Source: a virus
Virus record (IMG/VR): IMGVR_UViG_3300023184_004051
Coordinates: 1 to 64,000 of that record
Length of the DNA stretch: 64,000 nt
Strand: one strand, 5' to 3'
In this document: positions 1 to 64,000 of the stretch, piece after piece
Layout of the letters: every line of letters begins with the position of its first letter
Position numbering within the stretch: position 1 is the first letter of the stretch
Notes under the pieces: generated by a model
What the model saw: only the letters and a program-made list of their open reading frames with translations
Told to the model about the DNA's origin: nothing
The model's database searches: none
Made by a program: the position numbers and the translations under genes

Positions 1-376
1 CCACCCGCCCACCGAGTAGCCCCCCGTAGGCTTGCGCTGCCGACCTCTATCTGGTGTGTATTTATGCGAGCGTGCAGGCACACGGCCTCGATGCACCCCC
101 CCACCCTCCGAGTTTTGGAACGGCAAGCCAACGACAGGCCCCCCGCCGCTTGCCGGCCCTAATCCAAAACACGCACACGCCCCCCGCCCATAGGGAACGC
201 CCAACCCCCTAGCCCTGCTGCCCTACGCCCCAACATCGGCGCGCTCGCGAGCGGCACACGCCCCCCCCTATGCCAACGGGCATCGCCCGCCCATCGCATC
301 CCGCCATCGCTCGATACATCCTCGACACGCATCCAAAACTCACGCCCACGCACGGACAATGCACGACTTATGCACA

Positions 377-404
377 GGGGTAGGGGGGAGGGTAGGGGGG
401 AGGG
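377..404 (+). repeat. G-run tandem repeat, potential G-quadruplex
   Basis: GGGGTAGGGGGGAGGGTAGGGGGGAGGG: five runs of at least 3 G with 1-2 nt loops, inside a C-rich non-coding region (1-560). Confidence 0.6.
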
Positions 405-579
405 AGCAGACCGCCGCCGCCACCGACGACCCGCCGCCGCTCAGATATTTCAAGCGGTTTTAGTGAAATGGCTGGCTGGACACCACCCCACACATCTTTC
501 CAAAACTTTCATCCAACTAAACCCCCCTCTATCACCATCATCCCAACACACACTCCCCTACAGTCGCTAGGATTTCACT

Positions 580-1164
580 ATGGCCGACAACTTCCCCAAC
601 TGGTTTGAGCAAACCGCAAAAAATAACTTCACGATGTTCGCCCTTCTCCCTTTGGATGTCAGCAAACCACTGTCTTGTCTCCAAATCGGAACTTTCGCTG
701 GACACGCAAGCGAGTGGATGGCAAAGAACCTACTGAAAAACCCCGACAGTTTCCTTGACGATGTGGACACTTGGGAAGGCAGCGATGAGCCTGCACATCA
801 CCAGATGGACTTTGGAAGCGTCGAAACAGCATATGACGAGAGAATGTCCCGATGGCTGGCTACGGGGCAGGTACGCAAGCACAAGGGGTTCTCAGGTGAT
901 TTCTTTCGCACTTGCGACACCCAATACGACTTCATCTACATTGACGGCGACCACACCGCCGAGGGAGTGCTGAAAGATGCGGTTGATGCAGACCGGCATC
1001 TGAAGCCAAACGGCATTATGGCGTTTGATGATTACACTTGGTCACTTGGTCTTGACCCCTTGCTTGACCCAAAGCCTGCGATTGACGCATTTATGACGGT
1101 GTACGGCCTCCACTACGCAATGATGGCGGTGAATAACCAAGTCTGGCTTCGGAAAAAGCCGTAG
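580..1164 (+). CDS. Class I SAM-dependent methyltransferase (Methyltransf_24-like)
   Basis: LQIGTFAGHAS, VDTWEGS, YDFIYIDGDH and GIMAFDDY motifs; TAGGAT-N6-ATG leaderless start. Confidence 0.85.
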   Translation: MADNFPNWFEQTAKNNFTMFALLPLDVSKPLSCLQIGTFAGHASEWMAKNLLKNPDSFLDDVDTWEGSDEPAHHQMDFGSVETAYDERMSRWLATGQVRKHKGFSGDFFRTCDTQYDFIYIDGDHTAEGVLKDAVDADRHLKPNGIMAFDDYTWSLGLDPLLDPKPAIDAFMTVYGLHYAMMAVNNQVWLRKKP

Positions 1165-1207
1165 GCGATTTTTTTCCCAAAGGGGATTTCACCAACTAAA
1201 CCCCGCT

Positions 1208-2308
1208 CTAGGAGTTGATGGAAGCCCGAAGTTTTTTAGCGAAATCTTTGAGCATTTTTGCGTCGTGAGGCGTGGCCGCTTTCTTGGCTCCCTCGTGGAA
1301 CGCTGCAACGGCGGATTTCACATCATCCATCCCCAAGTGGCAGAAACCCATCCGCTCCAAAGGCAAGTGTTGGTAGGCGGGGTAGAAAACCGGCGCACCG
1401 TCAGTCGTCGGAACAGCACCGATGCAGGCTCGGTAGAAGGGCAGAGCCTTAGCAAAGGCTTGGGACTCGTAAAAGAGGTCGCCCATCAGCACCCACGCTT
1501 CGGCTCGGTCTGGGGCGTAGTGCATTGCCTGAAGGAGGAAGCCTGAAGCCTCCATCTCTTGCTTCAGACGAACGTGGCACTTGGATAGTGAAAGCAGAGC
1601 CTCGTAATACTCCCAAGTGAAGTGCTTCATCTGAAGGAAGTGGTGATATGCCTCGATTGCTTCCTCGTTGCGTTCCAAATCTCGGAGTTCGTTGGCGTAG
1701 TAGTAGGCGGTGCGGGTTGAGGTATCACCGTTATCCAAAAGGCGTTGCAGGATTTTGATGTTGCGGTCAGTGGCTTTTTGGTTGTAGCCGAAGGGGTCGT
1801 TGATGTAGCCATCAGCAAAGTACCAAGAAACGCCATTTTCGGTTCTGACAACTTCGTGAACAGCACCTTCCCATACCGGGTTGTCGTGGCGGTAGACGAG
1901 GCGGGGGACAGGGTAGTGAAATGTGACCCGACCCGTTTGCGGCTCGATGCAACGGTTCATTTCAGCCCAAATCATCGTTTCGTTTTGTGGCCGCTCGTTG
2001 ATGACATTGGTTGATTTGAGCCACTTCCACTTTTCACCACTTTCAGGGGTCACAATGTCCCCTGTGTCTAGCCACATAATCCAATCACCTGTTGCTTTGG
2101 AAAAGGCGAAGTTTCTGGCAGCAGCGAAGTCGTCAATCCACTCAAAGTCGTAAGTGATTGCCCCATAACTTTCAGCAACCTCTTTCGTCTTGTCCAGCGA
2201 GCCGGTGTCTACGACGATGATTTCGTCAATGAAGGACTTCACCCCTTTGAGGGTCTGCCCGATGATGGCTTCGTTGTCGCGGGCGATGATGCAAAGTGAC
2301 CACTTCAT
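1208..2308 (-). CDS. GT2 glycosyltransferase with C-terminal TPR repeats
   Basis: SLCIIARDNE, IIVVDTGSLDKT, DDFAAARN, WIMWLDTGD, WEGAVHE; TPR-like helices (YYYANEL, PDRAEAWVLMGDLFY). Confidence 0.9.
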   Translation of the reverse strand: MKWSLCIIARDNEAIIGQTLKGVKSFIDEIIVVDTGSLDKTKEVAESYGAITYDFEWIDDFAAARNFAFSKATGDWIMWLDTGDIVTPESGEKWKWLKSTNVINERPQNETMIWAEMNRCIEPQTGRVTFHYPVPRLVYRHDNPVWEGAVHEVVRTENGVSWYFADGYINDPFGYNQKATDRNIKILQRLLDNGDTSTRTAYYYANELRDLERNEEAIEAYHHFLQMKHFTWEYYEALLSLSKCHVRLKQEMEASGFLLQAMHYAPDRAEAWVLMGDLFYESQAFAKALPFYRACIGAVPTTDGAPVFYPAYQHLPLERMGFCHLGMDDVKSAVAAFHEGAKKAATPHDAKMLKDFAKKLRASINS

Positions 2309-2310
2309 AG

Positions 2311-3489
2311 TTATTCTCCAAACAGGGTAGGTTGAGTTGCTTCAGGGGTTTGTTCGTTTTGTGCGTTGCGCTCTTTTTCAGCCCACGCCACTCGTGCCTC
2401 AATAATCGGCCAATAGTCCTCGGTGAGTTCGCAGCCCACCCAGTCAAAGCCTTCCAAAACGGCAGCCACGGCGGTAGTTCCCGAACCGAGGAACGGGTCT
2501 AACACCACGCCATTTGGGGGGCAGACGAGGCGAACGAGGTAGCGCATTAGGGCGAGGGGCTTCACCGTCGGGTGGAAGTTCTGCTTTGGCGTTGCAGTCT
2601 CAGGGTCGTGTTCTTTGCCGCCAATTCCGTTGTTCATCGTAGGCGCAAACTGTGCTGGCAAACCCTCTAGCCCAGCATTACGTTCGGCCTTGCTTGCCTT
2701 GGCACAGTAGAAAAATCGAGCGGCGGAGCCTGAACCCATCTCTGTCCGTTCACCATTGTCCACCGCACCCCAGCCACCCTCGTAATGGCGACCAGTTGGC
2801 ACATTGGATTTCTTTGGAAATGCGCCGCCGTTGCTTGCTGGAAAACCTTCCAAAACTTCATCGGAACCATCGTGAATCACATTTGCGGGCCAGCGACCTT
2901 CAGCATTTGCAGGGCCACTTCGCTCTTTAGGTTTATCAGTGTAAGAAGATGCATTTGGGCGTTGATAACCTTTTGCCGTACTTGCAGAGTTGCGGATGTA
3001 TTCACCTTGCTCAATGGCAACTTCATCGCCAAGACCAACTCGTGAAGCGTCAATGTTCAGCGCACCAGTTCCCCACTCCAAGACATTGTTTGCAACTGTT
3101 CCGGTAAGGGGCTTACGAGCAACGACGATGGGTTCGTGAGCAGGTTTGAGAGCCGTTCCCCAGCCCGCCCACTCGTCTTTGAGGTTGAGCGACTTTGGGA
3201 AACCTGAGCCGTAGAGCCACATAATCTGGTCACGCACCTCAAAGCCAGCATCTTCGACAGCGCAGGCAAGGCGGTGATAAGTGCGACTTCCGCCGAAAGC
3301 GAGCAGGTGTCCGCCCGGCTTCAGAACTCGCAGACACTCGGCCCACAGTTCTACGGAGTAAGCGATGCCGGAGTTGTCCCACGACTTGCCCATAAAGCCA
3401 AGTTCGTATGGCGGGTCAGACACAACGCAGTCAATAGAGTTGTCTGCCAGCACTTTTAGTTGTTCTAAACAGTTTCCACGCAGTAGCAC
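2311..3489 (-). CDS. Site-specific DNA methyltransferase (N6-A/N4-C, beta class)
   Basis: DPPY catalytic motif near the N-terminus, HPTVKP, VLDPFLGSGTT. Confidence 0.93.
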   Translation of the reverse strand: MLLRGNCLEQLKVLADNSIDCVVSDPPYELGFMGKSWDNSGIAYSVELWAECLRVLKPGGHLLAFGGSRTYHRLACAVEDAGFEVRDQIMWLYGSGFPKSLNLKDEWAGWGTALKPAHEPIVVARKPLTGTVANNVLEWGTGALNIDASRVGLGDEVAIEQGEYIRNSASTAKGYQRPNASSYTDKPKERSGPANAEGRWPANVIHDGSDEVLEGFPASNGGAFPKKSNVPTGRHYEGGWGAVDNGERTEMGSGSAARFFYCAKASKAERNAGLEGLPAQFAPTMNNGIGGKEHDPETATPKQNFHPTVKPLALMRYLVRLVCPPNGVVLDPFLGSGTTAVAAVLEGFDWVGCELTEDYWPIIEARVAWAEKERNAQNEQTPEATQPTLFGE

Positions 3490-3546
3490 GAAGTCATACT
3501 AGTGAAATAAAACAACCCGTGATGGGCATCCTGTTAGGCTGTGCCG

Positions 3547-4284
3547 ATGCAGACGCAATCCTCGGTGCTACTTCTTGGTGATACTCACGGCGACCCTCAA
3601 TCTTTGGCTGACGCTTTTGCTCGCGCCTACGCCGAGAGGGTAGAAGCCATCATCCAACTTGGTGATTACGGTTTTGGATGGTCAGTTGGCGACGATGGAG
3701 TGTGCGACTACTCGTACTTGACGAACGAGATGGTGAAAAAGTCCGGTATTCCCTTCTATTTTGTTGACGGGAACCACGAGAACTTTGACCGCTTGTATGA
3801 GTTGCCGCTGAATGAGGCTGGACACCGGCCTGTTTTGGAAGGCGTGACCCATTTGCCACGAGGTTCGGTCATCAAGTTTGGTGAAACGACCTTTATGGCG
3901 TTCGGCGGGGCGTATTCGGTAGACAAACCCCACCGTGTTGAGGGCAAATCGTGGTGGAAAGATGAACTTGCGAGCCAAGAGGACATTGACCGAGCGTTAT
4001 CTGCTGGAAAAGCCGACATTTTGCTCACACACGATGCCCCGTGGGGAACCCAGACCGAAGGCGACTTCGTTTGGCTAGAAAAGACCTTTGACAACGATGC
4101 CGTAGTCCTGTCGCAGGCGAACCAGCAACTCATCAACCGAGTTTTGGAAAGTTGCGGAGCCAAAAAAGTCTTTCACGGTCACCTCCACCGGAACTACACA
4201 CGGACTATTTCGGGGACTGACATCGAAGCGACCTGTCTGAACAAGGAAACCTCCGAGGGAAGCATCATTATTCTCCCCGTGTAA
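3547..4284 (+). CDS. Calcineurin-like metallophosphoesterase
   Basis: GDTHG, LGDYG, DGNHE, THDAP, HGHLH. Start moved to ATG 3547 because TAGGCT lies 6 nt upstream. Confidence 0.9.
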   Translation: MQTQSSVLLLGDTHGDPQSLADAFARAYAERVEAIIQLGDYGFGWSVGDDGVCDYSYLTNEMVKKSGIPFYFVDGNHENFDRLYELPLNEAGHRPVLEGVTHLPRGSVIKFGETTFMAFGGAYSVDKPHRVEGKSWWKDELASQEDIDRALSAGKADILLTHDAPWGTQTEGDFVWLEKTFDNDAVVLSQANQQLINRVLESCGAKKVFHGHLHRNYTRTISGTDIEATCLNKETSEGSIIILPV

Positions 4285-4323
4285 TGCCCACATTCCACTA
4301 CACGGGTAAGTAGAGTGTCGTCT

Positions 4324-4476
4324 ATGACCACACCTCGTCAGCAAGTTGACAATGAGTTCTGGGTCTTGCGCTCGCTCCTTCGTGACCGCAAGGTTTTGGA
4401 CTTGGAACTTGACAAACACCTCGAACGGGTGCAAATCCTTATCCAATCTCTGCTGCGAAAGAACAACACTCCGTAA
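4324..4476 (+). CDS. Small hypothetical protein (50 aa; not in ORF track)
   Basis: MTTPRQQVDNEFWVLRSLLRDRK...; TAGAGT 7 nt upstream; fills the intergenic gap. Confidence 0.55.
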   Translation: MTTPRQQVDNEFWVLRSLLRDRKVLDLELDKHLERVQILIQSLLRKNNTP

Positions 4477-4499
4477 GGGGTGTAGTGAAAAGGACATCT

Positions 4500-4694
4500 A
4501 TGAACATCATCAAGGGCTTTTTGTCCCTCATCGCCATCATCGTGATTTTGGCTGTGCTGTTAGCGGCGACCATTGGGCCGGCAGTTGCCTATTTCGTATG
4601 GGGTTGGAAGGTTGCGCTTGGCTGGTTCTTTATCAGCACCGGACTTGGCGCGCTCATCCAAATCGGCAAGGCGCTCACCACCACTGATGAGTGA
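4500..4694 (+). CDS. Small membrane protein (2 TM)
   Basis: Two long hydrophobic stretches; AGGA RBS. Confidence 0.65.
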   Translation: MNIIKGFLSLIAIIVILAVLLAATIGPAVAYFVWGWKVALGWFFISTGLGALIQIGKALTTTDE

Positions 4695-5301
4695 CCTTTG
4701 GAAAGAAGTCAGTGAGTGTGCGAACTGCACAGATGAAATGCCCTGCGAGGTTCACCTCACGGCTCTCGCCAAAGACTTTATGCAAGCCGGAGTCACGCCA
4801 GAACGCCTAATGGATATGGCGCTAGGGATGGCTAGTGAAAGCCCCGACCCCTCGACCCAAAACGCTGCGTTCCTTGCGATGCCAAACGGCTCGCCGGTTT
4901 TGGAAACAGCGTCGGTCAACGCCTTTCCTCGTGGTGTAATCGCCCATCCGCAACGGTGGCAACGACCTGTCAAGTATGACTTCGTGGAACACGCCGAGCG
5001 CAACGCCATTTTCGCTGCCGCTCGACACGGCATCAGCACAGATGGCCTGACGATTGTGGCGGTTTGGGCTGCTTGCGCTGATTGCGCCAGAGCGATTATC
5101 CAAAGTGGCATCAAGCGGGTCATCCGCTATCACCACGAGAACGAGCCTGTTCATTGGCATCACACGAACTTGAACGCTCAGGCGATGTTTTCTGAGGCGG
5201 GCATTGAGGTGATTACCCTCGTTAGTGAGCATCCTCACGCCCCGCCACTTCTCTACAACGGCGAAAAATGGCTACCTAATCAGCCCGCTAAGGCCGACTA
5301 G
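4687..5301 (+). CDS. dCMP deaminase family protein
   Basis: SPDPSTQ, EHAERNAI, ACADCARAIIQSGIKRV zinc-deaminase motifs. Confidence 0.88.
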   Translation: MSDLWKEVSECANCTDEMPCEVHLTALAKDFMQAGVTPERLMDMALGMASESPDPSTQNAAFLAMPNGSPVLETASVNAFPRGVIAHPQRWQRPVKYDFVEHAERNAIFAAARHGISTDGLTIVAVWAACADCARAIIQSGIKRVIRYHHENEPVHWHHTNLNAQAMFSEAGIEVITLVSEHPHAPPLLYNGEKWLPNQPAKAD

Positions 5302-5356
5302 ATAGCCACTAATCACGCAAATAGTGTGAGGTTTTTATCGGCAAATAGCCGGAAAA

Positions 5357-5794
5357 TCACCACCAACTTGTGTAGTAGATTTCCAAACCATCTGCGATTT
5401 GCTTCCTTGCATTGGCGATGAACAGCAAGTCATCGGCTTTGTCCTCGGGGCCTGATTGCCCGAAAAAGAAGCCGGTTGTTTCCGGCAGTTCTTGTCGGTT
5501 CACCGCAGTTTCCAACTGTTCCAAATCGGTCAAAGTGATGCGAATGGGGTCGCAGTTGAACACCACAGTTCCGGCAAACCAACCTTCGGCTTCGGGTTGC
5601 GGAGGGTCGCCAGCAACCGTGCGCTTGGTCAGCCAAAGGTTCTCCATCCAACCCTGTAGGTCGGAGTGTTTGCGCCACTGAGCGATTTTGGTGACCTTGC
5701 TATCGTAATCTTGCTCGTGCGCTTCCCACCCCCACTCGAAGTCAGTGTTGTTGGCGTGGGGGCGAACAGCATAGGCGTATTGGTCTAAGCCCAT
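5357..5794 (-). CDS. Conserved phage hypothetical protein
   Basis: MGLDQY...WRKHSDLQGWM...TTGFFFG...YYTSWW pattern typical of a widespread phage family. Confidence 0.75.
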   Translation of the reverse strand: MGLDQYAYAVRPHANNTDFEWGWEAHEQDYDSKVTKIAQWRKHSDLQGWMENLWLTKRTVAGDPPQPEAEGWFAGTVVFNCDPIRITLTDLEQLETAVNRQELPETTGFFFGQSGPEDKADDLLFIANARKQIADGLEIYYTSWW

Positions 5795-6081
5795 CAGTCT
5801 TTCCTTTCCTCAAATGCGGAGCATCCGCAATCCTCGCAGGGGGCTTCAGCACCTACCGGCTCGTCAAGCCCGAACAGAAATGCAAAGTGCAATATCTCAT
5901 CGTGACCGCAAATGCACACGGGCATCTCCTTGTAGCCACCACGCAGGGTCAGCCCAAGAGTCGTCTTGCCTGACACCTCGCAGTAGACACGGATGATTTC
6001 CCACAGTTCACACGCTTCCTCGTGCGTGTCCACCATCATCGCAACGGTGTACTTATCGCTCGTTCGTTCCCAAAATCTCAT
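5794..6081 (-). CDS. Hypothetical protein with C-terminal CxCxH...CxxCxC zinc motif
   Basis: CICGH...H...CEDCGC; translationally coupled to its neighbours. Confidence 0.65.
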   Translation of the reverse strand: MRFWERTSDKYTVAMMVDTHEEACELWEIIRVYCEVSGKTTLGLTLRGGYKEMPVCICGHDEILHFAFLFGLDEPVGAEAPCEDCGCSAFEERKD

Positions 6082-6614
6082 CAGCCAACCATCCCTTGCT
6101 TCTTGTAGAACTTCAGTTGTCGGATACTGCTCTCAATGTCCTTCATCGCTCGGTGAGCAACCTTGCCCTTCTTGGCGTAGAGGTTGTCGTAGGCGACCTT
6201 GTTCCAACGCTTCACGCAAAGCCCCACGCTCGTCACATCAAGCGTCTGATGGCTAAACCGCTTCATCAGCGTCGGCATAAAGCGGGAGAGGAAGCGGACA
6301 TCAAAGTGGATGCTGTTCCCAGCAATGGTCGAGCGTGAGGTCAGCCCGTGCTTGTCCATCAGGGCGATGATTTCCTTCTCCACGACCTTCACCGTCTTGT
6401 CGGCGTTCTCTAGTTCAGCGAGAAGCCCTGACTCGCCGTGAGTGGTCTTGCACCACGCATCCATCTCACGCAGAGCCTTCTTGGAGGTCTTGATAACGGA
6501 GTTGTAGCGGTCAACAACTTTGAGGTTGTCGGTGGTGATGATGACGGCAACTTCCAACAACGCATCGTTGTCAAAGTCAAGCCCTGTTGTCTCGGTGTCA
6601 ATCCAAACAAGCAT
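6081..6614 (-). CDS. orn: Oligoribonuclease (DEDDh)
   Basis: LVWIDTETTGLD, MDAWCKTTHGESGL, GNSIHFD, LDVTS, HRAMKDIESSI. Confidence 0.9.
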   Translation of the reverse strand: MLVWIDTETTGLDFDNDALLEVAVIITTDNLKVVDRYNSVIKTSKKALREMDAWCKTTHGESGLLAELENADKTVKVVEKEIIALMDKHGLTSRSTIAGNSIHFDVRFLSRFMPTLMKRFSHQTLDVTSVGLCVKRWNKVAYDNLYAKKGKVAHRAMKDIESSIRQLKFYKKQGMVG

Positions 6615-6652
6615 CTTGTTCTCCCTTAGTCGCTACACCGTAGTATAGCGTG

Positions 6653-6940
6653 TCAAGCCTGTCCGTGTGCAATAAGTTCGTAATCGGCGTGTAGACCTTC
6701 ATCGGTCAGCCCACCAACCGGCTTCAGTTCAGCCCAATAGCCCTCGTGGTCAGACATAATCTCCCACGCCCCATAGACGGTGTACGCACCAAAGGCGACC
6801 TTCAGGTTGCCTTCTTCGGTGACCTTGTAAACCTCAACATCACCGTCGTACTCATCGTTGGTAGGCAACGCTTCACCCACATAATCAAGCGCAACCTCAT
6901 AGTTGAACGCTTCCTCTACTGCCTTCTTGTCAAGTTCCAT
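6653..6940 (-). CDS. Acidic hypothetical protein
   Basis: ATG at 6940 preceded by CCGACTAAGGAG. Confidence 0.7.
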   Translation of the reverse strand: MELDKKAVEEAFNYEVALDYVGEALPTNDEYDGDVEVYKVTEEGNLKVAFGAYTVYGAWEIMSDHEGYWAELKPVGGLTDEGLHADYELIAHGQA

Positions 6941-6968
6941 TTCGCTCTCCTTAGTCGGTATGGTCAAC

Positions 6969-7199
6969 TTACTTAGTGCGTGTGACATTCGCCGCAAACA
7001 GCCAGCCAGCCCCATTTCCTTCAGGGTCTTGGCTAGGGATAAGGCAAGAGCCGTCAGTAAAGATGATGACGAACCCTTCCTCCCCCTGCCAATACAAGTC
7101 CTTCAGTTCAGTATCGGTCAGGGGGCGGATTTTGGCGATGGTCTTGCCAACGAAGTCTCCAAACTCGTTGGCGATGTAGGTGGCAAAGTTGTTCGGCAT
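6969..7199 (-). CDS. Conserved phage hypothetical protein
   Basis: VGKTIAKIRPLT...PSQDPEGNGAGWLF motif. Confidence 0.7.
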   Translation of the reverse strand: MPNNFATYIANEFGDFVGKTIAKIRPLTDTELKDLYWQGEEGFVIIFTDGSCLIPSQDPEGNGAGWLFAANVTRTK

Positions 7200-7447
7200 T
7201 AGAAGTTCACCGCCCGAACCACAGGCTTTGGCGTAGTCCAAAAAGCGACATTCTTGGACTTGGGGTTGGAGAGGAACGCAACGGCAAGTGCTTCACCAGC
7301 GGCGATGGCATCCCATTCGGAGCGGAACGAGCCACCCTCCTTGAACACCTGACGGTTAGGTGCGATGACTTGGTATCGGAAACCGTTGCCACCCTTTCCC
7401 CAGATGCAGTTGAACTCCCAACCTTCGAGGTTGATTGCTTCGGTCAT
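7199..7447 (-). CDS. Hypothetical protein
   Basis: Preceded by CCGACTAAGGAA and a TTGCAC-N17-TATAGT promoter. Confidence 0.7.
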   Translation of the reverse strand: MTEAINLEGWEFNCIWGKGGNGFRYQVIAPNRQVFKEGGSFRSEWDAIAAGEALAVAFLSNPKSKNVAFWTTPKPVVRAVNF

Positions 7448-7493
7448 AACTTCACTTCCTTAGTCGGTGTAGTCGTTGTTGACTACAAGGTGA

Positions 7494-7522
7494 ACTATAG
7501 CAGGGTTGTGTGACAAGTGCAA
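7494..7522 (-). promoter_or_regulatory. SigA-type promoter
   Basis: TTGCAC-N17-TATAGT on the minus strand. Confidence 0.55.
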
Positions 7523-7580
7523 GTCAAGAAATAAAAGTGACCCTTGTGCGGTGACCCTAACCCTAGTAAGGTGTCGCCTT

Positions 7581-7814
7581 GTGACCGATGAGGATGACGA
7601 AAAACTTGTAGCCGATTGGCTACTCGCCCACTTCAGCAATGAGGACATTTTGATTGGCATTGACCAATACGCGAATGTCCTTCTTGGGATGACAGGCGAA
7701 GCCTTCATTGCGATGGTGAAGCGAGGCGACAAAGTGAGTCACCTCCACTTCCGAGCGCAAGCCGTTGCCGACCTCGTGCCACTACTTGACAGGGAGGAAG
7801 CCAGCGATGGTTGA
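7581..7814 (+). CDS. Hypothetical protein
   Basis: GTG start downstream of TAAGGT; overlaps the next gene. Confidence 0.55.
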   Translation: MTDEDDEKLVADWLLAHFSNEDILIGIDQYANVLLGMTGEAFIAMVKRGDKVSHLHFRAQAVADLVPLLDREEASDG

Positions 7815-8073
7815 CAAGCAATGGCAAAAGTTTGAGCGGGCTGAACGACGCAAGAGAAAGCGTGAGGCTTGGAAAGCCAAACCGACGAGCGACAAAGCCG
7901 CAATCATCTGGCTCTATTCCATTTTTGGATTTCTTGCCTTCATCGTAATCACCGGATTACTCGGCGTAATGGTCGCCTGTAATCTTTCCGATTTCCGACA
8001 CGCTTGGCCGGTGGATGTTGCGGCATTGCTCGTAGCCGTGTCGCTCGCCGCTGCTCAAAAGTTGAGTGACTGA
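7807..8073 (+). CDS. Membrane protein (2 TM)
   Basis: GGAGG RBS; basic N-terminus followed by two hydrophobic helices. Confidence 0.65.
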   Translation: MVDKQWQKFERAERRKRKREAWKAKPTSDKAAIIWLYSIFGFLAFIVITGLLGVMVACNLSDFRHAWPVDVAALLVAVSLAAAQKLSD

Positions 8074-8249
8074 TGCCAGACATTCCAAAACGGAGCGAAA
8101 TCACCATTGACTTTTCGGGTGAGGAACTTATCCAAATCGGTCAGGCTTGCGTAGCAATGAACTGCACCTTTGGTGAGTTTATTGACAAAGCAATCCGAAA
8201 CTTAGTAGAGAACAGCACGAAAGAGAGTGGCAATGGGCATCTTGCTTGA
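8073..8249 (+). CDS. Small protein, possibly ribbon-helix-helix-like (not in ORF track)
   Basis: MPDIPKRSEITIDFSGEELIQIGQACVAMNCTFGEFIDKAIRNLV; TGATG coupling. Confidence 0.55.
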   Translation: MPDIPKRSEITIDFSGEELIQIGQACVAMNCTFGEFIDKAIRNLVENSTKESGNGHLA

Positions 8250-8814
8250 CATCATTTTTGGCATCATCAGCATCAACATTCTTTGGATTGGGATGTTTGT
8301 TGTCGCCCATTGGTATTACAAAATCAAAGCCCGTCGAGCAGGCAAAAAAATCCAAAACAGCACAGCGCCAGAGCCGACGGTTAGCGAGCCGTCAAGCGAA
8401 CCTGACACGGGCATCAGCACCTACCTGTTGGCGATTGAGAACTACGGGGCATCCATCATCCGCTTAGGCGAGGATGGATGGGTCACGGCTCAGACCTACT
8501 TGGGCGATGCTGAAAACGAAGTCGAGGCGGAAGTCCTCGCAAAGCAAGCCGGTTGGCGTGTTGAAGGAGATTGGTCTGCTGAAGCCGACATCAACACGGT
8601 TTCTGTCGTTCCAAAACTCGCCGCCGCTTCGTTCGTGGCCTCTAGTGAAATCGAGCCGGAGAAGGCGCTCTTTATGGCGAAACTCGCCGGAATGACCGAA
8701 GTTGTCTCGGTGGTGAAGCAAGAAGTCCTTGCCGATGACGGCAAAGTGGTCGTCTACTTCTCTGTGGGCATCCCGCAGGGATGGGTGGATAGTGAAATCG
8801 TTGCGTGGGCCTGA
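8227..8814 (+). CDS. Membrane-anchored hypothetical protein
   Basis: N-terminal TM helix followed by an acidic domain. Confidence 0.7.
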   Translation: MAMGILLDIIFGIISINILWIGMFVVAHWYYKIKARRAGKKIQNSTAPEPTVSEPSSEPDTGISTYLLAIENYGASIIRLGEDGWVTAQTYLGDAENEVEAEVLAKQAGWRVEGDWSAEADINTVSVVPKLAAASFVASSEIEPEKALFMAKLAGMTEVVSVVKQEVLADDGKVVVYFSVGIPQGWVDSEIVAWA

Positions 8815-8833
8815 AATGGAGTAGGGTGAAGCC

Positions 8834-9187
8834 GTGATTACGCCGACTTCGCTCCTGCAACGCATCGTCGCCAAAGCGCGCCGACAACATTTCACTACGG
8901 TTGCCGTGTGGCTGCCGAGCGAGCAGGATGAGTGGGATGAAATCCAAATGGAAGTCGCCACAGAAACAGCAATGCTCGCTGCGATTGACATTATTCGGTG
9001 GCAAGCCGATGCTTGGAACGACCTGATTTCAGCAGTTCAGAAAGTCGGGGTCGAGGTCGAAGTGAACGAGGAAGCGCATCAAGAACTTGACGAGATGATG
9101 GGTCGCCTCAGGGCGGCAATCAGCGTCGCCCAAGATGTGCTAGGGATTGACGAGAACTACTTGAAAGGCATCAACAATGAGCGATGA
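8834..9187 (+). CDS. Hypothetical protein
   Basis: TAGGGT-N6-GTG leaderless start. Confidence 0.65.
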   Translation: MITPTSLLQRIVAKARRQHFTTVAVWLPSEQDEWDEIQMEVATETAMLAAIDIIRWQADAWNDLISAVQKVGVEVEVNEEAHQELDEMMGRLRAAISVAQDVLGIDENYLKGINNER

Positions 9188-9527
9188 GCAAATCACCACG
9201 CCAGAGGATGACGGCGTTCCAAATCCGTTTGACGACGGAGTGGTGGAAATCGCGGCGGTGCAGGCTGGCATCGAAGCCATCAAGAAAATCCACGCCATTG
9301 AGCGGGAGTTGCTGGCGAGGGCGGTTCAGGTCATCTGCGAGTTGACTTCCAACTCACCACAGGATGTCATCGCCAACCTGTCAAAGGGTTTGGATGGGGA
9401 ATACGACAAGGCAGTAGACACGGCTACGGCATCAGCAAAGGTCGCTCGGTTGTATGTTCCAAATCAGGGGCCTGATGGCAAGCCCACCCTGAAAATCACC
9501 AAGAACCTGCGTGGTCTGACGGACTAA
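9177..9527 (+). CDS. Hypothetical protein
   Basis: Coupled ORF; resembles 17132..17383. Confidence 0.65.
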   Translation: MSDEQITTPEDDGVPNPFDDGVVEIAAVQAGIEAIKKIHAIERELLARAVQVICELTSNSPQDVIANLSKGLDGEYDKAVDTATASAKVARLYVPNQGPDGKPTLKITKNLRGLTD

Positions 9528-9574
9528 TCACCACGACAGGGCTACCCGTTTGGGCAACCCTGTCGTAGCAACAT

Positions 9575-9856
9575 CTAGTCGCCTTCGGTGGCGATGGGAA
9601 CGAAGCGTGGGCATCCTCTATCGTGGTGATAGGGCAGGAACTTTTCGGGGTAGCGCCCATCAGCATCCTCGTTGACCCACTCAATGAAACTTTCGCAACA
9701 CGCTTGGTAAGCCATCGTTGCGTAAGCGGAAACAGCAAACCCGCCTGAACTGAGCAGAGCGTTCCAATCCCATTGCGAGGGGTGAGCGAGAGTTTGCCCA
9801 CCAACGATTTCGTCGTGGTCAACCTCGATTTGGATGGTGACTGTGTATTTGGTCAT
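9575..9856 (-). CDS. Hypothetical protein
   Basis: ATG at 9856 preceded by CCAAGCGAAAGGAA. Confidence 0.6.
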   Translation of the reverse strand: MTKYTVTIQIEVDHDEIVGGQTLAHPSQWDWNALLSSGGFAVSAYATMAYQACCESFIEWVNEDADGRYPEKFLPYHHDRGCPRFVPIATEGD

Positions 9857-10317
9857 TCGGGGTTCCTTTCGCTTGGCCGCCACATCATAGTGGGGTTTAG
9901 TGGTGATGTCAAGCCAAACGCCCCAAACTCTTTATTGGCAATCAGCGTGATACCCGTCACTTTTGGAAGCCTGCTAGCATCCATCGCTCGCAATGTCGCT
10001 CGGCGGTTTTGCTGATACTGACGCATCCCCTCACGGCAGATGTCGCAACGGCACTTGTGACGGAAGTAGCAGGACAAGCCGTGCTGAACGACCCGTCGGG
10101 TCTTGCGGGTGCAGGTCGGGTTCCCGCATCCGCATTGCTGAACGACGGGCTTCCGATACTTTTGACGGTAGAGCCGGTAAGCCTCCTTGCAGAGTTCACA
10201 GCGACACTTGTGGTTGGTGTACATCGAATATCGCCCGTGTCTCCCTCGCAGGGTCACGGAGCCTTGTGTGCAGGTGGTGTTCCCACAGGCACAGGGTCGG
10301 GTTTCGGTTTCCATCAT
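9853..10317 (-). CDS. Cys/His-rich zinc-finger repeat protein
   Basis: Two copies of CxCGNxTCT...HG...Y..HKCRC..C.E..R.Y. Confidence 0.7.
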   Translation of the reverse strand: MMETETRPCACGNTTCTQGSVTLRGRHGRYSMYTNHKCRCELCKEAYRLYRQKYRKPVVQQCGCGNPTCTRKTRRVVQHGLSCYFRHKCRCDICREGMRQYQQNRRATLRAMDASRLPKVTGITLIANKEFGAFGLTSPLNPTMMWRPSERNPE

Positions 10318-10321
10318 TCTC

Positions 10322-10777
10322 CTAGTAGACAATCTCAAAGTGATGCTTCACCACTTTTGGCGTGACCTTCTTGGCGAACCGTGAAGGTGCTGAGTACGGG
10401 TTTGCTTTGACAGCCACTTTTGGAGTAGGCTTCGCAGTCGCTTTTGCAACTGTTGTCAGTGGTGATGACACAACTTTGGGTTGGTTCAGTTGACGCTCAA
10501 TCTCGTAGTCAATGTCAAACCCGATGTCATCAGAGTCATCAGCAAAGTAGTAATCCTCGTCAACGAAGTAGTCAACGGTTGACGCAAGATACTCGTCAAA
10601 GGTTTCCTCGTCAAACAGGTAGAAGGGCAACTCGCTCTCCCCGCATCCGAGAAGGTTCGCCCAATCAGCGTCGGTCAACCCTCGTGTGAAGTCAATCTCA
10701 AACTGATACTTATTCGCGAGGAAGGCGATGTCAGCATCGTCAAGTTGCTTGGAGTAGAAATCCTTTTCGGCAGTCAT
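10322..10777 (-). CDS. Hypothetical protein (acidic core, basic tail)
   Basis: Long ORF coupled to the upstream GGCT gene. Confidence 0.65.
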   Translation of the reverse strand: MTAEKDFYSKQLDDADIAFLANKYQFEIDFTRGLTDADWANLLGCGESELPFYLFDEETFDEYLASTVDYFVDEDYYFADDSDDIGFDIDYEIERQLNQPKVVSSPLTTVAKATAKPTPKVAVKANPYSAPSRFAKKVTPKVVKHHFEIVY

Positions 10778-11214
10778 TAGAACCTCCACCATTCGGTGCG
10801 CTCCACGCAACACCAATCGTTGTTCGGGATGGGGTCACCGAGGAAGTGCGTGTTGCTATCGGCTAGGGCGCAAACGATGACGCTCACGGCTTCACCATTG
10901 ACCGTTGCCTCAGCCTCCACGATGGAGTAGCCAGCGTTGGCTTCCATCTGAAGCATTGACAGCACTTGGTCACTCAGGGGCAACTCGTAGACCTCGCCAA
11001 CGGCGTTTTCATTCGTGTTGTCGGTCATCACCAAATACGGAAATGCTCGGTGGTCACGGCCATAGAACAGTCGAGCAGACGGCATCACCGCAAGCCCTAC
11101 ATTCTCAATGACCTCGCTCTCAATCCAATCGTGCAGTCGCTCGCCTTTGCGGAGTGTTCCGTAGGCAAAGAACAGCACAGTTTTTATGTCTGTGGTTTCG
11201 CTTGTCGTTGTCAT
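10777..11214 (-). CDS. Gamma-glutamylcyclotransferase (AIG2/YtfP-like)
   Basis: FFAYGTLRKGERLH, AFPYL, VGEVYE, conserved Glu in LQMEA. Confidence 0.82.
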   Translation of the reverse strand: MTTTSETTDIKTVLFFAYGTLRKGERLHDWIESEVIENVGLAVMPSARLFYGRDHRAFPYLVMTDNTNENAVGEVYELPLSDQVLSMLQMEANAGYSIVEAEATVNGEAVSVIVCALADSNTHFLGDPIPNNDWCCVERTEWWRF

Positions 11215-11260
11215 AGCAAACAGTGTAGCACACTCAACTAAACCCTGCTACACTTTTCGT

Positions 11261-11464
11261 ATGAACGAGGACAGAGTAGAAGTTTCCTTTGTGTATCAAG
11301 GGCGACAGATAGAGACACGGTTCTGCCCACGCTCGCAGGCTGACAAGTGGGGCCGGCAGATGGTCACCATCTACGCCGGAATGTTGAACGGTTCCTACCG
11401 TATTCGGGAACTGCCAAACACCAATGAAATCAAGGTCAATCACTATTTCATAGAAGTGACTTGA
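11261..11464 (+). CDS. Hypothetical protein
   Basis: TACACT-N6-ATG leaderless start. Confidence 0.6.
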   Translation: MNEDRVEVSFVYQGRQIETRFCPRSQADKWGRQMVTIYAGMLNGSYRIRELPNTNEIKVNHYFIEVT

Positions 11465-11490
11465 CACGGGCTATCCAGCCTGCATAGAAT
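11461..11490 (+). promoter_or_regulatory. SigA-type promoter
   Basis: TTGACA-N18-TAGAAT followed by CCGACTAAGGAG. Confidence 0.75.
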
Positions 11491-11523
11491 GACAACGAAG
11501 CAACACCGACTAAGGAGACAGCA

Positions 11524-12426
11524 ATGCACCAATACCAATACAACAAGGATGCCGTTCTCGCTCAGATGCGTGAGCGTGGCATCGCCAACTTCCAAGAACC
11601 AAACAAGGTGGATGTGGTGACCGGCTCGACCTCGGGCTACCTCGTCAGCGACCTCTTTGATTTGGAAGTGACCGAACTTGGCAACCGTCGTGTCAACATC
11701 ACCGTTCACGATGTCGCTGAGTTGCGCACCCTCATTGCCGAGGCTCGTCGCACCGCACCTGCCAACCATCACCGTTCGCTCTTTCGGTTCAACTCCCAAA
11801 TGAACAAGGCAGTTGCCGAAGCCACGCGGAAGGCTGAGATGAAGGCTCAGACGCTCTACGCCTACTTGCTGATGGACAACTACGCACCTCGCCTCCACGA
11901 GGGCGATGCGGGTTATGTCGCTCAGGACTACCCCCTCTCCGTCATTGGTCTTGACGAACTCATCTCTGCTTACAACCGAAACCAAGAGATGCTGATGAGC
12001 GACTTTGCGTGGCAAAGTGGTCGTCGCAATGGGCGAGATGTGGCGTTCCTCCGCACGAGCCTCTACGACGAGAACGCTCAATGGTCAACCACCGCCTACG
12101 GCTTCTCGGTAGCGGTCACCGCTAAGGCAACGGTTGATGTGGATGGTGAACTCGCCGTCAAGTATGAAATGGAAACCCTGCAAGACCACTCATCGCGGAT
12201 TGGTGAAGCCATTATGCGCTACTGCCGTGATTTCGCACCGTTGATGTTGACGTTCAATACTGACCGTGACTTGCGTATCGCAAAAGAGTTGGCGAGCAAC
12301 AAGTTGCACCTCATCCTCACCAAGTCAGCCCAACTGTTGCACCACGCCATCACGATGCGTGAGCGTGAGTTGCGAGGCTTGGGCTTTGACATCCAAATCG
12401 CCTACAACGATACGATGGCGGCATAA
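11524..12426 (+). CDS. Hypothetical protein (300 aa)
   Basis: Long ORF with strong promoter and RBS; no motif recognised. Confidence 0.8.
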   Translation: MHQYQYNKDAVLAQMRERGIANFQEPNKVDVVTGSTSGYLVSDLFDLEVTELGNRRVNITVHDVAELRTLIAEARRTAPANHHRSLFRFNSQMNKAVAEATRKAEMKAQTLYAYLLMDNYAPRLHEGDAGYVAQDYPLSVIGLDELISAYNRNQEMLMSDFAWQSGRRNGRDVAFLRTSLYDENAQWSTTAYGFSVAVTAKATVDVDGELAVKYEMETLQDHSSRIGEAIMRYCRDFAPLMLTFNTDRDLRIAKELASNKLHLILTKSAQLLHHAITMRERELRGLGFDIQIAYNDTMAA

Positions 12427-12440
12427 GAAAGAGAGAAGCG

Positions 12441-12794
12441 ATGAAAGCATTGACCATCACCACCGCCGGAGGGGTTTCCGTTTTGGAAATCCCCGATGGC
12501 GACAATCTTGACGAACTGCAAGAGAGCGTCGGGGGGCTGATTGAACTTATCCGCCTCGGCTCCATCGGTTGCGACCTTTGGTGCAACGAGGAAGGCAGGT
12601 TGCTGAACCTGCCCGTGAACAACATCGCCACCGCTCTATGGTGGCGTGAGAGCATCGGCAATGGCGTGATTATTGACGACGCTCTCGTAGGCGATGTCAT
12701 CATCACGGGTGGGCCTGATGCCAATGGCGACACCCTCGGACTGACCGACGAACAGGTAGCCGGCCTTCTTGCGTTTATTGCTGAACGGTGCTAG
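12441..12794 (+). CDS. DUF3846 family protein
   Basis: LDELQESVGGLIE, CNEEGRLLNLPVN..AT, LVGDVIITG. Confidence 0.82.
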   Translation: MKALTITTAGGVSVLEIPDGDNLDELQESVGGLIELIRLGSIGCDLWCNEEGRLLNLPVNNIATALWWRESIGNGVIIDDALVGDVIITGGPDANGDTLGLTDEQVAGLLAFIAERC

Positions 12795-12823
12795 TCTCTC
12801 GCTTCCCAAGCGAAAGGAAGCCG

Positions 12824-13081
12824 ATGCCTCTACAAGTGGCAGTCACCATCCCACCCCATCCAAAATCGGGGAGGATACACATTGGCAATGACACTTCACC
12901 TGTTGAGGAAATGGCGGAACTTCCAAAACACCGACTTGACATAGACACTTTCACGCCGGAGATTGCCTCGCAGGTTGAGGACATCTTGCTGAAGGAGGGC
13001 TATGTCGTCATCTCGGGATGGGACTACCTCATTGAGATTTCGGTTGCCAACATTGAGCCGTTGCGTGGCAAAAATGGATGA
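12824..13081 (+). CDS. Hypothetical protein
   Basis: CCAAGCGAAAGGAA RBS. Confidence 0.6.
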   Translation: MPLQVAVTIPPHPKSGRIHIGNDTSPVEEMAELPKHRLDIDTFTPEIASQVEDILLKEGYVVISGWDYLIEISVANIEPLRGKNG

Positions 13082-13355
13082 CCAAATCAGCAGAAGGTAT
13101 GTCTACCAATCCCAACACGACACTTCCAAACACAAGGGCAAAAAATCAGTCTACCTCGTTGAGCAAATGAGGGGAAGCAATGTCATCGCCCGCGTGAAGC
13201 CTCTCGGAATGGTCAGGGAAACCACCGCAGTCGAGGAAATCACCATTGCCCTTATCAACGAGAGCATCACAGTCGTTGGCAAATGGGCTAAGACCAAGCG
13301 TGGTCATCACAGTCGTAGTCGTGCAGTTCTCGGTTCAGAGTTTGAGGTGAACTAA
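13074..13355 (+). CDS. Hypothetical protein
   Basis: Coupled between its neighbours. Confidence 0.6.
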   Translation: MDDQISRRYVYQSQHDTSKHKGKKSVYLVEQMRGSNVIARVKPLGMVRETTAVEEITIALINESITVVGKWAKTKRGHHSRSRAVLGSEFEVN

Positions 13356-13936
13356 TGCCAAGGCCCGTTTACAGCCAGCGAGAAGTTTGGCTCAAAGATG
13401 CCAGATGTCGGGGGATGAACCCAAATCTGTTTTTCCCGATGGATGCTGATGGGCGAATAAAGTTCAAGGTTGACCCGCAAGCCGTAGAAGCGTGTGCCAA
13501 CTGTCCGGTCATTGAGCAATGTGCTGATTGGGCGACCCGCCACGAAGCCTACGGGTATCAAGGTGGAATGACGGAAACCCAACGGGCGCAACGCCGACGC
13601 AAACTGAACATCTTGCTTTGGGAACCGCAACACAACATCACCACCATCAAGCCAGCCGTTCGTTCGTTGCCGGCCCATATCGTTCACGGAACACCAAGCG
13701 GATACAAGATGGAAATCAAGCGGGGTTTTGAGGCTTGCGATGCCTGTCGAGCGGCGCACACGGCGCAGGCTAAGGCGAGCAAAGCAAAGGTGAAACTGCT
13801 GAAACAAGAGCAAGAAGCCGAACGCCAAGCACGGATTTCAGCACGAATGGCGGAACTTGAAGCCGAACGCAAGGCGAACGCCGAGAAGCGAGCGGCGGAA
13901 AAAGCGAAGCGAGCAGCGAGGGCCGCAAGCCGCTGA
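13355..13936 (+). CDS. WhiB family transcription factor with C-terminal HGT/CxxC motif and coiled coil
   Basis: W...ARC, FFP, CANCPVIEQC, GYQGGMT..QR; HGTPSGY...CDACRAAH. Confidence 0.9.
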   Translation: MPRPVYSQREVWLKDARCRGMNPNLFFPMDADGRIKFKVDPQAVEACANCPVIEQCADWATRHEAYGYQGGMTETQRAQRRRKLNILLWEPQHNITTIKPAVRSLPAHIVHGTPSGYKMEIKRGFEACDACRAAHTAQAKASKAKVKLLKQEQEAERQARISARMAELEAERKANAEKRAAEKAKRAARAASR

Positions 13937-13965
13937 TTTTCCAAAACGGGGGATAACCTTGTGTT

Positions 13966-15210
13966 GTGAAAACCTTTCTCGTCAAAGCAACCCGTAGCAT
14001 TATGATGGCAGTCGTGGCGCTCGCTACAGTGGGCGTTTTCACTACGCTCCCTAGCAGCCAAGCACAAGCGGGCGTTCAATCTGCCTGCTCCACTTGGGTT
14101 CGCCTCATTGACATTTCTAGCAACAACGCTCACCCCATCAACTGGACTCTGGTTGCCCGAAATGGCGTTTGGGGCGCATACATCAAGAACTCCGAGAACA
14201 CCACTTATGTCAACGAGTTTTGGAACGAGGACACGGCAGGGGCTACGAAGGCTGGCGTTCCGTGGGGTGGCTACTACTTCGCTCGACCCGGACACGCATC
14301 AGCAGTCGCTTCGGCACAGTTCTTTGTGAAATCCGGTGGCGCTAAGGGCCAACTCCCTCCTGTTTTGGACTTGGAAGTGAACGAGTTGTCCGGTGCGGCA
14401 ACCGTGAACTGGGCGATGACTTGGTTCAACACGGTGAAATCCCTTACGGGTCGCACCCCTGTTCTCTACACGGGTGGCTTCTATGCCTACTCATCAGCAC
14501 CGTCGTTGGCGCAGATGAACCTTTGGCTCGCCGCATATCCAAACGGCTACAAGCCCACTCCTAGCGCCTGTGGTCTGCCACTCCCTTACACGCCTTCACC
14601 TTGGGCGGCTAAGGGTTGGAGCATCTGGCAATACACGAGCGTTGGTCGCATCGCCGGAACCTCAGGAAACATTGACGTTTCAGCAGCCGAGCAATCGTGG
14701 TGGACTTCTGTGACCGGCTCTGGCGTGAAGCCCCCGCAGCCCGGTATCAACAAATACCCAGCCCCCATCTACGCAGGTGGCTCGCACGGAACAAAGGTTG
14801 CTGAAATCCAGCGCATCCTCATCAAGCAAGGACTCCTTCCAAAAGGCTCCGACGACGGCTTCTATGGCCCCAAGACCGTTGAAGCGGTGAAAAAGTGGCA
14901 GGTCATCATCAAGGCAAAGCCCGACGGCTTGTGGTCTAGTGAAACCGACAAGTCCACGACCTATTGGCTTCACCACTACCGCCCCCTTCCCCGGAAGTGG
15001 AACTACCCACGCTTGACTTTTGGAACGCACAACTACCCGTGGGTTCGCACCGCTCAGACGCTCCTGCGTCGTCACGGCTACAACATTTCAGTAGATGGCG
15101 TGTGGGGCAAGCAGACGCACTTCGCAGTAGCGGCTTTCCAAAAGCGGCATCACCTTCCGCCAAGTGGCGTGACCGGCCCGATGACTTGGGTTGAACTGTG
15201 GAAGCGGTAG
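13966..15210 (+). CDS. Endolysin: signal peptide, GH25 muramidase, two peptidoglycan-binding domains
   Basis: IDISSNN, GGYYF, PVLDLE, IWQYTS, NIDVS; DGFYGPKT..AVKKWQ and DGVWGKQT..AV.AFQ. Confidence 0.92.
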   Translation: MKTFLVKATRSIMMAVVALATVGVFTTLPSSQAQAGVQSACSTWVRLIDISSNNAHPINWTLVARNGVWGAYIKNSENTTYVNEFWNEDTAGATKAGVPWGGYYFARPGHASAVASAQFFVKSGGAKGQLPPVLDLEVNELSGAATVNWAMTWFNTVKSLTGRTPVLYTGGFYAYSSAPSLAQMNLWLAAYPNGYKPTPSACGLPLPYTPSPWAAKGWSIWQYTSVGRIAGTSGNIDVSAAEQSWWTSVTGSGVKPPQPGINKYPAPIYAGGSHGTKVAEIQRILIKQGLLPKGSDDGFYGPKTVEAVKKWQVIIKAKPDGLWSSETDKSTTYWLHHYRPLPRKWNYPRLTFGTHNYPWVRTAQTLLRRHGYNISVDGVWGKQTHFAVAAFQKRHHLPPSGVTGPMTWVELWKR

Positions 15211-15533
15211 CAGTAGCCGTCACCGTCAGTCAAAACACCTCAAACCTTTGGCATACGCTCGCTGCGATGGTCGCTGTGTTCGGGGCGATGGCAACAGGGT
15301 TCGGTTGGCTGAACCGCAAAATCGCAAAGAAGTCCGACATCCAAAAGTTGATTGGCGAGTTAGCCGACTACAAGGATGGGAACACCAAAGAGAACACCCG
15401 CATCATTGCGCTCGTTGAGGAACTGAAGCACGACACCGAGCGCACCGAGAACCGCTTGGAGCGACACATCGAGTTCGGCGTTCACGGGCGCTCGCGTGTT
15501 CAGCGCAATCCGCTCGACGGCGAGGGTGAATGA
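15198..15533 (+). CDS. Putative holin-like membrane protein
   Basis: One TM helix plus coiled coil, directly after the endolysin. Confidence 0.55.
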   Translation: MEAVAVAVTVSQNTSNLWHTLAAMVAVFGAMATGFGWLNRKIAKKSDIQKLIGELADYKDGNTKENTRIIALVEELKHDTERTENRLERHIEFGVHGRSRVQRNPLDGEGE

Positions 15534-15537
15534 AAAG

Positions 15538-15632
15538 AGCCGAGGCCACCCGATAGGGGCATTTCCCCTACACCGTCCGGCGAAAGAAAGTTGGTGACCT
15601 CGGCGGGTCGCAATGCTATCAGCCCGCCGAGC
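15538..15632. other. Structured intergenic element with alternative stems
   Basis: GCCGAGGCCACC/GGTGACCTCGGC stem, TAGGGG/CCCCTA hairpin and competing CTCGGCGGG/CCCGCCGAG stem. Confidence 0.45.
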
Positions 15633-15750
15633 CTCAGTCAAACAACAAGCCTGCACGCTGCGAGCCTCGTTTGGAAAGAAAATGTCAAACTTTTTTTGGG
15701 GTATTTGTGTTTTCCCAGATGAGAGCGCATAAAAAATATTCACCTCTGGC

Positions 15751-15779
15751 TTGACTTTGCTACTAAACGCCACTACAGT
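15751..15779 (+). promoter_or_regulatory. SigA-type promoter with upstream AT-rich tract
   Basis: TTGACT-N17-TACAGT followed by CCGACTAAGGAG. Confidence 0.7.
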
Positions 15780-15821
15780 TGTTCTCGTTGGGATAAGCCA
15801 ACACCGACTAAGGAGTGCGAT

Positions 15822-16439
15822 ATGCAAACTTTCCAAGAAGCCACCGAGAAGCAAATGGCTTTCATCAACGACCTTCTCGCCAAGCGAGTTGTCCCTACCG
15901 ATGTTCAGGGTCGCATTGAGGCTGAGTTGCTCTCACGGGCTGATGCCTCCAACTTCATTGACCTTCTCAAGGCGATGCCTTACAAGCAACGCACGAACAG
16001 CACCCCTGCCGCCTCACAGTTCATCGCTCACCCTGCACAGGCTCGTGAGTTGGCTAAGGGCTTCTACACGGTTGCTGACGGTCAGGGCGGTTGGGTCACC
16101 TTCCGTATCACGATGGGCAACAAGAACTTCGCTGAAGGCAAGACCATCATCGGCGTTCTCGTCGGCTCTAACAACGAGCGTTCCTACAAGAACTTCGGTT
16201 TCGTGGCTGACGGTGGCATCCGCAAGTGGGGTTCAGCACAGGTCAGTGAGCGGGTCATCGCTTCGGCGCAGTTCCTTCTCACCGGCAACACCGACGAGGC
16301 TCGTAGCGAGTTTCTGAACCAGAGCGAGGCAAACGCTATGGCATCCAACACCTGCCTTGCCTGCCTCAAAACCCTCACCGTTCCTGCCAGCGTTGGTCGT
16401 GGCTTGGGGCCTGTCTGCGCTAAGCAGATGGGACTCTAA
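15822..16439 (+). CDS. DUF6011 domain protein
   Basis: C-terminal CLACLKTLTVPASVGRGLGPVC; N-terminal ATEKQ.AFI..L module. Confidence 0.8.
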   Translation: MQTFQEATEKQMAFINDLLAKRVVPTDVQGRIEAELLSRADASNFIDLLKAMPYKQRTNSTPAASQFIAHPAQARELAKGFYTVADGQGGWVTFRITMGNKNFAEGKTIIGVLVGSNNERSYKNFGFVADGGIRKWGSAQVSERVIASAQFLLTGNTDEARSEFLNQSEANAMASNTCLACLKTLTVPASVGRGLGPVCAKQMGL

Positions 16440-16472
16440 GCCTCAGATAGGCTTGACACCGTGAGTAAGCGT

Positions 16473-16636
16473 AAGCCCCGACAGAGCGACACCACCGCCC
16501 TGTCGGGGCTTCGTCGCGAACGCCATTTTGCTGATGGTGGGTCGCTCCACGAATGGCGTGGGGGATTGGCTCACCGCTTCACTGACCGTAAGCGCGAGAG
16601 TGAACGCAAAGCCTGTCGCCGGTTCACCACCGACGA
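16473..16636. ncRNA. Candidate structured non-coding element
   Basis: Perfect 12-bp stem AAGCCCCGACAG/CTGTCGGGGCTT, then ACGCCATT/AATGGCGT and TTCACT/AGTGAA stems. Confidence 0.4.
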
Positions 16637-16724
16637 TTAGAACTTGCTTCCTGCGTAGCGATTGACTAAGATACTCCACCTACACCACCCTTTAGCGTTG
16701 CTCATAAGCACGGAAAGAGACACG

Positions 16725-17072
16725 ATGAACCAATACGAAATCCAACAGGCAATAGAGGCTGAACTAGAGCGGATGGAAGGCTTGGTGGATGAACTTCAGC
16801 GAGCCGGTATTGACCAAAGCCGAGCGGAAGCCGACTACAAGGTGAACTTCGCCAAAGAGCGACTTCGGGCAAGGTCGGCAGGTGTCGTCGGTGGCGTGAA
16901 GGTCACGCAAGACCACGCTGATGACCTCGCAGTCGTGGCGACGGAAGGCGAGTTCCATAACCGTTTGCTGACGAGCAACAACCTGATGACCCTCCGTGAG
17001 GCTCTACACGCCTCCAAAACACACCTAGAGGCTCTACGCACCCTCGCTGCCTCATATCGGGTCACACCATAA
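16725..17072 (+). CDS. Coiled-coil phage protein
   Basis: Helical protein ending LEALRTLAASYR; GGAAAGAG RBS. Confidence 0.75.
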   Translation: MNQYEIQQAIEAELERMEGLVDELQRAGIDQSRAEADYKVNFAKERLRARSAGVVGGVKVTQDHADDLAVVATEGEFHNRLLTSNNLMTLREALHASKTHLEALRTLAASYRVTP

Positions 17073-17131
17073 CTCCGCCCCGTTTTGGAAAACGGTGTAG
17101 GGTGAGTTCAAGAGTGCATTGGAACTTACCT

Positions 17132-17383
17132 ATGGATGACTTGCCACCGATTACAGCAGATGAAATCAAACTCATCGCCTTAGAGGAAGGTCTGCGCTCT
17201 GCGGTCTTGCTTGACCAACTCCGGCTAAAGATGCTTCACCAAGCCGTTGAGTGGATAGTCGAGTTGACCGACCTGCCGGTGATTGAAGTCCGGCGAGAAC
17301 TTGCTCGCTACAAAAGTGGACAGATGGCACGAAGTCTTGCTACAATAAATGCAGTTCGTCACCTCTTGAAGGGGACAGACTAA
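17132..17383 (+). CDS. Hypothetical protein
   Basis: Similar to 9177..9527; start uncertain. Confidence 0.6.
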   Translation: MDDLPPITADEIKLIALEEGLRSAVLLDQLRLKMLHQAVEWIVELTDLPVIEVRRELARYKSGQMARSLATINAVRHLLKGTD

Positions 17384-17428
17384 TCCAATCAAGCCCTGCT
17401 AAGGGCTTCCAAACCGAAGGACATCCTA

Positions 17429-17872
17429 ATGTCAGCAAACATCACAGTAGTAGGCAACATCGCATCAGACCCCGAACTGAAGTTCTTTGATAGTGGAACC
17501 GCATATGTCAACTTCGCAGTTGCCGTTGGTTCACGCAAGAAGGATGAAACCGGAACTTGGGTTGATGGTGATACCTCTTGGTTTGACTGCACCGTGTTTG
17601 ATGCACAAGCCGAGAACTTCGCAGTTTCCCTGACGAAGGGAACCCGTGTCGTGGTGACCGGAACGCAAACTCAGCGTAAGTACACCGACAAGGAAGGCAA
17701 CGAGCGCACCGCTTTCAACATCCGTGTTGAGGAAGTCGCTCCATCCCTGAAGTGGGCATCAGCATCAGTGACCCGCAACCCCAAGAAGGATGCGAGCGAA
17801 AACACCTCTCGCTCCGCTCAGGCTCCCGCACGACGCGCAGAGCCACCTCGCTTCAACGACGAGCCTTTCTAA
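17429..17872 (+). CDS. ssb: Single-stranded DNA-binding protein
   Basis: ITVVGNIASDPELKF, AENFAVSLTKGTRVVVTG, EEVAPSLKWA, C-terminal DEPF. Confidence 0.95.
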   Translation: MSANITVVGNIASDPELKFFDSGTAYVNFAVAVGSRKKDETGTWVDGDTSWFDCTVFDAQAENFAVSLTKGTRVVVTGTQTQRKYTDKEGNERTAFNIRVEEVAPSLKWASASVTRNPKKDASENTSRSAQAPARRAEPPRFNDEPF

Positions 17873-17880
17873 GGCAAGAT

Positions 17881-17966
17881 TGGTGCTGAACCCGCAAGGG
17901 TAGGCAACCGAGGGGCGTAGCCCAAGTCGCTGTCGCAGGCTGATTTGGGCTACCCCCAACCCCTCG
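17881..17966 (+). other. Nested hairpins downstream of ssb
   Basis: ACCC-GCAA-GGGT GNRA hairpin; GTAGCCCAAGTC/GATTTGGGCTAC stem inside CGAGGGG/CCCCTCG. Confidence 0.45.
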
Positions 17967-18013
17967 CCGGTATTCAGGCGCAGTCACATCGAAATGTTGT
18001 ACTATTTGCTTTC

Positions 18014-18217
18014 GTGGCGAACCCTGACGACGAAAATGGCGACGACGAGTTTAGTGAAATGCACGACCCGTTCATTGGTGCGCCGTTATCCGGTCACCTC
18101 GTTGTCGCATTTGGCGAACTCTACAACTCCTTCTCCGCACTTATGGAGAGCGGTTTCACCGAAAACCAAGCCCTAAAGTTCCTCGCCTTCTGCTCTATTT
18201 TTGAGGGCGACTTTTGA
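18014..18217 (+). CDS. Small conserved actinophage-type protein
   Basis: ELYNSFSALMESGFTENQAL motif. Confidence 0.65.
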   Translation: MANPDDENGDDEFSEMHDPFIGAPLSGHLVVAFGELYNSFSALMESGFTENQALKFLAFCSIFEGDF

Positions 18218-18606
18218 CCTACGCCAATCCGAACTACGACGGCACGAACGACTTTTTTTTACCTGAGGATGTCATCCTCATTGACCAACAACTTGCTTTA
18301 GCAATGAAGCCCCCTGCGTGGGCGAAAGACGGAGAGTGTCGAGCGCCGAACGCAGCGAACCTAGACAAGTTCTTTCCCGAAAGCACGAAGCACGGTGGCA
18401 ATCACCTAAAGCCTGCCCGTGAGATGTGCCTCAGATGCCCTGTGCGCTACGAGTGTTTGGAATACGGGATAGACGAACCTTGGGGGGTTTGGGGTGGTCA
18501 TTCACCAAGCCAGCGCCGTCGCATCATTTCCCTAGTGAAAAATGGTAGTAGCCTATGGGAGGCTAGCCAAGTCATAGATGCACGGAGTAGGGATGCCAGA
18601 GGATAA
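18214..18606 (+). CDS. WhiB family transcription factor
   Basis: W...GEC, FFP, CLRCPVRYECLEY, GVWGGHSPSQRRR. Confidence 0.92.
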   Translation: MTYANPNYDGTNDFFLPEDVILIDQQLALAMKPPAWAKDGECRAPNAANLDKFFPESTKHGGNHLKPAREMCLRCPVRYECLEYGIDEPWGVWGGHSPSQRRRIISLVKNGSSLWEASQVIDARSRDARG

Positions 18607-20221
18607 AGAGGTTTTACCACAGGTAGATAACTTCACCGAACTGGGTGCTACAGGTCTGTGGCGCACAGGTGGCTTCGTCATTGACGACATTCTGCCTCAA
18701 CTGCGAGGCAAGCAGGCTCAAATCGCTTACCGCGATATGGCTGAAAACGACCCGATTATTGGCGCAATCCTGTTCGCAATCGAGCGAGTCATCCTTCAGG
18801 TGGACTGGCGTGTAGACCCGTTTGACGACATCACTGACGGCTTGCCTCCTTTGGATGCTGATGTCAAAGCCGCAGCGTTCGTGCAAGAGTGCATTGACGA
18901 TATGAGCCATTCGTGGCACGAGTTGATGATTGCCATCTGCTCGTTCTTGACCTACGGCTGGTCATACTTTGAGATTGTCTACAAACAGCGCAAGGGGCCG
19001 AACCAAAAAGACCCCGCACTGCGTTCCAAGTTTAGTGATAACAAGGTCGGCTGGCGCAAGATTGTGATGCGAGCGCAGGACTCCCTGTGGCAATGGCAGT
19101 TTGACGAAAGCGGCGGCATCAAGGCGATGGTTCAGCGTGACCCCACGACAGGTCGCCTGAATGTCATTCCAATCGAGAAGTCGCTACTTTTCAGAACAAC
19201 CGCCGCTCGTGGAAACCCTGAAGGCCGCTCCATTTTGCGTTCAGCGTTCAAGGCTTGGTATTACAAGCGGCGCATCGAAGAGTTTGAGGCTGTCGGCGTT
19301 GAGCGTGACCTCGCCGGATTGCCTGTCGGTTATGTCCCTGCTGAATGGATGGCATCTACCGCTACGGCTGCTGAAAAGGCTTCATTTTGGGCGATGCAGA
19401 GCATTGTTCGTGGTGTAAAGCGCAACGAGAGCGAAGGCATCATCCTGCCGATGATGTTTGACGAAAACGGCAAGCAACTCGTTGACTTCAAGTTGCTGAA
19501 CTCAGGTGGCAGTCGTCAGTTCCAAACCGGAGCGATTATTGACCGCTACAACAACCAAATCGCAATGACCTGCCTTGCTGACTTCATTATGCTTGGTCAC
19601 GAAAGCGTCGGTTCGTTTGCTCTCGGTGCTTCCAAGATTGACTTGTTTATGGCTGCGGTGGAAAGTTGGGTGCGCCTGATTGCCGAAGTGTTCAACAGCC
19701 ACGCCATTCCACGCCTTATCGCTCTGAACGGCTTGGACACATCTCGTTGCCCCACCCTCACTTACGGTCAGGTGAACGCTATTGACCTGAATGAGTTGGG
19801 TGGCTACCTCTCTAACCTCACTTCAGCACAGTTGCTCACGCCAGACAACAACTTGGAGGAATACCTGCGAGAAATCGCTGGACTGCCCGGCTTCCGCCCC
19901 GATGCCGAGGGAACTGCTGAAAACGCACGCTACGCCGACGGACAAACTGCCCCCGAACAAGCAATGACTGAGCCAAAGAACTTTGTTGGCGTGTCATCAG
20001 CAAGCGCAGGTGCGGTTGCAACTCCAAACCCCGGCACGAAGGTCAAAGCCCCCCAAAATGCACAGGGCGGCAAGAACGACCAAAGTGGCGGTAGTGGAAA
20101 CCAAACGGATATCTCATCTGCCGGATACACGGGAGAAGCACCTCCATCTGAGAAGGGGCCGACGAAAAACACCACCGGACAGAATGGCCCCCTGACGAAC
20201 AATCAAGGCTCAACAACGTGA
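18593..20221 (+). CDS. Portal protein (DUF935/Mu gp29-like)
   Basis: YGWSYFEIVY, NPEGRSILR.A..AW, GVERDLAGLP, GSFALG; low-complexity C-terminal tail. Confidence 0.9.
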   Translation: MPEDKEVLPQVDNFTELGATGLWRTGGFVIDDILPQLRGKQAQIAYRDMAENDPIIGAILFAIERVILQVDWRVDPFDDITDGLPPLDADVKAAAFVQECIDDMSHSWHELMIAICSFLTYGWSYFEIVYKQRKGPNQKDPALRSKFSDNKVGWRKIVMRAQDSLWQWQFDESGGIKAMVQRDPTTGRLNVIPIEKSLLFRTTAARGNPEGRSILRSAFKAWYYKRRIEEFEAVGVERDLAGLPVGYVPAEWMASTATAAEKASFWAMQSIVRGVKRNESEGIILPMMFDENGKQLVDFKLLNSGGSRQFQTGAIIDRYNNQIAMTCLADFIMLGHESVGSFALGASKIDLFMAAVESWVRLIAEVFNSHAIPRLIALNGLDTSRCPTLTYGQVNAIDLNELGGYLSNLTSAQLLTPDNNLEEYLREIAGLPGFRPDAEGTAENARYADGQTAPEQAMTEPKNFVGVSSASAGAVATPNPGTKVKAPQNAQGGKNDQSGGSGNQTDISSAGYTGEAPPSEKGPTKNTTGQNGPLTNNQGSTT

Positions 20222-20322
20222 CCCTCCGTATTCGCAAGACCAAATCATCTAAGCCGAAAGGCAAGCCTGTATTCCGAGCGACGACGGGTATGCCTACGCC
20301 ATCACCAAAGCGCGGCAAATAA
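20218..20322 (+). CDS. 34-aa basic peptide (not in ORF track)
   Basis: GTGA overlap with the portal stop; MTLRIRKTKSSKPKGKPVFRATTGMPTPSPKRGK. Confidence 0.4.
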   Translation: MTLRIRKTKSSKPKGKPVFRATTGMPTPSPKRGK

Positions 20323-20381
20323 CTAAACAGAGTTTTGGAAAGCGTGGAGTAGCATCTATGTCAAAGCGTCAGGGGAACTAA

Positions 20382-22463
20382 ATGGAACAAATGAACGTCA
20401 TTTCTGCCATCACGGATATTGACCTTTCCGAAGTTATGGTGAACCCCGCATTGCCAACTGATGTGTGCGAAGCGGCAGGCGAACTGCTGAAAAAGGGTTG
20501 CTACAACGCAGACCTCCTTGCAATCTCCGACGAGGAAGGCGACACCTCTCTCGTCATCGTTCCAAACTGGCCGACGAGAAAGCGTCTATTCCGTTCCGCC
20601 CCTAGTGAAATCCTTTCCCCCGATGCAGAGCGTCGTTTGATTTCTCGCAACATCGCTAAGGGACTTGCCGACGAAGCCCACCCCTTCACCAAGAGTGTCA
20701 ACGACTTCGGCGGCGCTCACCCCTGCACCGTTTGTGGTTCAGTTTTGGAAAAGTCAATGTGCGAGCCTTTGGACAAAGCCATCGGCTTCCCTTTCACCTT
20801 CGCTATGTCCCCCGTTTCCCCTGATGAGAACGACATTGTTGAGGATGAGAGTTCAGAGGACAGCACGACGGACGGTGCGGTTCAGGTGAAACTTGACCCA
20901 GCAACCGTCGCCGCAATCCTTCAAGCGGTTCAGGCAGCGAATGGTGATGAGGACAGTTCCTCGTCAAGCACTTCCTCGTCGTCATCCTCGTCTAGTGAAA
21001 TGGATGGGGAGAGTTCGTCAAGCAGTTCATCGGTTGATGACAGTGACATCTTGGGTGAAAACTGGAAAGACGGTCTTGACCCTTGGCAGGTTCAACTTGC
21101 TGAAAGCCTTGACGAAATGGTTGAGGATATGGGTCGTGTTCCGACCACCGACGCTTCATACACAGATGTTTCACCATACGCAGGGCAGAACTGTGGCACT
21201 TGCATCGCAATGGGCGAAAGCGGTTGCGATTGGGTTGCTGTTTCTTGCTCGCCTGAGGGTTGGTGCAAGTTCAATGTGACCCCTGTTCTCCTTCGTGCGG
21301 CTGGTGAAAACGAGCAGTATTACAAGGCTCGCAAGGCGGCATCGCCAGATGAGCAAAAGGCAGCGCCCGAAGTTTCACCAGAGAAGCAAGACACTTCCGA
21401 GGACACGAGCGACGAAAGCACTTCGTCAGGCGGTCAAGACCTCGCCCAAGGTGAAATCGAGAAGGGTGGTCCCGGTTCAGGCCCACAACCCGGTCACGCC
21501 TTTTATGGCAACCAATACCAAGCCGGTTCAGGTGGCGGTGGTGGAGCCGACAACTGGGGCGACAAGAACAATAGTGAAAAAGCCTTAGCGGATGTAAAGG
21601 CTGCCGATTACTTGACCGTTTGGTCTGACGGTCCAATGACCGACACCGCAGCAAAGGTGATGGAAGCCGAAAGTCGCCACCCTGATATGGAAGCGGCATA
21701 CCAAGGCAAAGAGACAATGAGCAACGATGAGCGTTCAGCAGATGCCATTCCAAAATGGCTCGTGAACCAAGCGACTCCTAGAGATTTGGACATTTTGACT
21801 GACCACAACTTCCACTCGTCAGTTCGCTACATCCAATCCCAACGACCTGACCTCGTTGCCAAGTCGGTTGGTGAAATCCAAAAGGACAGCCCAACCGTTG
21901 AGGGCGTTCACGTTGATGGCGTTATTGGCGCAGTTGGTGTTTTGCCAAAGTTCGTTCCTGTTGAGTTGGACATCATTGAGGAACAGCAGCCCGAAGTCCT
22001 CGTTGCCGCCAAGTCTGCTGAAATCCCCGGCACAATCCAAAAGTCAGATGAAAAGCGATACACGCTCGGCCCTTGGTATGTTCCAAACCAGAAAGACGCT
22101 CACGGAGAGTGGACTGACCCTGAGGAACTCCAAAAGGCACTTTGGGGCTATGTCGAGAGCGGTGACCGTGACATCCGACTTCAGCACAATGTCAATGTCG
22201 TTGCCGGTAAGTGGGTAGAAGCAATGATGTGGCCTCACGCAGTTGAGGTTCCAATGCTGAAAGCCGACACGCAAGAAATCGTCAAGACCACTTTCCCCGC
22301 CGGAACTGCCTTCTTGGGTGTTCAGTGGGAGCCTTGGGCTTGGGAACTCGTCAAGAAGGGCGAAATCCGAGGTTTCAGCATCGGTGGCACAGGCTCACCT
22401 ATTGAGGTTGACCTGCCATCGGAGTTTGACGACCCCAACCATTTCCCGTTGTTTGGGAAGTAA
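20382..22463 (+). CDS. Multidomain prohead protease (C-terminal XkdF/Peptidase_S78_2-like domain)
   Basis: EKRYTLGPWYVP...DAHGEW...LQH...W..VKKGEIRGFSIGG; also a Ser-rich run, a HiPIP-like Cys motif and one GHxFxGNQY tag. Confidence 0.85.
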   Translation: MEQMNVISAITDIDLSEVMVNPALPTDVCEAAGELLKKGCYNADLLAISDEEGDTSLVIVPNWPTRKRLFRSAPSEILSPDAERRLISRNIAKGLADEAHPFTKSVNDFGGAHPCTVCGSVLEKSMCEPLDKAIGFPFTFAMSPVSPDENDIVEDESSEDSTTDGAVQVKLDPATVAAILQAVQAANGDEDSSSSSTSSSSSSSSEMDGESSSSSSSVDDSDILGENWKDGLDPWQVQLAESLDEMVEDMGRVPTTDASYTDVSPYAGQNCGTCIAMGESGCDWVAVSCSPEGWCKFNVTPVLLRAAGENEQYYKARKAASPDEQKAAPEVSPEKQDTSEDTSDESTSSGGQDLAQGEIEKGGPGSGPQPGHAFYGNQYQAGSGGGGGADNWGDKNNSEKALADVKAADYLTVWSDGPMTDTAAKVMEAESRHPDMEAAYQGKETMSNDERSADAIPKWLVNQATPRDLDILTDHNFHSSVRYIQSQRPDLVAKSVGEIQKDSPTVEGVHVDGVIGAVGVLPKFVPVELDIIEEQQPEVLVAAKSAEIPGTIQKSDEKRYTLGPWYVPNQKDAHGEWTDPEELQKALWGYVESGDRDIRLQHNVNVVAGKWVEAMMWPHAVEVPMLKADTQEIVKTTFPAGTAFLGVQWEPWAWELVKKGEIRGFSIGGTGSPIEVDLPSEFDDPNHFPLFGK

Positions 22464-22469
22464 TCCCAA

Positions 22470-24377
22470 ATGCCACAGCCGCCCGATTTCACTACCGACG
22501 GTTTGCTCAACAAAGCGAACTCCGGCTTAGAGCCTCCACGCACGAAGCAACCTCTAAAAATCACCGACAGCCACCCTCAGTCAAACGGTGCAGTTTGGAT
22601 GTCATCGGGGCAAGCGCCACGCATCGGTGGTGGAACTGTGTCGTTCAAGGATGTGAGCGGCCCCGGCACTCCCTCGCACCCGATTTGGACTGTCACGAAG
22701 CCGGATGGTGAAAAGACGGTCTTTGAGGGTCTAGGCATCAAAGATGGCAGACCTACCGGGATTGACGCAAGCGGTCACGGCAACTTTCAGGCGACCATCA
22801 CCAAGCCAAATGGCGAGAAGGAAGTTATCCATCAGCAAGGCGCTACAGGAACTCACACTCGCTTCAATGCTCGTGGTCAACTTGTGACCCGTTTCACCAC
22901 AGGGGCAGGTCGCTTTACGGGTCGTGTGACAGGCGCTCACGCACCGGCGGTCAGCAATGGAAAACACGCCTTCCACGGCAATCAGTTCACCGCCCACGGC
23001 ACAGATGTTCCGGTGCAAGGCCCCCAAGCAAGAAACAAGTCAGTTGACGCAAATACACCCGAAAGGCCCCTAATGCTAAACGATAGTGAAACCCTCCAAT
23101 GGCTCCGCAAAGCGATGGACACTCCAAAATACCCAGATGTCCAAATGCCAAACAACTTGAACAGCACCAACAACTTCGTTGAGCGTGCAAAGGTGCTAGA
23201 GGCAAAGGCTCGCATCCTTGACGATATGCACGAGAACCGTGCTTTTGATGGTCGTGAACCATTCACCGACGAGGACTACGCCGCTTTTTCAGCGGCCCAC
23301 AAGGACTTGGCAGACTCCCACCGTGTTCTCGGAGAGGACTTGAAGGCAGCAATGCCTGATGCACTCCAAGCGATTTCAGCACACGGCAACGCAATGGCCT
23401 ACCACAACGGGGCTTCCAAACTTGCCGAAATGATGGAACCATCTGCTGAACTTGGCGAACGCAATCTGATGTGGCCGCATATGGACAGCAACCAGTTCCG
23501 TTTTGGACACAAAGGCCCTTGGGACACCGAGGAAAAGAACTGGCGAAAGGCTCACCAAGCGTTCATCGCCTCACAATACGCAGCCCGTCAAACCGCTTTT
23601 GACACGGGTGTAGTGGAAAAGGGTATGGATGAGAGCCTTGCCGACATCCTTCGTCACGACAAGGGCCACGATGACTGGCACGCAATGCACGGTGATGAGC
23701 CTTGCACTTCAGAAGCCGACTGCGCCGCTAAGCGAGCCAAGTATGCCGAGGTGAAAGCCGAGGAAGCAGCAAGTGTTTCCAAAGGTGGCCCAGAGGAAGC
23801 CCCACGCCGAGGCAAATACACGATGCGTGATGCCCAGATGAAGTATCTGCGAGAGCGTATGGCGGAGCGCAGGGCTTCTGGTGAAAAGGCAGGCGATGAG
23901 GGTCGGGGAACCGGCTCACACACCGTTGGCGACTTCCCCGGACACCCATTCCGAGGCAACCAATACTCCAAGTCAGTTGAAGTGGTGGAAAAGGGCGATG
24001 TCCCCGGTCACATTTTCCACGGCAACCAATACATCACAGGAACCACCTCAATCCCTGACAACGTTGGTGGTCGTGACTTTGATGCCAAGTCCACCCTTGG
24101 TCAAATCGGGCAAATGAACATCCTGAGCGTGAGTGGTGGAAAAGTCCACTCTATTCACGACACTGATGGTGCAGTCGTAGGTTTGGAACTCCCCGTCAGC
24201 AGCGGCTACAAGGTGCGTGTTTTCCTCGCAGATGACGACACCTACACCGTTCAGCGTGTCCACCGTGACAATGTGAAGGGTGAGCAAACGGGCGTGTATG
24301 CCGACGAGGTTGGTGAAAGCGTCTACCAAGCCGGTATGTACAAGTCCAATCCATTCGGCGGACACTCTCCCCGATAA
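22470..24377 (+). CDS. Modular putative capsid-internal polyprotein (3 GHxFxGNQ tags)
   Basis: Tags at about 22959, 23928 and 23991; His-rich helical segment; distinct C-terminal domain. Confidence 0.75.
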   Translation: MPQPPDFTTDGLLNKANSGLEPPRTKQPLKITDSHPQSNGAVWMSSGQAPRIGGGTVSFKDVSGPGTPSHPIWTVTKPDGEKTVFEGLGIKDGRPTGIDASGHGNFQATITKPNGEKEVIHQQGATGTHTRFNARGQLVTRFTTGAGRFTGRVTGAHAPAVSNGKHAFHGNQFTAHGTDVPVQGPQARNKSVDANTPERPLMLNDSETLQWLRKAMDTPKYPDVQMPNNLNSTNNFVERAKVLEAKARILDDMHENRAFDGREPFTDEDYAAFSAAHKDLADSHRVLGEDLKAAMPDALQAISAHGNAMAYHNGASKLAEMMEPSAELGERNLMWPHMDSNQFRFGHKGPWDTEEKNWRKAHQAFIASQYAARQTAFDTGVVEKGMDESLADILRHDKGHDDWHAMHGDEPCTSEADCAAKRAKYAEVKAEEAASVSKGGPEEAPRRGKYTMRDAQMKYLRERMAERRASGEKAGDEGRGTGSHTVGDFPGHPFRGNQYSKSVEVVEKGDVPGHIFHGNQYITGTTSIPDNVGGRDFDAKSTLGQIGQMNILSVSGGKVHSIHDTDGAVVGLELPVSSGYKVRVFLADDDTYTVQRVHRDNVKGEQTGVYADEVGESVYQAGMYKSNPFGGHSPR

Positions 24378-24439
24378 ACCAACTTTTAGAAATAGTGGGA
24401 TAGCATTATCCCCATAAGCCTCTACGAAAGGTAGAACCT

Positions 24440-25195
24440 ATGTCAGAAATCAGCAACGCAGATGTGGCCGAATGGGTCGTTTCATTTTGGAAGCAAGCCC
24501 CTAGTGAAATCGCCAAGGGAGGCCCCGGTTCTGGCGAGGGTCCCGGACACCCATTTCGAGGCAACCGCTACACGGGTGGCGTTCAGTCTGCCGGTCACCA
24601 CGAAATGCGTGAACACTCTCGTGGCTGGGGTCACGGTCAGCATATGACCGGCGCTGCCGCTCGTATCGCCGCAGGTCGTGTTGCGCTTGCTCACGGTGAC
24701 CACGGACAGGCTCGCGAACACTTCAACGAAGCCGCCTTCCACGCTTCACAGGCTTCATCACAAATCGCTCACGGCGCTGGTAGCCGTGAACTTGGTCACC
24801 ACGCAGAGGCCCTGTATCACGCTGCTCACCACGCTGGCGATGCTGCTGAAAAGGCTGGCTACTTGACCAACCGCCACGGCGAGGCTATTGGCAATGGCCG
24901 TGAAACCACTGTTGTGACCCGTGACCAACTGCTGAACACTGAGGCTGGTCGTGCCGTTGGCTCAACAAGCAACTTTGACCGTGGTGGTCGCTTCGGCCCC
25001 GTTGACACTCGCCTCATCCCTGAGGGTCGCTCAACTGACCGTGTTCTTACGACGGCTGAACTTAGCAATGCCGCCCAAGGCGCTCGTGACAACGCTGAGC
25101 GTGCCGCCAACCTTGCCGGTGCTGCCTCGCACGCTGCGACTTCTGCTCGTGGCTTGATGAGTCCAACCGCTATGGGTCGCGCAGCCGGTCAATAA
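24440..25195 (+). CDS. Tagged His/Ala-rich protein
   Basis: AKGGPGSGEGPGHPFRGNRY followed by HxxAAxxH helices. Confidence 0.75.
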   Translation: MSEISNADVAEWVVSFWKQAPSEIAKGGPGSGEGPGHPFRGNRYTGGVQSAGHHEMREHSRGWGHGQHMTGAAARIAAGRVALAHGDHGQAREHFNEAAFHASQASSQIAHGAGSRELGHHAEALYHAAHHAGDAAEKAGYLTNRHGEAIGNGRETTVVTRDQLLNTEAGRAVGSTSNFDRGGRFGPVDTRLIPEGRSTDRVLTTAELSNAAQGARDNAERAANLAGAASHAATSARGLMSPTAMGRAAGQ

Positions 25196-25207
25196 GGGAT
25201 TTCACTA

Positions 25208-25666
25208 ATGAACATTTCCAAAGAAGGTGCTGGCGCTTTGGCATCAGCACTTGCTACTTGCCTTGCAAACGCAACGATTATGTATCACCGCGTTCACGGC
25301 TTTCATTGGAATGTCGTTGGCCCAGACTTTCCGCAATGGCACGACAAGTTTGCTGAAATCTACGATGATGTCTACGGCTCACTTGACCCCATTGCTGAAA
25401 ACATCCGCAAAATCGGTGGCGTAGCCCCATTCCGCTTGTCGGACTTGGCTGTGCGCGCCACCGTTGCTGATGACAATGTTGGCGATTACTCGCCACAAAG
25501 CCTTATCGGTAGTTTGCTTTCCACCAATGCTGGCGTTTTGGACAGTCTTGACCGGGCTTTCCAAATCGCCACCGACACTAATCAGCAAGGCATTGCCAAC
25601 TTCATTGCAGAGCGCATTGACGCTCACCAGAAATGGAACTGGCAACTGTCTGTCTCTAGGGGATAA
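25208..25666 (+). CDS. dps: Dps / ferritin-like DNA protection protein
   Basis: HGFHWNVVGPDFPQWHDKFAEIY...D.IAENIR...HQKWNWQL. Confidence 0.92.
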   Translation: MNISKEGAGALASALATCLANATIMYHRVHGFHWNVVGPDFPQWHDKFAEIYDDVYGSLDPIAENIRKIGGVAPFRLSDLAVRATVADDNVGDYSPQSLIGSLLSTNAGVLDSLDRAFQIATDTNQQGIANFIAERIDAHQKWNWQLSVSRG

Positions 25667-25672
25667 CACCAA

Positions 25673-27610
25673 ATGGACAATCTTGACCAGTCAATCATTT
25701 CGTGGGTCATCAAGACCGTCGGCTTCGTCACCAAAGGCGGGCCTGAGGATACCCCTGAGGGCGGCAAGATGTCTTGGCAAGAGTGGAAACTCAAACGATA
25801 TGCCGAGCGGCGCACCGCAGAGCGGCGTGCGCGCTACGCCAACAACTCATCAGGCGGACACACCGTTGGTGATTATCCGGGTCATCCCTTCCGTGGGAAC
25901 CAATACCAAAAGGCCCTTACTGAAATCTTGAAGGGCGACTTGCCCGGTCACACTTTCCGAGGCAACCAATGGACTTCCCTTGGTGGTAAAGCCGATGCAC
26001 TTAGCGGTGCAGTTCAGAAGTTGTCTCTCAGTTCCACCCCAGAGGAAATCCGTAGTCTTGCTCGTGTTCACCAAGGGCTTGCGTTTCAACACGTCAACGT
26101 TGTCTCACAACACGAGGAAATGCCTTACCTGACGACCCCGCAGGAAATCGGTGCTGAAGCCCACCAAGACCTTACGAACAGTTCTTCGATTGCACAAGGC
26201 GTTCACGACGAAGCCGCCGAAGCCCACCAACACGCCGCCGCAGAACTCAACCACGTTGCTGAAATGATAGAAAGCGGCAGAAGTCAGGGAAGTTTGCGCC
26301 TCGCAATGGCTACGGCTAAGGGAGCAAGTCTTTTAGCCGCCGATGCCAGCCGTGAAGGTGACAAAACCGCATTGCCTCACCCTGTAGGCGACCCAGAGTT
26401 CCGTGACCACGAGGCCAAGATGGATGCTGAAATGGAAGCGGAATACCAAGCGAAGTTTGGCAAGTCCGTTGATTTCACTAAGGGCGACCTCCCCGGACAC
26501 CCTTTTAGAGGGAACCAATACGCCACTGGTCAAGAGTTGTCAGACAAGGCAACTAACCTCCGCAACACCGTTGAGAGGGGCATTGACCCTTACAGCGCCA
26601 ACCAATATTCGGTCACATCTTTTCACAACGATATTGCCGACAGGCATCAAAACTTGGCCGCAGACCACAGAGAAGCCGCTGAAGCACTACAACAGTTGCA
26701 AAGTCAAGTAGCGAATGAGGGGAATGTCGCTTTGACGGAACACCTCACCCGTGAAATCGGGAGCCACAGAGAGGCCGCCGCTATTCACCAACTTGCCGCC
26801 GACAACCACGACAAAGTGATTGACGCTGCAATCAACCCTCGTGGTGCTGATTGGTCACAACAAGCGGATGCTGCTGCCGATGCCACCCGTGCCGCTGACC
26901 GTGCTAGCGCAAAGGCGGCAATCGTAGAGAGACAAAGAGCAATGATGCCAACGCTAAAGTCAATCTCTTTCACTAAAGGCGATTATCCGGGACACCCTTT
27001 TCGTGGCAACCAATACAGTCACGGTGAAGCCGCCGCCGCTTTGCGTGACCTTGCTAAATCAGCACGAGCCGCCAATGCGAAGTCTCGCCTAAAGACCGAT
27101 GTTTTGGGCATTTCCGGCGCACGCTCGGACAAGACGGGGAACTACAACCGTAGCGTTCCCACCTACTCAACGCCTCGCTACCTGCAAAGCCAGACGGAGA
27201 ACGCAAAGGAACACAACGAATACATTGCCTCTCACGCCGAAGCCCTTGCAAAGCGTATTGAGAGCGACACTTCCAAGCCAGTAGAGCAGCACATTGCTGA
27301 TTTACAAGATGCCGTCAGTGGCTTGCGTAGTCAGGGTCAGTTCCACACCAGCGTTGACAACTACGACACGGGTGGCAACTACTACCGTTCAGCAAACGCA
27401 GGACAAGGCATTGTTGACCACCTCTCGGGTATGAAGTCTGAAGCACCGGCTTCCGAGCCTGACGAGCCACAGTATGCAGGTGGCACGACTAGTGAAATCG
27501 CCGCAGGGCTTCAAGAAGGTATCCGTAGTGGGCGTATTAGCACCCCAATGGATATGGATAACTACCTTTACGAGAGCGGCTTTGACGGCGACCCAACCGA
27601 ACTGTTCTAG
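25673..27610 (+). CDS. Modular putative capsid-internal polyprotein (4 tags)
   Basis: Tags at 25868, 25931, 26480 and 26975; the last three precede His/Ala-rich helical modules. Confidence 0.78.
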   Translation: MDNLDQSIISWVIKTVGFVTKGGPEDTPEGGKMSWQEWKLKRYAERRTAERRARYANNSSGGHTVGDYPGHPFRGNQYQKALTEILKGDLPGHTFRGNQWTSLGGKADALSGAVQKLSLSSTPEEIRSLARVHQGLAFQHVNVVSQHEEMPYLTTPQEIGAEAHQDLTNSSSIAQGVHDEAAEAHQHAAAELNHVAEMIESGRSQGSLRLAMATAKGASLLAADASREGDKTALPHPVGDPEFRDHEAKMDAEMEAEYQAKFGKSVDFTKGDLPGHPFRGNQYATGQELSDKATNLRNTVERGIDPYSANQYSVTSFHNDIADRHQNLAADHREAAEALQQLQSQVANEGNVALTEHLTREIGSHREAAAIHQLAADNHDKVIDAAINPRGADWSQQADAAADATRAADRASAKAAIVERQRAMMPTLKSISFTKGDYPGHPFRGNQYSHGEAAAALRDLAKSARAANAKSRLKTDVLGISGARSDKTGNYNRSVPTYSTPRYLQSQTENAKEHNEYIASHAEALAKRIESDTSKPVEQHIADLQDAVSGLRSQGQFHTSVDNYDTGGNYYRSANAGQGIVDHLSGMKSEAPASEPDEPQYAGGTTSEIAAGLQEGIRSGRISTPMDMDNYLYESGFDGDPTELF

Positions 27611-27619
27611 GAGAACTAA

Positions 27620-28216
27620 ATGAGCAACCCTTTTCACCCCGACAGCCTTGACCCAATCGGCGCTGAGGCTATGCGTATTCTCAAAGGCGATTATCCGGGA
27701 CACCCATTTCGGGGTAATCAGTACACCGAAGGCTCGCTCTCGGATACCTCAACACGCTTATCCTCATTTGTGGCTAAAAACCGTAGCAACCTTTCACCTT
27801 CGGATGCACAGGACATTGCAGACAGCCACGATGCACACGCCGAGATGCACGGCTTTGCCGCCAAGCAACTTCGTGACCACATAGATGCGATTACCTCGCC
27901 AGAGAACCTTCACCGTGACGGTGAGGCAACCAAGGCGCAGGTTCAGGCCACGCTGAAGCAAGCCGCCGAACTCACCAAGGCAGCCGAAGCCCACGAAAAG
28001 GCGGCGGATGCACACGGCAAAGCCAGCGACACGGTGCTGAAATCACAGGGCGAGTGGGGTGGTCGTTTGGGTGTAAACGAAAAAGCCCCGACTACTTCGC
28101 AAGTTTCTGCCGCTTCTAGTGCCGCTTCCAAAGCCTCTGTTGCTGCTGAAAACATTGTTCCCTTCCCAGATGCCGGAGTTCAGTTGCCACTTGGCGCTCC
28201 CTACTACGGCGGATAG
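27620..28216 (+). CDS. Tagged His/Ala-rich protein
   Basis: LKGDYPGHPFRGNQY; AAEAHEKAADAHGKA. Confidence 0.75.
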   Translation: MSNPFHPDSLDPIGAEAMRILKGDYPGHPFRGNQYTEGSLSDTSTRLSSFVAKNRSNLSPSDAQDIADSHDAHAEMHGFAAKQLRDHIDAITSPENLHRDGEATKAQVQATLKQAAELTKAAEAHEKAADAHGKASDTVLKSQGEWGGRLGVNEKAPTTSQVSAASSAASKASVAAENIVPFPDAGVQLPLGAPYYGG

Positions 28217-28284
28217 CGGTACGCAGTACAAGTATTTCCAAATAACGGTGTAGCATTTCAGCAGAACCCGAAAGGATTAGCCAT

Positions 28285-29769
28285 ATGATTAGAGTTCCGG
28301 GCGACGACCCAACGACTGTATCTTTCATTCAGAAAGGTGTCGAAGCAAACAACGGGCGTATTGCCTCCGAGCAAGTCACGAAGGCCGCTGCCGCTGAAGT
28401 GGTCGCTCGCACCGCTTTTGAGAACGCCAACTACCGTTTGGAAAAGGCTACCGAAACTCTGAAGGCTAGTGAAATCGCTTACCAAGAGGCCGTTGCCAAA
28501 TCAGCGTGGAACAAGGAACAAGTGCGAGCCGTCTACAACAACGCTCTCGCAGGCTTCCGTGACGCAGACCGCAATGCTGAAATCGCCGCAGAACAGTTTT
28601 CTTTGGCTAAGGCTGCTCTCGGTGGACTTCGTTCAGTCGCTAAGGCTGGCATCAGCAACGGCAACGAACTGAAGGCCGCTGTCAAACTCGCTAAGACCCC
28701 AGAGGAAAAGAAAGCCTGTGTGGATGCTGCTGAAAAGTTGAAGTTGGTCTTTTTCCTGCCTAAGGGTTGGAAGGCCGAAGCCGACAAGATGGTTGCAAAG
28801 TCAAGTTTCACCTCAGCCGAGCGTGCATCGTTCGTTGAAGCCGAGCGCAAGGCTCTGTCCATCAAGGACAAGCAACCGCACATCGCTTTGGAAATCTTGA
28901 ACAATGTTGCTGATGCCTACGCTATAGAGGCTGGCGATGCCAAGCAAAAGGGCGACCTCGCTACTTTTCAGCGCCTCGCTGCCGAAGGTGGTCGTGTGCG
29001 TGGTTTGGCTACCCAAATCCGCCAAGAAGGTTTTGACAACAAGTATCCCGTTCAAGATGTCAAAGACATCACCAACCTCCCTTTGGAAGTCGTTGGTAAA
29101 ACTGCAACTACTAACATTACGAAAGAAGTGATTATGCCCGATGCAAAGATTTTAGTCGTTTGCCCTTCCTGTGGTGGCGACGGCCCCGCCTCTTGCGAGA
29201 TGTGCGGTGGTGAAAAGATGGTTCCTGAGGCTGCATACCACGCCGCTTGGGGCAACAGCGACTATGACGACGAGCCGGGAATGGCCTTCACCACGAAGTC
29301 CCTCTTGACCCGTGACTTCCAAAAGTCCGTCGGCTACCAGAACTACATTTTCACTAAGGGCGGCCCCGGCTCAGGCGAAGGCCCCGGTCACCCGTTCCGT
29401 GGAAACCAGTGGACTGGTGGGCAAAGCGCAGGTGGTCGTCTTATCCACGAACGCGAGGGCCACAAGGTCACGATGAAGCGTTATGAGGAAGGCGCTGCCG
29501 CTCACAAGGCTGCTGCTGAAGCGCAGAAGGCTATCGCTCGTGGTCACGAGAGTCAGGGTCGCCACGCTAAGGCCGCAGAAGCCCACCGTGCCGCCGCCGA
29601 ACACCACAAGGCCGCTGCCGGTTTCCACGAAGGCATTGCCGGTATTCACCAAAAGGTTCACGGCGACGAAACTGCTCGCTCGGAACACCGTGGCGAAGCC
29701 GCCAAGCAACGTGTGTATCAGGGTCGCTCCACCGCCGAAGCCGCACGCTTGGAAGCCTTGGCTGCCTAG
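28285..29769 (+). CDS. Modular helical protein with zinc ribbon and a tagged His-rich C-terminal domain
   Basis: CPSCGGDG...CEMCGG; TKGGPGSGEGPGHPFRGNQW; HRAAAEHHKAAAGFH. Confidence 0.75.
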   Translation: MIRVPGDDPTTVSFIQKGVEANNGRIASEQVTKAAAAEVVARTAFENANYRLEKATETLKASEIAYQEAVAKSAWNKEQVRAVYNNALAGFRDADRNAEIAAEQFSLAKAALGGLRSVAKAGISNGNELKAAVKLAKTPEEKKACVDAAEKLKLVFFLPKGWKAEADKMVAKSSFTSAERASFVEAERKALSIKDKQPHIALEILNNVADAYAIEAGDAKQKGDLATFQRLAAEGGRVRGLATQIRQEGFDNKYPVQDVKDITNLPLEVVGKTATTNITKEVIMPDAKILVVCPSCGGDGPASCEMCGGEKMVPEAAYHAAWGNSDYDDEPGMAFTTKSLLTRDFQKSVGYQNYIFTKGGPGSGEGPGHPFRGNQWTGGQSAGGRLIHEREGHKVTMKRYEEGAAAHKAAAEAQKAIARGHESQGRHAKAAEAHRAAAEHHKAAAGFHEGIAGIHQKVHGDETARSEHRGEAAKQRVYQGRSTAEAARLEALAA

Positions 29770-29786
29770 TCAGTTCCAAAACTCAC

Positions 29787-29842
29787 GGCTAGCCGCCACT
29801 ACTGAAATCCCGAAGTATGGGATAAAGTAGTGGCGGTTAGTC
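29787..29842. repeat. 17-bp inverted repeat overlapping a putative -10 box
   Basis: GGCTAGCCGCCACTACT...AGTAGTGGCGGTTAGTC with inner ATCCC/GGGAT; TAAAGT at 29823. Confidence 0.7.
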
Positions 29843-29859
29843 ATTTCTAAGGGGAACCA

Positions 29860-30147
29860 ATGCGTAATCCATTCGAGACAGCAGAACTTACGAAGTCGCT
29901 GGGAGTGTGGATTGCGAAGGCTCGTGAGGTGGAAATCCACAAGGCGGGGAACGCACAAGGTCTGATTGACTGGTACAACAACGGTGCTGATGGTCAAATC
30001 AACTGGGGCGAACACGGGGACTTTGATGCCTGTGTCGCTATTGCTGGAAAATACCTTGACAACCCCGAAGGGTTTTGTCAGAACCGTCACATTGACGCAA
30101 CCGGCGAACCTGCTGGAAAAGCACCCGGCGAAGCACAGGAAAAGTAG
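29860..30147 (+). CDS. Small head-associated domain protein
   Basis: INWGEHGDFDACV...KYLDNPEGFCQNRH..ATG resembles a motif recalled from actinophage head proteins (unverified). Confidence 0.7.
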   Translation: MRNPFETAELTKSLGVWIAKAREVEIHKAGNAQGLIDWYNNGADGQINWGEHGDFDACVAIAGKYLDNPEGFCQNRHIDATGEPAGKAPGEAQEK

Positions 30148-30153
30148 TTCCTG

Positions 30154-30351
30154 ATGGAAGTTAGCGACTTTTTCAGTGACAACCTCGCGCCTAAGACCGC
30201 TAAGACTTTGGAAGCGGAGAAGTTCACCAAGGCTACGGCGAAAGGTTCTTGGGACTTCAGCACCAATGGGCTACTCAAAGTAGTCATTCCTACCCCTGTT
30301 TCCAAAACTAAGTCGCTGGATTTCAGCACGTCCGCCCTTCTCTCGGAGTAG
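30154..30351 (+). CDS. Small protein made of repeated DF(S/F)xxxL motifs
   Basis: DFFSDNL, DFSTNGLL, DFSTSALL. Confidence 0.6.
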   Translation: MEVSDFFSDNLAPKTAKTLEAEKFTKATAKGSWDFSTNGLLKVVIPTPVSKTKSLDFSTSALLSE

Positions 30352-30354
30352 GAA

Positions 30355-33300
30355 ATGTTCCAACCGAACTTCGTCACCTTCACCAACACTGACATCGCAG
30401 GTCGTGAACCCCTAGAGGGGAAGTTCATCGGCAACCAAAATAACGGTTTCTCGTTTGTTCGATTTGCTGATGGCTCCGGCGGTTTGGAAAAGGAGATGAA
30501 GGACTGGGTTGGGAACAAGACGGGTCGGCTCTACCCTGCTGAAATCTTGGCAGCGCAGGAGTATCTGGCTGGTCGTGTGGGCAAGGCAATGAACGCCCCC
30601 ATCCGTGATTGCTATTTCACTAGCCCCACGAAGGTCATTATGCCCTTCATCAACGGAACGCCTGCAAACGAAAAATACGAAACTGAACTTCCAAAAGGCG
30701 CTCAGGGAACAGCACTCAAACTCTTTGACTACTTCGTGGCAAACGCAGACCGCCGCCCCAAGAACTGGATTACCACATCAGATAATCGCATCGTCGGCAT
30801 TGACCACGCTCTGTGCAACTTCCGCCCACGCACTCCACAACCGGAGTTCGTTGCTGAAATGTGGAATAACGGCTTGACACTTGAAGGTTTGGAACGCCTC
30901 CGACCAAAGTTCGTCGCCCTTGCCAACGAGTTCAGCACATTGGGTATGGCAGACAAGCACCAAAACCTGATGGACAACTTTGACCGCCTGTTTGCCGCTT
31001 TCCAAATCCTTGACCAAGTAGCCGTTGTGGTGAAAGACGCACTCACGCCACCGAAGGGTGTGCAAGAAGCGGCTCAGCGAGCATTGGGCTGGTTGAAGGA
31101 AGGGAAGGCTGGCTCTGGTTTCACCCCTGTGGGTCGTAAGCGTGCATCTGACCTCGCTAACGCCCACCCTGTTTCACTAGACACCCTGAAGCGGATGAAG
31201 GCATACTTTGACCGCCACCAAGTAGACAAGAAGGCAGAGGGCTTTCAGCAAGGCGAGGATGGCTACCCATCTGCGGGTCGAGTCGCTTGGGATGCTTGGG
31301 GTGGTGATGCCGGTTGGTCGTGGGCAAAGTCAGTTTTGGAAAGCGAAGTCCGCAAAGAGGAAATCGGTCACGAGTTTCACGGTAATCAGCACACGGGTGG
31401 CATCGGAGGCGGAGGGGAAGCACCACGCCAAGTAGACCCGGGGCGCAATCAAGTCGGCCCCGGAAGGAACCAAGCCTCAGTCGCACCGGAGGCTGCTGAA
31501 AAGCCTGCCGAACCAAAGGAAACAGCAGAGAAGCCAAAAGAGCCTGAGAAGCCCGAGGACAAGAAATCCGAGGACAAGAAGCCTGAAGGTCAAACCAAGA
31601 AGGAATGGGCGCAAGCACAAGCGCAGAAAATCCTTGATGGTGAAATGCCGACCATCCCGCCAGACCAACTCCTTGACTTCTTTCGCCAAGTCACCGAACT
31701 TCCTAAAGAGTTCCAAACCGTTGACGCTACTGAAATCAAGACCGGCACAGAAGGGCCGAGAGGCCCACTGTTGGGCGACGAGGGAGTAGGCGGTGGTATT
31801 TCCCGCAAGGAGATGCCGCAAATCACAGAGGAACAACGCCCAGAGTTCCTAAGTATGCTGGAAACTGAACACGGCGTAAAGACCACCGAGGAACGGGTTG
31901 ACCCCACCACGCTCTCCCCCTACCAAAAGGAGATGGTTGCTGGAAACATCGGTGGCATCATCGCCAAAAACCCGACGGGATTGCCAGACAGCAGCCGTAT
32001 TCTCGTGTCTAGCGATGGCATCGTGATTGACGGTCACCACAACTGGGCGGCGGCAGTTGCCCTGCACGAAGGCTTGGATAGTCACCCCACACTTCCAATC
32101 TACCGAGTGGATATGCCCGCTTCCAAACTCATCCCCATTGCCACAGCGTTTGGTGATGCAAAGGGCAATCCCCGTATGGGAATGGTTCGCAAGGCCGAAC
32201 TGCGTCGTGTGCTGAAAAAGGCATACGGCAAGAACGCTCACGGGGCTACCAAGTCTATTTTGGAAATGATTTCAGCCCACGCTCGCAAGCGTGTCAAAAA
32301 GTCGTTCAACTACACAAACTTCATCCCCAAAAAGGATGAGCAGTCGTGGGGCAACTTAGGTGAAGGCATCTCCGTTCCAAAACAGGAAGCCGCTAGCCCT
32401 GCTGATGACTTGGCGCTCCGAGCCTTGAACCTGCGTGAAAAACAGCGTTATGAAAGCGCCGGATTTATGCACGAGCGAGCCGCAGCGGCATATCGAGCGC
32501 AGGCTGAAAAAGCAAGTGATGAAGCCGAACGCACATTGCTAGAGAGCAAGGCGAAAGACCAAGACTACGAAGCCAAAGTTGCACATTTCACTGACCAGAT
32601 GGGAGAGGGACACTCCCCCTCCGAGGTCAACAAAGGCGACACACCCGGACATCCTTTCCACGGAAACCAATGGACAGGTGGGAAGGGCGGTGGTGAAATG
32701 CCTGACAACATTGCCGTTTTCGCCCGCAACCTCAAAGAGTTCTACGACGCTGGTGGAAAAGTAGAGCGCATTGACAACTACGACAAAATGCAGGAAATCC
32801 AAAATCAAGTTCAGGACATTATGAGGAAGCCTGAATACAAGCAAATGGATGCTCGTCACCAACAAGGCATCCGCTTCTTAGCCGAAGCCGCCCTTCACGC
32901 CAAAGCCGGTGTCAATAACGCAAATAGTGAAAACTATGGCATTACTTCGTCACACTTGTTCGTTGCTCGCGATAAAGACGGCGAGATGGTATCTGCCGTC
33001 AACATCACCACTCACGAAAGTGGCGTTCGTTTGGGCGACCTCAAAGGCCCTGAAGTTCCACACGCCTCTATTGGCTATCTCGGCTCTACGGGAACGATGC
33101 CGGGTGCGGCAACAGCCCTTATGGAGCAGGCGCTCCAACTTGCCGCTGAAAAGGGCTTGACCGTCACCTACGAGACAACCCCTGACAGCCAGCCATACCA
33201 CGACAAGTTGGGTGTCCAAACGCTCAACTACCGAGGTCTACAAGGGTTTTCACCAGAAAGTGCAGCCGAAGTCGCAGCACTTCCAAATCCAAAACCGACC

Positions 33301-34101
33301 ATCATCAAGTCCAAAATCACCAAGGGCGATGTGCCGGGTCATCCGTTTCGTGGTAATCAGTGGGAAACAGGGGAAGGCGGTGGTGAAAACCAACGGTTTG
33401 AGCGATTTCCAACGCCTAACGAGGTAGGCGGAGAAGCCCACTTCAACTACATTTGGACCCGTTCACGCAGTTGGTATCCCAACGAAGGTCAAGACCCCAC
33501 AAAAGCCCTTGTTCCAAGAACACCAACTCACGATGATTTGATGAACGCTGCTAGGCAATGGAAGGGCGACCCAAAAGTTCTACGGGCAATGTTGCCAGAG
33601 ATTGTTGGTGGAATAGGCAACCCACCTTGGGTTTCGTCTGTGCAAGAGGATGACCGTGCCGCCTGTGCCGCATTACTCAACGAAGTCACCACGAACGCCC
33701 AAGAAAGCACCGGAACGCTCTGGCGTGGAATGACCCTTGGTAGTTCCAACTCCACGGTAGAGGAAATAATGCAACGCTTCACGGTTGGCGAAAAAACCGA
33801 TGTTCCAATCTCCGGCTTTAGTGAAAACCGCAACCACTCAATGAGGTTTTCTGTCGGCGGGGCGGGGCGTGAACGACAACCGGGGGTTCCGGTAATGTTT
33901 GCCCTTAGTTCGGGCGCACAAGGACTACCGCTAGACGGCAATCTTTATCGTGGGCAGTATGCCTACGAGAAGGAGTGGGTCGTTGGTGGTGAAATGCGAG
34001 TGGACAAGGTTGAGACAATGGGTTCAGGCAACAAGCAATACATCAAGGTTTCTATGACCCAGACACAACCACTAACAGCACCGGAAGGTGGCTTCCGATG
34101 A
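30355..34101 (+). CDS. Polyvalent protein: HipA/PI3-4-kinase-like, WDAWGG domain, ParB-like, GNAT and ADP-ribosyltransferase
   Basis: DYFVANADRRPKN...IDHAL; RVAWDAWGGDAG; MPQI...ILVSSDGIVIDGHH; GAATALMEQA...YHDKLG; LWRG...SGFSE...EKEW; 3 tags. Confidence 0.8.
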   Translation: MFQPNFVTFTNTDIAGREPLEGKFIGNQNNGFSFVRFADGSGGLEKEMKDWVGNKTGRLYPAEILAAQEYLAGRVGKAMNAPIRDCYFTSPTKVIMPFINGTPANEKYETELPKGAQGTALKLFDYFVANADRRPKNWITTSDNRIVGIDHALCNFRPRTPQPEFVAEMWNNGLTLEGLERLRPKFVALANEFSTLGMADKHQNLMDNFDRLFAAFQILDQVAVVVKDALTPPKGVQEAAQRALGWLKEGKAGSGFTPVGRKRASDLANAHPVSLDTLKRMKAYFDRHQVDKKAEGFQQGEDGYPSAGRVAWDAWGGDAGWSWAKSVLESEVRKEEIGHEFHGNQHTGGIGGGGEAPRQVDPGRNQVGPGRNQASVAPEAAEKPAEPKETAEKPKEPEKPEDKKSEDKKPEGQTKKEWAQAQAQKILDGEMPTIPPDQLLDFFRQVTELPKEFQTVDATEIKTGTEGPRGPLLGDEGVGGGISRKEMPQITEEQRPEFLSMLETEHGVKTTEERVDPTTLSPYQKEMVAGNIGGIIAKNPTGLPDSSRILVSSDGIVIDGHHNWAAAVALHEGLDSHPTLPIYRVDMPASKLIPIATAFGDAKGNPRMGMVRKAELRRVLKKAYGKNAHGATKSILEMISAHARKRVKKSFNYTNFIPKKDEQSWGNLGEGISVPKQEAASPADDLALRALNLREKQRYESAGFMHERAAAAYRAQAEKASDEAERTLLESKAKDQDYEAKVAHFTDQMGEGHSPSEVNKGDTPGHPFHGNQWTGGKGGGEMPDNIAVFARNLKEFYDAGGKVERIDNYDKMQEIQNQVQDIMRKPEYKQMDARHQQGIRFLAEAALHAKAGVNNANSENYGITSSHLFVARDKDGEMVSAVNITTHESGVRLGDLKGPEVPHASIGYLGSTGTMPGAATALMEQALQLAAEKGLTVTYETTPDSQPYHDKLGVQTLNYRGLQGFSPESAAEVAALPNPKPTIIKSKITKGDVPGHPFRGNQWETGEGGGENQRFERFPTPNEVGGEAHFNYIWTRSRSWYPNEGQDPTKALVPRTPTHDDLMNAARQWKGDPKVLRAMLPEIVGGIGNPPWVSSVQEDDRAACAALLNEVTTNAQESTGTLWRGMTLGSSNSTVEEIMQRFTVGEKTDVPISGFSENRNHSMRFSVGGAGRERQPGVPVMFALSSGAQGLPLDGNLYRGQYAYEKEWVVGGEMRVDKVETMGSGNKQYIKVSMTQTQPLTAPEGGFR

Positions 34102-35465
34102 ACCTCACCAAGTATTACGAATGGGGCTTTGACGAGCCGTTGTTCCCACGAGACGGCTCAATCACCAAGGGCGACCTTCCCGGACACGTATTCCACGGCA
34201 ATCAGTTCGTTGAGGTCGGTGGCGCTGGCACAACCACTTCAGCACGGAAGCCACGAGCCAAATCCCCCACCATCGCTGGTCTACCGAAGGGCTGGAAACT
34301 GAAGTCCAAGGATGGAAGCCGCATTGTCCTGACTTCCAAAAACGGCAACACGGCCATCTTTGCCACCCGCTCACGGGGTTGGAAGCCTGCTGAAAAGTAT
34401 TCGCAGATGGTTTTGGAAACTATCGAGAACCAAACCTCCGGCAAAACTGTCAACTTCGTTGCTGAAGCAAATGTCGGTAGAGATGCACTTGCTTATGTGA
34501 CAAGCGCAGACCCAAATATCGTAAATATGGGGCGCTACTCGGAGGTTGTCCAAACCCTTGACCATCAGCGTGAGCAGTTTGAGAAGCAAGTGACGAATAC
34601 AGCACTTGTTGGCGCAGACTTGTCGCTGGCGCTGATGGAAATGGCAAAGGGAACGCCTGAGCGTGAGGAACTTATCACCAAGATGGCGGAGTTGTATGAC
34701 CAACAGCCACGCACCGAAGCGATGACGAATAACCTCCACAACTCCTGCGCCTCCTTCGTTTCACCACAGAAAATCATTGAGACAATGGTGGCGCACGAAC
34801 TCGGCCACTCGGACTTCTTTTCCGAGGGTCACAAGATTAGTGAAATCTATCCCGCACTCACCGAAGCGGTGCAAGCGGCGGGGGTAGCAAATCGTTGGGC
34901 TATCTCTGGTAGTTATGCTCGTTTCACCGATGCAAGTGCGTGGGAGGCTAGCCAACGGGATGCTTACGCGGAAGTCCTCAGGGGAACACCAAGAAAATAC
35001 ACAGGCTTTGATGTGGGCAACGGGGTCGTTGTTAGCCGTGCTGATTACATTGACTACCGGATGAAGGAGGGGAGCGGAAGTTATCCTGTGAGCGTTTCCA
35101 CCCAAAAAGTATTGCGTGAGATTGGCGTGACGACTTACGGTTCCACCAAACTCCAAGAGGTTGTTGCCGAAGCACGAGCGATGTATTCCGTGCCACAACT
35201 TCCAAAATCAGCCCTGACGATGCGGATTGCCGGAATACTTGGTTGGGATAAGACAAACAAATCTGCTAAACTGTGGTTTATGAAGTCTGAGGATGACCTT
35301 CCACCTGTGAGCGCCAACGAATATTTGGACAAAGACGGCAACTTGATTGCTCGCGTCTTTGACAATGTTGATACCTCGGGCGTTGCCATCACCATCGTCG
35401 GGACAGTCGTGTTCCTGCCTGATGGCACGACGATGAGCCTTGCTGATTACAACGCAACTCACTAA
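34098..35465 (+). CDS. Tagged zincin-like metallopeptidase
   Basis: TKGDLPGHVFHGNQF; VAHELGH (HExxH); TYGSTKLQEVVAEA supplies the likely third ligand. Confidence 0.78.
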   Translation: MNLTKYYEWGFDEPLFPRDGSITKGDLPGHVFHGNQFVEVGGAGTTTSARKPRAKSPTIAGLPKGWKLKSKDGSRIVLTSKNGNTAIFATRSRGWKPAEKYSQMVLETIENQTSGKTVNFVAEANVGRDALAYVTSADPNIVNMGRYSEVVQTLDHQREQFEKQVTNTALVGADLSLALMEMAKGTPEREELITKMAELYDQQPRTEAMTNNLHNSCASFVSPQKIIETMVAHELGHSDFFSEGHKISEIYPALTEAVQAAGVANRWAISGSYARFTDASAWEASQRDAYAEVLRGTPRKYTGFDVGNGVVVSRADYIDYRMKEGSGSYPVSVSTQKVLREIGVTTYGSTKLQEVVAEARAMYSVPQLPKSALTMRIAGILGWDKTNKSAKLWFMKSEDDLPPVSANEYLDKDGNLIARVFDNVDTSGVAITIVGTVVFLPDGTTMSLADYNATH

Positions 35466-35680
35466 CCCCTAAACCGCTACGGGCGTTCACAAAGCCCCCG
35501 CAAGTGCCATTTCACTAGGGAAAACACGCCACCCGTGTTCCAAAGTTGCCATCGAACAATCGTTCGGGTAAAGTATTCCAACCCCCAATGGCTACCCAAA
35601 GGAGGCGTTGTGCTTCACAACACCACTAACAGCAACGGCTACCAAGCCGCCAATGAAGTGAGCAGGGTTGAAATAGAGCC

Positions 35681-36295
35681 TTGTGTGTCCTATCCCTCGT
35701 CAAAGGCAGGCGCGTGGTAGTTGCGGTGCGAGGAATGGCTCTCGCACTCACAGTCTCGCTCTGCATTTTGCTATCGGGAGGAAGTCAGGTTTCACCACCC
35801 GCTTCCGCCACGCCCGAAAACTGCAATCACGGATGTAGTTGGACAATCAACGGTTTGACCTACAAGGTTCCAAACCGAACCTTCAACATCAGGCCGACGA
35901 CGACAACGACAACTCCCCCCATCACCACTACAACGGTTCCACCTGTCACGACAACGACAGTGAAACCGTATGTCGCCCCTCCGGTTGTTCCAAAAGTCAC
36001 TACAACGACTGTCGCCCCAAGCCCCATCAACGGTAATCCCTATGGGGTCACGGCTGCTGATGTGGCTGCGTGGACACGAGTTGCCATTTGTGAGGAAGGT
36101 GGCAACTGGCACATTCGTGGTGGAATGTACTCAGGCGGTCTTGGCATCAGCAACTACAACTGGTCGTATTACTCACGAGGTATGGGCGTTCCTGCCAACG
36201 CTGCTGATGCAACGCCAATCCAACAGATTGCGGTTGCTAAAAAAATCAACGCTGGGTATCAGGTTCCCGACCAATACGGGTGCGCCGCTTGGTGA
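35681..36295 (+). CDS. Secreted Rpf-like lytic transglycosylase
   Basis: Signal peptide, Thr/Pro linker, W.RVAICEEGGNW...YSGGLG...W...ADATPIQQIAVA. Start uncertain (35681-35735). Confidence 0.85.
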   Translation: MCVLSLVKGRRVVVAVRGMALALTVSLCILLSGGSQVSPPASATPENCNHGCSWTINGLTYKVPNRTFNIRPTTTTTTPPITTTTVPPVTTTTVKPYVAPPVVPKVTTTTVAPSPINGNPYGVTAADVAAWTRVAICEEGGNWHIRGGMYSGGLGISNYNWSYYSRGMGVPANAADATPIQQIAVAKKINAGYQVPDQYGCAAW

Positions 36296-36348
36296 AAAGT
36301 AGACCATAGGCACGGCATCCAAAACCGTGTCTATGGTACTCTTTCGCT

Positions 36349-38493
36349 GTGCTGAAACCGACAACGGATTTGACCGCCGTAAGCCTCTTTGCAGGGGTTG
36401 GCGGGTTTGACTTGGCATTAGAGCGACAAGGCGTAAAAGTCGTCGCTGCGGTGGAAATAGACAAGAACGCCAGAGGGGTTCTTGCACACCGTTTTCCAAA
36501 CAGCACGCTCTTTCCCGATGTCACGGAGGTCACAGGTGAGCAACTTATTTCAGCAGGATTTGTTCCCGAACGAGGCATCCTCACCGGAGGCTTCCCCTGC
36601 CAAGACCTCAGCGTTGCTGGAAAACGGGCCGGTTTGGCTGGCAAGCGTTCTGGCCTCTTTTGGGAAATCGCTCGCCTCATTGACGAACTCACGCCGCAAT
36701 ACTTCATCCTCGAAAATGTCCCCGGTCTTTTGTCATCTAACAGAGGACAAGACTTTGGAGCCGTTCTCGGGGCGCTGGTTGAGCGCGGGTACGGGGTCAC
36801 CTACCGAGTTTTGGATGCTCAATACTTTGGAGTCCCCCAACGCCGCCGTCGAGTGTTCATTGTCGGAAGTTTTGGAGATACCGGGGCCACAACTAGTGAA
36901 ATACTCGCTCTCTCCGAGGGCTTGTCAGGGTATCTTGAACAGAGCATCAAGAAGGAACAAGAAACTTCCACCACTCCTAAACGCCGCACTAGAAGCGGTG
37001 GCGCAGAAGGAAGCGTGACTTCACCACAAACGCTGGCATTTGACACGCAGTTTGGGTCTAACGCAAATGTGTTTGAGGACATTTCACCAACCCTGAAGGC
37101 TTCGCAGGCAGCGCCAAGTTTCACCGAAGTCGGTATGGAGCCGATTTTCTTTGACAGCGCCACTCACGGGGATGGCGCTCGTATTGCTGAAAAGACCATT
37201 CCAACTTTGACTTCCCGTATGGGAACGGGCGGGAATAACACCCCCCTTGTCGCCTACGCCGACCCAATCATCGGCATTGACCAAGAACTCAATGCCCGTG
37301 AGAACATCATTGGCTCGCTCGTCGCCGGTGCAAATAGCGGAACGCAAATACAGGCAGTTGCCTACTCGGTGCGTGAGGATGCACAGAGCAACACTTTCAG
37401 CGCAACCGAACTCTCGGCAGTCAACGCCTTGCAAGCCCACCAACCATCACCACAAAGTCATCACGCTCAAACCTTCATCGTGGAAGTCGAGCCGACGATT
37501 TTTCCAATCCAAGATGGTCGAGAGATGAACCACCAGCAGAACGGCATCGGCGTGGGTAGTGAAAACGACCCCGCCTACACCCTCCTTGCCACAGGCGGTC
37601 AAAGCATCGCAACAGTTTCGCCCGCAATCACCTCAACCGTTCGTCGCCTCACTCCAAAGGAGTGTGAGCGGCTTCAAGGATTTCCCACCGTAGAAAACAT
37701 TGGTATTATTGAGTGGTGTTCAGACCCTCTAAAGAACTATGTGGATGCGGAAAACCAAAATCCCAAGTCGCCATCACCTGCTTTGAGTGTCGCAAACGAA
37801 CAGCCGAGCGAGACTGCGAAATCTGCGGAAAACATTTCACCTACAAACGCTCATCAAACCGCCGAACCTGCTCTGGTCAATGTGGAAGTCAACTGCGAGG
37901 GCGAAATGCTGGAAATACACAGTCAAGGAAAGTTGATATTGTCTGTGAATACTGCGGAGAAGTCAAGCAGGTCAGCCCATCCTCTGCTAAACGCAGATTT
38001 TGTTCCACGGCTTGTGCTTACATTGCAAACTCTGGGTCTAATAACGCTCAATGGCAAGGTGGCATCACCAACGAGCGAGACAAGTTTGACAACAGTAAAG
38101 AGTGGCGTGCCGTTCGTAAGGCTGTCTGGCAACGAGATGACGCTACTTGCCAAAGATGTCGTATCCGATTTGACCATACAACACCCACCTACCACACCCA
38201 CCACATTGTTCCTTTCGGACACGAACCACTTAGAACAGAACTTACAAACCTTGTGTTGCTCTGTAATCCCTGCCATCATTGGGTTCACTCAAACGCCAAC
38301 CAACGGGGTGACTACTTACAGGTTCCACCTACGGGCGAAGCAACCGTGGACAGAGTTCCGCATTGACGAAAAGAAGGGTTTGATTTCACAAGCCGACGCT
38401 CCCCGCTACAAGCAAATGGGAAATGCCGTTGCTGTTCCCTGTGTCGAATGGATTGTGAAGCGGCTCGTTGAGATTGACAGGGCTACGAGGTGA
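36349..38493 (+). CDS. C5-cytosine DNA methyltransferase with in-frame insertion
   Basis: SLFAGVGG, GGFPCQDLS, ENVPG, PQRRRRVF, RRLTPKECERLQGFP...WT...RYKQMGNAVAVP. Confidence 0.92.
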   Translation: MLKPTTDLTAVSLFAGVGGFDLALERQGVKVVAAVEIDKNARGVLAHRFPNSTLFPDVTEVTGEQLISAGFVPERGILTGGFPCQDLSVAGKRAGLAGKRSGLFWEIARLIDELTPQYFILENVPGLLSSNRGQDFGAVLGALVERGYGVTYRVLDAQYFGVPQRRRRVFIVGSFGDTGATTSEILALSEGLSGYLEQSIKKEQETSTTPKRRTRSGGAEGSVTSPQTLAFDTQFGSNANVFEDISPTLKASQAAPSFTEVGMEPIFFDSATHGDGARIAEKTIPTLTSRMGTGGNNTPLVAYADPIIGIDQELNARENIIGSLVAGANSGTQIQAVAYSVREDAQSNTFSATELSAVNALQAHQPSPQSHHAQTFIVEVEPTIFPIQDGREMNHQQNGIGVGSENDPAYTLLATGGQSIATVSPAITSTVRRLTPKECERLQGFPTVENIGIIEWCSDPLKNYVDAENQNPKSPSPALSVANEQPSETAKSAENISPTNAHQTAEPALVNVEVNCEGEMLEIHSQGKLILSVNTAEKSSRSAHPLLNADFVPRLVLTLQTLGLITLNGKVASPTSETSLTTVKSGVPFVRLSGNEMTLLAKDVVSDLTIQHPPTTPTTLFLSDTNHLEQNLQTLCCSVIPAIIGFTQTPTNGVTTYRFHLRAKQPWTEFRIDEKKGLISQADAPRYKQMGNAVAVPCVEWIVKRLVEIDRATR
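37716..38366 (+). CDS. HNH endonuclease with zinc ribbons, nested out of frame in the C5 methyltransferase
   Basis: Several CxxC motifs, WQGG, W.AVRKAVWQRD..TCQRC, HHIVP...NLVLLCNPCH..VH; TATTAT-N6-GTG start. Confidence 0.88.
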   Translation: MFRPSKELCGCGKPKSQVAITCFECRKRTAERDCEICGKHFTYKRSSNRRTCSGQCGSQLRGRNAGNTQSRKVDIVCEYCGEVKQVSPSSAKRRFCSTACAYIANSGSNNAQWQGGITNERDKFDNSKEWRAVRKAVWQRDDATCQRCRIRFDHTTPTYHTHHIVPFGHEPLRTELTNLVLLCNPCHHWVHSNANQRGDYLQVPPTGEATVDRVPH

Positions 38494-39497
38494 AATCAAC
38501 CATCCTTCTAGGCGATGTTCGGAAGCGCCTTTTGGAAATCCCTGACGAGACAATCCAAACCGTAATCACCTCCCCGCCTTACTTTGGCTTACGGGACTAT
38601 GGGGTAGACGGTCAGATAGGTTTGGAAAAATCACCTGAGGACTTCGTGGATGCACTTGTTGAGTTGTTCCGTGAAGTCCGCCGTGTGCTGAAATCTGATG
38701 GAACAGTCTGGCTCAACTTGGGCGACAGTTATTGGGGCGGTAAGGGTCAGTCTGCGAATGGCGGTGCTGAACACCAAGCGGAGAGAGCGAAGCGTGGCGC
38801 AAGCCTCAACCAAGCGCATCAAACGCTCGGTGGTAAAAACCAAACCCGACCAACCGACGGGAAACACCACACCATCAAGCCCAAAGACCTCATCGGCATC
38901 CCGTGGCGTGTCGCTTTTGCCCTACAGGATGACGGCTGGTATTTGCGCTCAGACATCATTTGGTCAAAACCGAACCCAATGCCTGAAGCAATGAAAGACC
39001 GGCCTACAAAGGCTCACGAGTATCTGTTCTTGCTTTCCAAATCACCAAAGTATTACTACGACCACAATGCCATCAGAGAACCGCTTAGTGAGGCCACAAA
39101 AAAGCGTGACCTTGCCCCAAGGGGGCGCTCCCAAAATGGAGGCGGTAGTGAAAAGAGTATGGCTGGATATTCTTACACACCCGAACTTGGAAATATGACG
39201 AGCAACCCACTAGGGCGCAACCGCCGTTCGGTTTGGAGCATCAACACAAAACCATTCAAGGGCGCTCACTTTGCGGTAATGCCCGAAGCCCTTGTAGAGC
39301 CGTGTGTCCTTGCCGGTTCAGCACAGGGGGACACAGTTCTTGACCCCTTTATGGGAAGCGGAACGGTTGCTGTTGTGGCGAACCGTTTTGGAAGGAACTT
39401 CGTGGGAACCGAACTCAACCCTGCATATGCTGAAATCGCCAAGACGAGGATTGTGGATGCAGCCCCCTTACTCAATGAGGTGAACATCGTTGACTAA
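38490..39497 (+). CDS. DNA methyltransferase (N4-C/N6-A)
   Basis: TSPPY, WLNLGDSY, HFAVMP, VLDPFMGSGT. Confidence 0.93.
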   Translation: MKSTILLGDVRKRLLEIPDETIQTVITSPPYFGLRDYGVDGQIGLEKSPEDFVDALVELFREVRRVLKSDGTVWLNLGDSYWGGKGQSANGGAEHQAERAKRGASLNQAHQTLGGKNQTRPTDGKHHTIKPKDLIGIPWRVAFALQDDGWYLRSDIIWSKPNPMPEAMKDRPTKAHEYLFLLSKSPKYYYDHNAIREPLSEATKKRDLAPRGRSQNGGGSEKSMAGYSYTPELGNMTSNPLGRNRRSVWSINTKPFKGAHFAVMPEALVEPCVLAGSAQGDTVLDPFMGSGTVAVVANRFGRNFVGTELNPAYAEIAKTRIVDAAPLLNEVNIVD

Positions 39498-40593
39498 TGC
39501 CCGTATCCTCATTGGCGATGCCCGCAAGCGTCTTGCTGAAATCCCTGATGGCTCAGTTCGTTGCGCCGTGACTTCACCACCCTATTTTGGATTGCGTGAC
39601 TACGGGACTTCAGATTACGAAGGTGGCGACCCGAACTGCGAACACACGATTTCAGCGACAGATGCGGATGGGAAAGCGGTCTTTGCCGAGCGTGTGACCC
39701 GTGGTGATAGGTCTGCTTGCCTGAAGTGTGGGGCTACCCGTGTTGACAGCCAAATGGGTTTGGAACAAACTCCTGCCGCCTATGTTAGTGAAATGGTTGG
39801 CTTGTTCCGTGAGGTCAAGCGTGTTCTTGCTGATGACGGAACCCTGTGGCTCAACCTCGGAGACTCCTATGCGGGAGGTGGTGGTGGAAACTACAACAAG
39901 ACCGGCATCTCCCAAGCGGGCGGTCAGCACATCGCCAATGTCCGCAATCGCCCAGATTGGTTGCAAAACGCTGGTGTAAAGCCGAAGGACTTGATGGGTG
40001 TTCCTTGGCGAGTGGCTCTCGGATTACAGCAAGACGGTTGGTACCTCCGCAGCGACATCATTTGGCACAAGCCCAATCCGATGCCTGAGAGCGTCACCGA
40101 CAGGCCGACCAAAGCCCACGAGTATGTCTTTCTCCTTTCCAAATCACCTAAATACTTCTACGACTACGAAGCGGTCAAAGAGGATGGCGTGATGCCCGCC
40201 GGATACAAAGCGGCAAAGGGAAGTGCTGAAAGGTATGGGATGGAGGGCGTGAACGCTCGACCACCGGAATACAAGGTCTATGACGGGAAGCGGAACCGCA
40301 GGTCGGTTTGGACAATAAACACCAAGCCGTTCAAGGGAGCGCATTTTGCCGTGATGCCAGAGGCGTTGGTGGAACCGTGCGTCTTGGCAGGCTCGGAAAT
40401 CGGGGATACGGTGCTTGACCCTTTCACCGGAAGTGGGACTGTAGCCGTCGTAGCAATGCGTTTTGGAAGGCACTTCATCGGCACAGAACTGAACCCTGAG
40501 TATGGTGAAATCGCTCGCACACGGATTGAGGGCGACCAACCTCTAATGAACAATGTTGTTTTGGACTTCAGCACAAAGGCGACAAATGACTGA
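39490..40593 (+). CDS. DNA methyltransferase (N4-C/N6-A), tandem paralog
   Basis: TSPPY, WLNLGDSY, HFAVMP, VLDPFTGSGT; extra CxH...CxxC loop. Confidence 0.93.
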   Translation: MTNARILIGDARKRLAEIPDGSVRCAVTSPPYFGLRDYGTSDYEGGDPNCEHTISATDADGKAVFAERVTRGDRSACLKCGATRVDSQMGLEQTPAAYVSEMVGLFREVKRVLADDGTLWLNLGDSYAGGGGGNYNKTGISQAGGQHIANVRNRPDWLQNAGVKPKDLMGVPWRVALGLQQDGWYLRSDIIWHKPNPMPESVTDRPTKAHEYVFLLSKSPKYFYDYEAVKEDGVMPAGYKAAKGSAERYGMEGVNARPPEYKVYDGKRNRRSVWTINTKPFKGAHFAVMPEALVEPCVLAGSEIGDTVLDPFTGSGTVAVVAMRFGRHFIGTELNPEYGEIARTRIEGDQPLMNNVVLDFSTKATND

Positions 40594-40771
40594 ACTCAAC
40601 GAAGGCGAGAAGCGGCTGGTTGGTTTGGAAGTAGGCCCACAGTTCAGCGCAAAAATCTATGAGGAAGTTGACTATTCCTTCCACATTGTTTTCACTAGCG
40701 ACGACTTTGCTAGCCTTGCCGAAGCCCAAGGCTTCATTGAGCGTGTGGCGAAAGGATTACGGAATGTCTAA
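40586..40771 (+). CDS. Hypothetical protein
   Basis: Coupled ORF. Confidence 0.55.
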   Translation: MTELNEGEKRLVGLEVGPQFSAKIYEEVDYSFHIVFTSDDFASLAEAQGFIERVAKGLRNV

Positions 40772-40934
40772 GTGTGCGAACACCAAACACAAATGGATTG
40801 TGATGACGATGGCGGGGAATGGGAACAAGGTCTTTATCACCTGTAGCCTCTGCCCAGAGCGGTTCCCGTTTGGCGTTGAGCAGAATGGCGTTCGTTTCAC
40901 CGGAAAACTCCCACAGAAATACTTGGTTGACTGA
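40764..40934 (+). CDS. Small zinc-ribbon protein
   Basis: C....HKW...CSLC. Confidence 0.55.
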   Translation: MSKCANTKHKWIVMTMAGNGNKVFITCSLCPERFPFGVEQNGVRFTGKLPQKYLVD

Positions 40935-41197
40935 TGCGTAAGAAAGCCCTTCAAGAACAAGTTGCCGAAAATCAGCAGACCATCAAAGCATTGGTTCGTC
41001 AGAATGAAGTCCTCACGATTGCCGGAAGTGAGATGCGGGTCATCATTGGTGAAAAGAATGATGAGTTAGCCGTCTACAAAAAGGCGTTCCAAAACGCGGC
41101 AGGGCGCTTGGCCGCTCACAACGGAGTTTCACCTGACGATGCCTCGGCGTTCGCTGCACAACTCCTTCAAGATGTGGTTCTCAATCCTGAGTTCTAA
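40934..41197 (+). CDS. Coiled-coil hypothetical protein
   Basis: TGATG coupling. Confidence 0.6.
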   Translation: MRKKALQEQVAENQQTIKALVRQNEVLTIAGSEMRVIIGEKNDELAVYKKAFQNAAGRLAAHNGVSPDDASAFAAQLLQDVVLNPEF

Positions 41198-41276
41198 GAT
41201 GTTTCAGCAAAGGCCCTGTTTCAGGGGGGATGAAACAAACCTTGCTCTCTTTCACCAACAGGGATAGGATTTGGCT

Positions 41277-41414
41277 ATGAGTGAAACCGTTGAGTTATGT
41301 GGGGCTTGCGGCGCTGCGGTTGAGGAAGTTCTTGGCGAACTTCGTCATCAGCGCACCCGAGCCAAAGCCTGCGACCTTGATGACCCCTCTAGCCTGAGCG
41401 CCCAAAGAAAGTAG
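41277..41414 (+). CDS. 45-aa CxxC protein (not in ORF track)
   Basis: TAGGAT-N6-ATG; MSETVELCGACGAAV...H...C. Confidence 0.5.
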   Translation: MSETVELCGACGAAVEEVLGELRHQRTRAKACDLDDPSSLSAQRK

Positions 41415-41463
41415 TAGATGTCTAGTTTCGTTTGAGTTTTGGAAGTAGCATCAGGCTCATCTA

Positions 41464-41865
41464 GTGAAAAGGATGCCTGTGCTTCTGAACGGAGACAACT
41501 ACACCACACGAACGGGCAACGATGTTGTTCGATACATCTCGTGGCATTGGAAACAGTTGGGCTATCCGCCTTCCATCCGCACCATTGGCAAAGCCGTCGG
41601 TATCAGCAGTACCTCGACAATGCAACAGGTTCTCAAAGATTTGGAACGGCAGGGCAAGATTATCCGTGACCCCTATCACCGGAGCGTGAAAGTGGTGAAC
41701 GGAAAGACCCCCGAAGTCTGCGAGCACGATTGGCGCACCCAAGATACAAGTGCTGGAATAATCCGTGTCATCTGCGTAGCCTGTTTCCGTGAGACTGAGT
41801 TTGAGTTTCAGCCCGACCCTGAGCAACCTTCAACTTGGATGCGTTTCGTGGGTGAAGTGCAGTAA
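41464..41865 (+). CDS. LexA-type winged-helix DNA-binding domain fused to a zinc ribbon
   Basis: GYPPSIRTIGKAVGISSTST...L..LERQG.I.RDP; CEHDW...CVAC; no S24 peptidase domain. Confidence 0.82.
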   Translation: MKRMPVLLNGDNYTTRTGNDVVRYISWHWKQLGYPPSIRTIGKAVGISSTSTMQQVLKDLERQGKIIRDPYHRSVKVVNGKTPEVCEHDWRTQDTSAGIIRVICVACFRETEFEFQPDPEQPSTWMRFVGEVQ

Positions 41866-41912
41866 AGCGACAGGGGTGTGATAACATCATTACAGCAACC
41901 CCCCTACAAGGA

Positions 41913-42179
41913 GTGGCAACTATGTCCGAACCATTAGACGTTCTCGTAGACCGCGTTCACAAGGCACTTGTTCACGATGCCTACGAAACGAACGACATCA
42001 CCAGCCTGCTCAACATCGTGCTTCGTCAGAAAGACACGATTGGCGAGTTGGCCGCCGACAATCAGCGCCTCACCGAGGCTCTTGGCATTGCCGGTCAGCA
42101 CATTGAGAAGTTGGAAGGCAAGTTGGACTCTATTGAGCCAATGACCCACCTCGTTCAGTATGCCGAGGGTAGCAACTGA
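41913..42179 (+). CDS. Coiled-coil hypothetical protein
   Basis: AAGGAG RBS. Confidence 0.65.
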   Translation: MATMSEPLDVLVDRVHKALVHDAYETNDITSLLNIVLRQKDTIGELAADNQRLTEALGIAGQHIEKLEGKLDSIEPMTHLVQYAEGSN

Positions 42180-42448
42180 TGTTCAGCAAAAAACTGAAGT
42201 GGTCGGAACTTGACAACTTTGGGCAGCGTGAGGCAAAGGATGACCCTTTCACCTTTATTGCGTGGCAGGGCAAGGAATACGCCGAACTGCGTCTTATCCG
42301 TCGTGACAACGAGGGTGGCATCATCGTCTACCTGCAAGATTTCAGTATCTACTGCCGTGACTTGCAAGCGGCGATGAGGCTTGCTGAAAAGGTCAACAAA
42401 GCCCTCCGCAAATCACGGGAATACAACAAGTTCCAAACCCTGTTCTAA
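42179..42448 (+). CDS. Hypothetical protein
   Basis: Coupled ORF. Confidence 0.6.
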   Translation: MFSKKLKWSELDNFGQREAKDDPFTFIAWQGKEYAELRLIRRDNEGGIIVYLQDFSIYCRDLQAAMRLAEKVNKALRKSREYNKFQTLF

Positions 42449-42486
42449 TCCTTGCCTTCGAGGTATCACCTTGCTAGGATGGCTTG

Positions 42487-43302
42487 ATGTCATCCACCCC
42501 TCTGTATCTCGGCCCTAAGCCCGACGGTGTTTCACCAAGCCGAGTGAACCAGATTGAGACTTGCCCTCGGCAATACCAATACAGTTCAGTGGAGAGACTT
42601 CCCGAAGCCAAAAAAATGGCGACCTATCGGGGGACTGTGTTCCACGCCATTTTGGAAACAGTGTTCCTCCGAACTGCTGAAAACCCCGAACTGCGAACGA
42701 TTGACTACACGCTGGATGTAATGCGTGAGATGTTGCCCGAACTTGTCAGTGACGAGATTGCTGCTGAAATGGAACTTGATGAGATTGCTCGTCAGGTGTT
42801 CACCCGTGACCTCGCCAAATACATCCGCACCTACTTCACGATGGAGAACCCTGCTGAAATCCAAAGCGAGGGTATCGAAATCAGGTTGGATTTGGATATG
42901 GGTGGGTTTGGACTGCGTGGCATCCTAGACCGCCTAGACCGTGATGCTGATGGCTCCCTCGCCATTGTGGACTACAAGACCGGCAAAGTGCCTCAGGACA
43001 AATACAAGGCTTCAGCACTCCTTCCTGCCAAAATCTACGCCTACCTGTGCGAGCAAGTCTTAGGTGAACGCCCCAAGCAAATCCGCTTGCTCTATGTGCA
43101 GTTTGGAAAAACCCTCACGGTTGATGTCACTGATGCTGATGTTGCCTATGCTGAAAAGCGGGTTCGTGAAGCGTGGGAAAAGATTGACGGCTGGTATGAA
43201 AGCGGTCACTTCCCTGCCATCAGAAACAACCTCTGCGACAAGTGGTGTTCGTTCAGGAACATCTGTCCGCTCTACTCCACAGCCGACGACTACCCGTTCT
43301 AA
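42487..43302 (+). CDS. RecB-family / Cas4-like PD-(D/E)XK exonuclease
   Basis: SPS...CPRQY, GTVFH..LE, LRGILDRLD, IVDYKTGK, C..WC.F..IC. Confidence 0.9.
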   Translation: MSSTPLYLGPKPDGVSPSRVNQIETCPRQYQYSSVERLPEAKKMATYRGTVFHAILETVFLRTAENPELRTIDYTLDVMREMLPELVSDEIAAEMELDEIARQVFTRDLAKYIRTYFTMENPAEIQSEGIEIRLDLDMGGFGLRGILDRLDRDADGSLAIVDYKTGKVPQDKYKASALLPAKIYAYLCEQVLGERPKQIRLLYVQFGKTLTVDVTDADVAYAEKRVREAWEKIDGWYESGHFPAIRNNLCDKWCSFRNICPLYSTADDYPF

Positions 43303-43420
43303 AGAGCGGTTGGGTGTGCTGAAAACACTCAACGGTTGACAAATCCAAAACAGCCCCTACTCTTAGAACTGTCAAGACCATTGGGTGTCATACCCGTGGT
43401 AAAGGTCGTAAGGAGTAAGA

Positions 43421-44197
43421 GTGGCACGCAAACTAGTGAAACTCAACATCAAGGAGACATCGGGTGTTGACCACCCGGCGCATCTCACTGAGGGTTGGGT
43501 AGTAATGAAGTCTGCAACTCCCTCCGATGTGACTGCGGTTCTTGACGAACTGCGCTTTGACGATGAGGTGGGTTCGCCTACTGAAATCGTTGAGGCTTCC
43601 AAGTCGGTATCCACCGATGAGGTAATCACAACCCCTGTTTCCAAGGAGGAAACTATGTCTTTCACCCCAGAGGTGTCGGCCCCAGAGGTCGTCATCATTC
43701 CTGAGGCTGCGAGCGAGGCTGAAATCATCAAGGCTATGCCTGCGGCAATCCGCAAGATGCTTGACGACGCTTCAGCAAACGCTGACGCAGCACTCCGTAA
43801 GGCCGCTGCAAGTGAAGCCGCCCTCATTGCCGAGCGTGAGGCTCGCGCCGACGAGGCCGCTGTTATCAAGGCTTCGCAATGGTCGCACCTTACCTTTGAC
43901 CCATCCATCGTCGGCCCTGCGCTTCGTCGCCTTGCTGAGTCCGATGGTGTTCTTGCGAACGAAATCGTGAAGGCACTTGACAGCGCCAACGAACTCGCCG
44001 CAACCAACGCAGTTTTCACTGAGGTCGGTTCAGAAGCCCCTGTTGCTGCTGACGACGCTTTCAGCAAGATGGAGAGCCTTGCCAAGTCACTCGTGGCTGA
44101 CGGCGTTGCCCCTTCGTTTGAGAGCGCCCTTATGTCAGTTGCTCAGAGCAACCCTGACCTCTACACCGCTTACATCAACGAAAAGGCAGGTCGCTAA
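43421..44197 (+). CDS. Capsid scaffolding protein with N-terminal protease strand
   Basis: MARKLVKLNIKETSGVDHPAH...VMKS; many K-[SA] junctions; NPDLYTAY C-terminus; lies before the decoration and capsid genes. Confidence 0.8.
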   Translation: MARKLVKLNIKETSGVDHPAHLTEGWVVMKSATPSDVTAVLDELRFDDEVGSPTEIVEASKSVSTDEVITTPVSKEETMSFTPEVSAPEVVIIPEAASEAEIIKAMPAAIRKMLDDASANADAALRKAAASEAALIAEREARADEAAVIKASQWSHLTFDPSIVGPALRRLAESDGVLANEIVKALDSANELAATNAVFTEVGSEAPVAADDAFSKMESLAKSLVADGVAPSFESALMSVAQSNPDLYTAYINEKAGR

Positions 44198-44649
44198 TGG
44201 CTTGGGAACAAAATCCATACGCAGTCAAGATTTCACTGGTCGCTAACGGTGACCTTTCGTCATCGCAATACAAGTTCGTGAAGTTGGATGGAAACGTGCT
44301 TACCGGCACTCCTGCCTGCGTTGTCGCTACCGCCGCAACGGACTACTGCATCGGCATCCTTCAGAACCAGCCTAAGAGCATCACCTCAGGTGGTTTCACT
44401 AACTACGGTGAGGCCGAAGTGACCATCTCGGGTATCACGAAGGTTGTTGCAGGTGCAACGAACATCGCCATCGGCGCTCGTTTGTCGGTTGACTCATCGG
44501 GTCGTGCCGTTCCTGTGACTGCCGCTGCCGCAACTACCAACTCCAAGTACATCTTTGGTACCGCACTCACGGCTTCGGGAAGTTCGGGAGCCACTGGAGA
44601 CATCATCACGATGGTCGTTTCCACCACCGCCGCCGTCTTGTCGGCATAG
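44197..44649 (+). CDS. Capsid decoration/cement protein (DUF2190-like)
   Basis: DLSSSQYKFVKL, IGILQNQP, GEAEV...GITKVVAG, GTAL.A...GDII. Confidence 0.8.
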   Translation: MAWEQNPYAVKISLVANGDLSSSQYKFVKLDGNVLTGTPACVVATAATDYCIGILQNQPKSITSGGFTNYGEAEVTISGITKVVAGATNIAIGARLSVDSSGRAVPVTAAAATTNSKYIFGTALTASGSSGATGDIITMVVSTTAAVLSA

Positions 44650-44667
44650 TCAGGAAAGGACTAGAAA

Positions 44668-45675
44668 ATGCCATCACCTAACGTAAACAACGTTCACATT
44701 GACGCAATCTTGACCAACATCTCGGTTGCGTACTTGCAGAACACCAACAACTTTGTCGCTGACAAGGTTTTCCCAATCGTCCCTGTGGACAAGAAGTCAA
44801 ACATCTACTTCAAGTACACGAAGGATGACTGGTTCCGTGACGAGGCTCAGCGTCGTGCTGATGGAACTGCCTCGGCAGGTTCCGGCTACGGCTTGACCAC
44901 CGACAACTACCTTGCGGATGTCTACGCATTTCACAAGGACATCGGTGACCAGACCCGCGCCAACGCCGACAACCCTCTCAACCCGGATATGGAAGCGACG
45001 CAGTTCGTCACCCAACGCCTCCTTCTCCGTCGTGAGGTTCAGTGGGCCGCCGACTACTTCACCTCCGGTATTTGGGGAACCAACATCACGGGTGTCGCAT
45101 CATCAACCAACTCCGCACCTGCCGCAACGCAGGCTGTGAAGTGGAGCGACTACACCACGGGTGTCACCTACACCTCAAACCCAATCGTGGATGTTGAGTT
45201 GGGCAAGACCACCGTGCTTCAGAACACCGGATTTGAGCCGAACACGCTTGTTCTCTCTTACGCCGTGTTCCAAAAGTTGAAGGCTCACCCAATCCTTGTT
45301 GACCGCTACAAGTACACCCAAGCCGGTGCAATCGTGACCGAGGACTTGCTCGCTGCCCTGTTCGGCATTGACCGTGTTCTCGTCGCAAAGGCTGTTGTCA
45401 ACCCATCCAACGAAGGTCAGACCGCCGCGTCTTACAGTTTCACGGCTGGAAACAACGCCCTGCTCTGCTACGTTGCCCCGAACCCGGGTCTTATGACCCC
45501 ATCAGCCGGATACACCTTTATGTGGACTGGCGTTTCGGGTGGCCTCGGTACGACGGTTGGCGTTAGCCGCTTCCGTATGGAGGAACTGAAGGCAGACCGA
45601 GTTGAAGGTGAAATCGCCTTTGACAACAAGGTTGTCGCCGCAGACCTCGGCTACTTTTGGACTAGTATTATCTAA
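44668..45675 (+). CDS. Major capsid protein (lambda gpE-like family)
   Basis: HIDAILTNISVAY.Q..FVADKVFP.VPV, PNTLV, LKAHP, DLGYF; followed by a terminator. Confidence 0.9.
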   Translation: MPSPNVNNVHIDAILTNISVAYLQNTNNFVADKVFPIVPVDKKSNIYFKYTKDDWFRDEAQRRADGTASAGSGYGLTTDNYLADVYAFHKDIGDQTRANADNPLNPDMEATQFVTQRLLLRREVQWAADYFTSGIWGTNITGVASSTNSAPAATQAVKWSDYTTGVTYTSNPIVDVELGKTTVLQNTGFEPNTLVLSYAVFQKLKAHPILVDRYKYTQAGAIVTEDLLAALFGIDRVLVAKAVVNPSNEGQTAASYSFTAGNNALLCYVAPNPGLMTPSAGYTFMWTGVSGGLGTTVGVSRFRMEELKADRVEGEIAFDNKVVAADLGYFWTSII

Positions 45676-45694
45676 GCCAGAAGTTGCAGTCAGT

Positions 45695-45733
45695 GAAATC
45701 CCCTCGGCCTTCGGGTCGGGGGGATTTTGCTTT
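45695..45733 (+). terminator. Intrinsic terminator after the major capsid gene
   Basis: GAAATCCCCTCGGCC-TTCG-GGTCGGGGGGATTTT followed by a T-rich tail. Confidence 0.85.
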
Positions 45734-45753
45734 GTGGTGATACGATTTCCTTT

Positions 45754-46056
45754 ATGGAAAACGAACCCATTTACCGCATTATGCACCTGTGTCAGTTTGG
45801 TGGAAAGACTTATGCCGAAGGCGACACCATCCGCTTCTCCGAGATGACAAGCCACGAATACAACTGGGGCAACGCTTACGGCCACATCCAAGAGGTTGTT
45901 GCTGAACCTGAAGCCGTTGAGGAAGTTGCTGAAGTCGAGCCAGAGGCAGTTTTGGAAATCAAGTCAGTCGAGAGCGTTGAGGTTGAGAAGCCTGTCGCCG
46001 CCAAATCACCAGCCAAGAAGCCTGCGACTAAGACGGTCAAGCGAGCAACCAAGTAG
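45754..46056 (+). CDS. Small protein with acidic linker and Lys-rich tail
   Basis: TACGAT-N7-ATG start. Confidence 0.65.
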   Translation: MENEPIYRIMHLCQFGGKTYAEGDTIRFSEMTSHEYNWGNAYGHIQEVVAEPEAVEEVAEVEPEAVLEIKSVESVEVEKPVAAKSPAKKPATKTVKRATK

Positions 46057-46094
46057 GAAGTCGTATTGCGCGCATAGCGTGATACGATTTCACT

Positions 46095-46352
46095 ATGTCG
46101 CTAAAGGATGCCGAGCAACGACTAGAGCAGGTATTCACCTGCAAGTTTGTTGACTTCCACGAGGGATTAGACAAAGACGACCAAACGACTTTTGCTCGTT
46201 GGGTTGGTGAAATCAAGCCCGCAGGTTGGATTTCCCGTGTCGTGACTGCCGACGGAAAACACCTCAACGAAAAGACCCTCAAACGGCACTTAGATGGGCA
46301 ATGCAAATGCCCCGAGAACACCATCCACAAGGGGGTTTATCGTGGCGCTTGA
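46095..46352 (+). CDS. Small HTH-like protein ending HxxGxCxC
   Basis: TLKRHLDGQCKC; TACGAT-N6-ATG. Confidence 0.7.
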   Translation: MSLKDAEQRLEQVFTCKFVDFHEGLDKDDQTTFARWVGEIKPAGWISRVVTADGKHLNEKTLKRHLDGQCKCPENTIHKGVYRGA

Positions 46353-47562
46353 CGACGCAGCAAAGCCGTTCACCAAGCACAATGTTCCAAAAGGCAACGA
46401 GCCGGGTATCAAGTGGGATGGTGAAAAGGGCTTTATTGACAGTCCGGCCCTCCCCGATGAACCCGACCAAGCCTTATGGGAAACCATCATTGCCGATTGG
46501 GGACTTTCACCTGAAAAGACGGAAATCGTTGACGGGTCAGTTCACATTCGTGCGTGGGATGCCGCTATTGGCGGTGGTGAAACACAAAGGATGCGCTACT
46601 ACCGAGCGTCTATCCGCAAACGACAAGAGGATGGCTTCCTTTCTGATGAGGTGAAGCGTCTATTCGCTCACATCCAAAACCGCAAGCCAACCAAGCGTAG
46701 TGAAAACGATGTGGACTACGGCAATCAAGCCTTACTTCTTTTGGCGAGCGATTGGCAGTTGGGCAAGGGCGAAGGTGGCGGGCCGGAAGCGGCCATTGAG
46801 CGCATCTGTTCAGCACAAGACAAGTTCATCGAAAAGGTGCGGTTCCTCCGCAAGATGGGTCGTGGGCCTTCGGTGATTTATGTCGTCGGAATGGGCGACT
46901 TGGTGGAAAACTGCGACAACCACTACGCAATGCAACGCTTCACCGTTCGTTTGGACAGGCGAGAGCAAAAAGATGCAGTCATCTTTCTCCTTGACCGCCT
47001 CATTGAGTTGTTGGTGAAAAACTTTCCTGATTTGGAAATCGTGATGGCCGCAGTTCCGGGTAATCACGGCGAGAACAGGTCTAACGGCAAAGCGTTCACC
47101 TCTTGGACTGACAATGACGATTTGGATGCGGTGGCAATGACCTACCGTGCTTTCACTAAAAACCCCGAGCGATACGGCAAAGTCTCAATGCCACAGTTTG
47201 ATGGACTCATCCAAGAGGATATGACTATCACACTGAACATCTGTGGTGTAAATGTGGGTTTTGCACACGGACATCAGTTCCGCAACGGCACAAACGCCTC
47301 GGCCAAAGCGGAGGGGTGGTGGAAAGGTCAAGTAATGGGCGAGCAACCTATTGCTGCCGCCAAACTCTTGTTCGCCGGACACCTTCACCACGCAGTCGTT
47401 TCTGAAGCCACAGGTCGCACCTTTTTCCAATGCCCTGCGATGGATGGCGGTTCAGCGTGGTTCACAAGCACTTCGGGCGCATCATCGCCTGCTGGAATGT
47501 TGACCGTTGGCGTTGGAACGGGATACGAACGCAACGGTTGGGGTGATTACGAAATCCTATGA
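46342..47562 (+). CDS. Mre11/SbcD-like metallophosphoesterase
   Basis: ASDWQLGK, MGDLVE, VPGNHGE, AHGH, AGHLHH, PAMDGGS.W. Confidence 0.85.
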   Translation: MALDDAAKPFTKHNVPKGNEPGIKWDGEKGFIDSPALPDEPDQALWETIIADWGLSPEKTEIVDGSVHIRAWDAAIGGGETQRMRYYRASIRKRQEDGFLSDEVKRLFAHIQNRKPTKRSENDVDYGNQALLLLASDWQLGKGEGGGPEAAIERICSAQDKFIEKVRFLRKMGRGPSVIYVVGMGDLVENCDNHYAMQRFTVRLDRREQKDAVIFLLDRLIELLVKNFPDLEIVMAAVPGNHGENRSNGKAFTSWTDNDDLDAVAMTYRAFTKNPERYGKVSMPQFDGLIQEDMTITLNICGVNVGFAHGHQFRNGTNASAKAEGWWKGQVMGEQPIAAAKLLFAGHLHHAVVSEATGRTFFQCPAMDGGSAWFTSTSGASSPAGMLTVGVGTGYERNGWGDYEIL

Positions 47563-47933
47563 CAAACAAGTTCTACATTGCCGGCCCGATGAGGGGTCTG
47601 CCGCAAAACAACAGCGCAGCATTTGAGGAAGCCACCAAACGGCTCCGAGAGGCTGGCTACGAGGTTTTTTCACCATCTGAGGGAGATGACGCACCCGCAA
47701 CGGATGAAACCTTTACAAACGCAATGAAGGCCCTCCTGCCGGAACTACTGAAATGTGATGCGGTAGCCGTGTTGCCGGGTTGGGGTCGAAGCGAAGGTGC
47801 GAAGTTGGAAGTGTTGGTTGCAGTCAGCACCGGCAAGCCCATCTACTCCTATCATCAGCACCGCCCTCAGTATTTGGAACTGATGCCCACCGTCAAAATC
47901 ATTACCCGTGCCGAGGCATTGGCGAATGGCTAA
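47559..47933 (+). CDS. DUF4406 / nucleoside 2-deoxyribosyltransferase-like protein
   Basis: YIAGPMRG, F..A...L...G, CDAVAVLPGWGRSEGAKLE. Confidence 0.85.
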   Translation: MTNKFYIAGPMRGLPQNNSAAFEEATKRLREAGYEVFSPSEGDDAPATDETFTNAMKALLPELLKCDAVAVLPGWGRSEGAKLEVLVAVSTGKPIYSYHQHRPQYLELMPTVKIITRAEALANG

Positions 47934-48381
47934 TCACCATTGGACTGACGGAACTGACACAGGCTGGGATATTTCACCTTGGGAACTACTCCCCGGCGTT
48001 CGCACAGGCGAGGAACTGTCTCGTGGTGAAAGAGCCGCAGACATTGTTCGCAACAAGATGGGTTCGTGGGGCTTTGTTTTCACCTTCACGACCTTTATGT
48101 TCATCTGGGCAAGTGTCAATGTTGTGGTGTTCGCCAATCGGGGCTGGGACCCGTATCCGTTCATCCTGCTGAACCTGATGCTTTCGGCTCTCGCCGGACT
48201 CCAAGGGTCAATCCTTCTCATCGCAGCGAAGCGGGCTGATGCCGTTGCCGCAGAACAAGCCCTCTCGCACCTCACGATTTCCAAAGCAAGTAGCGAAATC
48301 ATCAAGGAACTGCGTAGTGAAATCCGAGCGGTCAAGACATTGGCCGAGCAAATCCAACACCACATCAAGGAGGGCAAATGA
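47926..48381 (+). CDS. DUF1003 family membrane protein
   Basis: GERAAD...MGSWGF, WDPYPFILLNLMLSALAGLQ..ILL. Confidence 0.88.
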   Translation: MANHHWTDGTDTGWDISPWELLPGVRTGEELSRGERAADIVRNKMGSWGFVFTFTTFMFIWASVNVVVFANRGWDPYPFILLNLMLSALAGLQGSILLIAAKRADAVAAEQALSHLTISKASSEIIKELRSEIRAVKTLAEQIQHHIKEGK

Positions 48382-48872
48382 GCAAGAGTTATGAGGAAAT
48401 CAACGAGTTCCTTGCCGAACAGGAACGGCTTATCACCTCAGCCAATGCCCCCAAGAACCGACTTGTCATAGATGGTCGTCGGATTGTTCGTGCGGGTTCA
48501 GGTCGTCGTGCGGTTTTCACCTTTGCCGAGTTCCCTGAAGGCGGCGACCCCCGTTTCCGTGCCGTTCTTGCTGAAATGTTGCGTATCCACATTTCCAAAT
48601 CAAGCGATTATGGGACTGGCGCTGACCTTTACGCCAACTATCGGTCTGCTGAAGCCATCGGTATTCCGGCGTGGAAGTCGTGTTTCGTTCGTGCTTTGGA
48701 AAAGGTGCAGCGTTTGACGAACGCGGCTGGTGGAAAAAAACTCAACCACGAGGGCATCTCGGACAGTTTCCTTGACCTCGCCAACCACATTGTCATCAGC
48801 AAAGTTCTGTATGACGAAACCCAAGCCAAGAGTGGCGTTTGCGGCAACACTGATTGCGACTGTTCCTGCTGA
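48378..48872 (+). CDS. DUF1599 / nucleotide-modification-associated domain (dimeric dUTPase/MazG-like)
   Basis: KSSDYG, NYR, R..EK..RL, E...DS..DLAN. Confidence 0.75.
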   Translation: MSKSYEEINEFLAEQERLITSANAPKNRLVIDGRRIVRAGSGRRAVFTFAEFPEGGDPRFRAVLAEMLRIHISKSSDYGTGADLYANYRSAEAIGIPAWKSCFVRALEKVQRLTNAAGGKKLNHEGISDSFLDLANHIVISKVLYDETQAKSGVCGNTDCDCSC

Positions 48873-48939
48873 AAAGGCAAGATTTTCCAAACCTTGTGGC
48901 AGACTAGGTGTGTCCGACCAACCCTTCTAGGAGACAAAA

Positions 48940-49614
48940 GTGGCGCAGATTTTCCCCAACGATGGCTTGAACTACCTTTTCACTCAGTTGAGTATGGGTG
49001 GAACGAACGCATCTGCCGTCAGCGCCACCTACTACGCCGGTTTGCTTTCTGGTGGAACCACTACGACTGTTCCCGCCGCTACCGCAGTTCTCGGAACGCT
49101 CGGTGGAACTTTCGTTGAAACGACTGGCTCGGGCTACGCTCGCCAAACGGTGCAGTTCAGCACCATCGCTACCTCTAACACGGCAGTTCTCTCCGGTGCG
49201 ACCATCTCCGCCGGTGGTGGAAACGGCTCTTGGGTCGTGACTGTCGCTTCTAACACTAATGTTCGTGCCGGTATGACCGCAACCCTTACGGGCGGCTCGG
49301 GAACGGAAACCAAAATCGTGACGAACACCATCGGCTCAACGCAAATCGTGTTGTCCTCGGCTATCGCTTCGGGAACGCAGACTGCGATTTCAGTAGGCGA
49401 CCTCTACGCAGGTCGTAAGGTTTATCCGGGTTCAGCAATCTCTTTTGGGCCAGCAACGGGAACTTGGACAGCCGCAACGGGATACTTCATTGCGACCACC
49501 TCAGATAACTCGGGTAAGTTGTTATATGTGAGCAACTTTGCTGATGCCACTTCGCCAACCCTCGGTGCGAACGACACTCTGACGGTCACCCCAACTATCC
49601 TGTTGAGCAACTAG
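48940..49614 (+). CDS. Virion structural protein (T/S/G-rich)
   Basis: ETTGSGYARQ...ISFGPATGTW...GKLLY...DTLTV pattern; AGGAG RBS. Confidence 0.75.
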   Translation: MAQIFPNDGLNYLFTQLSMGGTNASAVSATYYAGLLSGGTTTTVPAATAVLGTLGGTFVETTGSGYARQTVQFSTIATSNTAVLSGATISAGGGNGSWVVTVASNTNVRAGMTATLTGGSGTETKIVTNTIGSTQIVLSSAIASGTQTAISVGDLYAGRKVYPGSAISFGPATGTWTAATGYFIATTSDNSGKLLYVSNFADATSPTLGANDTLTVTPTILLSN

Positions 49615-49630
49615 TCGGGGAAGCCCGACA

Positions 49631-52600
49631 ATGGCTACCCTTGTCAGCGCCTTTGGGTCCGCTAGTAGTGCGGCACTAACGGCTAGCGCCGCTTTCACTG
49701 TCCCCTATACCAACCTTCTAAGCGTTGCCCCTGCTGCGGGTGATTATGTGTTCGTTGCCCTTTGGCTGACTCGTAATGCCGCCGCCACGCAAGCACAGTC
49801 ATCAAACGGCACTTACGCCTCGGTAGCGTGTGGCTCGGTCTACCTGACCTGTATGGAGAACACCTCGGTTCCGACCAACCTCTCGGCAACCTCAACGACG
49901 CTATTTCACCAATATGGCGTTCCGGGCAACCTTTCCGCCAATGCCGTGAACCTTGCTGTTTTTGGAGCGCCTTACACGGCAGGTATGGCACGAGGCATCA
50001 CCGTCACAGGGTTCAACGCCGGTGCTGCTACCGCAGTCCTTCTCTGCACCGCTATGGCAGTTCAGGGCATCTACACGCCCCCAACAAACCCTCGGACAAC
50101 GTGGTGTAAAACCATTGAGAACGGTGGAGTGGTTGACACGACATCGGGTTCCGGTTTGGCTTGGGCGAGCAATGGCGTGACCCCAAGTATCACCGCATTT
50201 GGAAGCACGAAGGTCAATAACAGCAACTTGACTTCCGCCATCGTTGATGATGTTGTAGCCGGTGCGGTGACGGGCATCTTGAACCTTGGCTCTGCTGGCT
50301 ACCAGACCACAGATTTTTCCACTAGGTATTCCAATCAAGAAGGTCTTTTTATTGGGAACCTAGATGTCATTGGCTTTGGCGGCAATGGTGGCTCAGCAAA
50401 CGTCATCGTCACAAACTCCAACAACCCCGTTCCGCCGGCCCTTTCAGGTGGCCCTAGCACTTGGACTGGCAAATACCTTGGGATTGGACAAGCGATATCG
50501 GGTGCGGATATTCCACAAGACACTTACATCACAGGCTTCAGTTATGACCCGAACTACTTGGGCTTTTTAGGCCCCACTTGGTTCGTCAACACCAATAATC
50601 TCGTCACCCCCTCCGGTCAGTTCTGGGCGGGTGCTGAACAGCCTGTCCTTGTCGTGATGTTCACCAACAACTCAACGACTACGGCTGCTACAACTTCGGT
50701 TGGAAACACCGGAGGAACCGTCAACAACGGTCTGACCTACCTTGACCCCCAAGGGTCAACGATGTATTTCACCTCATTTGGGTCGGCATCGGGAACTGTG
50801 GGAACGGGAACAAACACCTCGTTGCCAACTGCGGGCAGGGTGGTTGTGCCGACTTATGGTGGAAACACCACTCTTTCGTGGACTTCCAAACCGTCTAGCA
50901 CCTCCCTTGCGGGTTGCACCGCTCCATCATCACCACTTGATAAAGACCTCTATCAGTTGTGGATGGACAATGTGCAAACCGGCTCGCAGTTTTGGGACTG
51001 CACCCCCGTCGTGACGAATAGTGGAAACGCAACCTCTCCTGCTAGCGCCCCTCCGGGCATTGAGACAGTCAAGACAGTTCTTGCTACAACCACAACGGGT
51101 TTCCAAACCGGAACTTTGGTGATGGCGTATGGGGCGAACCGTTCAGGAATAAGTCCGGTATCCCTTTTCGGACACCTTCGGCACGGCTCGGTATCATCAA
51201 CCAACTTTGGATTTGGAGCGGCTTTTTCCTTCAAGCCCAACAAGTCATCCATCATTGGCACAGTGGGCGAAGTGGTGGAAACAAGAACAACTCCCGGCTC
51301 TGGCGTGTCTCGTGGGGCTATCCGCTCATCGGAAGTCATTGAGTTGGACACAGGTGAAAGTAGCGGCGCTGCTCGCACTTTGCCAAAAACCTCGGAACCA
51401 TCACTATTGGCAAAAGGTGAAATCCAAAACTCAAAACAGAGCAATGTGGCATCTCAGGTCAATGAAGTGCTTTCAGCACAAGACAAGCGTGGCACAAATA
51501 TTGGCGAGAAGGGCGCTGCAACTTATGGAACATTGTTCCAAGAAGTTGTTAGAGCCGTGTTATTCAGCAAATCTAATACGGTCACGGAACTGCTTGACAC
51601 GCAAAGCGTGAGAGCGCAAACGGCATATCGCCTGAGCGCCGTTAGTGAAATCTTGTCCTCAACCAGCCAGAAAACCCTGCTGCTCAACACCCTCACCAAA
51701 GCCGTCACATTTGCTCGCGGTGGGTATGTTCCAAAACTGAACAGCATCACCGGACTCGGCATCTTGGGTCAAGAAGCATTGGGCTATGGCAACTTCTACC
51801 CGACGAACAACTGGTACAACACCACTCTCGCCAAGAACTTCACGAAAACCTATGTCGAGGCGGGGGCGGTTTATCTGCTTTCCACTACCGAAAACACGAA
51901 GGCTACGATACGAAATGTCATATCAAGCGTTGCTGATGTTCCAACCTCAGCCAGCCAGCGAGCAGTCACAATCCCACGCTCTGCTGCGGTTGCTGAAGCG
52001 CCGACAACCACATCTCAACGGTCTACCATCCGTTCCTTTGTCGCCGCCGTTGCTGAAATCTTGTCAGGAGAGAACACACGCAGCGTCAACAAGGGCAAAG
52101 TAAGCGAGGTCAACCTCACTCCAAGTGGTGAAAACCAACGACAAGTGGCGGGCAATGTCGTCGGCTCGGTTGCTGAAGCCCCCAAGAGCGCAAACGGAAC
52201 TTCCAAAACTCTCGCTCGCATCACCACTGTTGTTGAAGCACTCAACACGGTGGCAACCAAAGTCCTCGTCATAAATCGTGCCTCTGAAGTTGCTGAAAAG
52301 CCATCAGAAAGCAATACGAAGTCATCGGCATTTACTCGGTCAAGCCAAGTCTCGGAACGACCCACAACCACATCGCAGCGTTCAGCAAGTCATTCATTTG
52401 CCACAACTGCCAACCTGTTGCTATCAGCAACCGTCACTCGTTCTGTTGGCGTGGCGAGGGCAAGTTCGGTTTACAAGGCGATTTACACCACCGCCTTTGC
52501 CATTCTCATCAAACTGACAAGCGGGTTCGTTGCGACCTTCACGGAATACCCAAAGACTGAGGGTTTCACCGAATATCCAAAGACGGAAACGATGATGGAT

Positions 52601-52684
52601 GCCACAAATGCCGTTTTCACTACCTCAAATACGGCAATCGGTTTTCAGGATGATGGGGTAGCCTCTTACACGGAAGGACAATAA
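49631..52684 (+). CDS. Large fibre-like structural protein with about 20-aa repeats
   Basis: T/S/G-rich N-terminal head and periodic C-terminal repeats (AAVAEAPTTTSQRSTIRSFV-like). Confidence 0.7.
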   Translation: MATLVSAFGSASSAALTASAAFTVPYTNLLSVAPAAGDYVFVALWLTRNAAATQAQSSNGTYASVACGSVYLTCMENTSVPTNLSATSTTLFHQYGVPGNLSANAVNLAVFGAPYTAGMARGITVTGFNAGAATAVLLCTAMAVQGIYTPPTNPRTTWCKTIENGGVVDTTSGSGLAWASNGVTPSITAFGSTKVNNSNLTSAIVDDVVAGAVTGILNLGSAGYQTTDFSTRYSNQEGLFIGNLDVIGFGGNGGSANVIVTNSNNPVPPALSGGPSTWTGKYLGIGQAISGADIPQDTYITGFSYDPNYLGFLGPTWFVNTNNLVTPSGQFWAGAEQPVLVVMFTNNSTTTAATTSVGNTGGTVNNGLTYLDPQGSTMYFTSFGSASGTVGTGTNTSLPTAGRVVVPTYGGNTTLSWTSKPSSTSLAGCTAPSSPLDKDLYQLWMDNVQTGSQFWDCTPVVTNSGNATSPASAPPGIETVKTVLATTTTGFQTGTLVMAYGANRSGISPVSLFGHLRHGSVSSTNFGFGAAFSFKPNKSSIIGTVGEVVETRTTPGSGVSRGAIRSSEVIELDTGESSGAARTLPKTSEPSLLAKGEIQNSKQSNVASQVNEVLSAQDKRGTNIGEKGAATYGTLFQEVVRAVLFSKSNTVTELLDTQSVRAQTAYRLSAVSEILSSTSQKTLLLNTLTKAVTFARGGYVPKLNSITGLGILGQEALGYGNFYPTNNWYNTTLAKNFTKTYVEAGAVYLLSTTENTKATIRNVISSVADVPTSASQRAVTIPRSAAVAEAPTTTSQRSTIRSFVAAVAEILSGENTRSVNKGKVSEVNLTPSGENQRQVAGNVVGSVAEAPKSANGTSKTLARITTVVEALNTVATKVLVINRASEVAEKPSESNTKSSAFTRSSQVSERPTTTSQRSASHSFATTANLLLSATVTRSVGVARASSVYKAIYTTAFAILIKLTSGFVATFTEYPKTEGFTEYPKTETMMDATNAVFTTSNTAIGFQDDGVASYTEGQ

Positions 52685-52685
52685 A

Positions 52686-53027
52686 ATGACCACGGTTGCC
52701 ACTTATCCAACACCAGCATCAAGCCTGCCAGACCTGACATTCGTTTGGACTGATGCAACGCAGACCCTCATCAACTTCGGAGTGGCGGGTTGGTCATACA
52801 GTATGAAAATCAGTCAACCTCCAAATGCCCCCACAATCACCAAGACGACGGGCATTTCTGGCGCTTCAACTTCACCAAACATCACGGTTCAGTGGAGCGT
52901 GAACGAACTTGCAACCCTCACACCGGGTCGTTGGTACTTCCAACTGACCGCCACTTACGGCCCTAGTGGTGGAAAACAACGCATTATGACGGGTTCTATC
53001 GTCATTGACCAAGCGATTATGGCGTAG
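52686..53027 (+). CDS. BppU-like / Ig-fold structural adaptor
   Basis: LPDLTFVWTD...ITVQW...LTPGRWYFQL pattern. Confidence 0.6.
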   Translation: MTTVATYPTPASSLPDLTFVWTDATQTLINFGVAGWSYSMKISQPPNAPTITKTTGISGASTSPNITVQWSVNELATLTPGRWYFQLTATYGPSGGKQRIMTGSIVIDQAIMA

Positions 53028-53031
53028 TGAA

Positions 53032-53526
53032 ATGAGTTGGACTTACTCTGCCGACCCAAGTTCCTCAACGAAAGATGCCGTTCGTTTTCTCATTGGTGAT
53101 ACCGATGAGACAGCCCAGCAGATGACGGATGAGGAAATCTACTTCAACCTCACCGAAGTTGGTGGTGAAATCTATCGTGCCGCTTCCAATACTTGCTACA
53201 ACCTTGCCGCCCGATACACGGGTGAAGCGCAAAGCACGAGCAAGAGCGTTGGTGGGTTGTCTCTAAGCAAGAGCCTTGGCGACAGAGCGCAACGCTATGA
53301 ACGCCTTGCCAAAGACCTGTTGATACGCTCACGCCGTATTTCACCACCCGTTCCAAATGCCGACCCAGATGCCCTCGGTGCGGAACTGTATGTGGGCAAG
53401 TTTGACCGCTACTACGCCACCCCGAACTATTGGCCGTCTAGCAGCGTGACGGGCGTTTCCACCACCTATGGCACAAACTACGAACCCGGTGAGGGAGGCG
53501 TGGCCGGAAGCGGTCAAGAGCCATAA
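53032..53526 (+). CDS. Head-tail adaptor
   Basis: MSWTYSADP...DAVRFLIGDTD...DEEI...SVGGLSLS. Confidence 0.82.
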   Translation: MSWTYSADPSSSTKDAVRFLIGDTDETAQQMTDEEIYFNLTEVGGEIYRAASNTCYNLAARYTGEAQSTSKSVGGLSLSKSLGDRAQRYERLAKDLLIRSRRISPPVPNADPDALGAELYVGKFDRYYATPNYWPSSSVTGVSTTYGTNYEPGEGGVAGSGQEP

Positions 53527-53945
53527 TGCCCATTGAGCCGGAACTCTACGAACTGTTTGGGCAGACCGTCTACTGCGAGAACCCTCTGCCTATCACCACT
53601 TACACAGCGCCCGGTGCAACCAACCCGTCGCCTGTTTTGGATGCGTATGGTCGCCACGTTCTTGCTGATGGAACAACGCCATCAACCTCAGCCGCCGCTT
53701 GGACTTCAGCAATCGCCTACAGATGCCGTTTGGAATACTCCGAGCAAGTCATCACTGATGCTGAAGGCAGAAACCGTGTGAGTAAGGGTCGTGCCTACCT
53801 GATGGGCGTTTTCCCTGAAATCACCACAGAAAGTCGGGTCACGGTTGATGAAGTCCAGCCGGCCCTGCAACATCCTGTCCTCATAAATGTCACCACTGAC
53901 AACGACCAATACGGGCCGCAAAACACGACCCTCCACTTTGAGTAG
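53526..53945 (+). CDS. Head closure / stopper protein
   Basis: DAYG...YRCR...ITDAEG..VS; gene position. Confidence 0.7.
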   Translation: MPIEPELYELFGQTVYCENPLPITTYTAPGATNPSPVLDAYGRHVLADGTTPSTSAAAWTSAIAYRCRLEYSEQVITDAEGRNRVSKGRAYLMGVFPEITTESRVTVDEVQPALQHPVLINVTTDNDQYGPQNTTLHFE

Positions 53946-53957
53946 GAGAGTAGTGAA

Positions 53958-54344
53958 ATGGATATCACGGTTCAGGTAGACACGAGCAACCTCGTGCTTC
54001 ACCAAAAGTCACAACAAATCAACGAGATGATTGCTCGCAGCGTAAGCGATGTCATCGAGAAGGTCTTTGCTGAAAGCCAAATCCTTGTTCCCGTCAACAC
54101 GGGTGCATTGAAAGCCTCCGGTCAAGTGGTGAAAGAGTCGCCTGAGGAAAATGGGGCGCTCAGTTCCTCCTACATCACTTATGGTGATGCAACCGTTGAT
54201 TACGCTGTGTCAGTTCACGAGGACTTGTCTATGCCTCACGCTGCCCCAACGCAAGCCAAGTACCTAGAAACCCCGTTAGTGAAAAATGTGCCGCTTTTGG
54301 AAAGTCTCATCCGAGCGCGGCTGAAAGTGATTTTGTATTCGTGA
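53958..54344 (+). CDS. HK97 gp10-like neck protein
   Basis: SQILVPVNTGALKASG, YAVSVHE, QAKYLETP. Confidence 0.85.
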   Translation: MDITVQVDTSNLVLHQKSQQINEMIARSVSDVIEKVFAESQILVPVNTGALKASGQVVKESPEENGALSSSYITYGDATVDYAVSVHEDLSMPHAAPTQAKYLETPLVKNVPLLESLIRARLKVILYS

Positions 54345-54772
54345 CTACCCTCCTAGATGCACTTGGAACCTATCTGCCGACCAGAACTGCCACGCTGCCC
54401 GCCGTTCAGCAGTTGCACTTGGGGTCAAACCTATTCTTGGCTCGCATCCCAGCCGAAGCGCCTGATGCTTGTGTCGTCGTTCAGCAGTATGAGGGTCAGA
54501 ACCCGACCTTCACAATGGGGCCTGTCGTCAGCGAGTTGGAACATCCCCGTATCCAAATCACCGTAAGGGGGATGAGAGAGGACTATCCGGGCGCATACGA
54601 CCTCTCCATTGCCATCCGCAACATCTTGGGTGCAATCACCTCTACGACCTCGCTAAGCGGCATCAGCGTCATCCGTATCGAGCCTTTGGGACTTCCAAAC
54701 CCCATCGGCTACGACCAAGTGGAGCGACCCCGTTTCACTACCAACTTCCAAGCGCATTACAAATCATCGTGA
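54341..54772 (+). CDS. Tail terminator
   Basis: P.IQITVRG...Y, PIGYD..ERPRFTTNF. Confidence 0.8.
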   Translation: MTTLLDALGTYLPTRTATLPAVQQLHLGSNLFLARIPAEAPDACVVVQQYEGQNPTFTMGPVVSELEHPRIQITVRGMREDYPGAYDLSIAIRNILGAITSTTSLSGISVIRIEPLGLPNPIGYDQVERPRFTTNFQAHYKSS

Positions 54773-55005
54773 ACGAACTTGACCTCGTAATCCAAAGCAT
54801 CAAAGCGGCCAAACAAGCCTGCCTTGCATCAGTTCACGCATTGGAGGCAGTCGAGCGGCTTCTCGGTGCTGATGACATTTCCAAAACTCAGCCAGTCGAG
54901 GCTGCCGAGGCATCCGGTTGTCAGCACAAAGATGCGGCTAAAGTCACCACATCGGAAGGTGTGTTTCTTGTCTGCGGATGTGGCGAACAAAAAGAAATCC
55001 AATAA
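54769..55005 (+). CDS. Hypothetical protein with CxH...CxC motif
   Basis: GTGA coupling. Confidence 0.6.
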   Translation: MNELDLVIQSIKAAKQACLASVHALEAVERLLGADDISKTQPVEAAEASGCQHKDAAKVTTSEGVFLVCGCGEQKEIQ

Positions 55006-55010
55006 ATGAC

Positions 55011-55058
55011 TTGTCGTGAATACTCAACTGTGCTACACTTCCAAAACCGACTAAGGAG
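55011..55058 (+). promoter_or_regulatory. SigA-type promoter plus conserved RBS motif inside the tail operon
   Basis: TTGTCG-N17-TACACT followed by CCGACTAAGGAG. Confidence 0.65.
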
Positions 55059-55064
55059 TAGCCT

Positions 55065-55349
55065 ATGACCCGCAGAACACCAGTAGCCGAGGTCGTTCCG
55101 AACTACACCCCCACTTGGGTGACAGTATTGGAATGGAACGGCTTGACACCGGGCGACCCCGTGAAAATCACGGGCGAGCGAGGGGACTTCACCTTCGCCT
55201 CTGTCCACGAACGAGATGGCGAGGTCATCTCTGTCAATGTTCACGGCGGGATGAACGGTCACCAAATGTGTAGGTCGTTTTATCCCCAAAAGGTCAGCAA
55301 AAAGGTCGCCAAACGGTCACGCCTTCGCTCGGCTCCGGCTGGCGACTGA
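55065..55349 (+). CDS. Moron-like small SH3-like protein
   Basis: L.PGDPVKITGERGDFTF...V.GG...RSFYP; has its own promoter. Confidence 0.7.
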   Translation: MTRRTPVAEVVPNYTPTWVTVLEWNGLTPGDPVKITGERGDFTFASVHERDGEVISVNVHGGMNGHQMCRSFYPQKVSKKVAKRSRLRSAPAGD

Positions 55350-55434
55350 CTGAGATGGGCTAACCCCCATCTACCCACAGGTGATTTTCCAATCGGGTGC
55401 TACGATTTTAGTAGGCATCATACGGGAAGGCACT

Positions 55435-55647
55435 ATGGCTAAGGCTAAATCACAGGCGTATCAAGTCACCGATAAGTCACCTTTGTCCTACAACGGCAAG
55501 GATGTGTCTTGTGGTGAAGTGGTCACTGACATTCCCGGCGAAAGCATCTCTTGGCTTCTTGCTGATGGTTTCATCGTTCCCGTCGAGTCAGTCGAGGAAG
55601 CCACTCCCGCAGTTTTGGATGAGGCTCCTGCGGATGGTGAAAACTAA
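55435..55647 (+). CDS. Small protein preceding the tail tube genes
   Basis: GEVVTDIPGESISWLL..GFI motif. Confidence 0.7.
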   Translation: MAKAKSQAYQVTDKSPLSYNGKDVSCGEVVTDIPGESISWLLADGFIVPVESVEEATPAVLDEAPADGEN

Positions 55648-56603
55648 TGCCCACCTTCCTTCACGGCAAGAATACGCGCGTGGTGCTTGTCAACCCGAAC
55701 TTCACCTCGCAGACCTTCACGGCTACCGTCACGAGCGGTACTGCAGTTATCACCATCGTGAGCGCCAACTTGTCTTTGGTGCCCGGTATGGGTATCACCG
55801 CAGCCTCAGGCTTGCCTGCCGGAACCGTCATTCTCTCGGCTTCAGGGCGCTCTCTCACCCTGTCCAACAACTTCACCGGAACCGGAACGATTACTTTCAC
55901 CGCTTCTAGCACGGGTATCGCCTACGACATCTCGCAGTTTTTCAATGATGTTTCGGTTTCCTTCGCGAGCGAAGCCGCTGAAATCACGACTTTCCAAACG
56001 GCAGGCTTCAAGTCTTACATCGCTGGCTTGCGTGAAGGCAACATTTCACTAAACGGGTTCTACGACGGAACCATCACGGGTGTTGACGCAATCCTGTACA
56101 CAGCCATTGCTAATACGGGCGACGAAGGCTGCATCGTGTTTACCGATGGCAATAACTCCGCTACTTCTGCCTCTCGGTGCTACATCACCAGAGGTATTGA
56201 GACAAAGTATGACCTCAAATCGCCTGTTTCTGGCGTTGTTGCGGTTGATACTGAAATCCAAGCAGACGGCGGTGTGTGGCGTGGCATCGGTCAAAACTTC
56301 ACCCAAAGCGGTGCGGCAACGACTTATGCACCGTCAACAAATGGCTACGACGGCGGTAGCGCAACAACGAATGGCGGGTTGCTGATTGTGGGCGTGACGG
56401 CATTGACCGGCACAAGCCCAACTGTGGCCTTGACTTTTCAGCACTCCCCAGACCAATCCACTTGGACTGACCTCGCAACAAGCAACACGGGTGGCGCTGT
56501 CACCATCGTCGGGGGAAGCATTTATCGCTACACAAGGCTCAGAGTTGTTTTGGGTGGCACAAGTCCTTCAGCAAACATCTACTACGGGTTCGCCCGCTTC
56601 TAA
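55647..56603 (+). CDS. Tail tube (major tail) protein 1 with extra domains
   Basis: MPTFLHGKN, EITTF...KSYIAGLREG.ISL.GFYD, TKYDLKSPVSGVV. Confidence 0.8.
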   Translation: MPTFLHGKNTRVVLVNPNFTSQTFTATVTSGTAVITIVSANLSLVPGMGITAASGLPAGTVILSASGRSLTLSNNFTGTGTITFTASSTGIAYDISQFFNDVSVSFASEAAEITTFQTAGFKSYIAGLREGNISLNGFYDGTITGVDAILYTAIANTGDEGCIVFTDGNNSATSASRCYITRGIETKYDLKSPVSGVVAVDTEIQADGGVWRGIGQNFTQSGAATTYAPSTNGYDGGSATTNGGLLIVGVTALTGTSPTVALTFQHSPDQSTWTDLATSNTGGAVTIVGGSIYRYTRLRVVLGGTSPSANIYYGFARF

Positions 56604-56612
56604 GGAGTAAAA

Positions 56613-57320
56613 ATGGCAACTTTCCAGCACGGTAAGAACGGATTTCTGGCCCTCGGCTACGAAACCGCAACGACTATCCCGACCCTGACCGCAGGTATCT
56701 CGGCAACGACGGCATTGGGAACCATCGGCGGTTTCACTAACTCGCTGCTTGATGGCAACAAGGCAAACCCCGTTATCACGGGTGGCTCGACCTACGGCGT
56801 GTTCCTCGGTGGTGTTCCAAACTACCTGACCGCTTCGATTGCAGCCTCGGGTGGAACGCTTGCTCAGGCCGCAACTGTCGCCACCAGCGCACAGGTTCTC
56901 TCAATGGTCAACTTTTCACCATACATCAACGACATTTCGTTCCCACAGGCGATTGAAACCAACGAAACCACCACGTTCTCGTCGGCGGGTGTCAAGACCT
57001 ACATCGTCGGTCTGAGGGGTTGGACTATCTCCTTTGGTGGAATGTTGGACTTGACCGTTGGCGCGACGAACGCTCCGGGTGGCGTGGACAAGATTATGTC
57101 TGACATCATCGCTTTCCAAAATGTTTCCAGCGCAAACCTTGTCTCGTTTGTCTACGGCCCAGCATCGCCCGGTGCTTTGGGTGGTGGAACCGCCGACCTG
57201 AAGTATTACGGTCAGAGCGTCTTGACGAAGTACGACCTCAAATCCTCAGTCTCGGGTGTGGTCACTTTTGATGGTGAACTTCAGGTCACTGGTGCTGTTT
57301 ACCGCACGACGACTCTCTAG
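56613..57320 (+). CDS. Tail tube (major tail) protein 2
   Basis: MATFQHGKN, ETTTF...KTYIVGLR, FVYGP, TKYDLKSSVSGVV..ELQVTGAV.R. Confidence 0.82.
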   Translation: MATFQHGKNGFLALGYETATTIPTLTAGISATTALGTIGGFTNSLLDGNKANPVITGGSTYGVFLGGVPNYLTASIAASGGTLAQAATVATSAQVLSMVNFSPYINDISFPQAIETNETTTFSSAGVKTYIVGLRGWTISFGGMLDLTVGATNAPGGVDKIMSDIIAFQNVSSANLVSFVYGPASPGALGGGTADLKYYGQSVLTKYDLKSSVSGVVTFDGELQVTGAVYRTTTL

Positions 57321-57354
57321 TTGATACGATAAGTAGAAACTAGCCCAAGGAGTA

Positions 57355-57744
57355 TTGGTGTCAAACCTTTCAGCAAAGATTTTCGCAGCATCCGACATTG
57401 AGAGTGAGTTGGTGGATGTCCCGCAATGGGATGTCACGCTGTTAGTGAAATCCATCACGGCGAAAGACCGTGCAGTAATGATTTCGGGTTCTGTCGAGAA
57501 CAATGGTGAGTTTCGGTTGGAGGAAATCCTCCCCGACCTCGTTATTGCCGCTTGTTATGACCCCGAGACTGGCGAGAAGGTTTTTCAGCCCGGTGACCGT
57601 GATGCGCTTATGGCAAAATCAGCCGCACCCATTGAACAGTTGGCGCAAGTCGCTATGCGTTTGTCGGGTATGGAGGAAACTTCGGTGGATAACGCGGGAA
57701 AAGATTTTACGCCAACCCCGAGCGACGCTTCCTCTTTGAGTTAG
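57355..57744 (+). CDS. Tail assembly chaperone (gpG-like)
   Basis: ELVDVPQW...DPETGEKVF..D.DAL..K; lies before the tape measure. Confidence 0.85.
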   Translation: MVSNLSAKIFAASDIESELVDVPQWDVTLLVKSITAKDRAVMISGSVENNGEFRLEEILPDLVIAACYDPETGEKVFQPGDRDALMAKSAAPIEQLAQVAMRLSGMEETSVDNAGKDFTPTPSDASSLS

Positions 57745-57890
57745 CCGAGAAGTTAGGGAGAACGGTTGGCGAACTCCTAGAAGGTTCTCCCGCACATAGG
57801 CCGATGTCCGCTAGTGAAATGGTGGAGTGGCAGGCAGTTTGGAAAATCCGAGCGTATGAGCAAGAGGAAGCAATGAAGGAGAATGGCTAA
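57696..57890 (+). other. Programmed -1 frameshift site and gpGT extension
   Basis: GGGAAAA at 57696-57702; the -1 frame reads RFYANPERRFLFELAEKLGRTVGELL...EMVEWQAVWKIR to TAA at 57890. Confidence 0.88.
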
Positions 57891-57914
57891 CTGCTAAGAG
57901 GAAGGTGGTGAAAA

Positions 57915-60900
57915 ATGGAAGAAAGTATGCGTATCCGAATACTCGGAGATGCGTCTAGCGCCCAAACCGCTTTTCAGCAAGCAGAGAAGGCCGCTCAACT
58001 TGCGGCTGACAAAATCAGTCACTCTTTCAATCACCTCGGAAGCCTGTTCAAGCGAACCATTGGCTTCGCTGGCATCGCCGTTGGTCTTGATACCGCGCTG
58101 GAAAGTGCATCGCACCTCATCAACGCTCAGAAGGCACAGGCTCAACTCCTGTCCAACCAAGCGAAACAGCAGGGCAGTATCATCAAGTTGCAGGACTTTG
58201 AGTTGGAAGGCAATGCAAAGGCTTACGCTTGGAAGTCCAAAACGCTTGACCAGATGGCGACGCAGTTATCACTAAACAACGCCATTTCCAAATCAGACAT
58301 CGTTCAGGCGCAGAACCGGCAACTCACGAACACGGACTTGCTGAAGTTCTACTCCAAGGGCAACGCTGCGCTTTCACAACAGAACCAGACTTACAAAGAC
58401 ATCGTGAACGAAGCCCGCCTCCACGGGGTAGCAATGTCAGGTTCTCAGGCAGCAATGGCGACGACGCTGACCACCGCAGCCAACCTTGCTGAAGTCACGG
58501 GTCAAGGCATCAACGGCTCAATGATGATGTTGACTCGTTTGATGGCTGACCCTGCCAAGCGAATGTCGGCAATGTCCCGTATGGGTATCCAAATCGCCAA
58601 GTCTGACCAAGAGCGCATCAAGGCGCTGGAAAAAACCAAGGGTCTGATGGCGGCTCAGGGTGAGTTGCTGAATGTTTTGGATAAGACCTATCACGGGATT
58701 GCCGCAACAGCAGCCTCGCCGGTAGAAATCCTGAAAAACGCCTTGGCAAACGTTTGGACTGCATTGGGCGAAGGTCTTATGCCTGTGCTGGAAAGTTTGT
58801 CTGCCGTTGTTATTGAGGTGGTGACACCACTTCTCCCTGTCCTTCAGAGTATGGGCAGCCTCATTGAGGAAGTAGCAAAACGACTCGGTACATCGCTCGG
58901 TTCGTTGATTTCCGACCTCATCCCCTTCATCGACCTCTTAGTGAAAGGGATGCTGCCCGCATTTTTTGACCTCATCACGCCTCTCGTGCAGATGGCCGAC
59001 AAAGCGATTACACCACTTGCCCAAGCGTTCTCGCAGTTGGTTGGTGAGGGTGAGAAAATGGGCCCCCTTTCCCAAGCGTTTTTGGATATGGGCAAGACCA
59101 TTGGTGAAAACTTGAAGCCTGCGGTGGACTTCATCGCTGATGCCTTCAAGAAAATGTCCAAAGACGGCACTCTGGACAAGATGATGAAAAGCCTTTTGGA
59201 TACCTTCAAGGCTCTTGCTCCCATCCTTCCCGACCTCGCCGTTGCATTGGCGAACTTGGTGATTGCGATTACTCCCGCCTTCATCGCTGCACTTCCCATA
59301 ATGGTTGATGCCTTTGCATTGTTCGTGCAAATCCTGACTGCGATTACACCACTCGTCGTGGATGTGGCAAACGGCATTGCCGACTTGGTGAAAAAGATTA
59401 CGGACAACAAGGGCTTGACCGGCGTTATTGGCACACTCATCGGCCTTTGGTTCACCAAGAGCCTGTTCATCACTCCACTCGTCGCCATTACTTCGGGTAT
59501 TGGAATGATTATCACCAAAATCATTTCGGCTGGCTCGGCTCTGAAGGGCGTTGGCTCAATCGCCAAGGGGCTTTTCACTAAGGGCTTTGGCGGGGCTTCG
59601 GCTGCACGACTCGGTTCATTGGATAGACGAGCCGACATCGCCACGAGCAAGGCAACAGCGGCATTTGGAATGTATGGTGGTGAAAGTGGTCGCTACAAGC
59701 GAGCAGCCGCCAAGCAAAAAGAGGCAGTTGAGCGCGCTGAAGCGTTCCGTGGGCGGGTCAACACAGTTGCCGGTGCTGGCGGTGGTGTAAAAGGACTCCT
59801 GAAGTCGGTATTCGGTTTTGGACTTGGAACAGGTTTCAAGCCCGCAAGTGAAGTTGACGCAGTAAACCAAAACACCCAAGCACTCATTGAGTTGACCGCA
59901 ACCCTCGGTCGAACAGCAGGCGGTCTGTCCGGCGGTTTTGGAAGTGGGGGTAGTGGAAAATCTAAGCCGATGACTGACTTGGAAAAGACTTATGCTGAAC
60001 TTCACGCTAGGCAATATGGCGGAAGTAGCGGAAGGGGAGCCATACCGGGGCTTCAGTCTTTGCAAACCGCTCTTGCTGAAAATGGCTATGCCGGTAAGAA
60101 CGGAAAGCCACCGTCAGGTGGAAAGTTTGGCCGCTTCGGTTCGTTTATGAAAAATGAGTTCTCGGCTATGGGCGAGGATGTCAGGAATGGCGCTGCCCGA
60201 ACCAGTAGGATTGGCTCAAAGATTGCCGGATTTGGCAGACTTGGAAGGTTCAGCGCCGGTTCTGGCATTGTCGGTGGTCTTGCCTCGGCTGGTATTGGAA
60301 TGGCAATGCCTCTCCTTCAGAAGGTGATGCCAAAGAAAGCGGCAAATGTCCTTGGTGGGGTCGCTCAGGGCGCTTCTATGGGAATGATGTTCGGCCCTTG
60401 GGGTGCAGCCATCGGAGCGGCAATCGGCCTAGTGAAATCCTTGTTCCAAAACTGCAAGCCTTTCCACGACTTCGTTATCAAGGTCGGCCACAAACTGATG
60501 GAGTGGGGCAAGATTATTTGGACAAAAGTTCAGCCTGTCCTGAAGGTGGTTTGGGAAATCATCAAAAAAATCGCCACCATCTACATCAAGGCAATGATTT
60601 TCGGGTTCAAGATTGTGTGGGGTGTCATCAAGATGGTTTGGAACGTGCTGAAAACCGTCTGGGATGTTCTGTACGCCATTGGTAAGTGGGTCGTTGGCGT
60701 GCTGATGGCTTACTTCAAGGGTTGGTGGACAATCATCAAAGCGGTTTGGGGCATACTGAGTGGCATTTGGGATGGCCTTGTATCTGGTGGAAAGACCGCT
60801 TGGGGCTGGCTGAAGGGTATGTTTGGGTGGATAAAAGACGCAGGGGGAAACGTGTGGGATGCGCTTTACAACGGTTTTGTTTGGGCGGTAAACAAGATTA

Positions 60901-61265
60901 TTGGTCTTTACAACGGAACCCTTGGCAATCTGTTGAGTTGGATTGGCGTGGATGCCAAAATCGGCACACTGACGTATGTTGACCACCACAGCAAGCCCAA
61001 GAAGCACCACTCCGGCGGTATCGTTCAGGGGCCACGAGGCAAGGAAGTTCCGGCCATCTTGCAGGCGGGTGAGGCTGTCACTTCGCTAGCCCAAATGAAC
61101 GCAGGTCGCAACAGGGGAGCGGGCAACACCCTCAATGTCCAACCAAACGCTGTCACCATCGTGGTCAACGGCAATGCCGACGCTGCGACTACTGCTGAAA
61201 TCAAGAAGCACGTTGATGCTCAGTTCAAGGAACTGCACCGCACCCTGAGGGGTATGGGTCGGTAA
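57915..61265 (+). CDS. Tape measure protein
   Basis: 1116 aa, helical, periodic Pro/Trp repeats, HHSGGIV...EVPAILQAGE C-terminal motif. Confidence 0.92.
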   Translation: MEESMRIRILGDASSAQTAFQQAEKAAQLAADKISHSFNHLGSLFKRTIGFAGIAVGLDTALESASHLINAQKAQAQLLSNQAKQQGSIIKLQDFELEGNAKAYAWKSKTLDQMATQLSLNNAISKSDIVQAQNRQLTNTDLLKFYSKGNAALSQQNQTYKDIVNEARLHGVAMSGSQAAMATTLTTAANLAEVTGQGINGSMMMLTRLMADPAKRMSAMSRMGIQIAKSDQERIKALEKTKGLMAAQGELLNVLDKTYHGIAATAASPVEILKNALANVWTALGEGLMPVLESLSAVVIEVVTPLLPVLQSMGSLIEEVAKRLGTSLGSLISDLIPFIDLLVKGMLPAFFDLITPLVQMADKAITPLAQAFSQLVGEGEKMGPLSQAFLDMGKTIGENLKPAVDFIADAFKKMSKDGTLDKMMKSLLDTFKALAPILPDLAVALANLVIAITPAFIAALPIMVDAFALFVQILTAITPLVVDVANGIADLVKKITDNKGLTGVIGTLIGLWFTKSLFITPLVAITSGIGMIITKIISAGSALKGVGSIAKGLFTKGFGGASAARLGSLDRRADIATSKATAAFGMYGGESGRYKRAAAKQKEAVERAEAFRGRVNTVAGAGGGVKGLLKSVFGFGLGTGFKPASEVDAVNQNTQALIELTATLGRTAGGLSGGFGSGGSGKSKPMTDLEKTYAELHARQYGGSSGRGAIPGLQSLQTALAENGYAGKNGKPPSGGKFGRFGSFMKNEFSAMGEDVRNGAARTSRIGSKIAGFGRLGRFSAGSGIVGGLASAGIGMAMPLLQKVMPKKAANVLGGVAQGASMGMMFGPWGAAIGAAIGLVKSLFQNCKPFHDFVIKVGHKLMEWGKIIWTKVQPVLKVVWEIIKKIATIYIKAMIFGFKIVWGVIKMVWNVLKTVWDVLYAIGKWVVGVLMAYFKGWWTIIKAVWGILSGIWDGLVSGGKTAWGWLKGMFGWIKDAGGNVWDALYNGFVWAVNKIIGLYNGTLGNLLSWIGVDAKIGTLTYVDHHSKPKKHHSGGIVQGPRGKEVPAILQAGEAVTSLAQMNAGRNRGAGNTLNVQPNAVTIVVNGNADAATTAEIKKHVDAQFKELHRTLRGMGR

Positions 61266-61302
61266 ATCCCGACTTCGTGGGGTAGAGTGGTGATTGAGCG
61301 AG

Positions 61303-64000
61303 ATGAAAACTTACTACGCCAATCCAAACTACGCCGAGGCTGGCAACTCCGATAACTGGGTAGTAGTAGGGGCGCAAAGTGCTGATGTTTCCGTCAATGA
61401 CTTGACACAGTTGGCCGTTGGCAACATTTCAGCACCAACAAGTGCCTCAACTACCGGGTATTACTTCGCCCAAGTAGAGGATTTGACCCGCCTGACAAAG
61501 GGATGGTCATACCTCACCAAGACCAATCTCGGCCCTCGCAACCAAGCGAATGACACCTTTCAAGGCAACCGCCCGCAAGCGCCTGTCTCGGAACCCTATG
61601 TCTATGTTGCTGAAATCAACGGCTTCCTCAATGGCGACACTCTGGCAGTTTTGGAAGGTCAGCAAGAGAACCAACCTCCATTTTCCAATGCCGCCACTTC
61701 ATCTGACTATGGGACAAGTCAGTGGTCAGTCGTTCGCAACGCCGGTCTTATCCCGCTCGTCAGCACCGACCCCGGAAACTCCACCACATCGTTCTTGCAA
61801 CCCGAGAACTCGTCATCCCTCGCTTCACGCCTCATCGCCTACAACAACATTGACTATGGCGACACGAACTACGGAAACACCTACACGGATGACGGTGGCA
61901 ACACTCTGCCTGTCCCTGCAACCAAGAACTACGGCTCAAAGTTCACCCCAACTCCCGACAACTTGGGAAATGGAACAACGCAGAACTGGTATCTCGTCGC
62001 TTCAGGTGATGACACGGCTCAGGCAAACCTTCTCACGATGCTGCCGGATTTCACTACCGATGGCGAGCAAGTTGTCAGCGTGCAGGTTGGGCAGACCGCA
62101 ACAACCGTCACTTTGAGTGCGGCAAACTCCGCTTTCACCGTCGGTCAGACCTTGACGATTGTGACGAACAGCACAGGGGTGAGCAGTTCGCTGCCTTACC
62201 TGTCTACAAGCGCCCCGATGGGTTGGTTTGCTGGAAAGATTACAAGCATTGCCGGTGCGACCCTCTACACCGACCTCAACGACACCACTTCCAATACCGG
62301 AACGCTTGACCCCCTGCCCGGAAGCCTCAATAATGCTTTGACATTCACCGGCACAGTTTTGGGAACGAACACGATTACGATTTCAGCAGTTGGCTCAACA
62401 TCCAACTATGGCATCGCCGCCGGTCACACCCTGACTCTGACCAACACGATTTCCACTATCAGTTCAACGGCCTCAACCTTCACGGTCACCACGAGCGCCA
62501 CGCACTACATCGTTGCAGGTCAACAGGTCACCATCGCTGGCGTGACAGGGGCTACTTACACTCCTTACAACGGGACTTGGACTGTCGCTACGGTTGGGGC
62601 AACCACTTTCACCGTGACAAGCACCATCAACCCCGGAACGGTTAGCCCTGCGAGTGCAACGGCTTCGCAACAGGCGTATGTCGGCTCAATCATCGGAAAC
62701 GGCGTGGGTGCTGTAATCACGCTAGATGCCTATGGTGGGCCAATGGGACTCAATACCGCCATCACAAACGGCTCTGGCATCTCGTTTTCAGCAAACTACC
62801 TTGACAACAATGTGCGAGCATACGCAGCGACAATCACCAACTACACGCTCCGTGTCAATGACGACGGCAACAAGTTGGACTGCCAATACTCAACTGCGCC
62901 TTATTACGCCCAAAACTGCAAACTCTCCCTCTCATCGGCACTTTCCACTACCGGCGCTACGACGCAGGTTGTTCTCCGCAACAACGATGTGTATGACTAC
63001 ACCATCTATGGGGCGACGAACGGTGGAGTAGTTGTTGCAGTCATCTCAGGCGACAACTACCAAGAAATCACCGTCACGAGCGACACAACCATCTTGGGTT
63101 TTGGAACAGCAACCGCCACGGCTACAAGTTTCACGCCAAACTTCGCTTACCCCGCTCGCATCACCTCGCTTTACGATGTCACTCAGACAAAAAGTGGTGA
63201 TAATGACCGATACGGCAAAGTTCTTGTCCTCCCTGTCATCCCGCAGATTTACCGCAACGCCCCAATAGCGCAGTTCAAGAGTATGACCGCTTTGAGTGGT
63301 GGAATAACCGAAACGATTTCCGGCTCTACCTATTACTACGGGACAGTTGGAAGCACTTACTTCTCGTCTGACCCCTACACGGTTTCAGTAGATGATGTTT
63401 CCAATATCAACGTTGGCGACACGCTTACTTTCCGCAACGACTACAACCCGTGGTTCAGCAACTACACGACCAAGCCTCCGACATCCTCTGAATGGTCAAC
63501 CTATGGCGACAATGTGCCTTGGAGTTGGACACTCACCGATAGCGGCGCTTCAGGTTTCACCTGCACGAGCGGGGCGACCTTCATCATCCTTCCTGATGCA
63601 AATGGCTACTCCCTCCCCCTAGTGAAAGGGCAAGCAGCGTTCGGTGCGCCAACCTATGTTCCAAATGGGGCAAAAGTCACGGGTTGGAACGCCACGCAGA
63701 TTTTCTTTGACCAAAACACCACAGCAACCGTCGCCACCCCTGCCCAAAACATCCGCTTCTACCCCGGAACTTCAGGCTTCAACTATTGGAAGGTTTACTC
63801 GGTCAACACGGCGGATAACACCTTCGTCATCTACGGTTCGTCGGGGGCATACGAGCAGATTTCAGCATCTTACGGAACCAACGGCGACAGTCAGAACTAC
63901 ATCTTTGACTACAGTAATCACCTCTACGCAGGGAATACTGTAGACATTTCCAGCACGATTGGCGTTGGAGCGGGCGTTGTCGGACTGTCAAGTGCGGTAA
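61303..64000 (+). CDS. Large tail protein, truncated by window end (not in ORF track)
   Basis: Start MKTYYANPNYAEAG is in frame with the last codons of the window; T/S/G/N-rich; contains an HYIVAGQQVTIAGV...YNGTWTV repeat typical of tail proteins. Confidence 0.8.
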   Translation, partial: MKTYYANPNYAEAGNSDNWVVVGAQSADVSVNDLTQLAVGNISAPTSASTTGYYFAQVEDLTRLTKGWSYLTKTNLGPRNQANDTFQGNRPQAPVSEPYVYVAEINGFLNGDTLAVLEGQQENQPPFSNAATSSDYGTSQWSVVRNAGLIPLVSTDPGNSTTSFLQPENSSSLASRLIAYNNIDYGDTNYGNTYTDDGGNTLPVPATKNYGSKFTPTPDNLGNGTTQNWYLVASGDDTAQANLLTMLPDFTTDGEQVVSVQVGQTATTVTLSAANSAFTVGQTLTIVTNSTGVSSSLPYLSTSAPMGWFAGKITSIAGATLYTDLNDTTSNTGTLDPLPGSLNNALTFTGTVLGTNTITISAVGSTSNYGIAAGHTLTLTNTISTISSTASTFTVTTSATHYIVAGQQVTIAGVTGATYTPYNGTWTVATVGATTFTVTSTINPGTVSPASATASQQAYVGSIIGNGVGAVITLDAYGGPMGLNTAITNGSGISFSANYLDNNVRAYAATITNYTLRVNDDGNKLDCQYSTAPYYAQNCKLSLSSALSTTGATTQVVLRNNDVYDYTIYGATNGGVVVAVISGDNYQEITVTSDTTILGFGTATATATSFTPNFAYPARITSLYDVTQTKSGDNDRYGKVLVLPVIPQIYRNAPIAQFKSMTALSGGITETISGSTYYYGTVGSTYFSSDPYTVSVDDVSNINVGDTLTFRNDYNPWFSNYTTKPPTSSEWSTYGDNVPWSWTLTDSGASGFTCTSGATFIILPDANGYSLPLVKGQAAFGAPTYVPNGAKVTGWNATQIFFDQNTTATVATPAQNIRFYPGTSGFNYWKVYSVNTADNTFVIYGSSGAYEQISASYGTNGDSQNYIFDYSNHLYAGNTVDISSTIGVGAGVVGLSSAV

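Follow-up and report, generated by a model that had tools for sequence, protein, structure and literature searches.

A recurrent 13-residue peptide opens the modules of putative head-internal polyproteins in an uncultured phage and its relatives

The window analysed here comprises positions 1-64,000 of a 108,670-bp contig from an uncultured phage (CheckV completeness 87%). Directly after its portal gene (18578..20221, + strand; Pfam Portal_Mu, E 3e-32) lie eight neighbouring + strand ORFs, between positions 20382 and 35465, which share a short peptide, G-D-x-P-G-H-x-F-x-G-N-Q-[YWFH], hereafter called the tag; the portal protein itself lacks it here. Genes on the same strand ~8 kb downstream encode a scaffold-like helical protein (43421..44197) and the major capsid protein (44668..45675; phrog_1005, E 5e-96). 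The array as a whole measures 15 kb and is bounded by the portal and methylase genes. Megablast of 22 kb against GenBank phages gave no match, and Pfam and PHROGs searches of the eight tagged proteins matched nothing but the XkdF domain and a single PHROG whose function is unknown; Pfam at E <= 5 added nothing beyond faint kinase and GNAT matches.

All genes and tags of the array are on the + strand. The first gene encodes a 693-aa polyprotein (20382..22463) in which an acidic, Ser-rich N-terminal part is followed by K|GGPGSG and tag 1, a middle domain and a C-terminal head protease. Tag 1 (GPQPGHAFYGNQY; 21480..21518, His codon 21495) is preceded by EIEK-GGPGSG. The protease domain (22035..22403, residues 552-674 of 693) is a head maturation protease of the XkdF type (Peptidase_S78_2, PF14550; E 1.4e-14, 54.7 bits against a curated cut-off of 24), with QH and GFS motifs common to the XkdF ORFs L009, L043 and L093. 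The following 635-aa protein (22470..24377), whose modules recur in other tagged proteins, has three tags: a degenerate one with no preceding Lys (tag 2, VSNGKHAFHGNQF; 22950..22988, His codon 22965) and a tandem pair consisting of tag 3 (23928..23966, His codon 23943), of the GHTV|GD type, and tag 4 (23994..24032, His codon 24009), preceded by VVEK. A 251-aa protein (24440..25195) consists of a 26-aa leader, K|GGPGSG with tag 5 (24533-24571, His codon 24548) and a His/Ala-rich helical part, for which the protein atlas gave no usable match. An untagged Dps/ferritin-like gene (25208..25666; PF00210, E 3.5e-14) comes next; relatives G003 and G026 keep it in the corresponding position.

The 645-aa protein (25673..27610) carries tag 6 (25868-25906, His codon 25883), tag 7 (25934-25972, 25949), tag 8 (26483-26521, 26498) and tag 9 (26978-27016, 26993), each before His-rich helical modules. 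It is followed by a 198-aa protein (27620..28216) with a 22-aa leader, K|, tag 10 (27686-27724, His codon 27701) and a helical module, and by a 494-aa protein (28285..29769) in which K|GGPGSG and tag 11 (29374-29412, His codon 29389) precede a His-rich C-terminal module. A 95-aa ORF (29860..30147) is homologous to the N-terminal domain found in a MuF-containing protein of G026, with the MuF part missing here. The 1248-aa polyprotein (30355..34101) then strings together kinase-like, ParB-like, GNAT and C-terminal modules, separated by tag 12 (31354-31392, His codon 31369), tag 13 (32635-32673, 32650) and tag 14 (33325-33363, 33340). In the last protein, of 455 aa (34098..35465), a 24-aa leader, K| and tag 15 (34170-34208, His codon 34185) are followed by a zincin-like module with HELGH.

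A six-frame scan of the whole window with the pattern H.[FY].GN[QRKH]. found exactly 15 matches, all in frame within these eight ORFs and none elsewhere in the window, which bears out the count of 15 copies in eight head-region proteins given in a preliminary description (its positions begin at the Lys or the spacer). When the entire 108,670-bp contig was base-shuffled 30 times, each shuffle gave 0 or 1 match (mean 0.1). Lys precedes 12 of the 15 tags, with a GGPGSG spacer intervening in three of those 12, again as described before; G-H-T-V precedes two tags, each the first member of a tandem pair. Between tag copies, 48% of same-residue codon pairs use different codons, and nucleotide identity averages 66% (maximum 87%); thus, as had been claimed, conservation acts on the peptide and not on the DNA. 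The tags sit at module boundaries, and in AlphaFold models tag and linker have a pLDDT of ~30 beside well-folded modules, suggesting that the tag is disordered. The Gly-rich linker comes after the tag.

The modules that follow the tags are diverse. For the one at 32704..33306 (AlphaFold pLDDT 80-93), the modelled fold confirms a GNAT identity, with Foldseek matches to GNAT toxins and acetyltransferases (E 2e-4, probability 1.0). The kinase-like module of the same 1248-aa ORF has a faint Pfam match to PI3_PI4_kinase (E 0.015), and homologues of the ORF carry PI3_PI4_kinase, ART-PolyVal, MuF and GNAT domains. The ParB-like label reflects only a DGxxIDGHH motif (DGIVIDGHHNWAA), a PDB sequence search with that module having found no match. 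The C-terminal, ART-like module shows an R...S...ExE pattern by eye in a part modelled with low confidence by AlphaFold, and had no Pfam or PDB sequence match. The HExxH of the 455-aa protein is found unchanged in 12 homologues, and among its best VIA matches almost all are zincins or zinc metallopeptidases, but at Z 5-6.8; Foldseek returned nothing significant and the protein atlas weak peptidase leads only. Among the labels proposed earlier, GNAT therefore holds by fold, zincin has moderate support, ParB-like is a motif assignment and ADP-ribosyltransferase is a tentative label for the C-terminal module of the 1248-aa ORF. The zincin-like module also forms the C-terminal part of polyproteins P0001-P0004. 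One and the same module can be a stand-alone leader-K|tag gene here and lie inside a polyprotein in relatives. Two other assignments were considered and rejected. The modules are not basic DNA-condensing internal proteins, being mostly acidic to near neutral in their mature form (13 of 14 with pI 5.2-6.6), and DUF5872 is not the tag but a small domain of its own, with its end ~8 residues ahead of some tags.

Beyond this genome, the motif was found in 2,489 protein clusters among 1.84 billion. By this sequence search the tag is phage-specific and widespread, and common in uncultured phages. Carriers include phages of Proteobacteria, Verrucomicrobiota, Acidobacteriota and probably Actinobacteria. 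No Pfam model for the tag was found, a literature search found no description of it, and the peptide is apparently undescribed so far. When three tag variants were searched by tblastn against 50,697 GenBank phages (low sensitivity, short query), the only cultured phage found was Xanthomonas phage Rb1 (PQ569993); its 'internal head protein' reads ...VALD|GDFSGHPFRGNQH. The prophage of Ideonella livida TBM-1 (L201, L054) likewise carries the tag. A set of 104 tagged ORFs includes 9 portals, 5 MuF, 4 XkdF and 2 DUF2213 proteins, and other domains among them are ART-PolyVal, Zeta toxin, PBECR3, Acb1, 2H phosphoesterase, topoisomerase IB and pentapeptide. Tags are also present at protease-scaffold and portal-cargo junctions, and in other phages the XkdF domain can stand N-terminal to the tag. 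By this comparison, and in line with the earlier suggestion of capsid cargo, tag carriers are of the kinds found inside heads, namely portals, MuF proteins, protease fusions and polyvalent-type effectors. The array had further been proposed to work without MuF. That is so for this genome, in which PF04233 had no match on the whole contig at E <= 10 and a tblastn search with G026's MuF protein as query revealed no remnant. It does not extend to other genomes: MuF is present in 16 of 27 other tag-bearing contigs, often within the same tagged protein, so the tag is no replacement for MuF.

The residue before the tag's Gly sorts into discrete classes specific to the lineage (x-x-K, [RK]-x-[LA], x-E-[FL], x-x-E, D and N), and 76% of 156 multi-tag proteins have a single junction class, compared with 20% after shuffling. 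Across the contigs compared, an XkdF protease was found in 10/13 K-type and 0/14 non-K contigs (Fisher p = 3e-5, not corrected for kinship, which confounds the association). The co-occurrence with XkdF-type proteases that the preliminary description anticipated is thus seen only for K-type junctions, whereas other junction types occur with other head proteases. L-type contigs have Mu-like_Pro or DUF2213, the latter to our knowledge not an established protease, and two contigs with this phage's capsid family (35% identity) combine Mu-like_Pro with L-type junctions. Where the protease is of the T4-type S77 family, which is the case in one contig, the tag follows a 15-residue leader whose last residues are I-T-E. 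Exceptions are the N-type junction of L029, a weak XkdF-like protein, and the mixture of A and K in the XkdF protein P0157. A search with six Pfam families found no head protease in about half of the contigs, including the complete G004 and G007. The E-type contig L248 has no recognisable protease, and a second scan gave mostly untagged loci. ClpP (PF00574) was found in 0/27 contigs and HK97-type S78 gave weak matches only. Our literature search found no paper on XkdF cleavage specificity.

Candidate Lys sites were also found in the untagged scaffold-like protein and beside the protease. The scaffold-like protein has six hydrophobic-x-K|[SA] sites, accounting for 6 of its 14 Lys compared with 12% of proteome Lys, a modest enrichment; G003 conserves every one of the six sites, and G026 five of them. 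The sequence LVAAK|SAEIPG stands immediately before the protease domain of the 693-aa polyprotein, consistent with the similar K|[SA] junctions noted previously for scaffold and protease. Taken with the tracking of protease family by junction class, these comparisons support the view that the Lys-Gly junction resembles a head-protease site in its behaviour and that the tag would remain on the downstream product. Six genes start exactly at M-G-D and would yield the same N-terminus without a cut, since removal of a start Met ahead of Gly is expected. Some tags lie at the extreme N- or C-terminus of a protein, from which we infer that the tag may have a role besides being cut.

These observations lead us to propose that the array probably encodes head-internal polyproteins that are cut, by the phage's own head protease, just upstream of a peptide handle that is retained. 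Array products would be destined for the head interior, some of them made as polyproteins and others as single modules behind a leader of 20-26 residues. All modules would open with the same disordered peptide, G-D-x-P-G-H-x-F-x-G-N-Q-[YW], and a Gly-rich linker. The XkdF-type protease, from the C-terminus of the first polyprotein, would cut just before the tag's Gly, in this phage after hydrophobic-x-Lys. Because such a cut would both separate modules and strip leaders, every mature piece would start with the same handle. The junction would be matched to each lineage's protease while the handle stays identical in all lineages, suggesting that the handle acts independently of the protease; its most likely role would be in docking, retention or exit of capsid cargo.

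Several features of this proposal have precedents. In phage T4, the diverse anti-defence proteins IPI-III and Alt have a single short conserved peptide in common, are taken into the prohead core and are cut by the head protease gp21 (PMC3012670). The T4 capsid targeting sequence is a ~10-residue N-terminal leader, situated upstream of the cut and lost through it, whereas the conserved peptide here lies downstream of the presumed cut, behind leaders that vary, and would stay on the product. Unlike the T4 signal, it also recurs within polyproteins and is common to phages with different protease families. Polyvalent proteins carry many unrelated conflict domains per polypeptide and are encoded beside virion genes; their assemblin-like peptidase is always C-terminal, and MuF, ART-PolyVal, PBECR and zincin domains occur in them (Iyer, Burroughs, Anand, de Souza, Aravind 2017, PMC5512222). 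The present array resembles them in the four modules of the 1248-aa ORF, including the GNAT module confirmed by fold, in its location among phage late/virion genes and in its C-terminal XkdF peptidase, but the tag peptide is not mentioned in PMC5512222 (no 'GNQ' or 'linker'). In phage P1, the large Dar anti-restriction proteins are packaged via a terminal signal, which in DarB is the N-terminal 30 residues (PMC9024508); no repeated internal copies of that signal are described, unlike the tag. DarA_N proteins occur in two tag-bearing genomes, provirus G007 (Pfam) and Xanthomonas phage Rb1 (record annotation). In the giant phages phiKZ and SPN3US, many head proteins, including the portal, are cut at A-x-E by the prohead protease (PMC10052503); their ejection proteins are likewise cut at one short consensus, but no conserved peptide downstream of it has been reported. 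Finally, the toxin domains of MuF-fused polymorphic toxins are predicted to travel in the head through the MuF fusion (Zhang et al. 2012, PMC3482391), and many tagged proteins contain MuF, but the tag also occurs without it, as here.

More tentatively, the tag may be a portable, protease-independent cargo address, recognised by some feature conserved in tailed-phage heads (the predicted readers are the capsid inner face, the portal or the core) and needed also for retention or exit. Encapsulin cargo-loading peptides are short and disordered, have a flexible linker, occur at either terminus and send unrelated cargo inside an HK97-fold shell. The tag may be alike in design, but shares no sequence similarity with them. 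If a portable address is correct, any protein with the 13-residue handle would be loadable into, and deliverable by, very different phages. How phages select, hold and release the proteins that accompany their DNA is known for few model phages, with a signal specific to the phage in each, while the tag is one signal common to thousands of uncultured phages whose capsids and proteases differ. With it, capsid cargo, anti-defence enzymes included, could be recognised in metagenomes by a sequence rule. The tag would also permit a direct test of cargo loading and processing, and is a candidate handle for putting proteins into the phage heads of laboratory strains. The junction residue, through its link to the protease family, in turn predicts cleavage specificities for head-protease families with none on record.

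It is also conceivable, but unlikely, that the tag is a mere downstream (P') recognition element that guides head proteases to the linker and has no role after the cut. It does always abut the junction, also at protease-scaffold and portal-cargo junctions, and is disordered with a flexible linker behind it. However, a tag that opens a protein (M-G-D) or closes it releases nothing, the candidate scaffold sites have no tag, and proteases that differ in family and P1 preference would each need to recognise this one 13-residue stretch. Close relatives swap modules between ORFs at tags, which could instead mark a cassette boundary for recombinational shuffling, like the VENN-type pre-toxin motifs of polymorphic toxins, with proteolysis unneeded. 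We regard this as improbable, since copies with 48% synonymous differences and a mean nucleotide identity of 66% would be a poor substrate for homologous recombination, the peptide is invariant across phages of distant hosts, and the lineage-specific junction classes are left unexplained.

Processing could also be performed by a cargo-encoded zincin peptidase, or be autocatalytic, with the head protease uninvolved. A zincin-like module does lie within the array, some tag-bearing contigs have no detected head protease, and zincin peptidases have been proposed as the main processing enzyme of polyvalent proteins (Iyer et al. 2017, PMC5512222). Yet junction class follows head-protease family, many tagged arrays have no detectable zincin, and lineage-specific upstream residues are not expected from autocatalysis, making this highly improbable. 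Action of the tag in the infected cell, for example by binding a conserved host component or protecting injected proteins, would suit a conservation across Proteobacteria, Verrucomicrobiota, Acidobacteriota and probably Actinobacteria phages that is extreme and unusual for phage protein-protein contacts, but is barely plausible given that portals, proteases and scaffold-like parts carry the tag yet have no host task, and that the payload targets are unrelated.

The preliminary description had placed the motif only between the protease gene and position 35465. This is accurate within the window but not for the whole genome: a scan of the whole contig found seven further copies at 90071-98696, at the N-termini of small genes. 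These seven tagged genes lie far from the head genes of the same genome.

The window covers the first 64 kb of a contig of 108,670 bp from an uncultured virus, estimated by CheckV to be 87% complete. A Mu-type portal gene (18578-20221) stands at the head of the array region, directly followed by a 693-aa protein with an XkdF-type head protease at its C-terminus (PF14550, E 1.4e-14) and by seven further array ORFs that extend to position 35465. Adjoining the array end, a gene at 35681-36295 encodes an Rpf-type transglycosylase domain (PF06737, E 5e-10) together with a hydrophobic stretch at the N-terminus and a linker rich in Thr and Pro, and its product is possibly a virion-associated wall hydrolase. 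Because this domain is typical of Actinobacteria, its presence suggests an actinobacterial host. Three DNA methylases and a PD-(D/E)XK nuclease come next, followed in order by a scaffold-like protein (43421-44197), a small head protein, the major capsid protein and siphovirus tail genes.

Copies of the tag, G-D-x-P-G-H-x-F-x-G-N-Q-[YWFH], were located by a six-frame scan of the window. Fifteen copies, all in frame, were found in eight ORFs spanning 21480-34208, and the remainder of the window contains none; shuffled sequence yields ~0.1 copies per genome. Twelve copies are preceded by Lys, with a GGPGSG spacer intervening in three, while two others each open a tandem pair and come after G-H-T-V, and one is degenerate. 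These counts agree with the preliminary description, as does its view that conservation acts on the peptide: at 48% of synonymous positions the codons are not the same between copies, which indicates selection on the peptide. Its statement that the motif is confined to the head region is right for the window and wrong for the genome: the whole contig has 22 copies, and the seven beyond the window stand at the start of small genes at 90-99 kb, behind leaders such as LLYPLTK/GD (slash, presumed cut). The short leaders before K/GD belong to a handful of recurring families (NELLYPLTK, S-x-SNYPV[AS]K, W-x-x-A-[ST]-EILK and I-x-x-W-[VI]-x-[VF]-AK, drawn from genome positions 90071-98696 and many tag-bearing loci, namely L045, L063, L069, L079, L080 and L114) and, by analogy with the T4 targeting sequence, may carry information of their own. 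Amid the array lies an untagged Dps/ferritin-like gene (25208-25666), found at the same place in the closely related contigs G003 and G026. Encapsulins, whose shells have the capsid fold, classically carry ferritin-like proteins as cargo.

The distribution of the tag was assessed with a degenerate DNA pattern for P-G-H-x-F-x-G-N-Q, scanned against IMG/VR and 596 Gb of prokaryote genomes. At least 119 IMG/VR stretches match, nearly all with the full motif, and together hold 317 copies. The prokaryote genomes gave 120 listed matches, with ~280 expected by chance, and the full motif occurs in ~8 of those listed, on contigs from Verrucomicrobiota, Acidobacteriota and Proteobacteria; a provirus of Ideonella livida is among them. 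Equal frequency outside phages, raised earlier as a concern for the cargo proposal, is not what was found, and on this distribution the motif is phage-specific. A 32-column profile built from 150 copies was run on 1.84 billion cluster representatives and matched 2,489 at E <= 0.001, of which 485 reach 1e-10 and 99 reach 1e-30; the maximum load was nine copies in one protein. Among 50,697 GenBank phage records, searched at low sensitivity, the sole match was the cultured Xanthomonas phage Rb1, whose tagged gene is annotated 'internal head protein' and whose neighbouring genes are annotated as a DarA N-terminal protein and a very large ATPase (6.7-kb CDS). The consensus of 273 distinct copies is [VI]-x-K-G-D-[VLFY]-P-G-H-[PE]-F-[RH]-G-N-Q-[YWH]-T-x-G-x-G-G. 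No Pfam model covers the tag, and a literature search found no paper containing the motif.

A Pfam scan of 104 non-redundant tagged ORFs, all from other phages, identified head parts (nine portals, five MuF, four XkdF proteases and two DUF2213) as well as payload domains: PI3/PI4-kinase-like, 2H phosphoesterase, Acb1, pentapeptide repeats, ART-PolyVal, exotoxin-type ART, topoisomerase IB, HipA-like, GNAT, Zeta toxin, PBECR3 and NUDIX. The tagged set combines head-interior proteins with the domain repertoire known from phage-type polyvalent proteins (PMC5512222). Of the modules in the window, the GNAT one named previously is borne out by structure prediction (pLDDT 80-93; Foldseek E 2e-4), and the last array ORF (34098-35465, 455 aa) has an HExxH motif invariant across 12 homologues and best structural matches that are almost all zincins (Z 5-6.8); the kinase-like, ParB-like and ART-like labels correspond to faint matches or motifs only. 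The zincin-like module is a stand-alone leader-K/tag gene here and an internal polyprotein module in relatives (64-68% identity), and modules are reshuffled among ORFs in G003 and G026. Some portals bear the tag in a C-terminal extension, before a further module (L246:6257-8275 in contig G013; L008:2158-4533), so cargo can be fused to the portal.

Several comparisons of sequences and models, among them the stand-alone and internal forms of the zincin-like module above and the scaffold sites below, point the same way, to the junction as a putative head-protease cleavage site. The tag and its downstream linker are modelled as disordered and flanked by folded modules. The three residues before the Gly form discrete classes (x-x-K, [RK]-x-[LA], x-E-[FL], x-x-E, E-K-H, D and N), and a single class is used in 76% of 156 multi-tag proteins, compared with 20% after shuffling. 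When class, named by the residue before Gly, was compared with head-protease family over 27 tag-bearing contigs of at least 40 kb, XkdF was present in 10 of 13 K-type contigs and 0 of 14 non-K contigs (p = 3e-5, kinship ignored); the three K-type contigs without it are all incomplete. The proposed co-occurrence with XkdF is thus seen for K-type junctions but not for the others. L-type contigs carry Mu-like_Pro (G008, G027) or DUF2213 (G005, G013), the latter with a putative protease role, and N-type contig G016 carries Mu-like_Pro. In the only contig with a T4-type S77 protease, the tag follows the leader MTYVIVKPRFRKITE; the cleavage consensus of T4 gp21 is I/L-x-E. G008 and G027 share the capsid family of this phage at 35% identity but have L-type junctions and a Mu-type protease, so class tracks the protease and not the capsid. 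Two exceptions to the pattern are locus L029 and protein P0157, and none of six head-protease families tried was found in about half of the contigs, two complete ones (G004, G007) and the E-type L248 among them. Six genes start exactly at M-G-D (loci L074, L084 and L040, on contigs G017, G020 and one other). As methionine aminopeptidase normally takes off a start Met that precedes Gly (PMC10052503), these would give the same N-terminus without a protease. Four of the six small M-G-D-start proteins (three in L074, one in L084) share a further motif close to the C-terminal end, [DS]-[YW]-[EA]-K-N-P-[PA].

K/[SA] junctions had also been described in the scaffold and protease, and both were recovered. 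In the scaffold-like protein, hydrophobic-x-K/[SA] occurs at 6 of 14 Lys, compared with 12% of Lys proteome-wide; all six sites are kept in G003 and five in G026. LVAAK/SAEIPG lies immediately upstream of the protease domain. The scaffold-like N-terminus (43421-43510, ETSGVDHPAHLTEGWVV) looks similar to the final strand of HK97-type protease domains (E-x-S-x-V-x-x-P-A) and might be left over from a fusion of protease and scaffold.

Since the candidate scaffold sites lack the tag, and tags occur at the extreme N-terminus (M-G-D) and extreme C-terminus (GxVGDxxGHPFRGNQYxx-stop), the tag appears to be more than a cleavage determinant. It is found unchanged alongside several families of capsid and portal and in four or more protease contexts, carried by portals (C-terminal extensions), MuF proteins, protease-scaffold fusions and effectors. 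A DNA-condensing role is unlikely because most of the modules range from acidic to near neutral. The simplest reading of these sequence patterns is that the tag would be a handle on a flexible linker, used in the head for docking, retention or exit. Systems of internal proteins that are carried in the capsid and processed by a protease are already known, as are polyvalent proteins; new here are the near-universal, putatively retained header peptide and a junction that adapts to the protease presumed to process it.

The array had been proposed to work without MuF (PF04233). This is correct for the present contig, in which no PF04233 match was found at E <= 10, but not family-wide: MuF is present in 16 of the 27 contigs, often within tagged proteins, and thus tag and MuF coexist and neither replaces the other. 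The complete relative G003 shows no MuF either, and a 95-aa ORF (29860-30147) is what remains of the N-terminal part of a protein whose counterpart in G026 includes MuF.

Six or seven window tags stand before acidic, His/Ala-rich helical modules. Such regions, with A-x-x-H-x-x-A-A-x-x-H repeats, often follow tags (window 24440-25195, 25673-27610 and 29374-29769; loci L082, L118, L029 and L054), and in L082 and L118 the region is flanked by an XkdF-like protease on one side and a scaffold-like tail on the other. This region may be a unit of the head core or one that binds the capsid. A recurrent upstream neighbour is the small domain DUF5872 (PF19197), which often ends ~8 residues before the tag (GTY-x-KPV-x-K/GD; proteins P0025, P0027, P0029 and P0040). 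The portal of this phage has an untagged low-complexity tail of ~100 residues (residues ~440-547) that is rich in Gly, Gln, Thr and Asn.

Follow-up and report, generated by a model that had tools for sequence, protein, structure and literature searches.

The usual view is that a homing endonuclease gene can be tolerated inside an essential or useful gene only if it comes with a self-splicing intron or an intein. Introns usually contain in-frame stops and are spliced out of the RNA, which restores the host gene, and both introns and inteins typically occupy highly conserved motifs; free-standing homing endonuclease genes either take up intergenic positions or break their host gene into two ORFs. 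A third route, in which the cassette lies in frame and is translated through, was suggested in 2025 on the basis of about ten actinophage genes (PMC11855218). The element in question, the ShiLan domain, is an HNH concealed out of frame within DNA methylases of actinophages (Gosselin et al. 2023, PMC9957025; Arsenault, Gosselin and Gogarten 2025, PMC11855218); the 2025 paper covers two insertions in actinophage methylases, the second being that in Pacc40 gp60 (PMC11855218). A C5 methyltransferase gene with a second functional ORF in another frame has also been described, namely M.EcoHK31I alpha/beta (PMC2836561).

Here, we analyzed a 64,000-nucleotide stretch of a viral genome (IMG/VR record IMGVR_UViG_3300023184_004051, positions 1 to 64,000; "the window") in which a predicted C5 cytosine methyltransferase gene contains a nested HNH ORF. 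Judged from its sequence, this element is of the ShiLan kind: the insertion is absent from close homologs, the host frame is open, an HNH is nested within it, and neither intron nor intein was detected. The read-through principle was already published in 2025 as the ShiLan domain (PMC11855218); the present element is a different HNH lineage at a different insertion site. In both cases, a phage methylase carries ∼200 additional codons at a conserved site, close relatives differ in whether they have them, the host frame is stop-free, and no intron or intein was found. The HNH of each occupies the host +2 frame, with a GTG start a few codons past the 5′ junction and a stop codon at the 3′ junction, and leaderless initiation has been proposed for each. 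Even the hosts are related, since Constella gene 104 (the ShiLan host, with nested gene 105) is homologous to the window methyltransferase. In contrast, the ShiLan site directly follows motif VIII, whereas the window element lies between motifs IX and X, and the HNH of Constella gp105 cannot be aligned with the window HNH outside the catalytic core and has a disjoint set of best PHROGs; on these grounds we reject the possibility that the two are the same element. The window element further belongs to a family that comprises at least 468 protein clusters and occurs mainly in AT-rich environmental phages. Three results described below are absent from the ShiLan papers (PMC9957025, PMC11855218): the −10 box, the statistics on stop avoidance, and the peptide's lack of constraint.

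Other systems resemble the window element in part. The Pacc40 gp60 insertion is likewise an out-of-frame nuclease-like ORF in a methylase with an open host frame, but its host belongs to another pham (helicase-methylase), the HNH assignment of its 160-residue ORF is uncertain, and that ORF has free-standing relatives upstream of related methylases. I-HmuI and the T4-like Mob/Seg systems share with the window element an HNH apparently aimed at conserved coding sequence and a presence/absence polymorphism; unlike group I intron-encoded and free-standing HNHs, however, the window element leaves its host ORF continuous, which rules out a gene split into two ORFs. Inteins of the same methyltransferase family are also translated in frame with the host, but they self-excise and have a nuclease that is read in the host frame, whereas the window insert has no Hint domain and has its nuclease in another frame. 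In M.EcoHK31I, finally, the beta chain supplies motif IX of the enzyme and is not a mobile nuclease.

Host and nested reading frames

The host ORF (36349 to 38493, + strand, 714 codons) runs continuously through the insert and matches PF00145 at 1e-63. It contains a complete set of methyltransferase motifs (I, IV [PCQ], VI [ENV], VIII, IX, and X) in a single frame, which predicts a C5 cytosine methyltransferase. In three insert-free relatives (L005, L006, and L008), the motif IX tail runs directly into WT; comparison with these alleles places an insert of about 654 to 660 nt between the motif IX tail (LQGFP) and WT at 37687 to 38346 (+), with each junction uncertain by 1 to 2 codons (∼37687/37690 to 38343/38346). 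The insert length is a multiple of three, and the methyltransferase frame has zero stop codons across it. The 3′ part of the enzyme, comprising WT, a linker, and motif X (38347 to 38493, +), is modeled by AlphaFold2 with a pLDDT of 73 to 91. Elsewhere in this gene, a second conserved ORF in frame +1 overlaps the methyltransferase core and is also present in phage P1 dmt; membership of its peptide in a large annotated family was considered but found no support, with only 35 called proteins and no Pfam or NCBIfam match.

The nested ORF (37716 to 38366, +, 216 codons) encodes three CxxC zinc-ribbon pairs and an HNH core. Read from an additional in-frame GTG at 37713, which a TGA directly precedes in the HNH frame of the window, the ORF (37713 to 38366, +, 217 aa, methyltransferase frame +2) matches Pfam HNH PF01844 at 1e-7, along with weak zinc-finger matches; it is GTG 37716 that aligns with the ATG of family HNHs. 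The HNH ORF is in the −1 frame of the host gene, so that the host continuation is HNH frame +1. Its start codon lies 26 to 29 nt inside the insert, of which it takes up all but ∼26 nt, and its TGA stop codon (38364 to 38366, +) is built from host codons 3′ of the insert. Residues H163, H164, N179, C146, C149, C184, C187, H188, and H192 are invariant across the HNH family, and profile matches in the PDB include 6me0, 5h0m, and 6ghc. With the catalytic His, Asn, and CxxC pairs of a beta-beta-alpha-metal core, the nested ORF is a predicted HNH endonuclease of the PF01844 type.

Start signals of the two genes follow a shared layout. The sequence TGGTATTAT (37701 to 37709) ends 6 nt upstream of GTG 37716 and forms the extended −10 element of a promoter-like site (37682 to 37709, +), in which host F-P codons provide a −35-like hexamer across a 16- to 17-nt spacer; this putative HNH promoter is purely a consensus match. 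An extended −10-like box likewise stands 6 nt before the methyltransferase GTG (36334 to 36351, +), a leaderless-type start. Across the window, 1.9 occurrences of TGNTANNNT-N6-RTG are expected and 6 are observed; every one is on the + strand and precedes an open ORF of 67 to 714 codons. The methyltransferase start at 36349 is among them, and the four matches besides the methyltransferase and HNH starts each lead into an ORF of 67 to 271 codons. Among family copies, a TAnnnT hexamer is found exactly 6 nt upstream of the HNH start codon in 13 of 19, whereas the box is missing at this spacing in the other 6, at least one of which (L010) has a Shine-Dalgarno-like GAGG instead. The prevalence of this spacing suggests a leaderless HNH mRNA in most copies.

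Several claims of the initial annotation hold on this evidence. It had described an LQGFP-xx-WT motif split by ∼660 nt, a methyltransferase frame that stays stop-free and rejoins motif X, and a zinc-ribbon HNH overprinted in another frame with both frames open; the alignment to insert-free homologs that it proposed fixes both junctions to within the 1 to 2 codons given above, and the single ORF with motif X in frame and the PF01844 match agree with the rest. The extended −10 at the spacing of other genes here recurs, as it had claimed, at the methyltransferase start and four other sites.

Family distribution and the open host frame

A single-protein scan of viral contigs with the window HNH gave no match; an alignment-based scan of viral, genome, and metagenome collections recovered about 33 loci (19 nonredundant) in which an HNH occupies the identical site and has the same frame relative to the methyltransferase. 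These HNHs are 43 to 57% (about 53%) identical to the window HNH, and the copies range from 25 to 41% GC. When 1.84 billion representatives were searched with a profile of the read-through peptide, 468 protein clusters matched, 218 of them at E ≤ 1e-30; among the best 150 of the 468 matches, nearly all are full length, and most end 35 to 50 residues short of the C terminus. When 10 of these 150 were compared with Pfam, 9 were C5 methyltransferases and 1 had a Dam domain only, and for three of the C5 methyltransferases the Pfam stretch as listed stops at profile position 291 of 324, right before the insert. Together, the end of the Pfam stretch before the insert and the end of the match 35 to 50 residues before the C terminus imply that motif X lies in frame downstream. 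Three insert-bearing family members also have a Hint/LAGLIDADG intein near motif IV. In contrast to the 468 clusters of read-through methyltransferase proteins, only two called HNH proteins were found (P0001 and P0002); nested HNHs are nearly absent from protein databases, probably because gene callers skip fully nested genes.

The insert appears patchily distributed among the methyltransferases compared. The closest relatives of the window enzyme (L005 and L006, 92 to 93% identical in the core) lack it, and all three insert-free alleles lack it despite core identities of 82 to 94%. Insert-bearing methyltransferases, in turn, are only 28 to 45% identical to that of the window, whereas the HNHs within them are 43 to 56% identical to the window HNH.

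The open frame of the window is by itself weak evidence: for a given HNH protein sequence, it does not reach significance (P about 0.15; 0.16 by codon permutation and 0.14 with phage-wide codon usage). The case for stop avoidance is accordingly drawn from the family and from empirical baselines. In every intact copy (about 19 nonredundant), despite a GC content of only 25 to 41%, the methyltransferase frame has no stop anywhere along the HNH, with codon-permutation P values of 0.0007 to 0.17 per copy and a product of about 1e-33. Frame +1 contains stops (mean, 6.7) in each of 139 stretches of 218 codons taken from other long ORFs of the phage, and 46 more distant, nonnested HNH homologs have a mean of 10.3 frame +1 stops per 200 codons, none with zero. 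One copy (L019) has a nonsense codon in the HNH, and its methyltransferase frame is open all the same. Synonymous shuffling, proposed in the initial annotation, fell short of significance for the window but gave a very low combined probability for the family. That annotation also held that its reading would fail if inserted homologs usually had stops in the methyltransferase frame; we observed the opposite. The open frame might instead be selected against polarity on translationally coupled genes downstream of the methyltransferase rather than for enzyme activity.

Persistence of the cassette in its host gene

We consider it likely, from the sequence comparisons above, that the insert is a homing endonuclease cassette needing neither intron nor intein; on this best reading, translation through it as a loop is what allows it to persist. 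An HNH gene lies within the conserved tail of motif IX in a C5 methyltransferase gene of the phage, and ribosomes would read straight through it to make one 714-residue methyltransferase, which would gain a loop of ∼218 residues of unconstrained sequence between motifs IX and X. The HNH would be made separately from its own start codon within the insert, its transcript probably leaderless and driven by the −10 box in the insert, with the host F-P codons possibly supplying the −35-like hexamer at 16 to 17 nt. The nuclease may then cleave alleles without the insert where they encode the conserved motif IX, and the cassette would be copied in during repair. The initial annotation had proposed a homing element that spares its host gene without known splicing, by tolerated loop, translational bypass, or unrecognized excision; this proposal gains support, with the tolerated loop favored of the three. 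Bypass and unrecognized excision are disfavored because neither requires an open frame, and we reject bypass of the T4 gene 60 type since the insert has no in-frame stop anywhere.

It is unlikely that the HNH is instead a domesticated partner of the methyltransferase, such as a restriction-like or antidefense nuclease linked to a protecting methylase or a packaging-type HNH, rather than a selfish element. In favor of such a role, the closest phage HNH of solved structure, 5h0m, is a small HNH endonuclease from a phage; one PHROG match carries the annotation terminase small subunit; and the element is very widespread and mostly intact. However, the HNH family occurs in methyltransferases with very different target-recognition regions and two motif I subfamilies, which argues against matched specificity; the closest methyltransferase relatives do without the HNH, and the HNH always sits at one conserved site, as a homing element would.

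We give slightly less weight still to excision by an unrecognized RNA- or protein-level process (through a novel class of ribozyme, splicing by host factors, or an atypical intein), which would leave a methyltransferase of about 495 residues. The insert sits in a highly conserved motif, just where introns and inteins tend to occur, and the authors of the 2025 ShiLan paper also left excision open (PMC11855218). Yet excision would make both the stop-free frame and the multiple-of-three length needless, and both are found in every intact copy. Rfam gave no match at E ≤ 10 across 37000 to 39000, nor did an intron search at E ≤ 1 in 10 family loci; with no catalytic RNA core detected and only ∼26 nt of insert outside the HNH ORF, a group I intron is rejected, as the initial annotation had anticipated from lack of room. 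Its claim that the methyltransferase-frame insert lacks intein signatures is borne out as well: Pfam found no Hint or intein domain in the window insert, no intein-type nucleophile stands at its first residue (it opens with Thr-Val, or with Val/Ile in relatives), and it is followed by Trp rather than Cys, Ser, or Thr; an intein is likewise rejected.

True dual coding, in which the read-through peptide is a functional methyltransferase domain under selection in both frames, is very improbable, even though the peptides align well across the family by eye and the profile search is very sensitive. Compared with a synonymous-permutation null, the excess identity of the loop peptide (0.354 versus 0.311) equals that of the noncoding third frame (0.344 versus 0.299), and differences per site at the three HNH codon positions (0.36, 0.31, and 0.48) carry the coding signature of the HNH frame only. 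The 220-aa peptide matches no Pfam family and no PHROG, and in an AlphaFold2 model of the 714-residue protein (mean pLDDT, 50.5) the insert scores 20 to 46, though the target-recognition region is likewise of low confidence and the model is compatible with either a loop or a folded domain. By the sequence comparisons, the read-through peptide is constrained solely to lack stops. Least probable is a dead methyltransferase with an open frame by chance, or an HNH that is translated, after a −1 frameshift, as a fusion to the N-terminal part of the methyltransferase: the nonsignificant window-only test and the −1 relation of the HNH frame would allow these, but family-wide stop avoidance, motif X kept in frame, the TGA directly before GTG 37713, and a conserved −10 box and start codon that favor independent initiation all oppose them.

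A broader version of the preferred loop reading can be offered only tentatively, and we think it somewhat doubtful as a whole. It would make this by far the largest known family with a third persistence strategy beside introns and inteins, in which the cassette is never removed but translated as an unconstrained loop of 190 to 230 residues tolerated between motifs IX and X; moreover, the −10 box would become a full promoter only beside the host F-P −35-like hexamer at 17 nt, so that the leaderless nuclease would be expressed only when correctly integrated.

The family adds hundreds of independent copies in very different phages to the proposed ShiLan-type route and turns an anecdote into a pattern with measurable selection, in which stops are purged and the peptide is otherwise free. 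Annotation pipelines mislabel such loci as long methyltransferases, and the site between motifs IX and X would mark where C5 methyltransferases accept large insertions.

Architecture and boundaries of the nested HNH gene

The window, positions 1 to 64,000 of an IMG/VR viral record of 108,670 bases, encodes a C5 cytosine methyltransferase of 714 codons (36349-38493, + strand; PF00145, 1e-63); the nearest named relatives of the gene at the DNA level are Omegavirus phages (mycobacteriophage cluster J). Fully nested within it in another frame of the same strand is an HNH endonuclease ORF of 217 codons (37713-38366; PF01844, 1e-7, with weak zinc-finger matches), confirming the initial annotation of an HNH gene overprinted on a methyltransferase with both frames open. 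Across the insert that carries it, the third forward frame closes after 12 codons, and the 220-residue read-through peptide (the insert translated in the methyltransferase frame) matched no Pfam family and no PHROG. Two DNA methyltransferase-like ORFs, paralogous to each other, lie downstream (38490-39497 and 39490-40593, + strand; 335 and 367 codons); starts and stops overlap from the C5 methyltransferase through both, and the three therefore form a translationally coupled block. The ORF directly upstream (35681-36295, + strand) carries repeats rich in threonine and proline, and its C-terminal part may resemble resuscitation-promoting-factor or transglycosylase domains; contig L006 has a comparable gene in this position.

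Insert-free versions of the same methyltransferase occur in three related viral contigs (L006, L005/L007, and L008), with catalytic cores 82-94% identical to that of the window. In these alleles the motif IX tail runs directly into WT, followed by the same downstream sequence as in the window, so the insert extends from about 37687/37690 to 38343/38346. It is 654 to 660 nt long, a multiple of three. The alignment to insertion-free homologs that had been proposed for fixing the junctions thus places both ends to within one or two codons, the remaining uncertainty arising because two flanking codons vary between alleles. The HNH stop (38364-38366) is made by host codons, 18 to 20 nt past the insert end. 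In L008 (3001-4366) the insert-free methyltransferase lies in two overlapping ORFs of 287 and 179 codons, split at a GA-rich repeat encoding alternating Glu-Arg; either frameshifting at a site prone to slippage or a misassembly could account for the split.

The insert family and stop avoidance in the host frame

Alignment-seeded scans of genome, viral, and metagenome contigs gave about 33 loci (19 nonredundant), with HNH proteins 43-57% identical over their full length. Each intact locus has the HNH inside a C5 methyltransferase ORF, at the junction of the motif IX tail with WT and in an identical frame relation. A profile of the read-through peptide, searched against 1.84 billion representative proteins, matched 468 clusters at E <= 1e-3, of which 218 reached E <= 1e-30; among the best 150 of the 468 matches, nearly all were full length within proteins of 400 to 1100 residues, and most stopped 35 to 50 residues short of the C terminus. 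Pfam identified a C5 methyltransferase in nine of ten matched proteins; for three of these nine, the listed Pfam stretch extends to profile position 291 of 324 and ends immediately ahead of the insert. The tenth matches a Dam domain only (P0164, with the insert present) and may be a methyltransferase fusion. Three of the insert-bearing proteins examined with Pfam (P0099, P0135, and P0148) also carry a Hint/LAGLIDADG intein near motif IV, so one gene can host two different mobile elements. The HNH protein itself matched only two called proteins in a word-index search; protein databases barely register this nuclease, most likely because gene callers leave out fully nested genes. A deletion variant without the first zinc ribbon (L029, L031, and L032; insert of about 190 codons) keeps both frames open, and at locus L023 a tRNA gene (3750-3823) directly follows the stop of the insert-bearing methyltransferase.

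Could the open host frame be due to chance? The methyltransferase frame stayed open in 16% of trials when synonymous codons of the window HNH were permuted and in 14% when it was recoded by phage-wide codon usage, both nulls holding fixed an amino acid sequence that has itself been shaped; in the window alone, the open frame exceeds chance only weakly. The phage's other long ORFs have a mean of 6.7 frame +1 stops per 218 codons (minimum, 2), with none of 139 such windows stop-free. Every intact family copy lacks a methyltransferase-frame stop across the HNH, though GC content is only 25-41%; stops in homologs bearing the insert, which the initial annotation had named as grounds for rejecting its reading, were not found in these intact copies. 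In the same scan, all 46 more distant, nonnested homologs had frame +1 stops, on average 10.3 per 200 codons. Per-copy permutation probabilities, which are conservative, range from 0.0007 to 0.17, with a product of ~1e-33 across 19 copies that are related yet have largely randomized synonymous sites at ~53% protein identity. The proposed synonymous shuffling test does not reach significance on the window alone, and it is the comparative sequence evidence from the family that is decisive for stop avoidance. Among imperfect copies, L044 carries two single-base indels, which shift the two frames in concert, and in L019 the methyltransferase frame remains open despite one nonsense codon in the HNH.

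An intron, translational bypassing, or a split gene would each remove the reason to purge stops and the reason for a multiple-of-three length, and all three are disfavored. The HNH ORF leaves only about 26 nt of the insert uncovered, no room for a group I intron core, as originally argued, and Rfam found nothing at E <= 10 in window positions 37000-39000 and just two tRNA matches plus two subthreshold, unrelated ones in ten family loci (63 kb). The reported lack of intein signatures also holds: Pfam detected no Hint domain in the insert, and the junction residues differ from intein requirements.

The window methyltransferase core shares 92-93% identity with L005 and L006, which lack the insert, but only 28-45% with insert-bearing methyltransferases. 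HNH identity exceeds that of the enzyme core in every comparison with the window and in the mean of all 105 pairs (e.g., L012 versus L025: HNH, 0.62; core, 0.38). Insert-bearing hosts span two motif I subfamilies and many different target-recognition regions. These sequence comparisons fit repeated invasion of one conserved target sequence and argue against a nuclease matched to one methylation specificity.

HNH expression and constraint on overlapping frames

The extended -10 element noted previously is real: it lies at 37701-37709, ending 6 nt upstream of GTG 37716, which aligns with the ATG of relatives. A consensus scanner pairs the -10 box with a -35-like hexamer 16 to 17 nt upstream, formed by the host F-P codons. 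The same spacing recurs at other genes, as had been claimed: TGNTANNNT-N6-RTG occurs six times in the window versus 1.9 expected (0 of 100 shuffles reach six), always on the + strand and leading into an open ORF of 67 to 714 codons, one of the six being the methyltransferase's own GTG 36349. Across the family, a TAnnnT hexamer (mostly TATAAT) stands at -12 to -7 from the HNH start codon in 13 of 19 copies; L010 has a Shine-Dalgarno-like GAGG in its place. From the conserved hexamer and start spacing we infer a leaderless HNH transcript from a putative internal promoter conserved in most of the family.

Pairwise identity averages 0.53 for the HNH frame, against 0.354 for the methyltransferase frame and 0.344 for the noncoding third frame. 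Nulls in which synonymous HNH codons were permuted with frame +1 held stop-free give 0.311 and 0.299 for the latter two, so the excess is the same in the coding and the noncoding overlapping frame; BLOSUM scores behave likewise. Selection in the host frame is on the absence of stops only. Differences per site at HNH codon positions 1, 2, and 3 (0.36, 0.31, and 0.48) are an ordinary HNH coding signature, the reverse of that of a constrained methyltransferase-frame peptide. AlphaFold2 (17-sequence alignment) gave pLDDT values of 71-96 for the catalytic core, 71-78 for motif IX, 73-91 for the C-terminal motif X helix, and 20-46 for the insert; this lends weak support to a disordered loop, since the target-recognition region is modeled equally poorly.

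A second long alternative ORF, in methyltransferase frame +1, overlaps motifs IV-VIII and about 50 further codons (36461/36482-37018, + strand), with counterparts at L004:1664-2140, L038:2010-2489, L013:2016-2744, and about 1180-1680 of L093 (phage P1 dmt). It is open for 150 to 243 codons in 14 of 18 C5 methyltransferase genes examined, AT-rich ones included. Where it overlaps the conserved motifs, the methyltransferase frame accounts for its apparent conservation. In the 30 codons past motif VIII, substitutions follow the alternative frame's coding pattern (0.38, 0.28, and 0.62 for its first, second, and third codon positions), and amino acid identity is 0.54 in that frame versus 0.42 in the methyltransferase frame; in a control segment, substitutions follow the methyltransferase frame. 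A tblastn search with a 59-residue piece matched 128 phage records, among them P1 dmt; there, too, the match lies outside the annotated reading frame, at the end of a stop-free run of about 165 codons. PHROG 16143 matches this ORF, yet only 35 called proteins do. The ORF is a candidate conserved overlapping gene, with a precedent in M.EcoHK31I, where the alpha gene also encodes the beta chain in a different frame (PMC2836561).

Relation to published nested HNH genes

The principle of an HNH nested in a stop-free host frame is already published. The ShiLan domain was described by Gosselin et al. 2023 (PMC9957025), and Arsenault, Gosselin, and Gogarten 2025 (PMC11855218) showed that it conceals an HNH in a different frame, which starts at a GTG 18 bp into the insert and stops where the insert ends. 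They reported that the methylase frame has no stops, that signs of an intron or intein are lacking, and that initiation is probably leaderless; a second hidden ORF is known in Pacc40 gp60 (PMC11855218). The same methyltransferase family hosts ShiLan and the present element. In Constella, ShiLan is seen as gene 105 nested in gene 104, and in Thibault the host frame is broken. In the cluster J mycobacteriophages Constella (L002), Thibault (L003), and Dallas (L004), the annotation divides the homologous methyltransferase into two or more parts, leaving a 20- to 80-nt gap ahead of the part with motifs IX-X, and another free-standing HNH lies directly downstream.

The present insert is not ShiLan itself. 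ShiLan sits directly after motif VIII, whereas the present insert lies between the motif IX tail and WT; the two HNH architectures differ and align in the catalytic core only, and their best PHROGs do not overlap. The element thus represents a third, independent family of this recently described kind, and what it adds is the size of the family, the statistics of stop avoidance, the absence of constraint on the read-through peptide, and the conserved -10 box.
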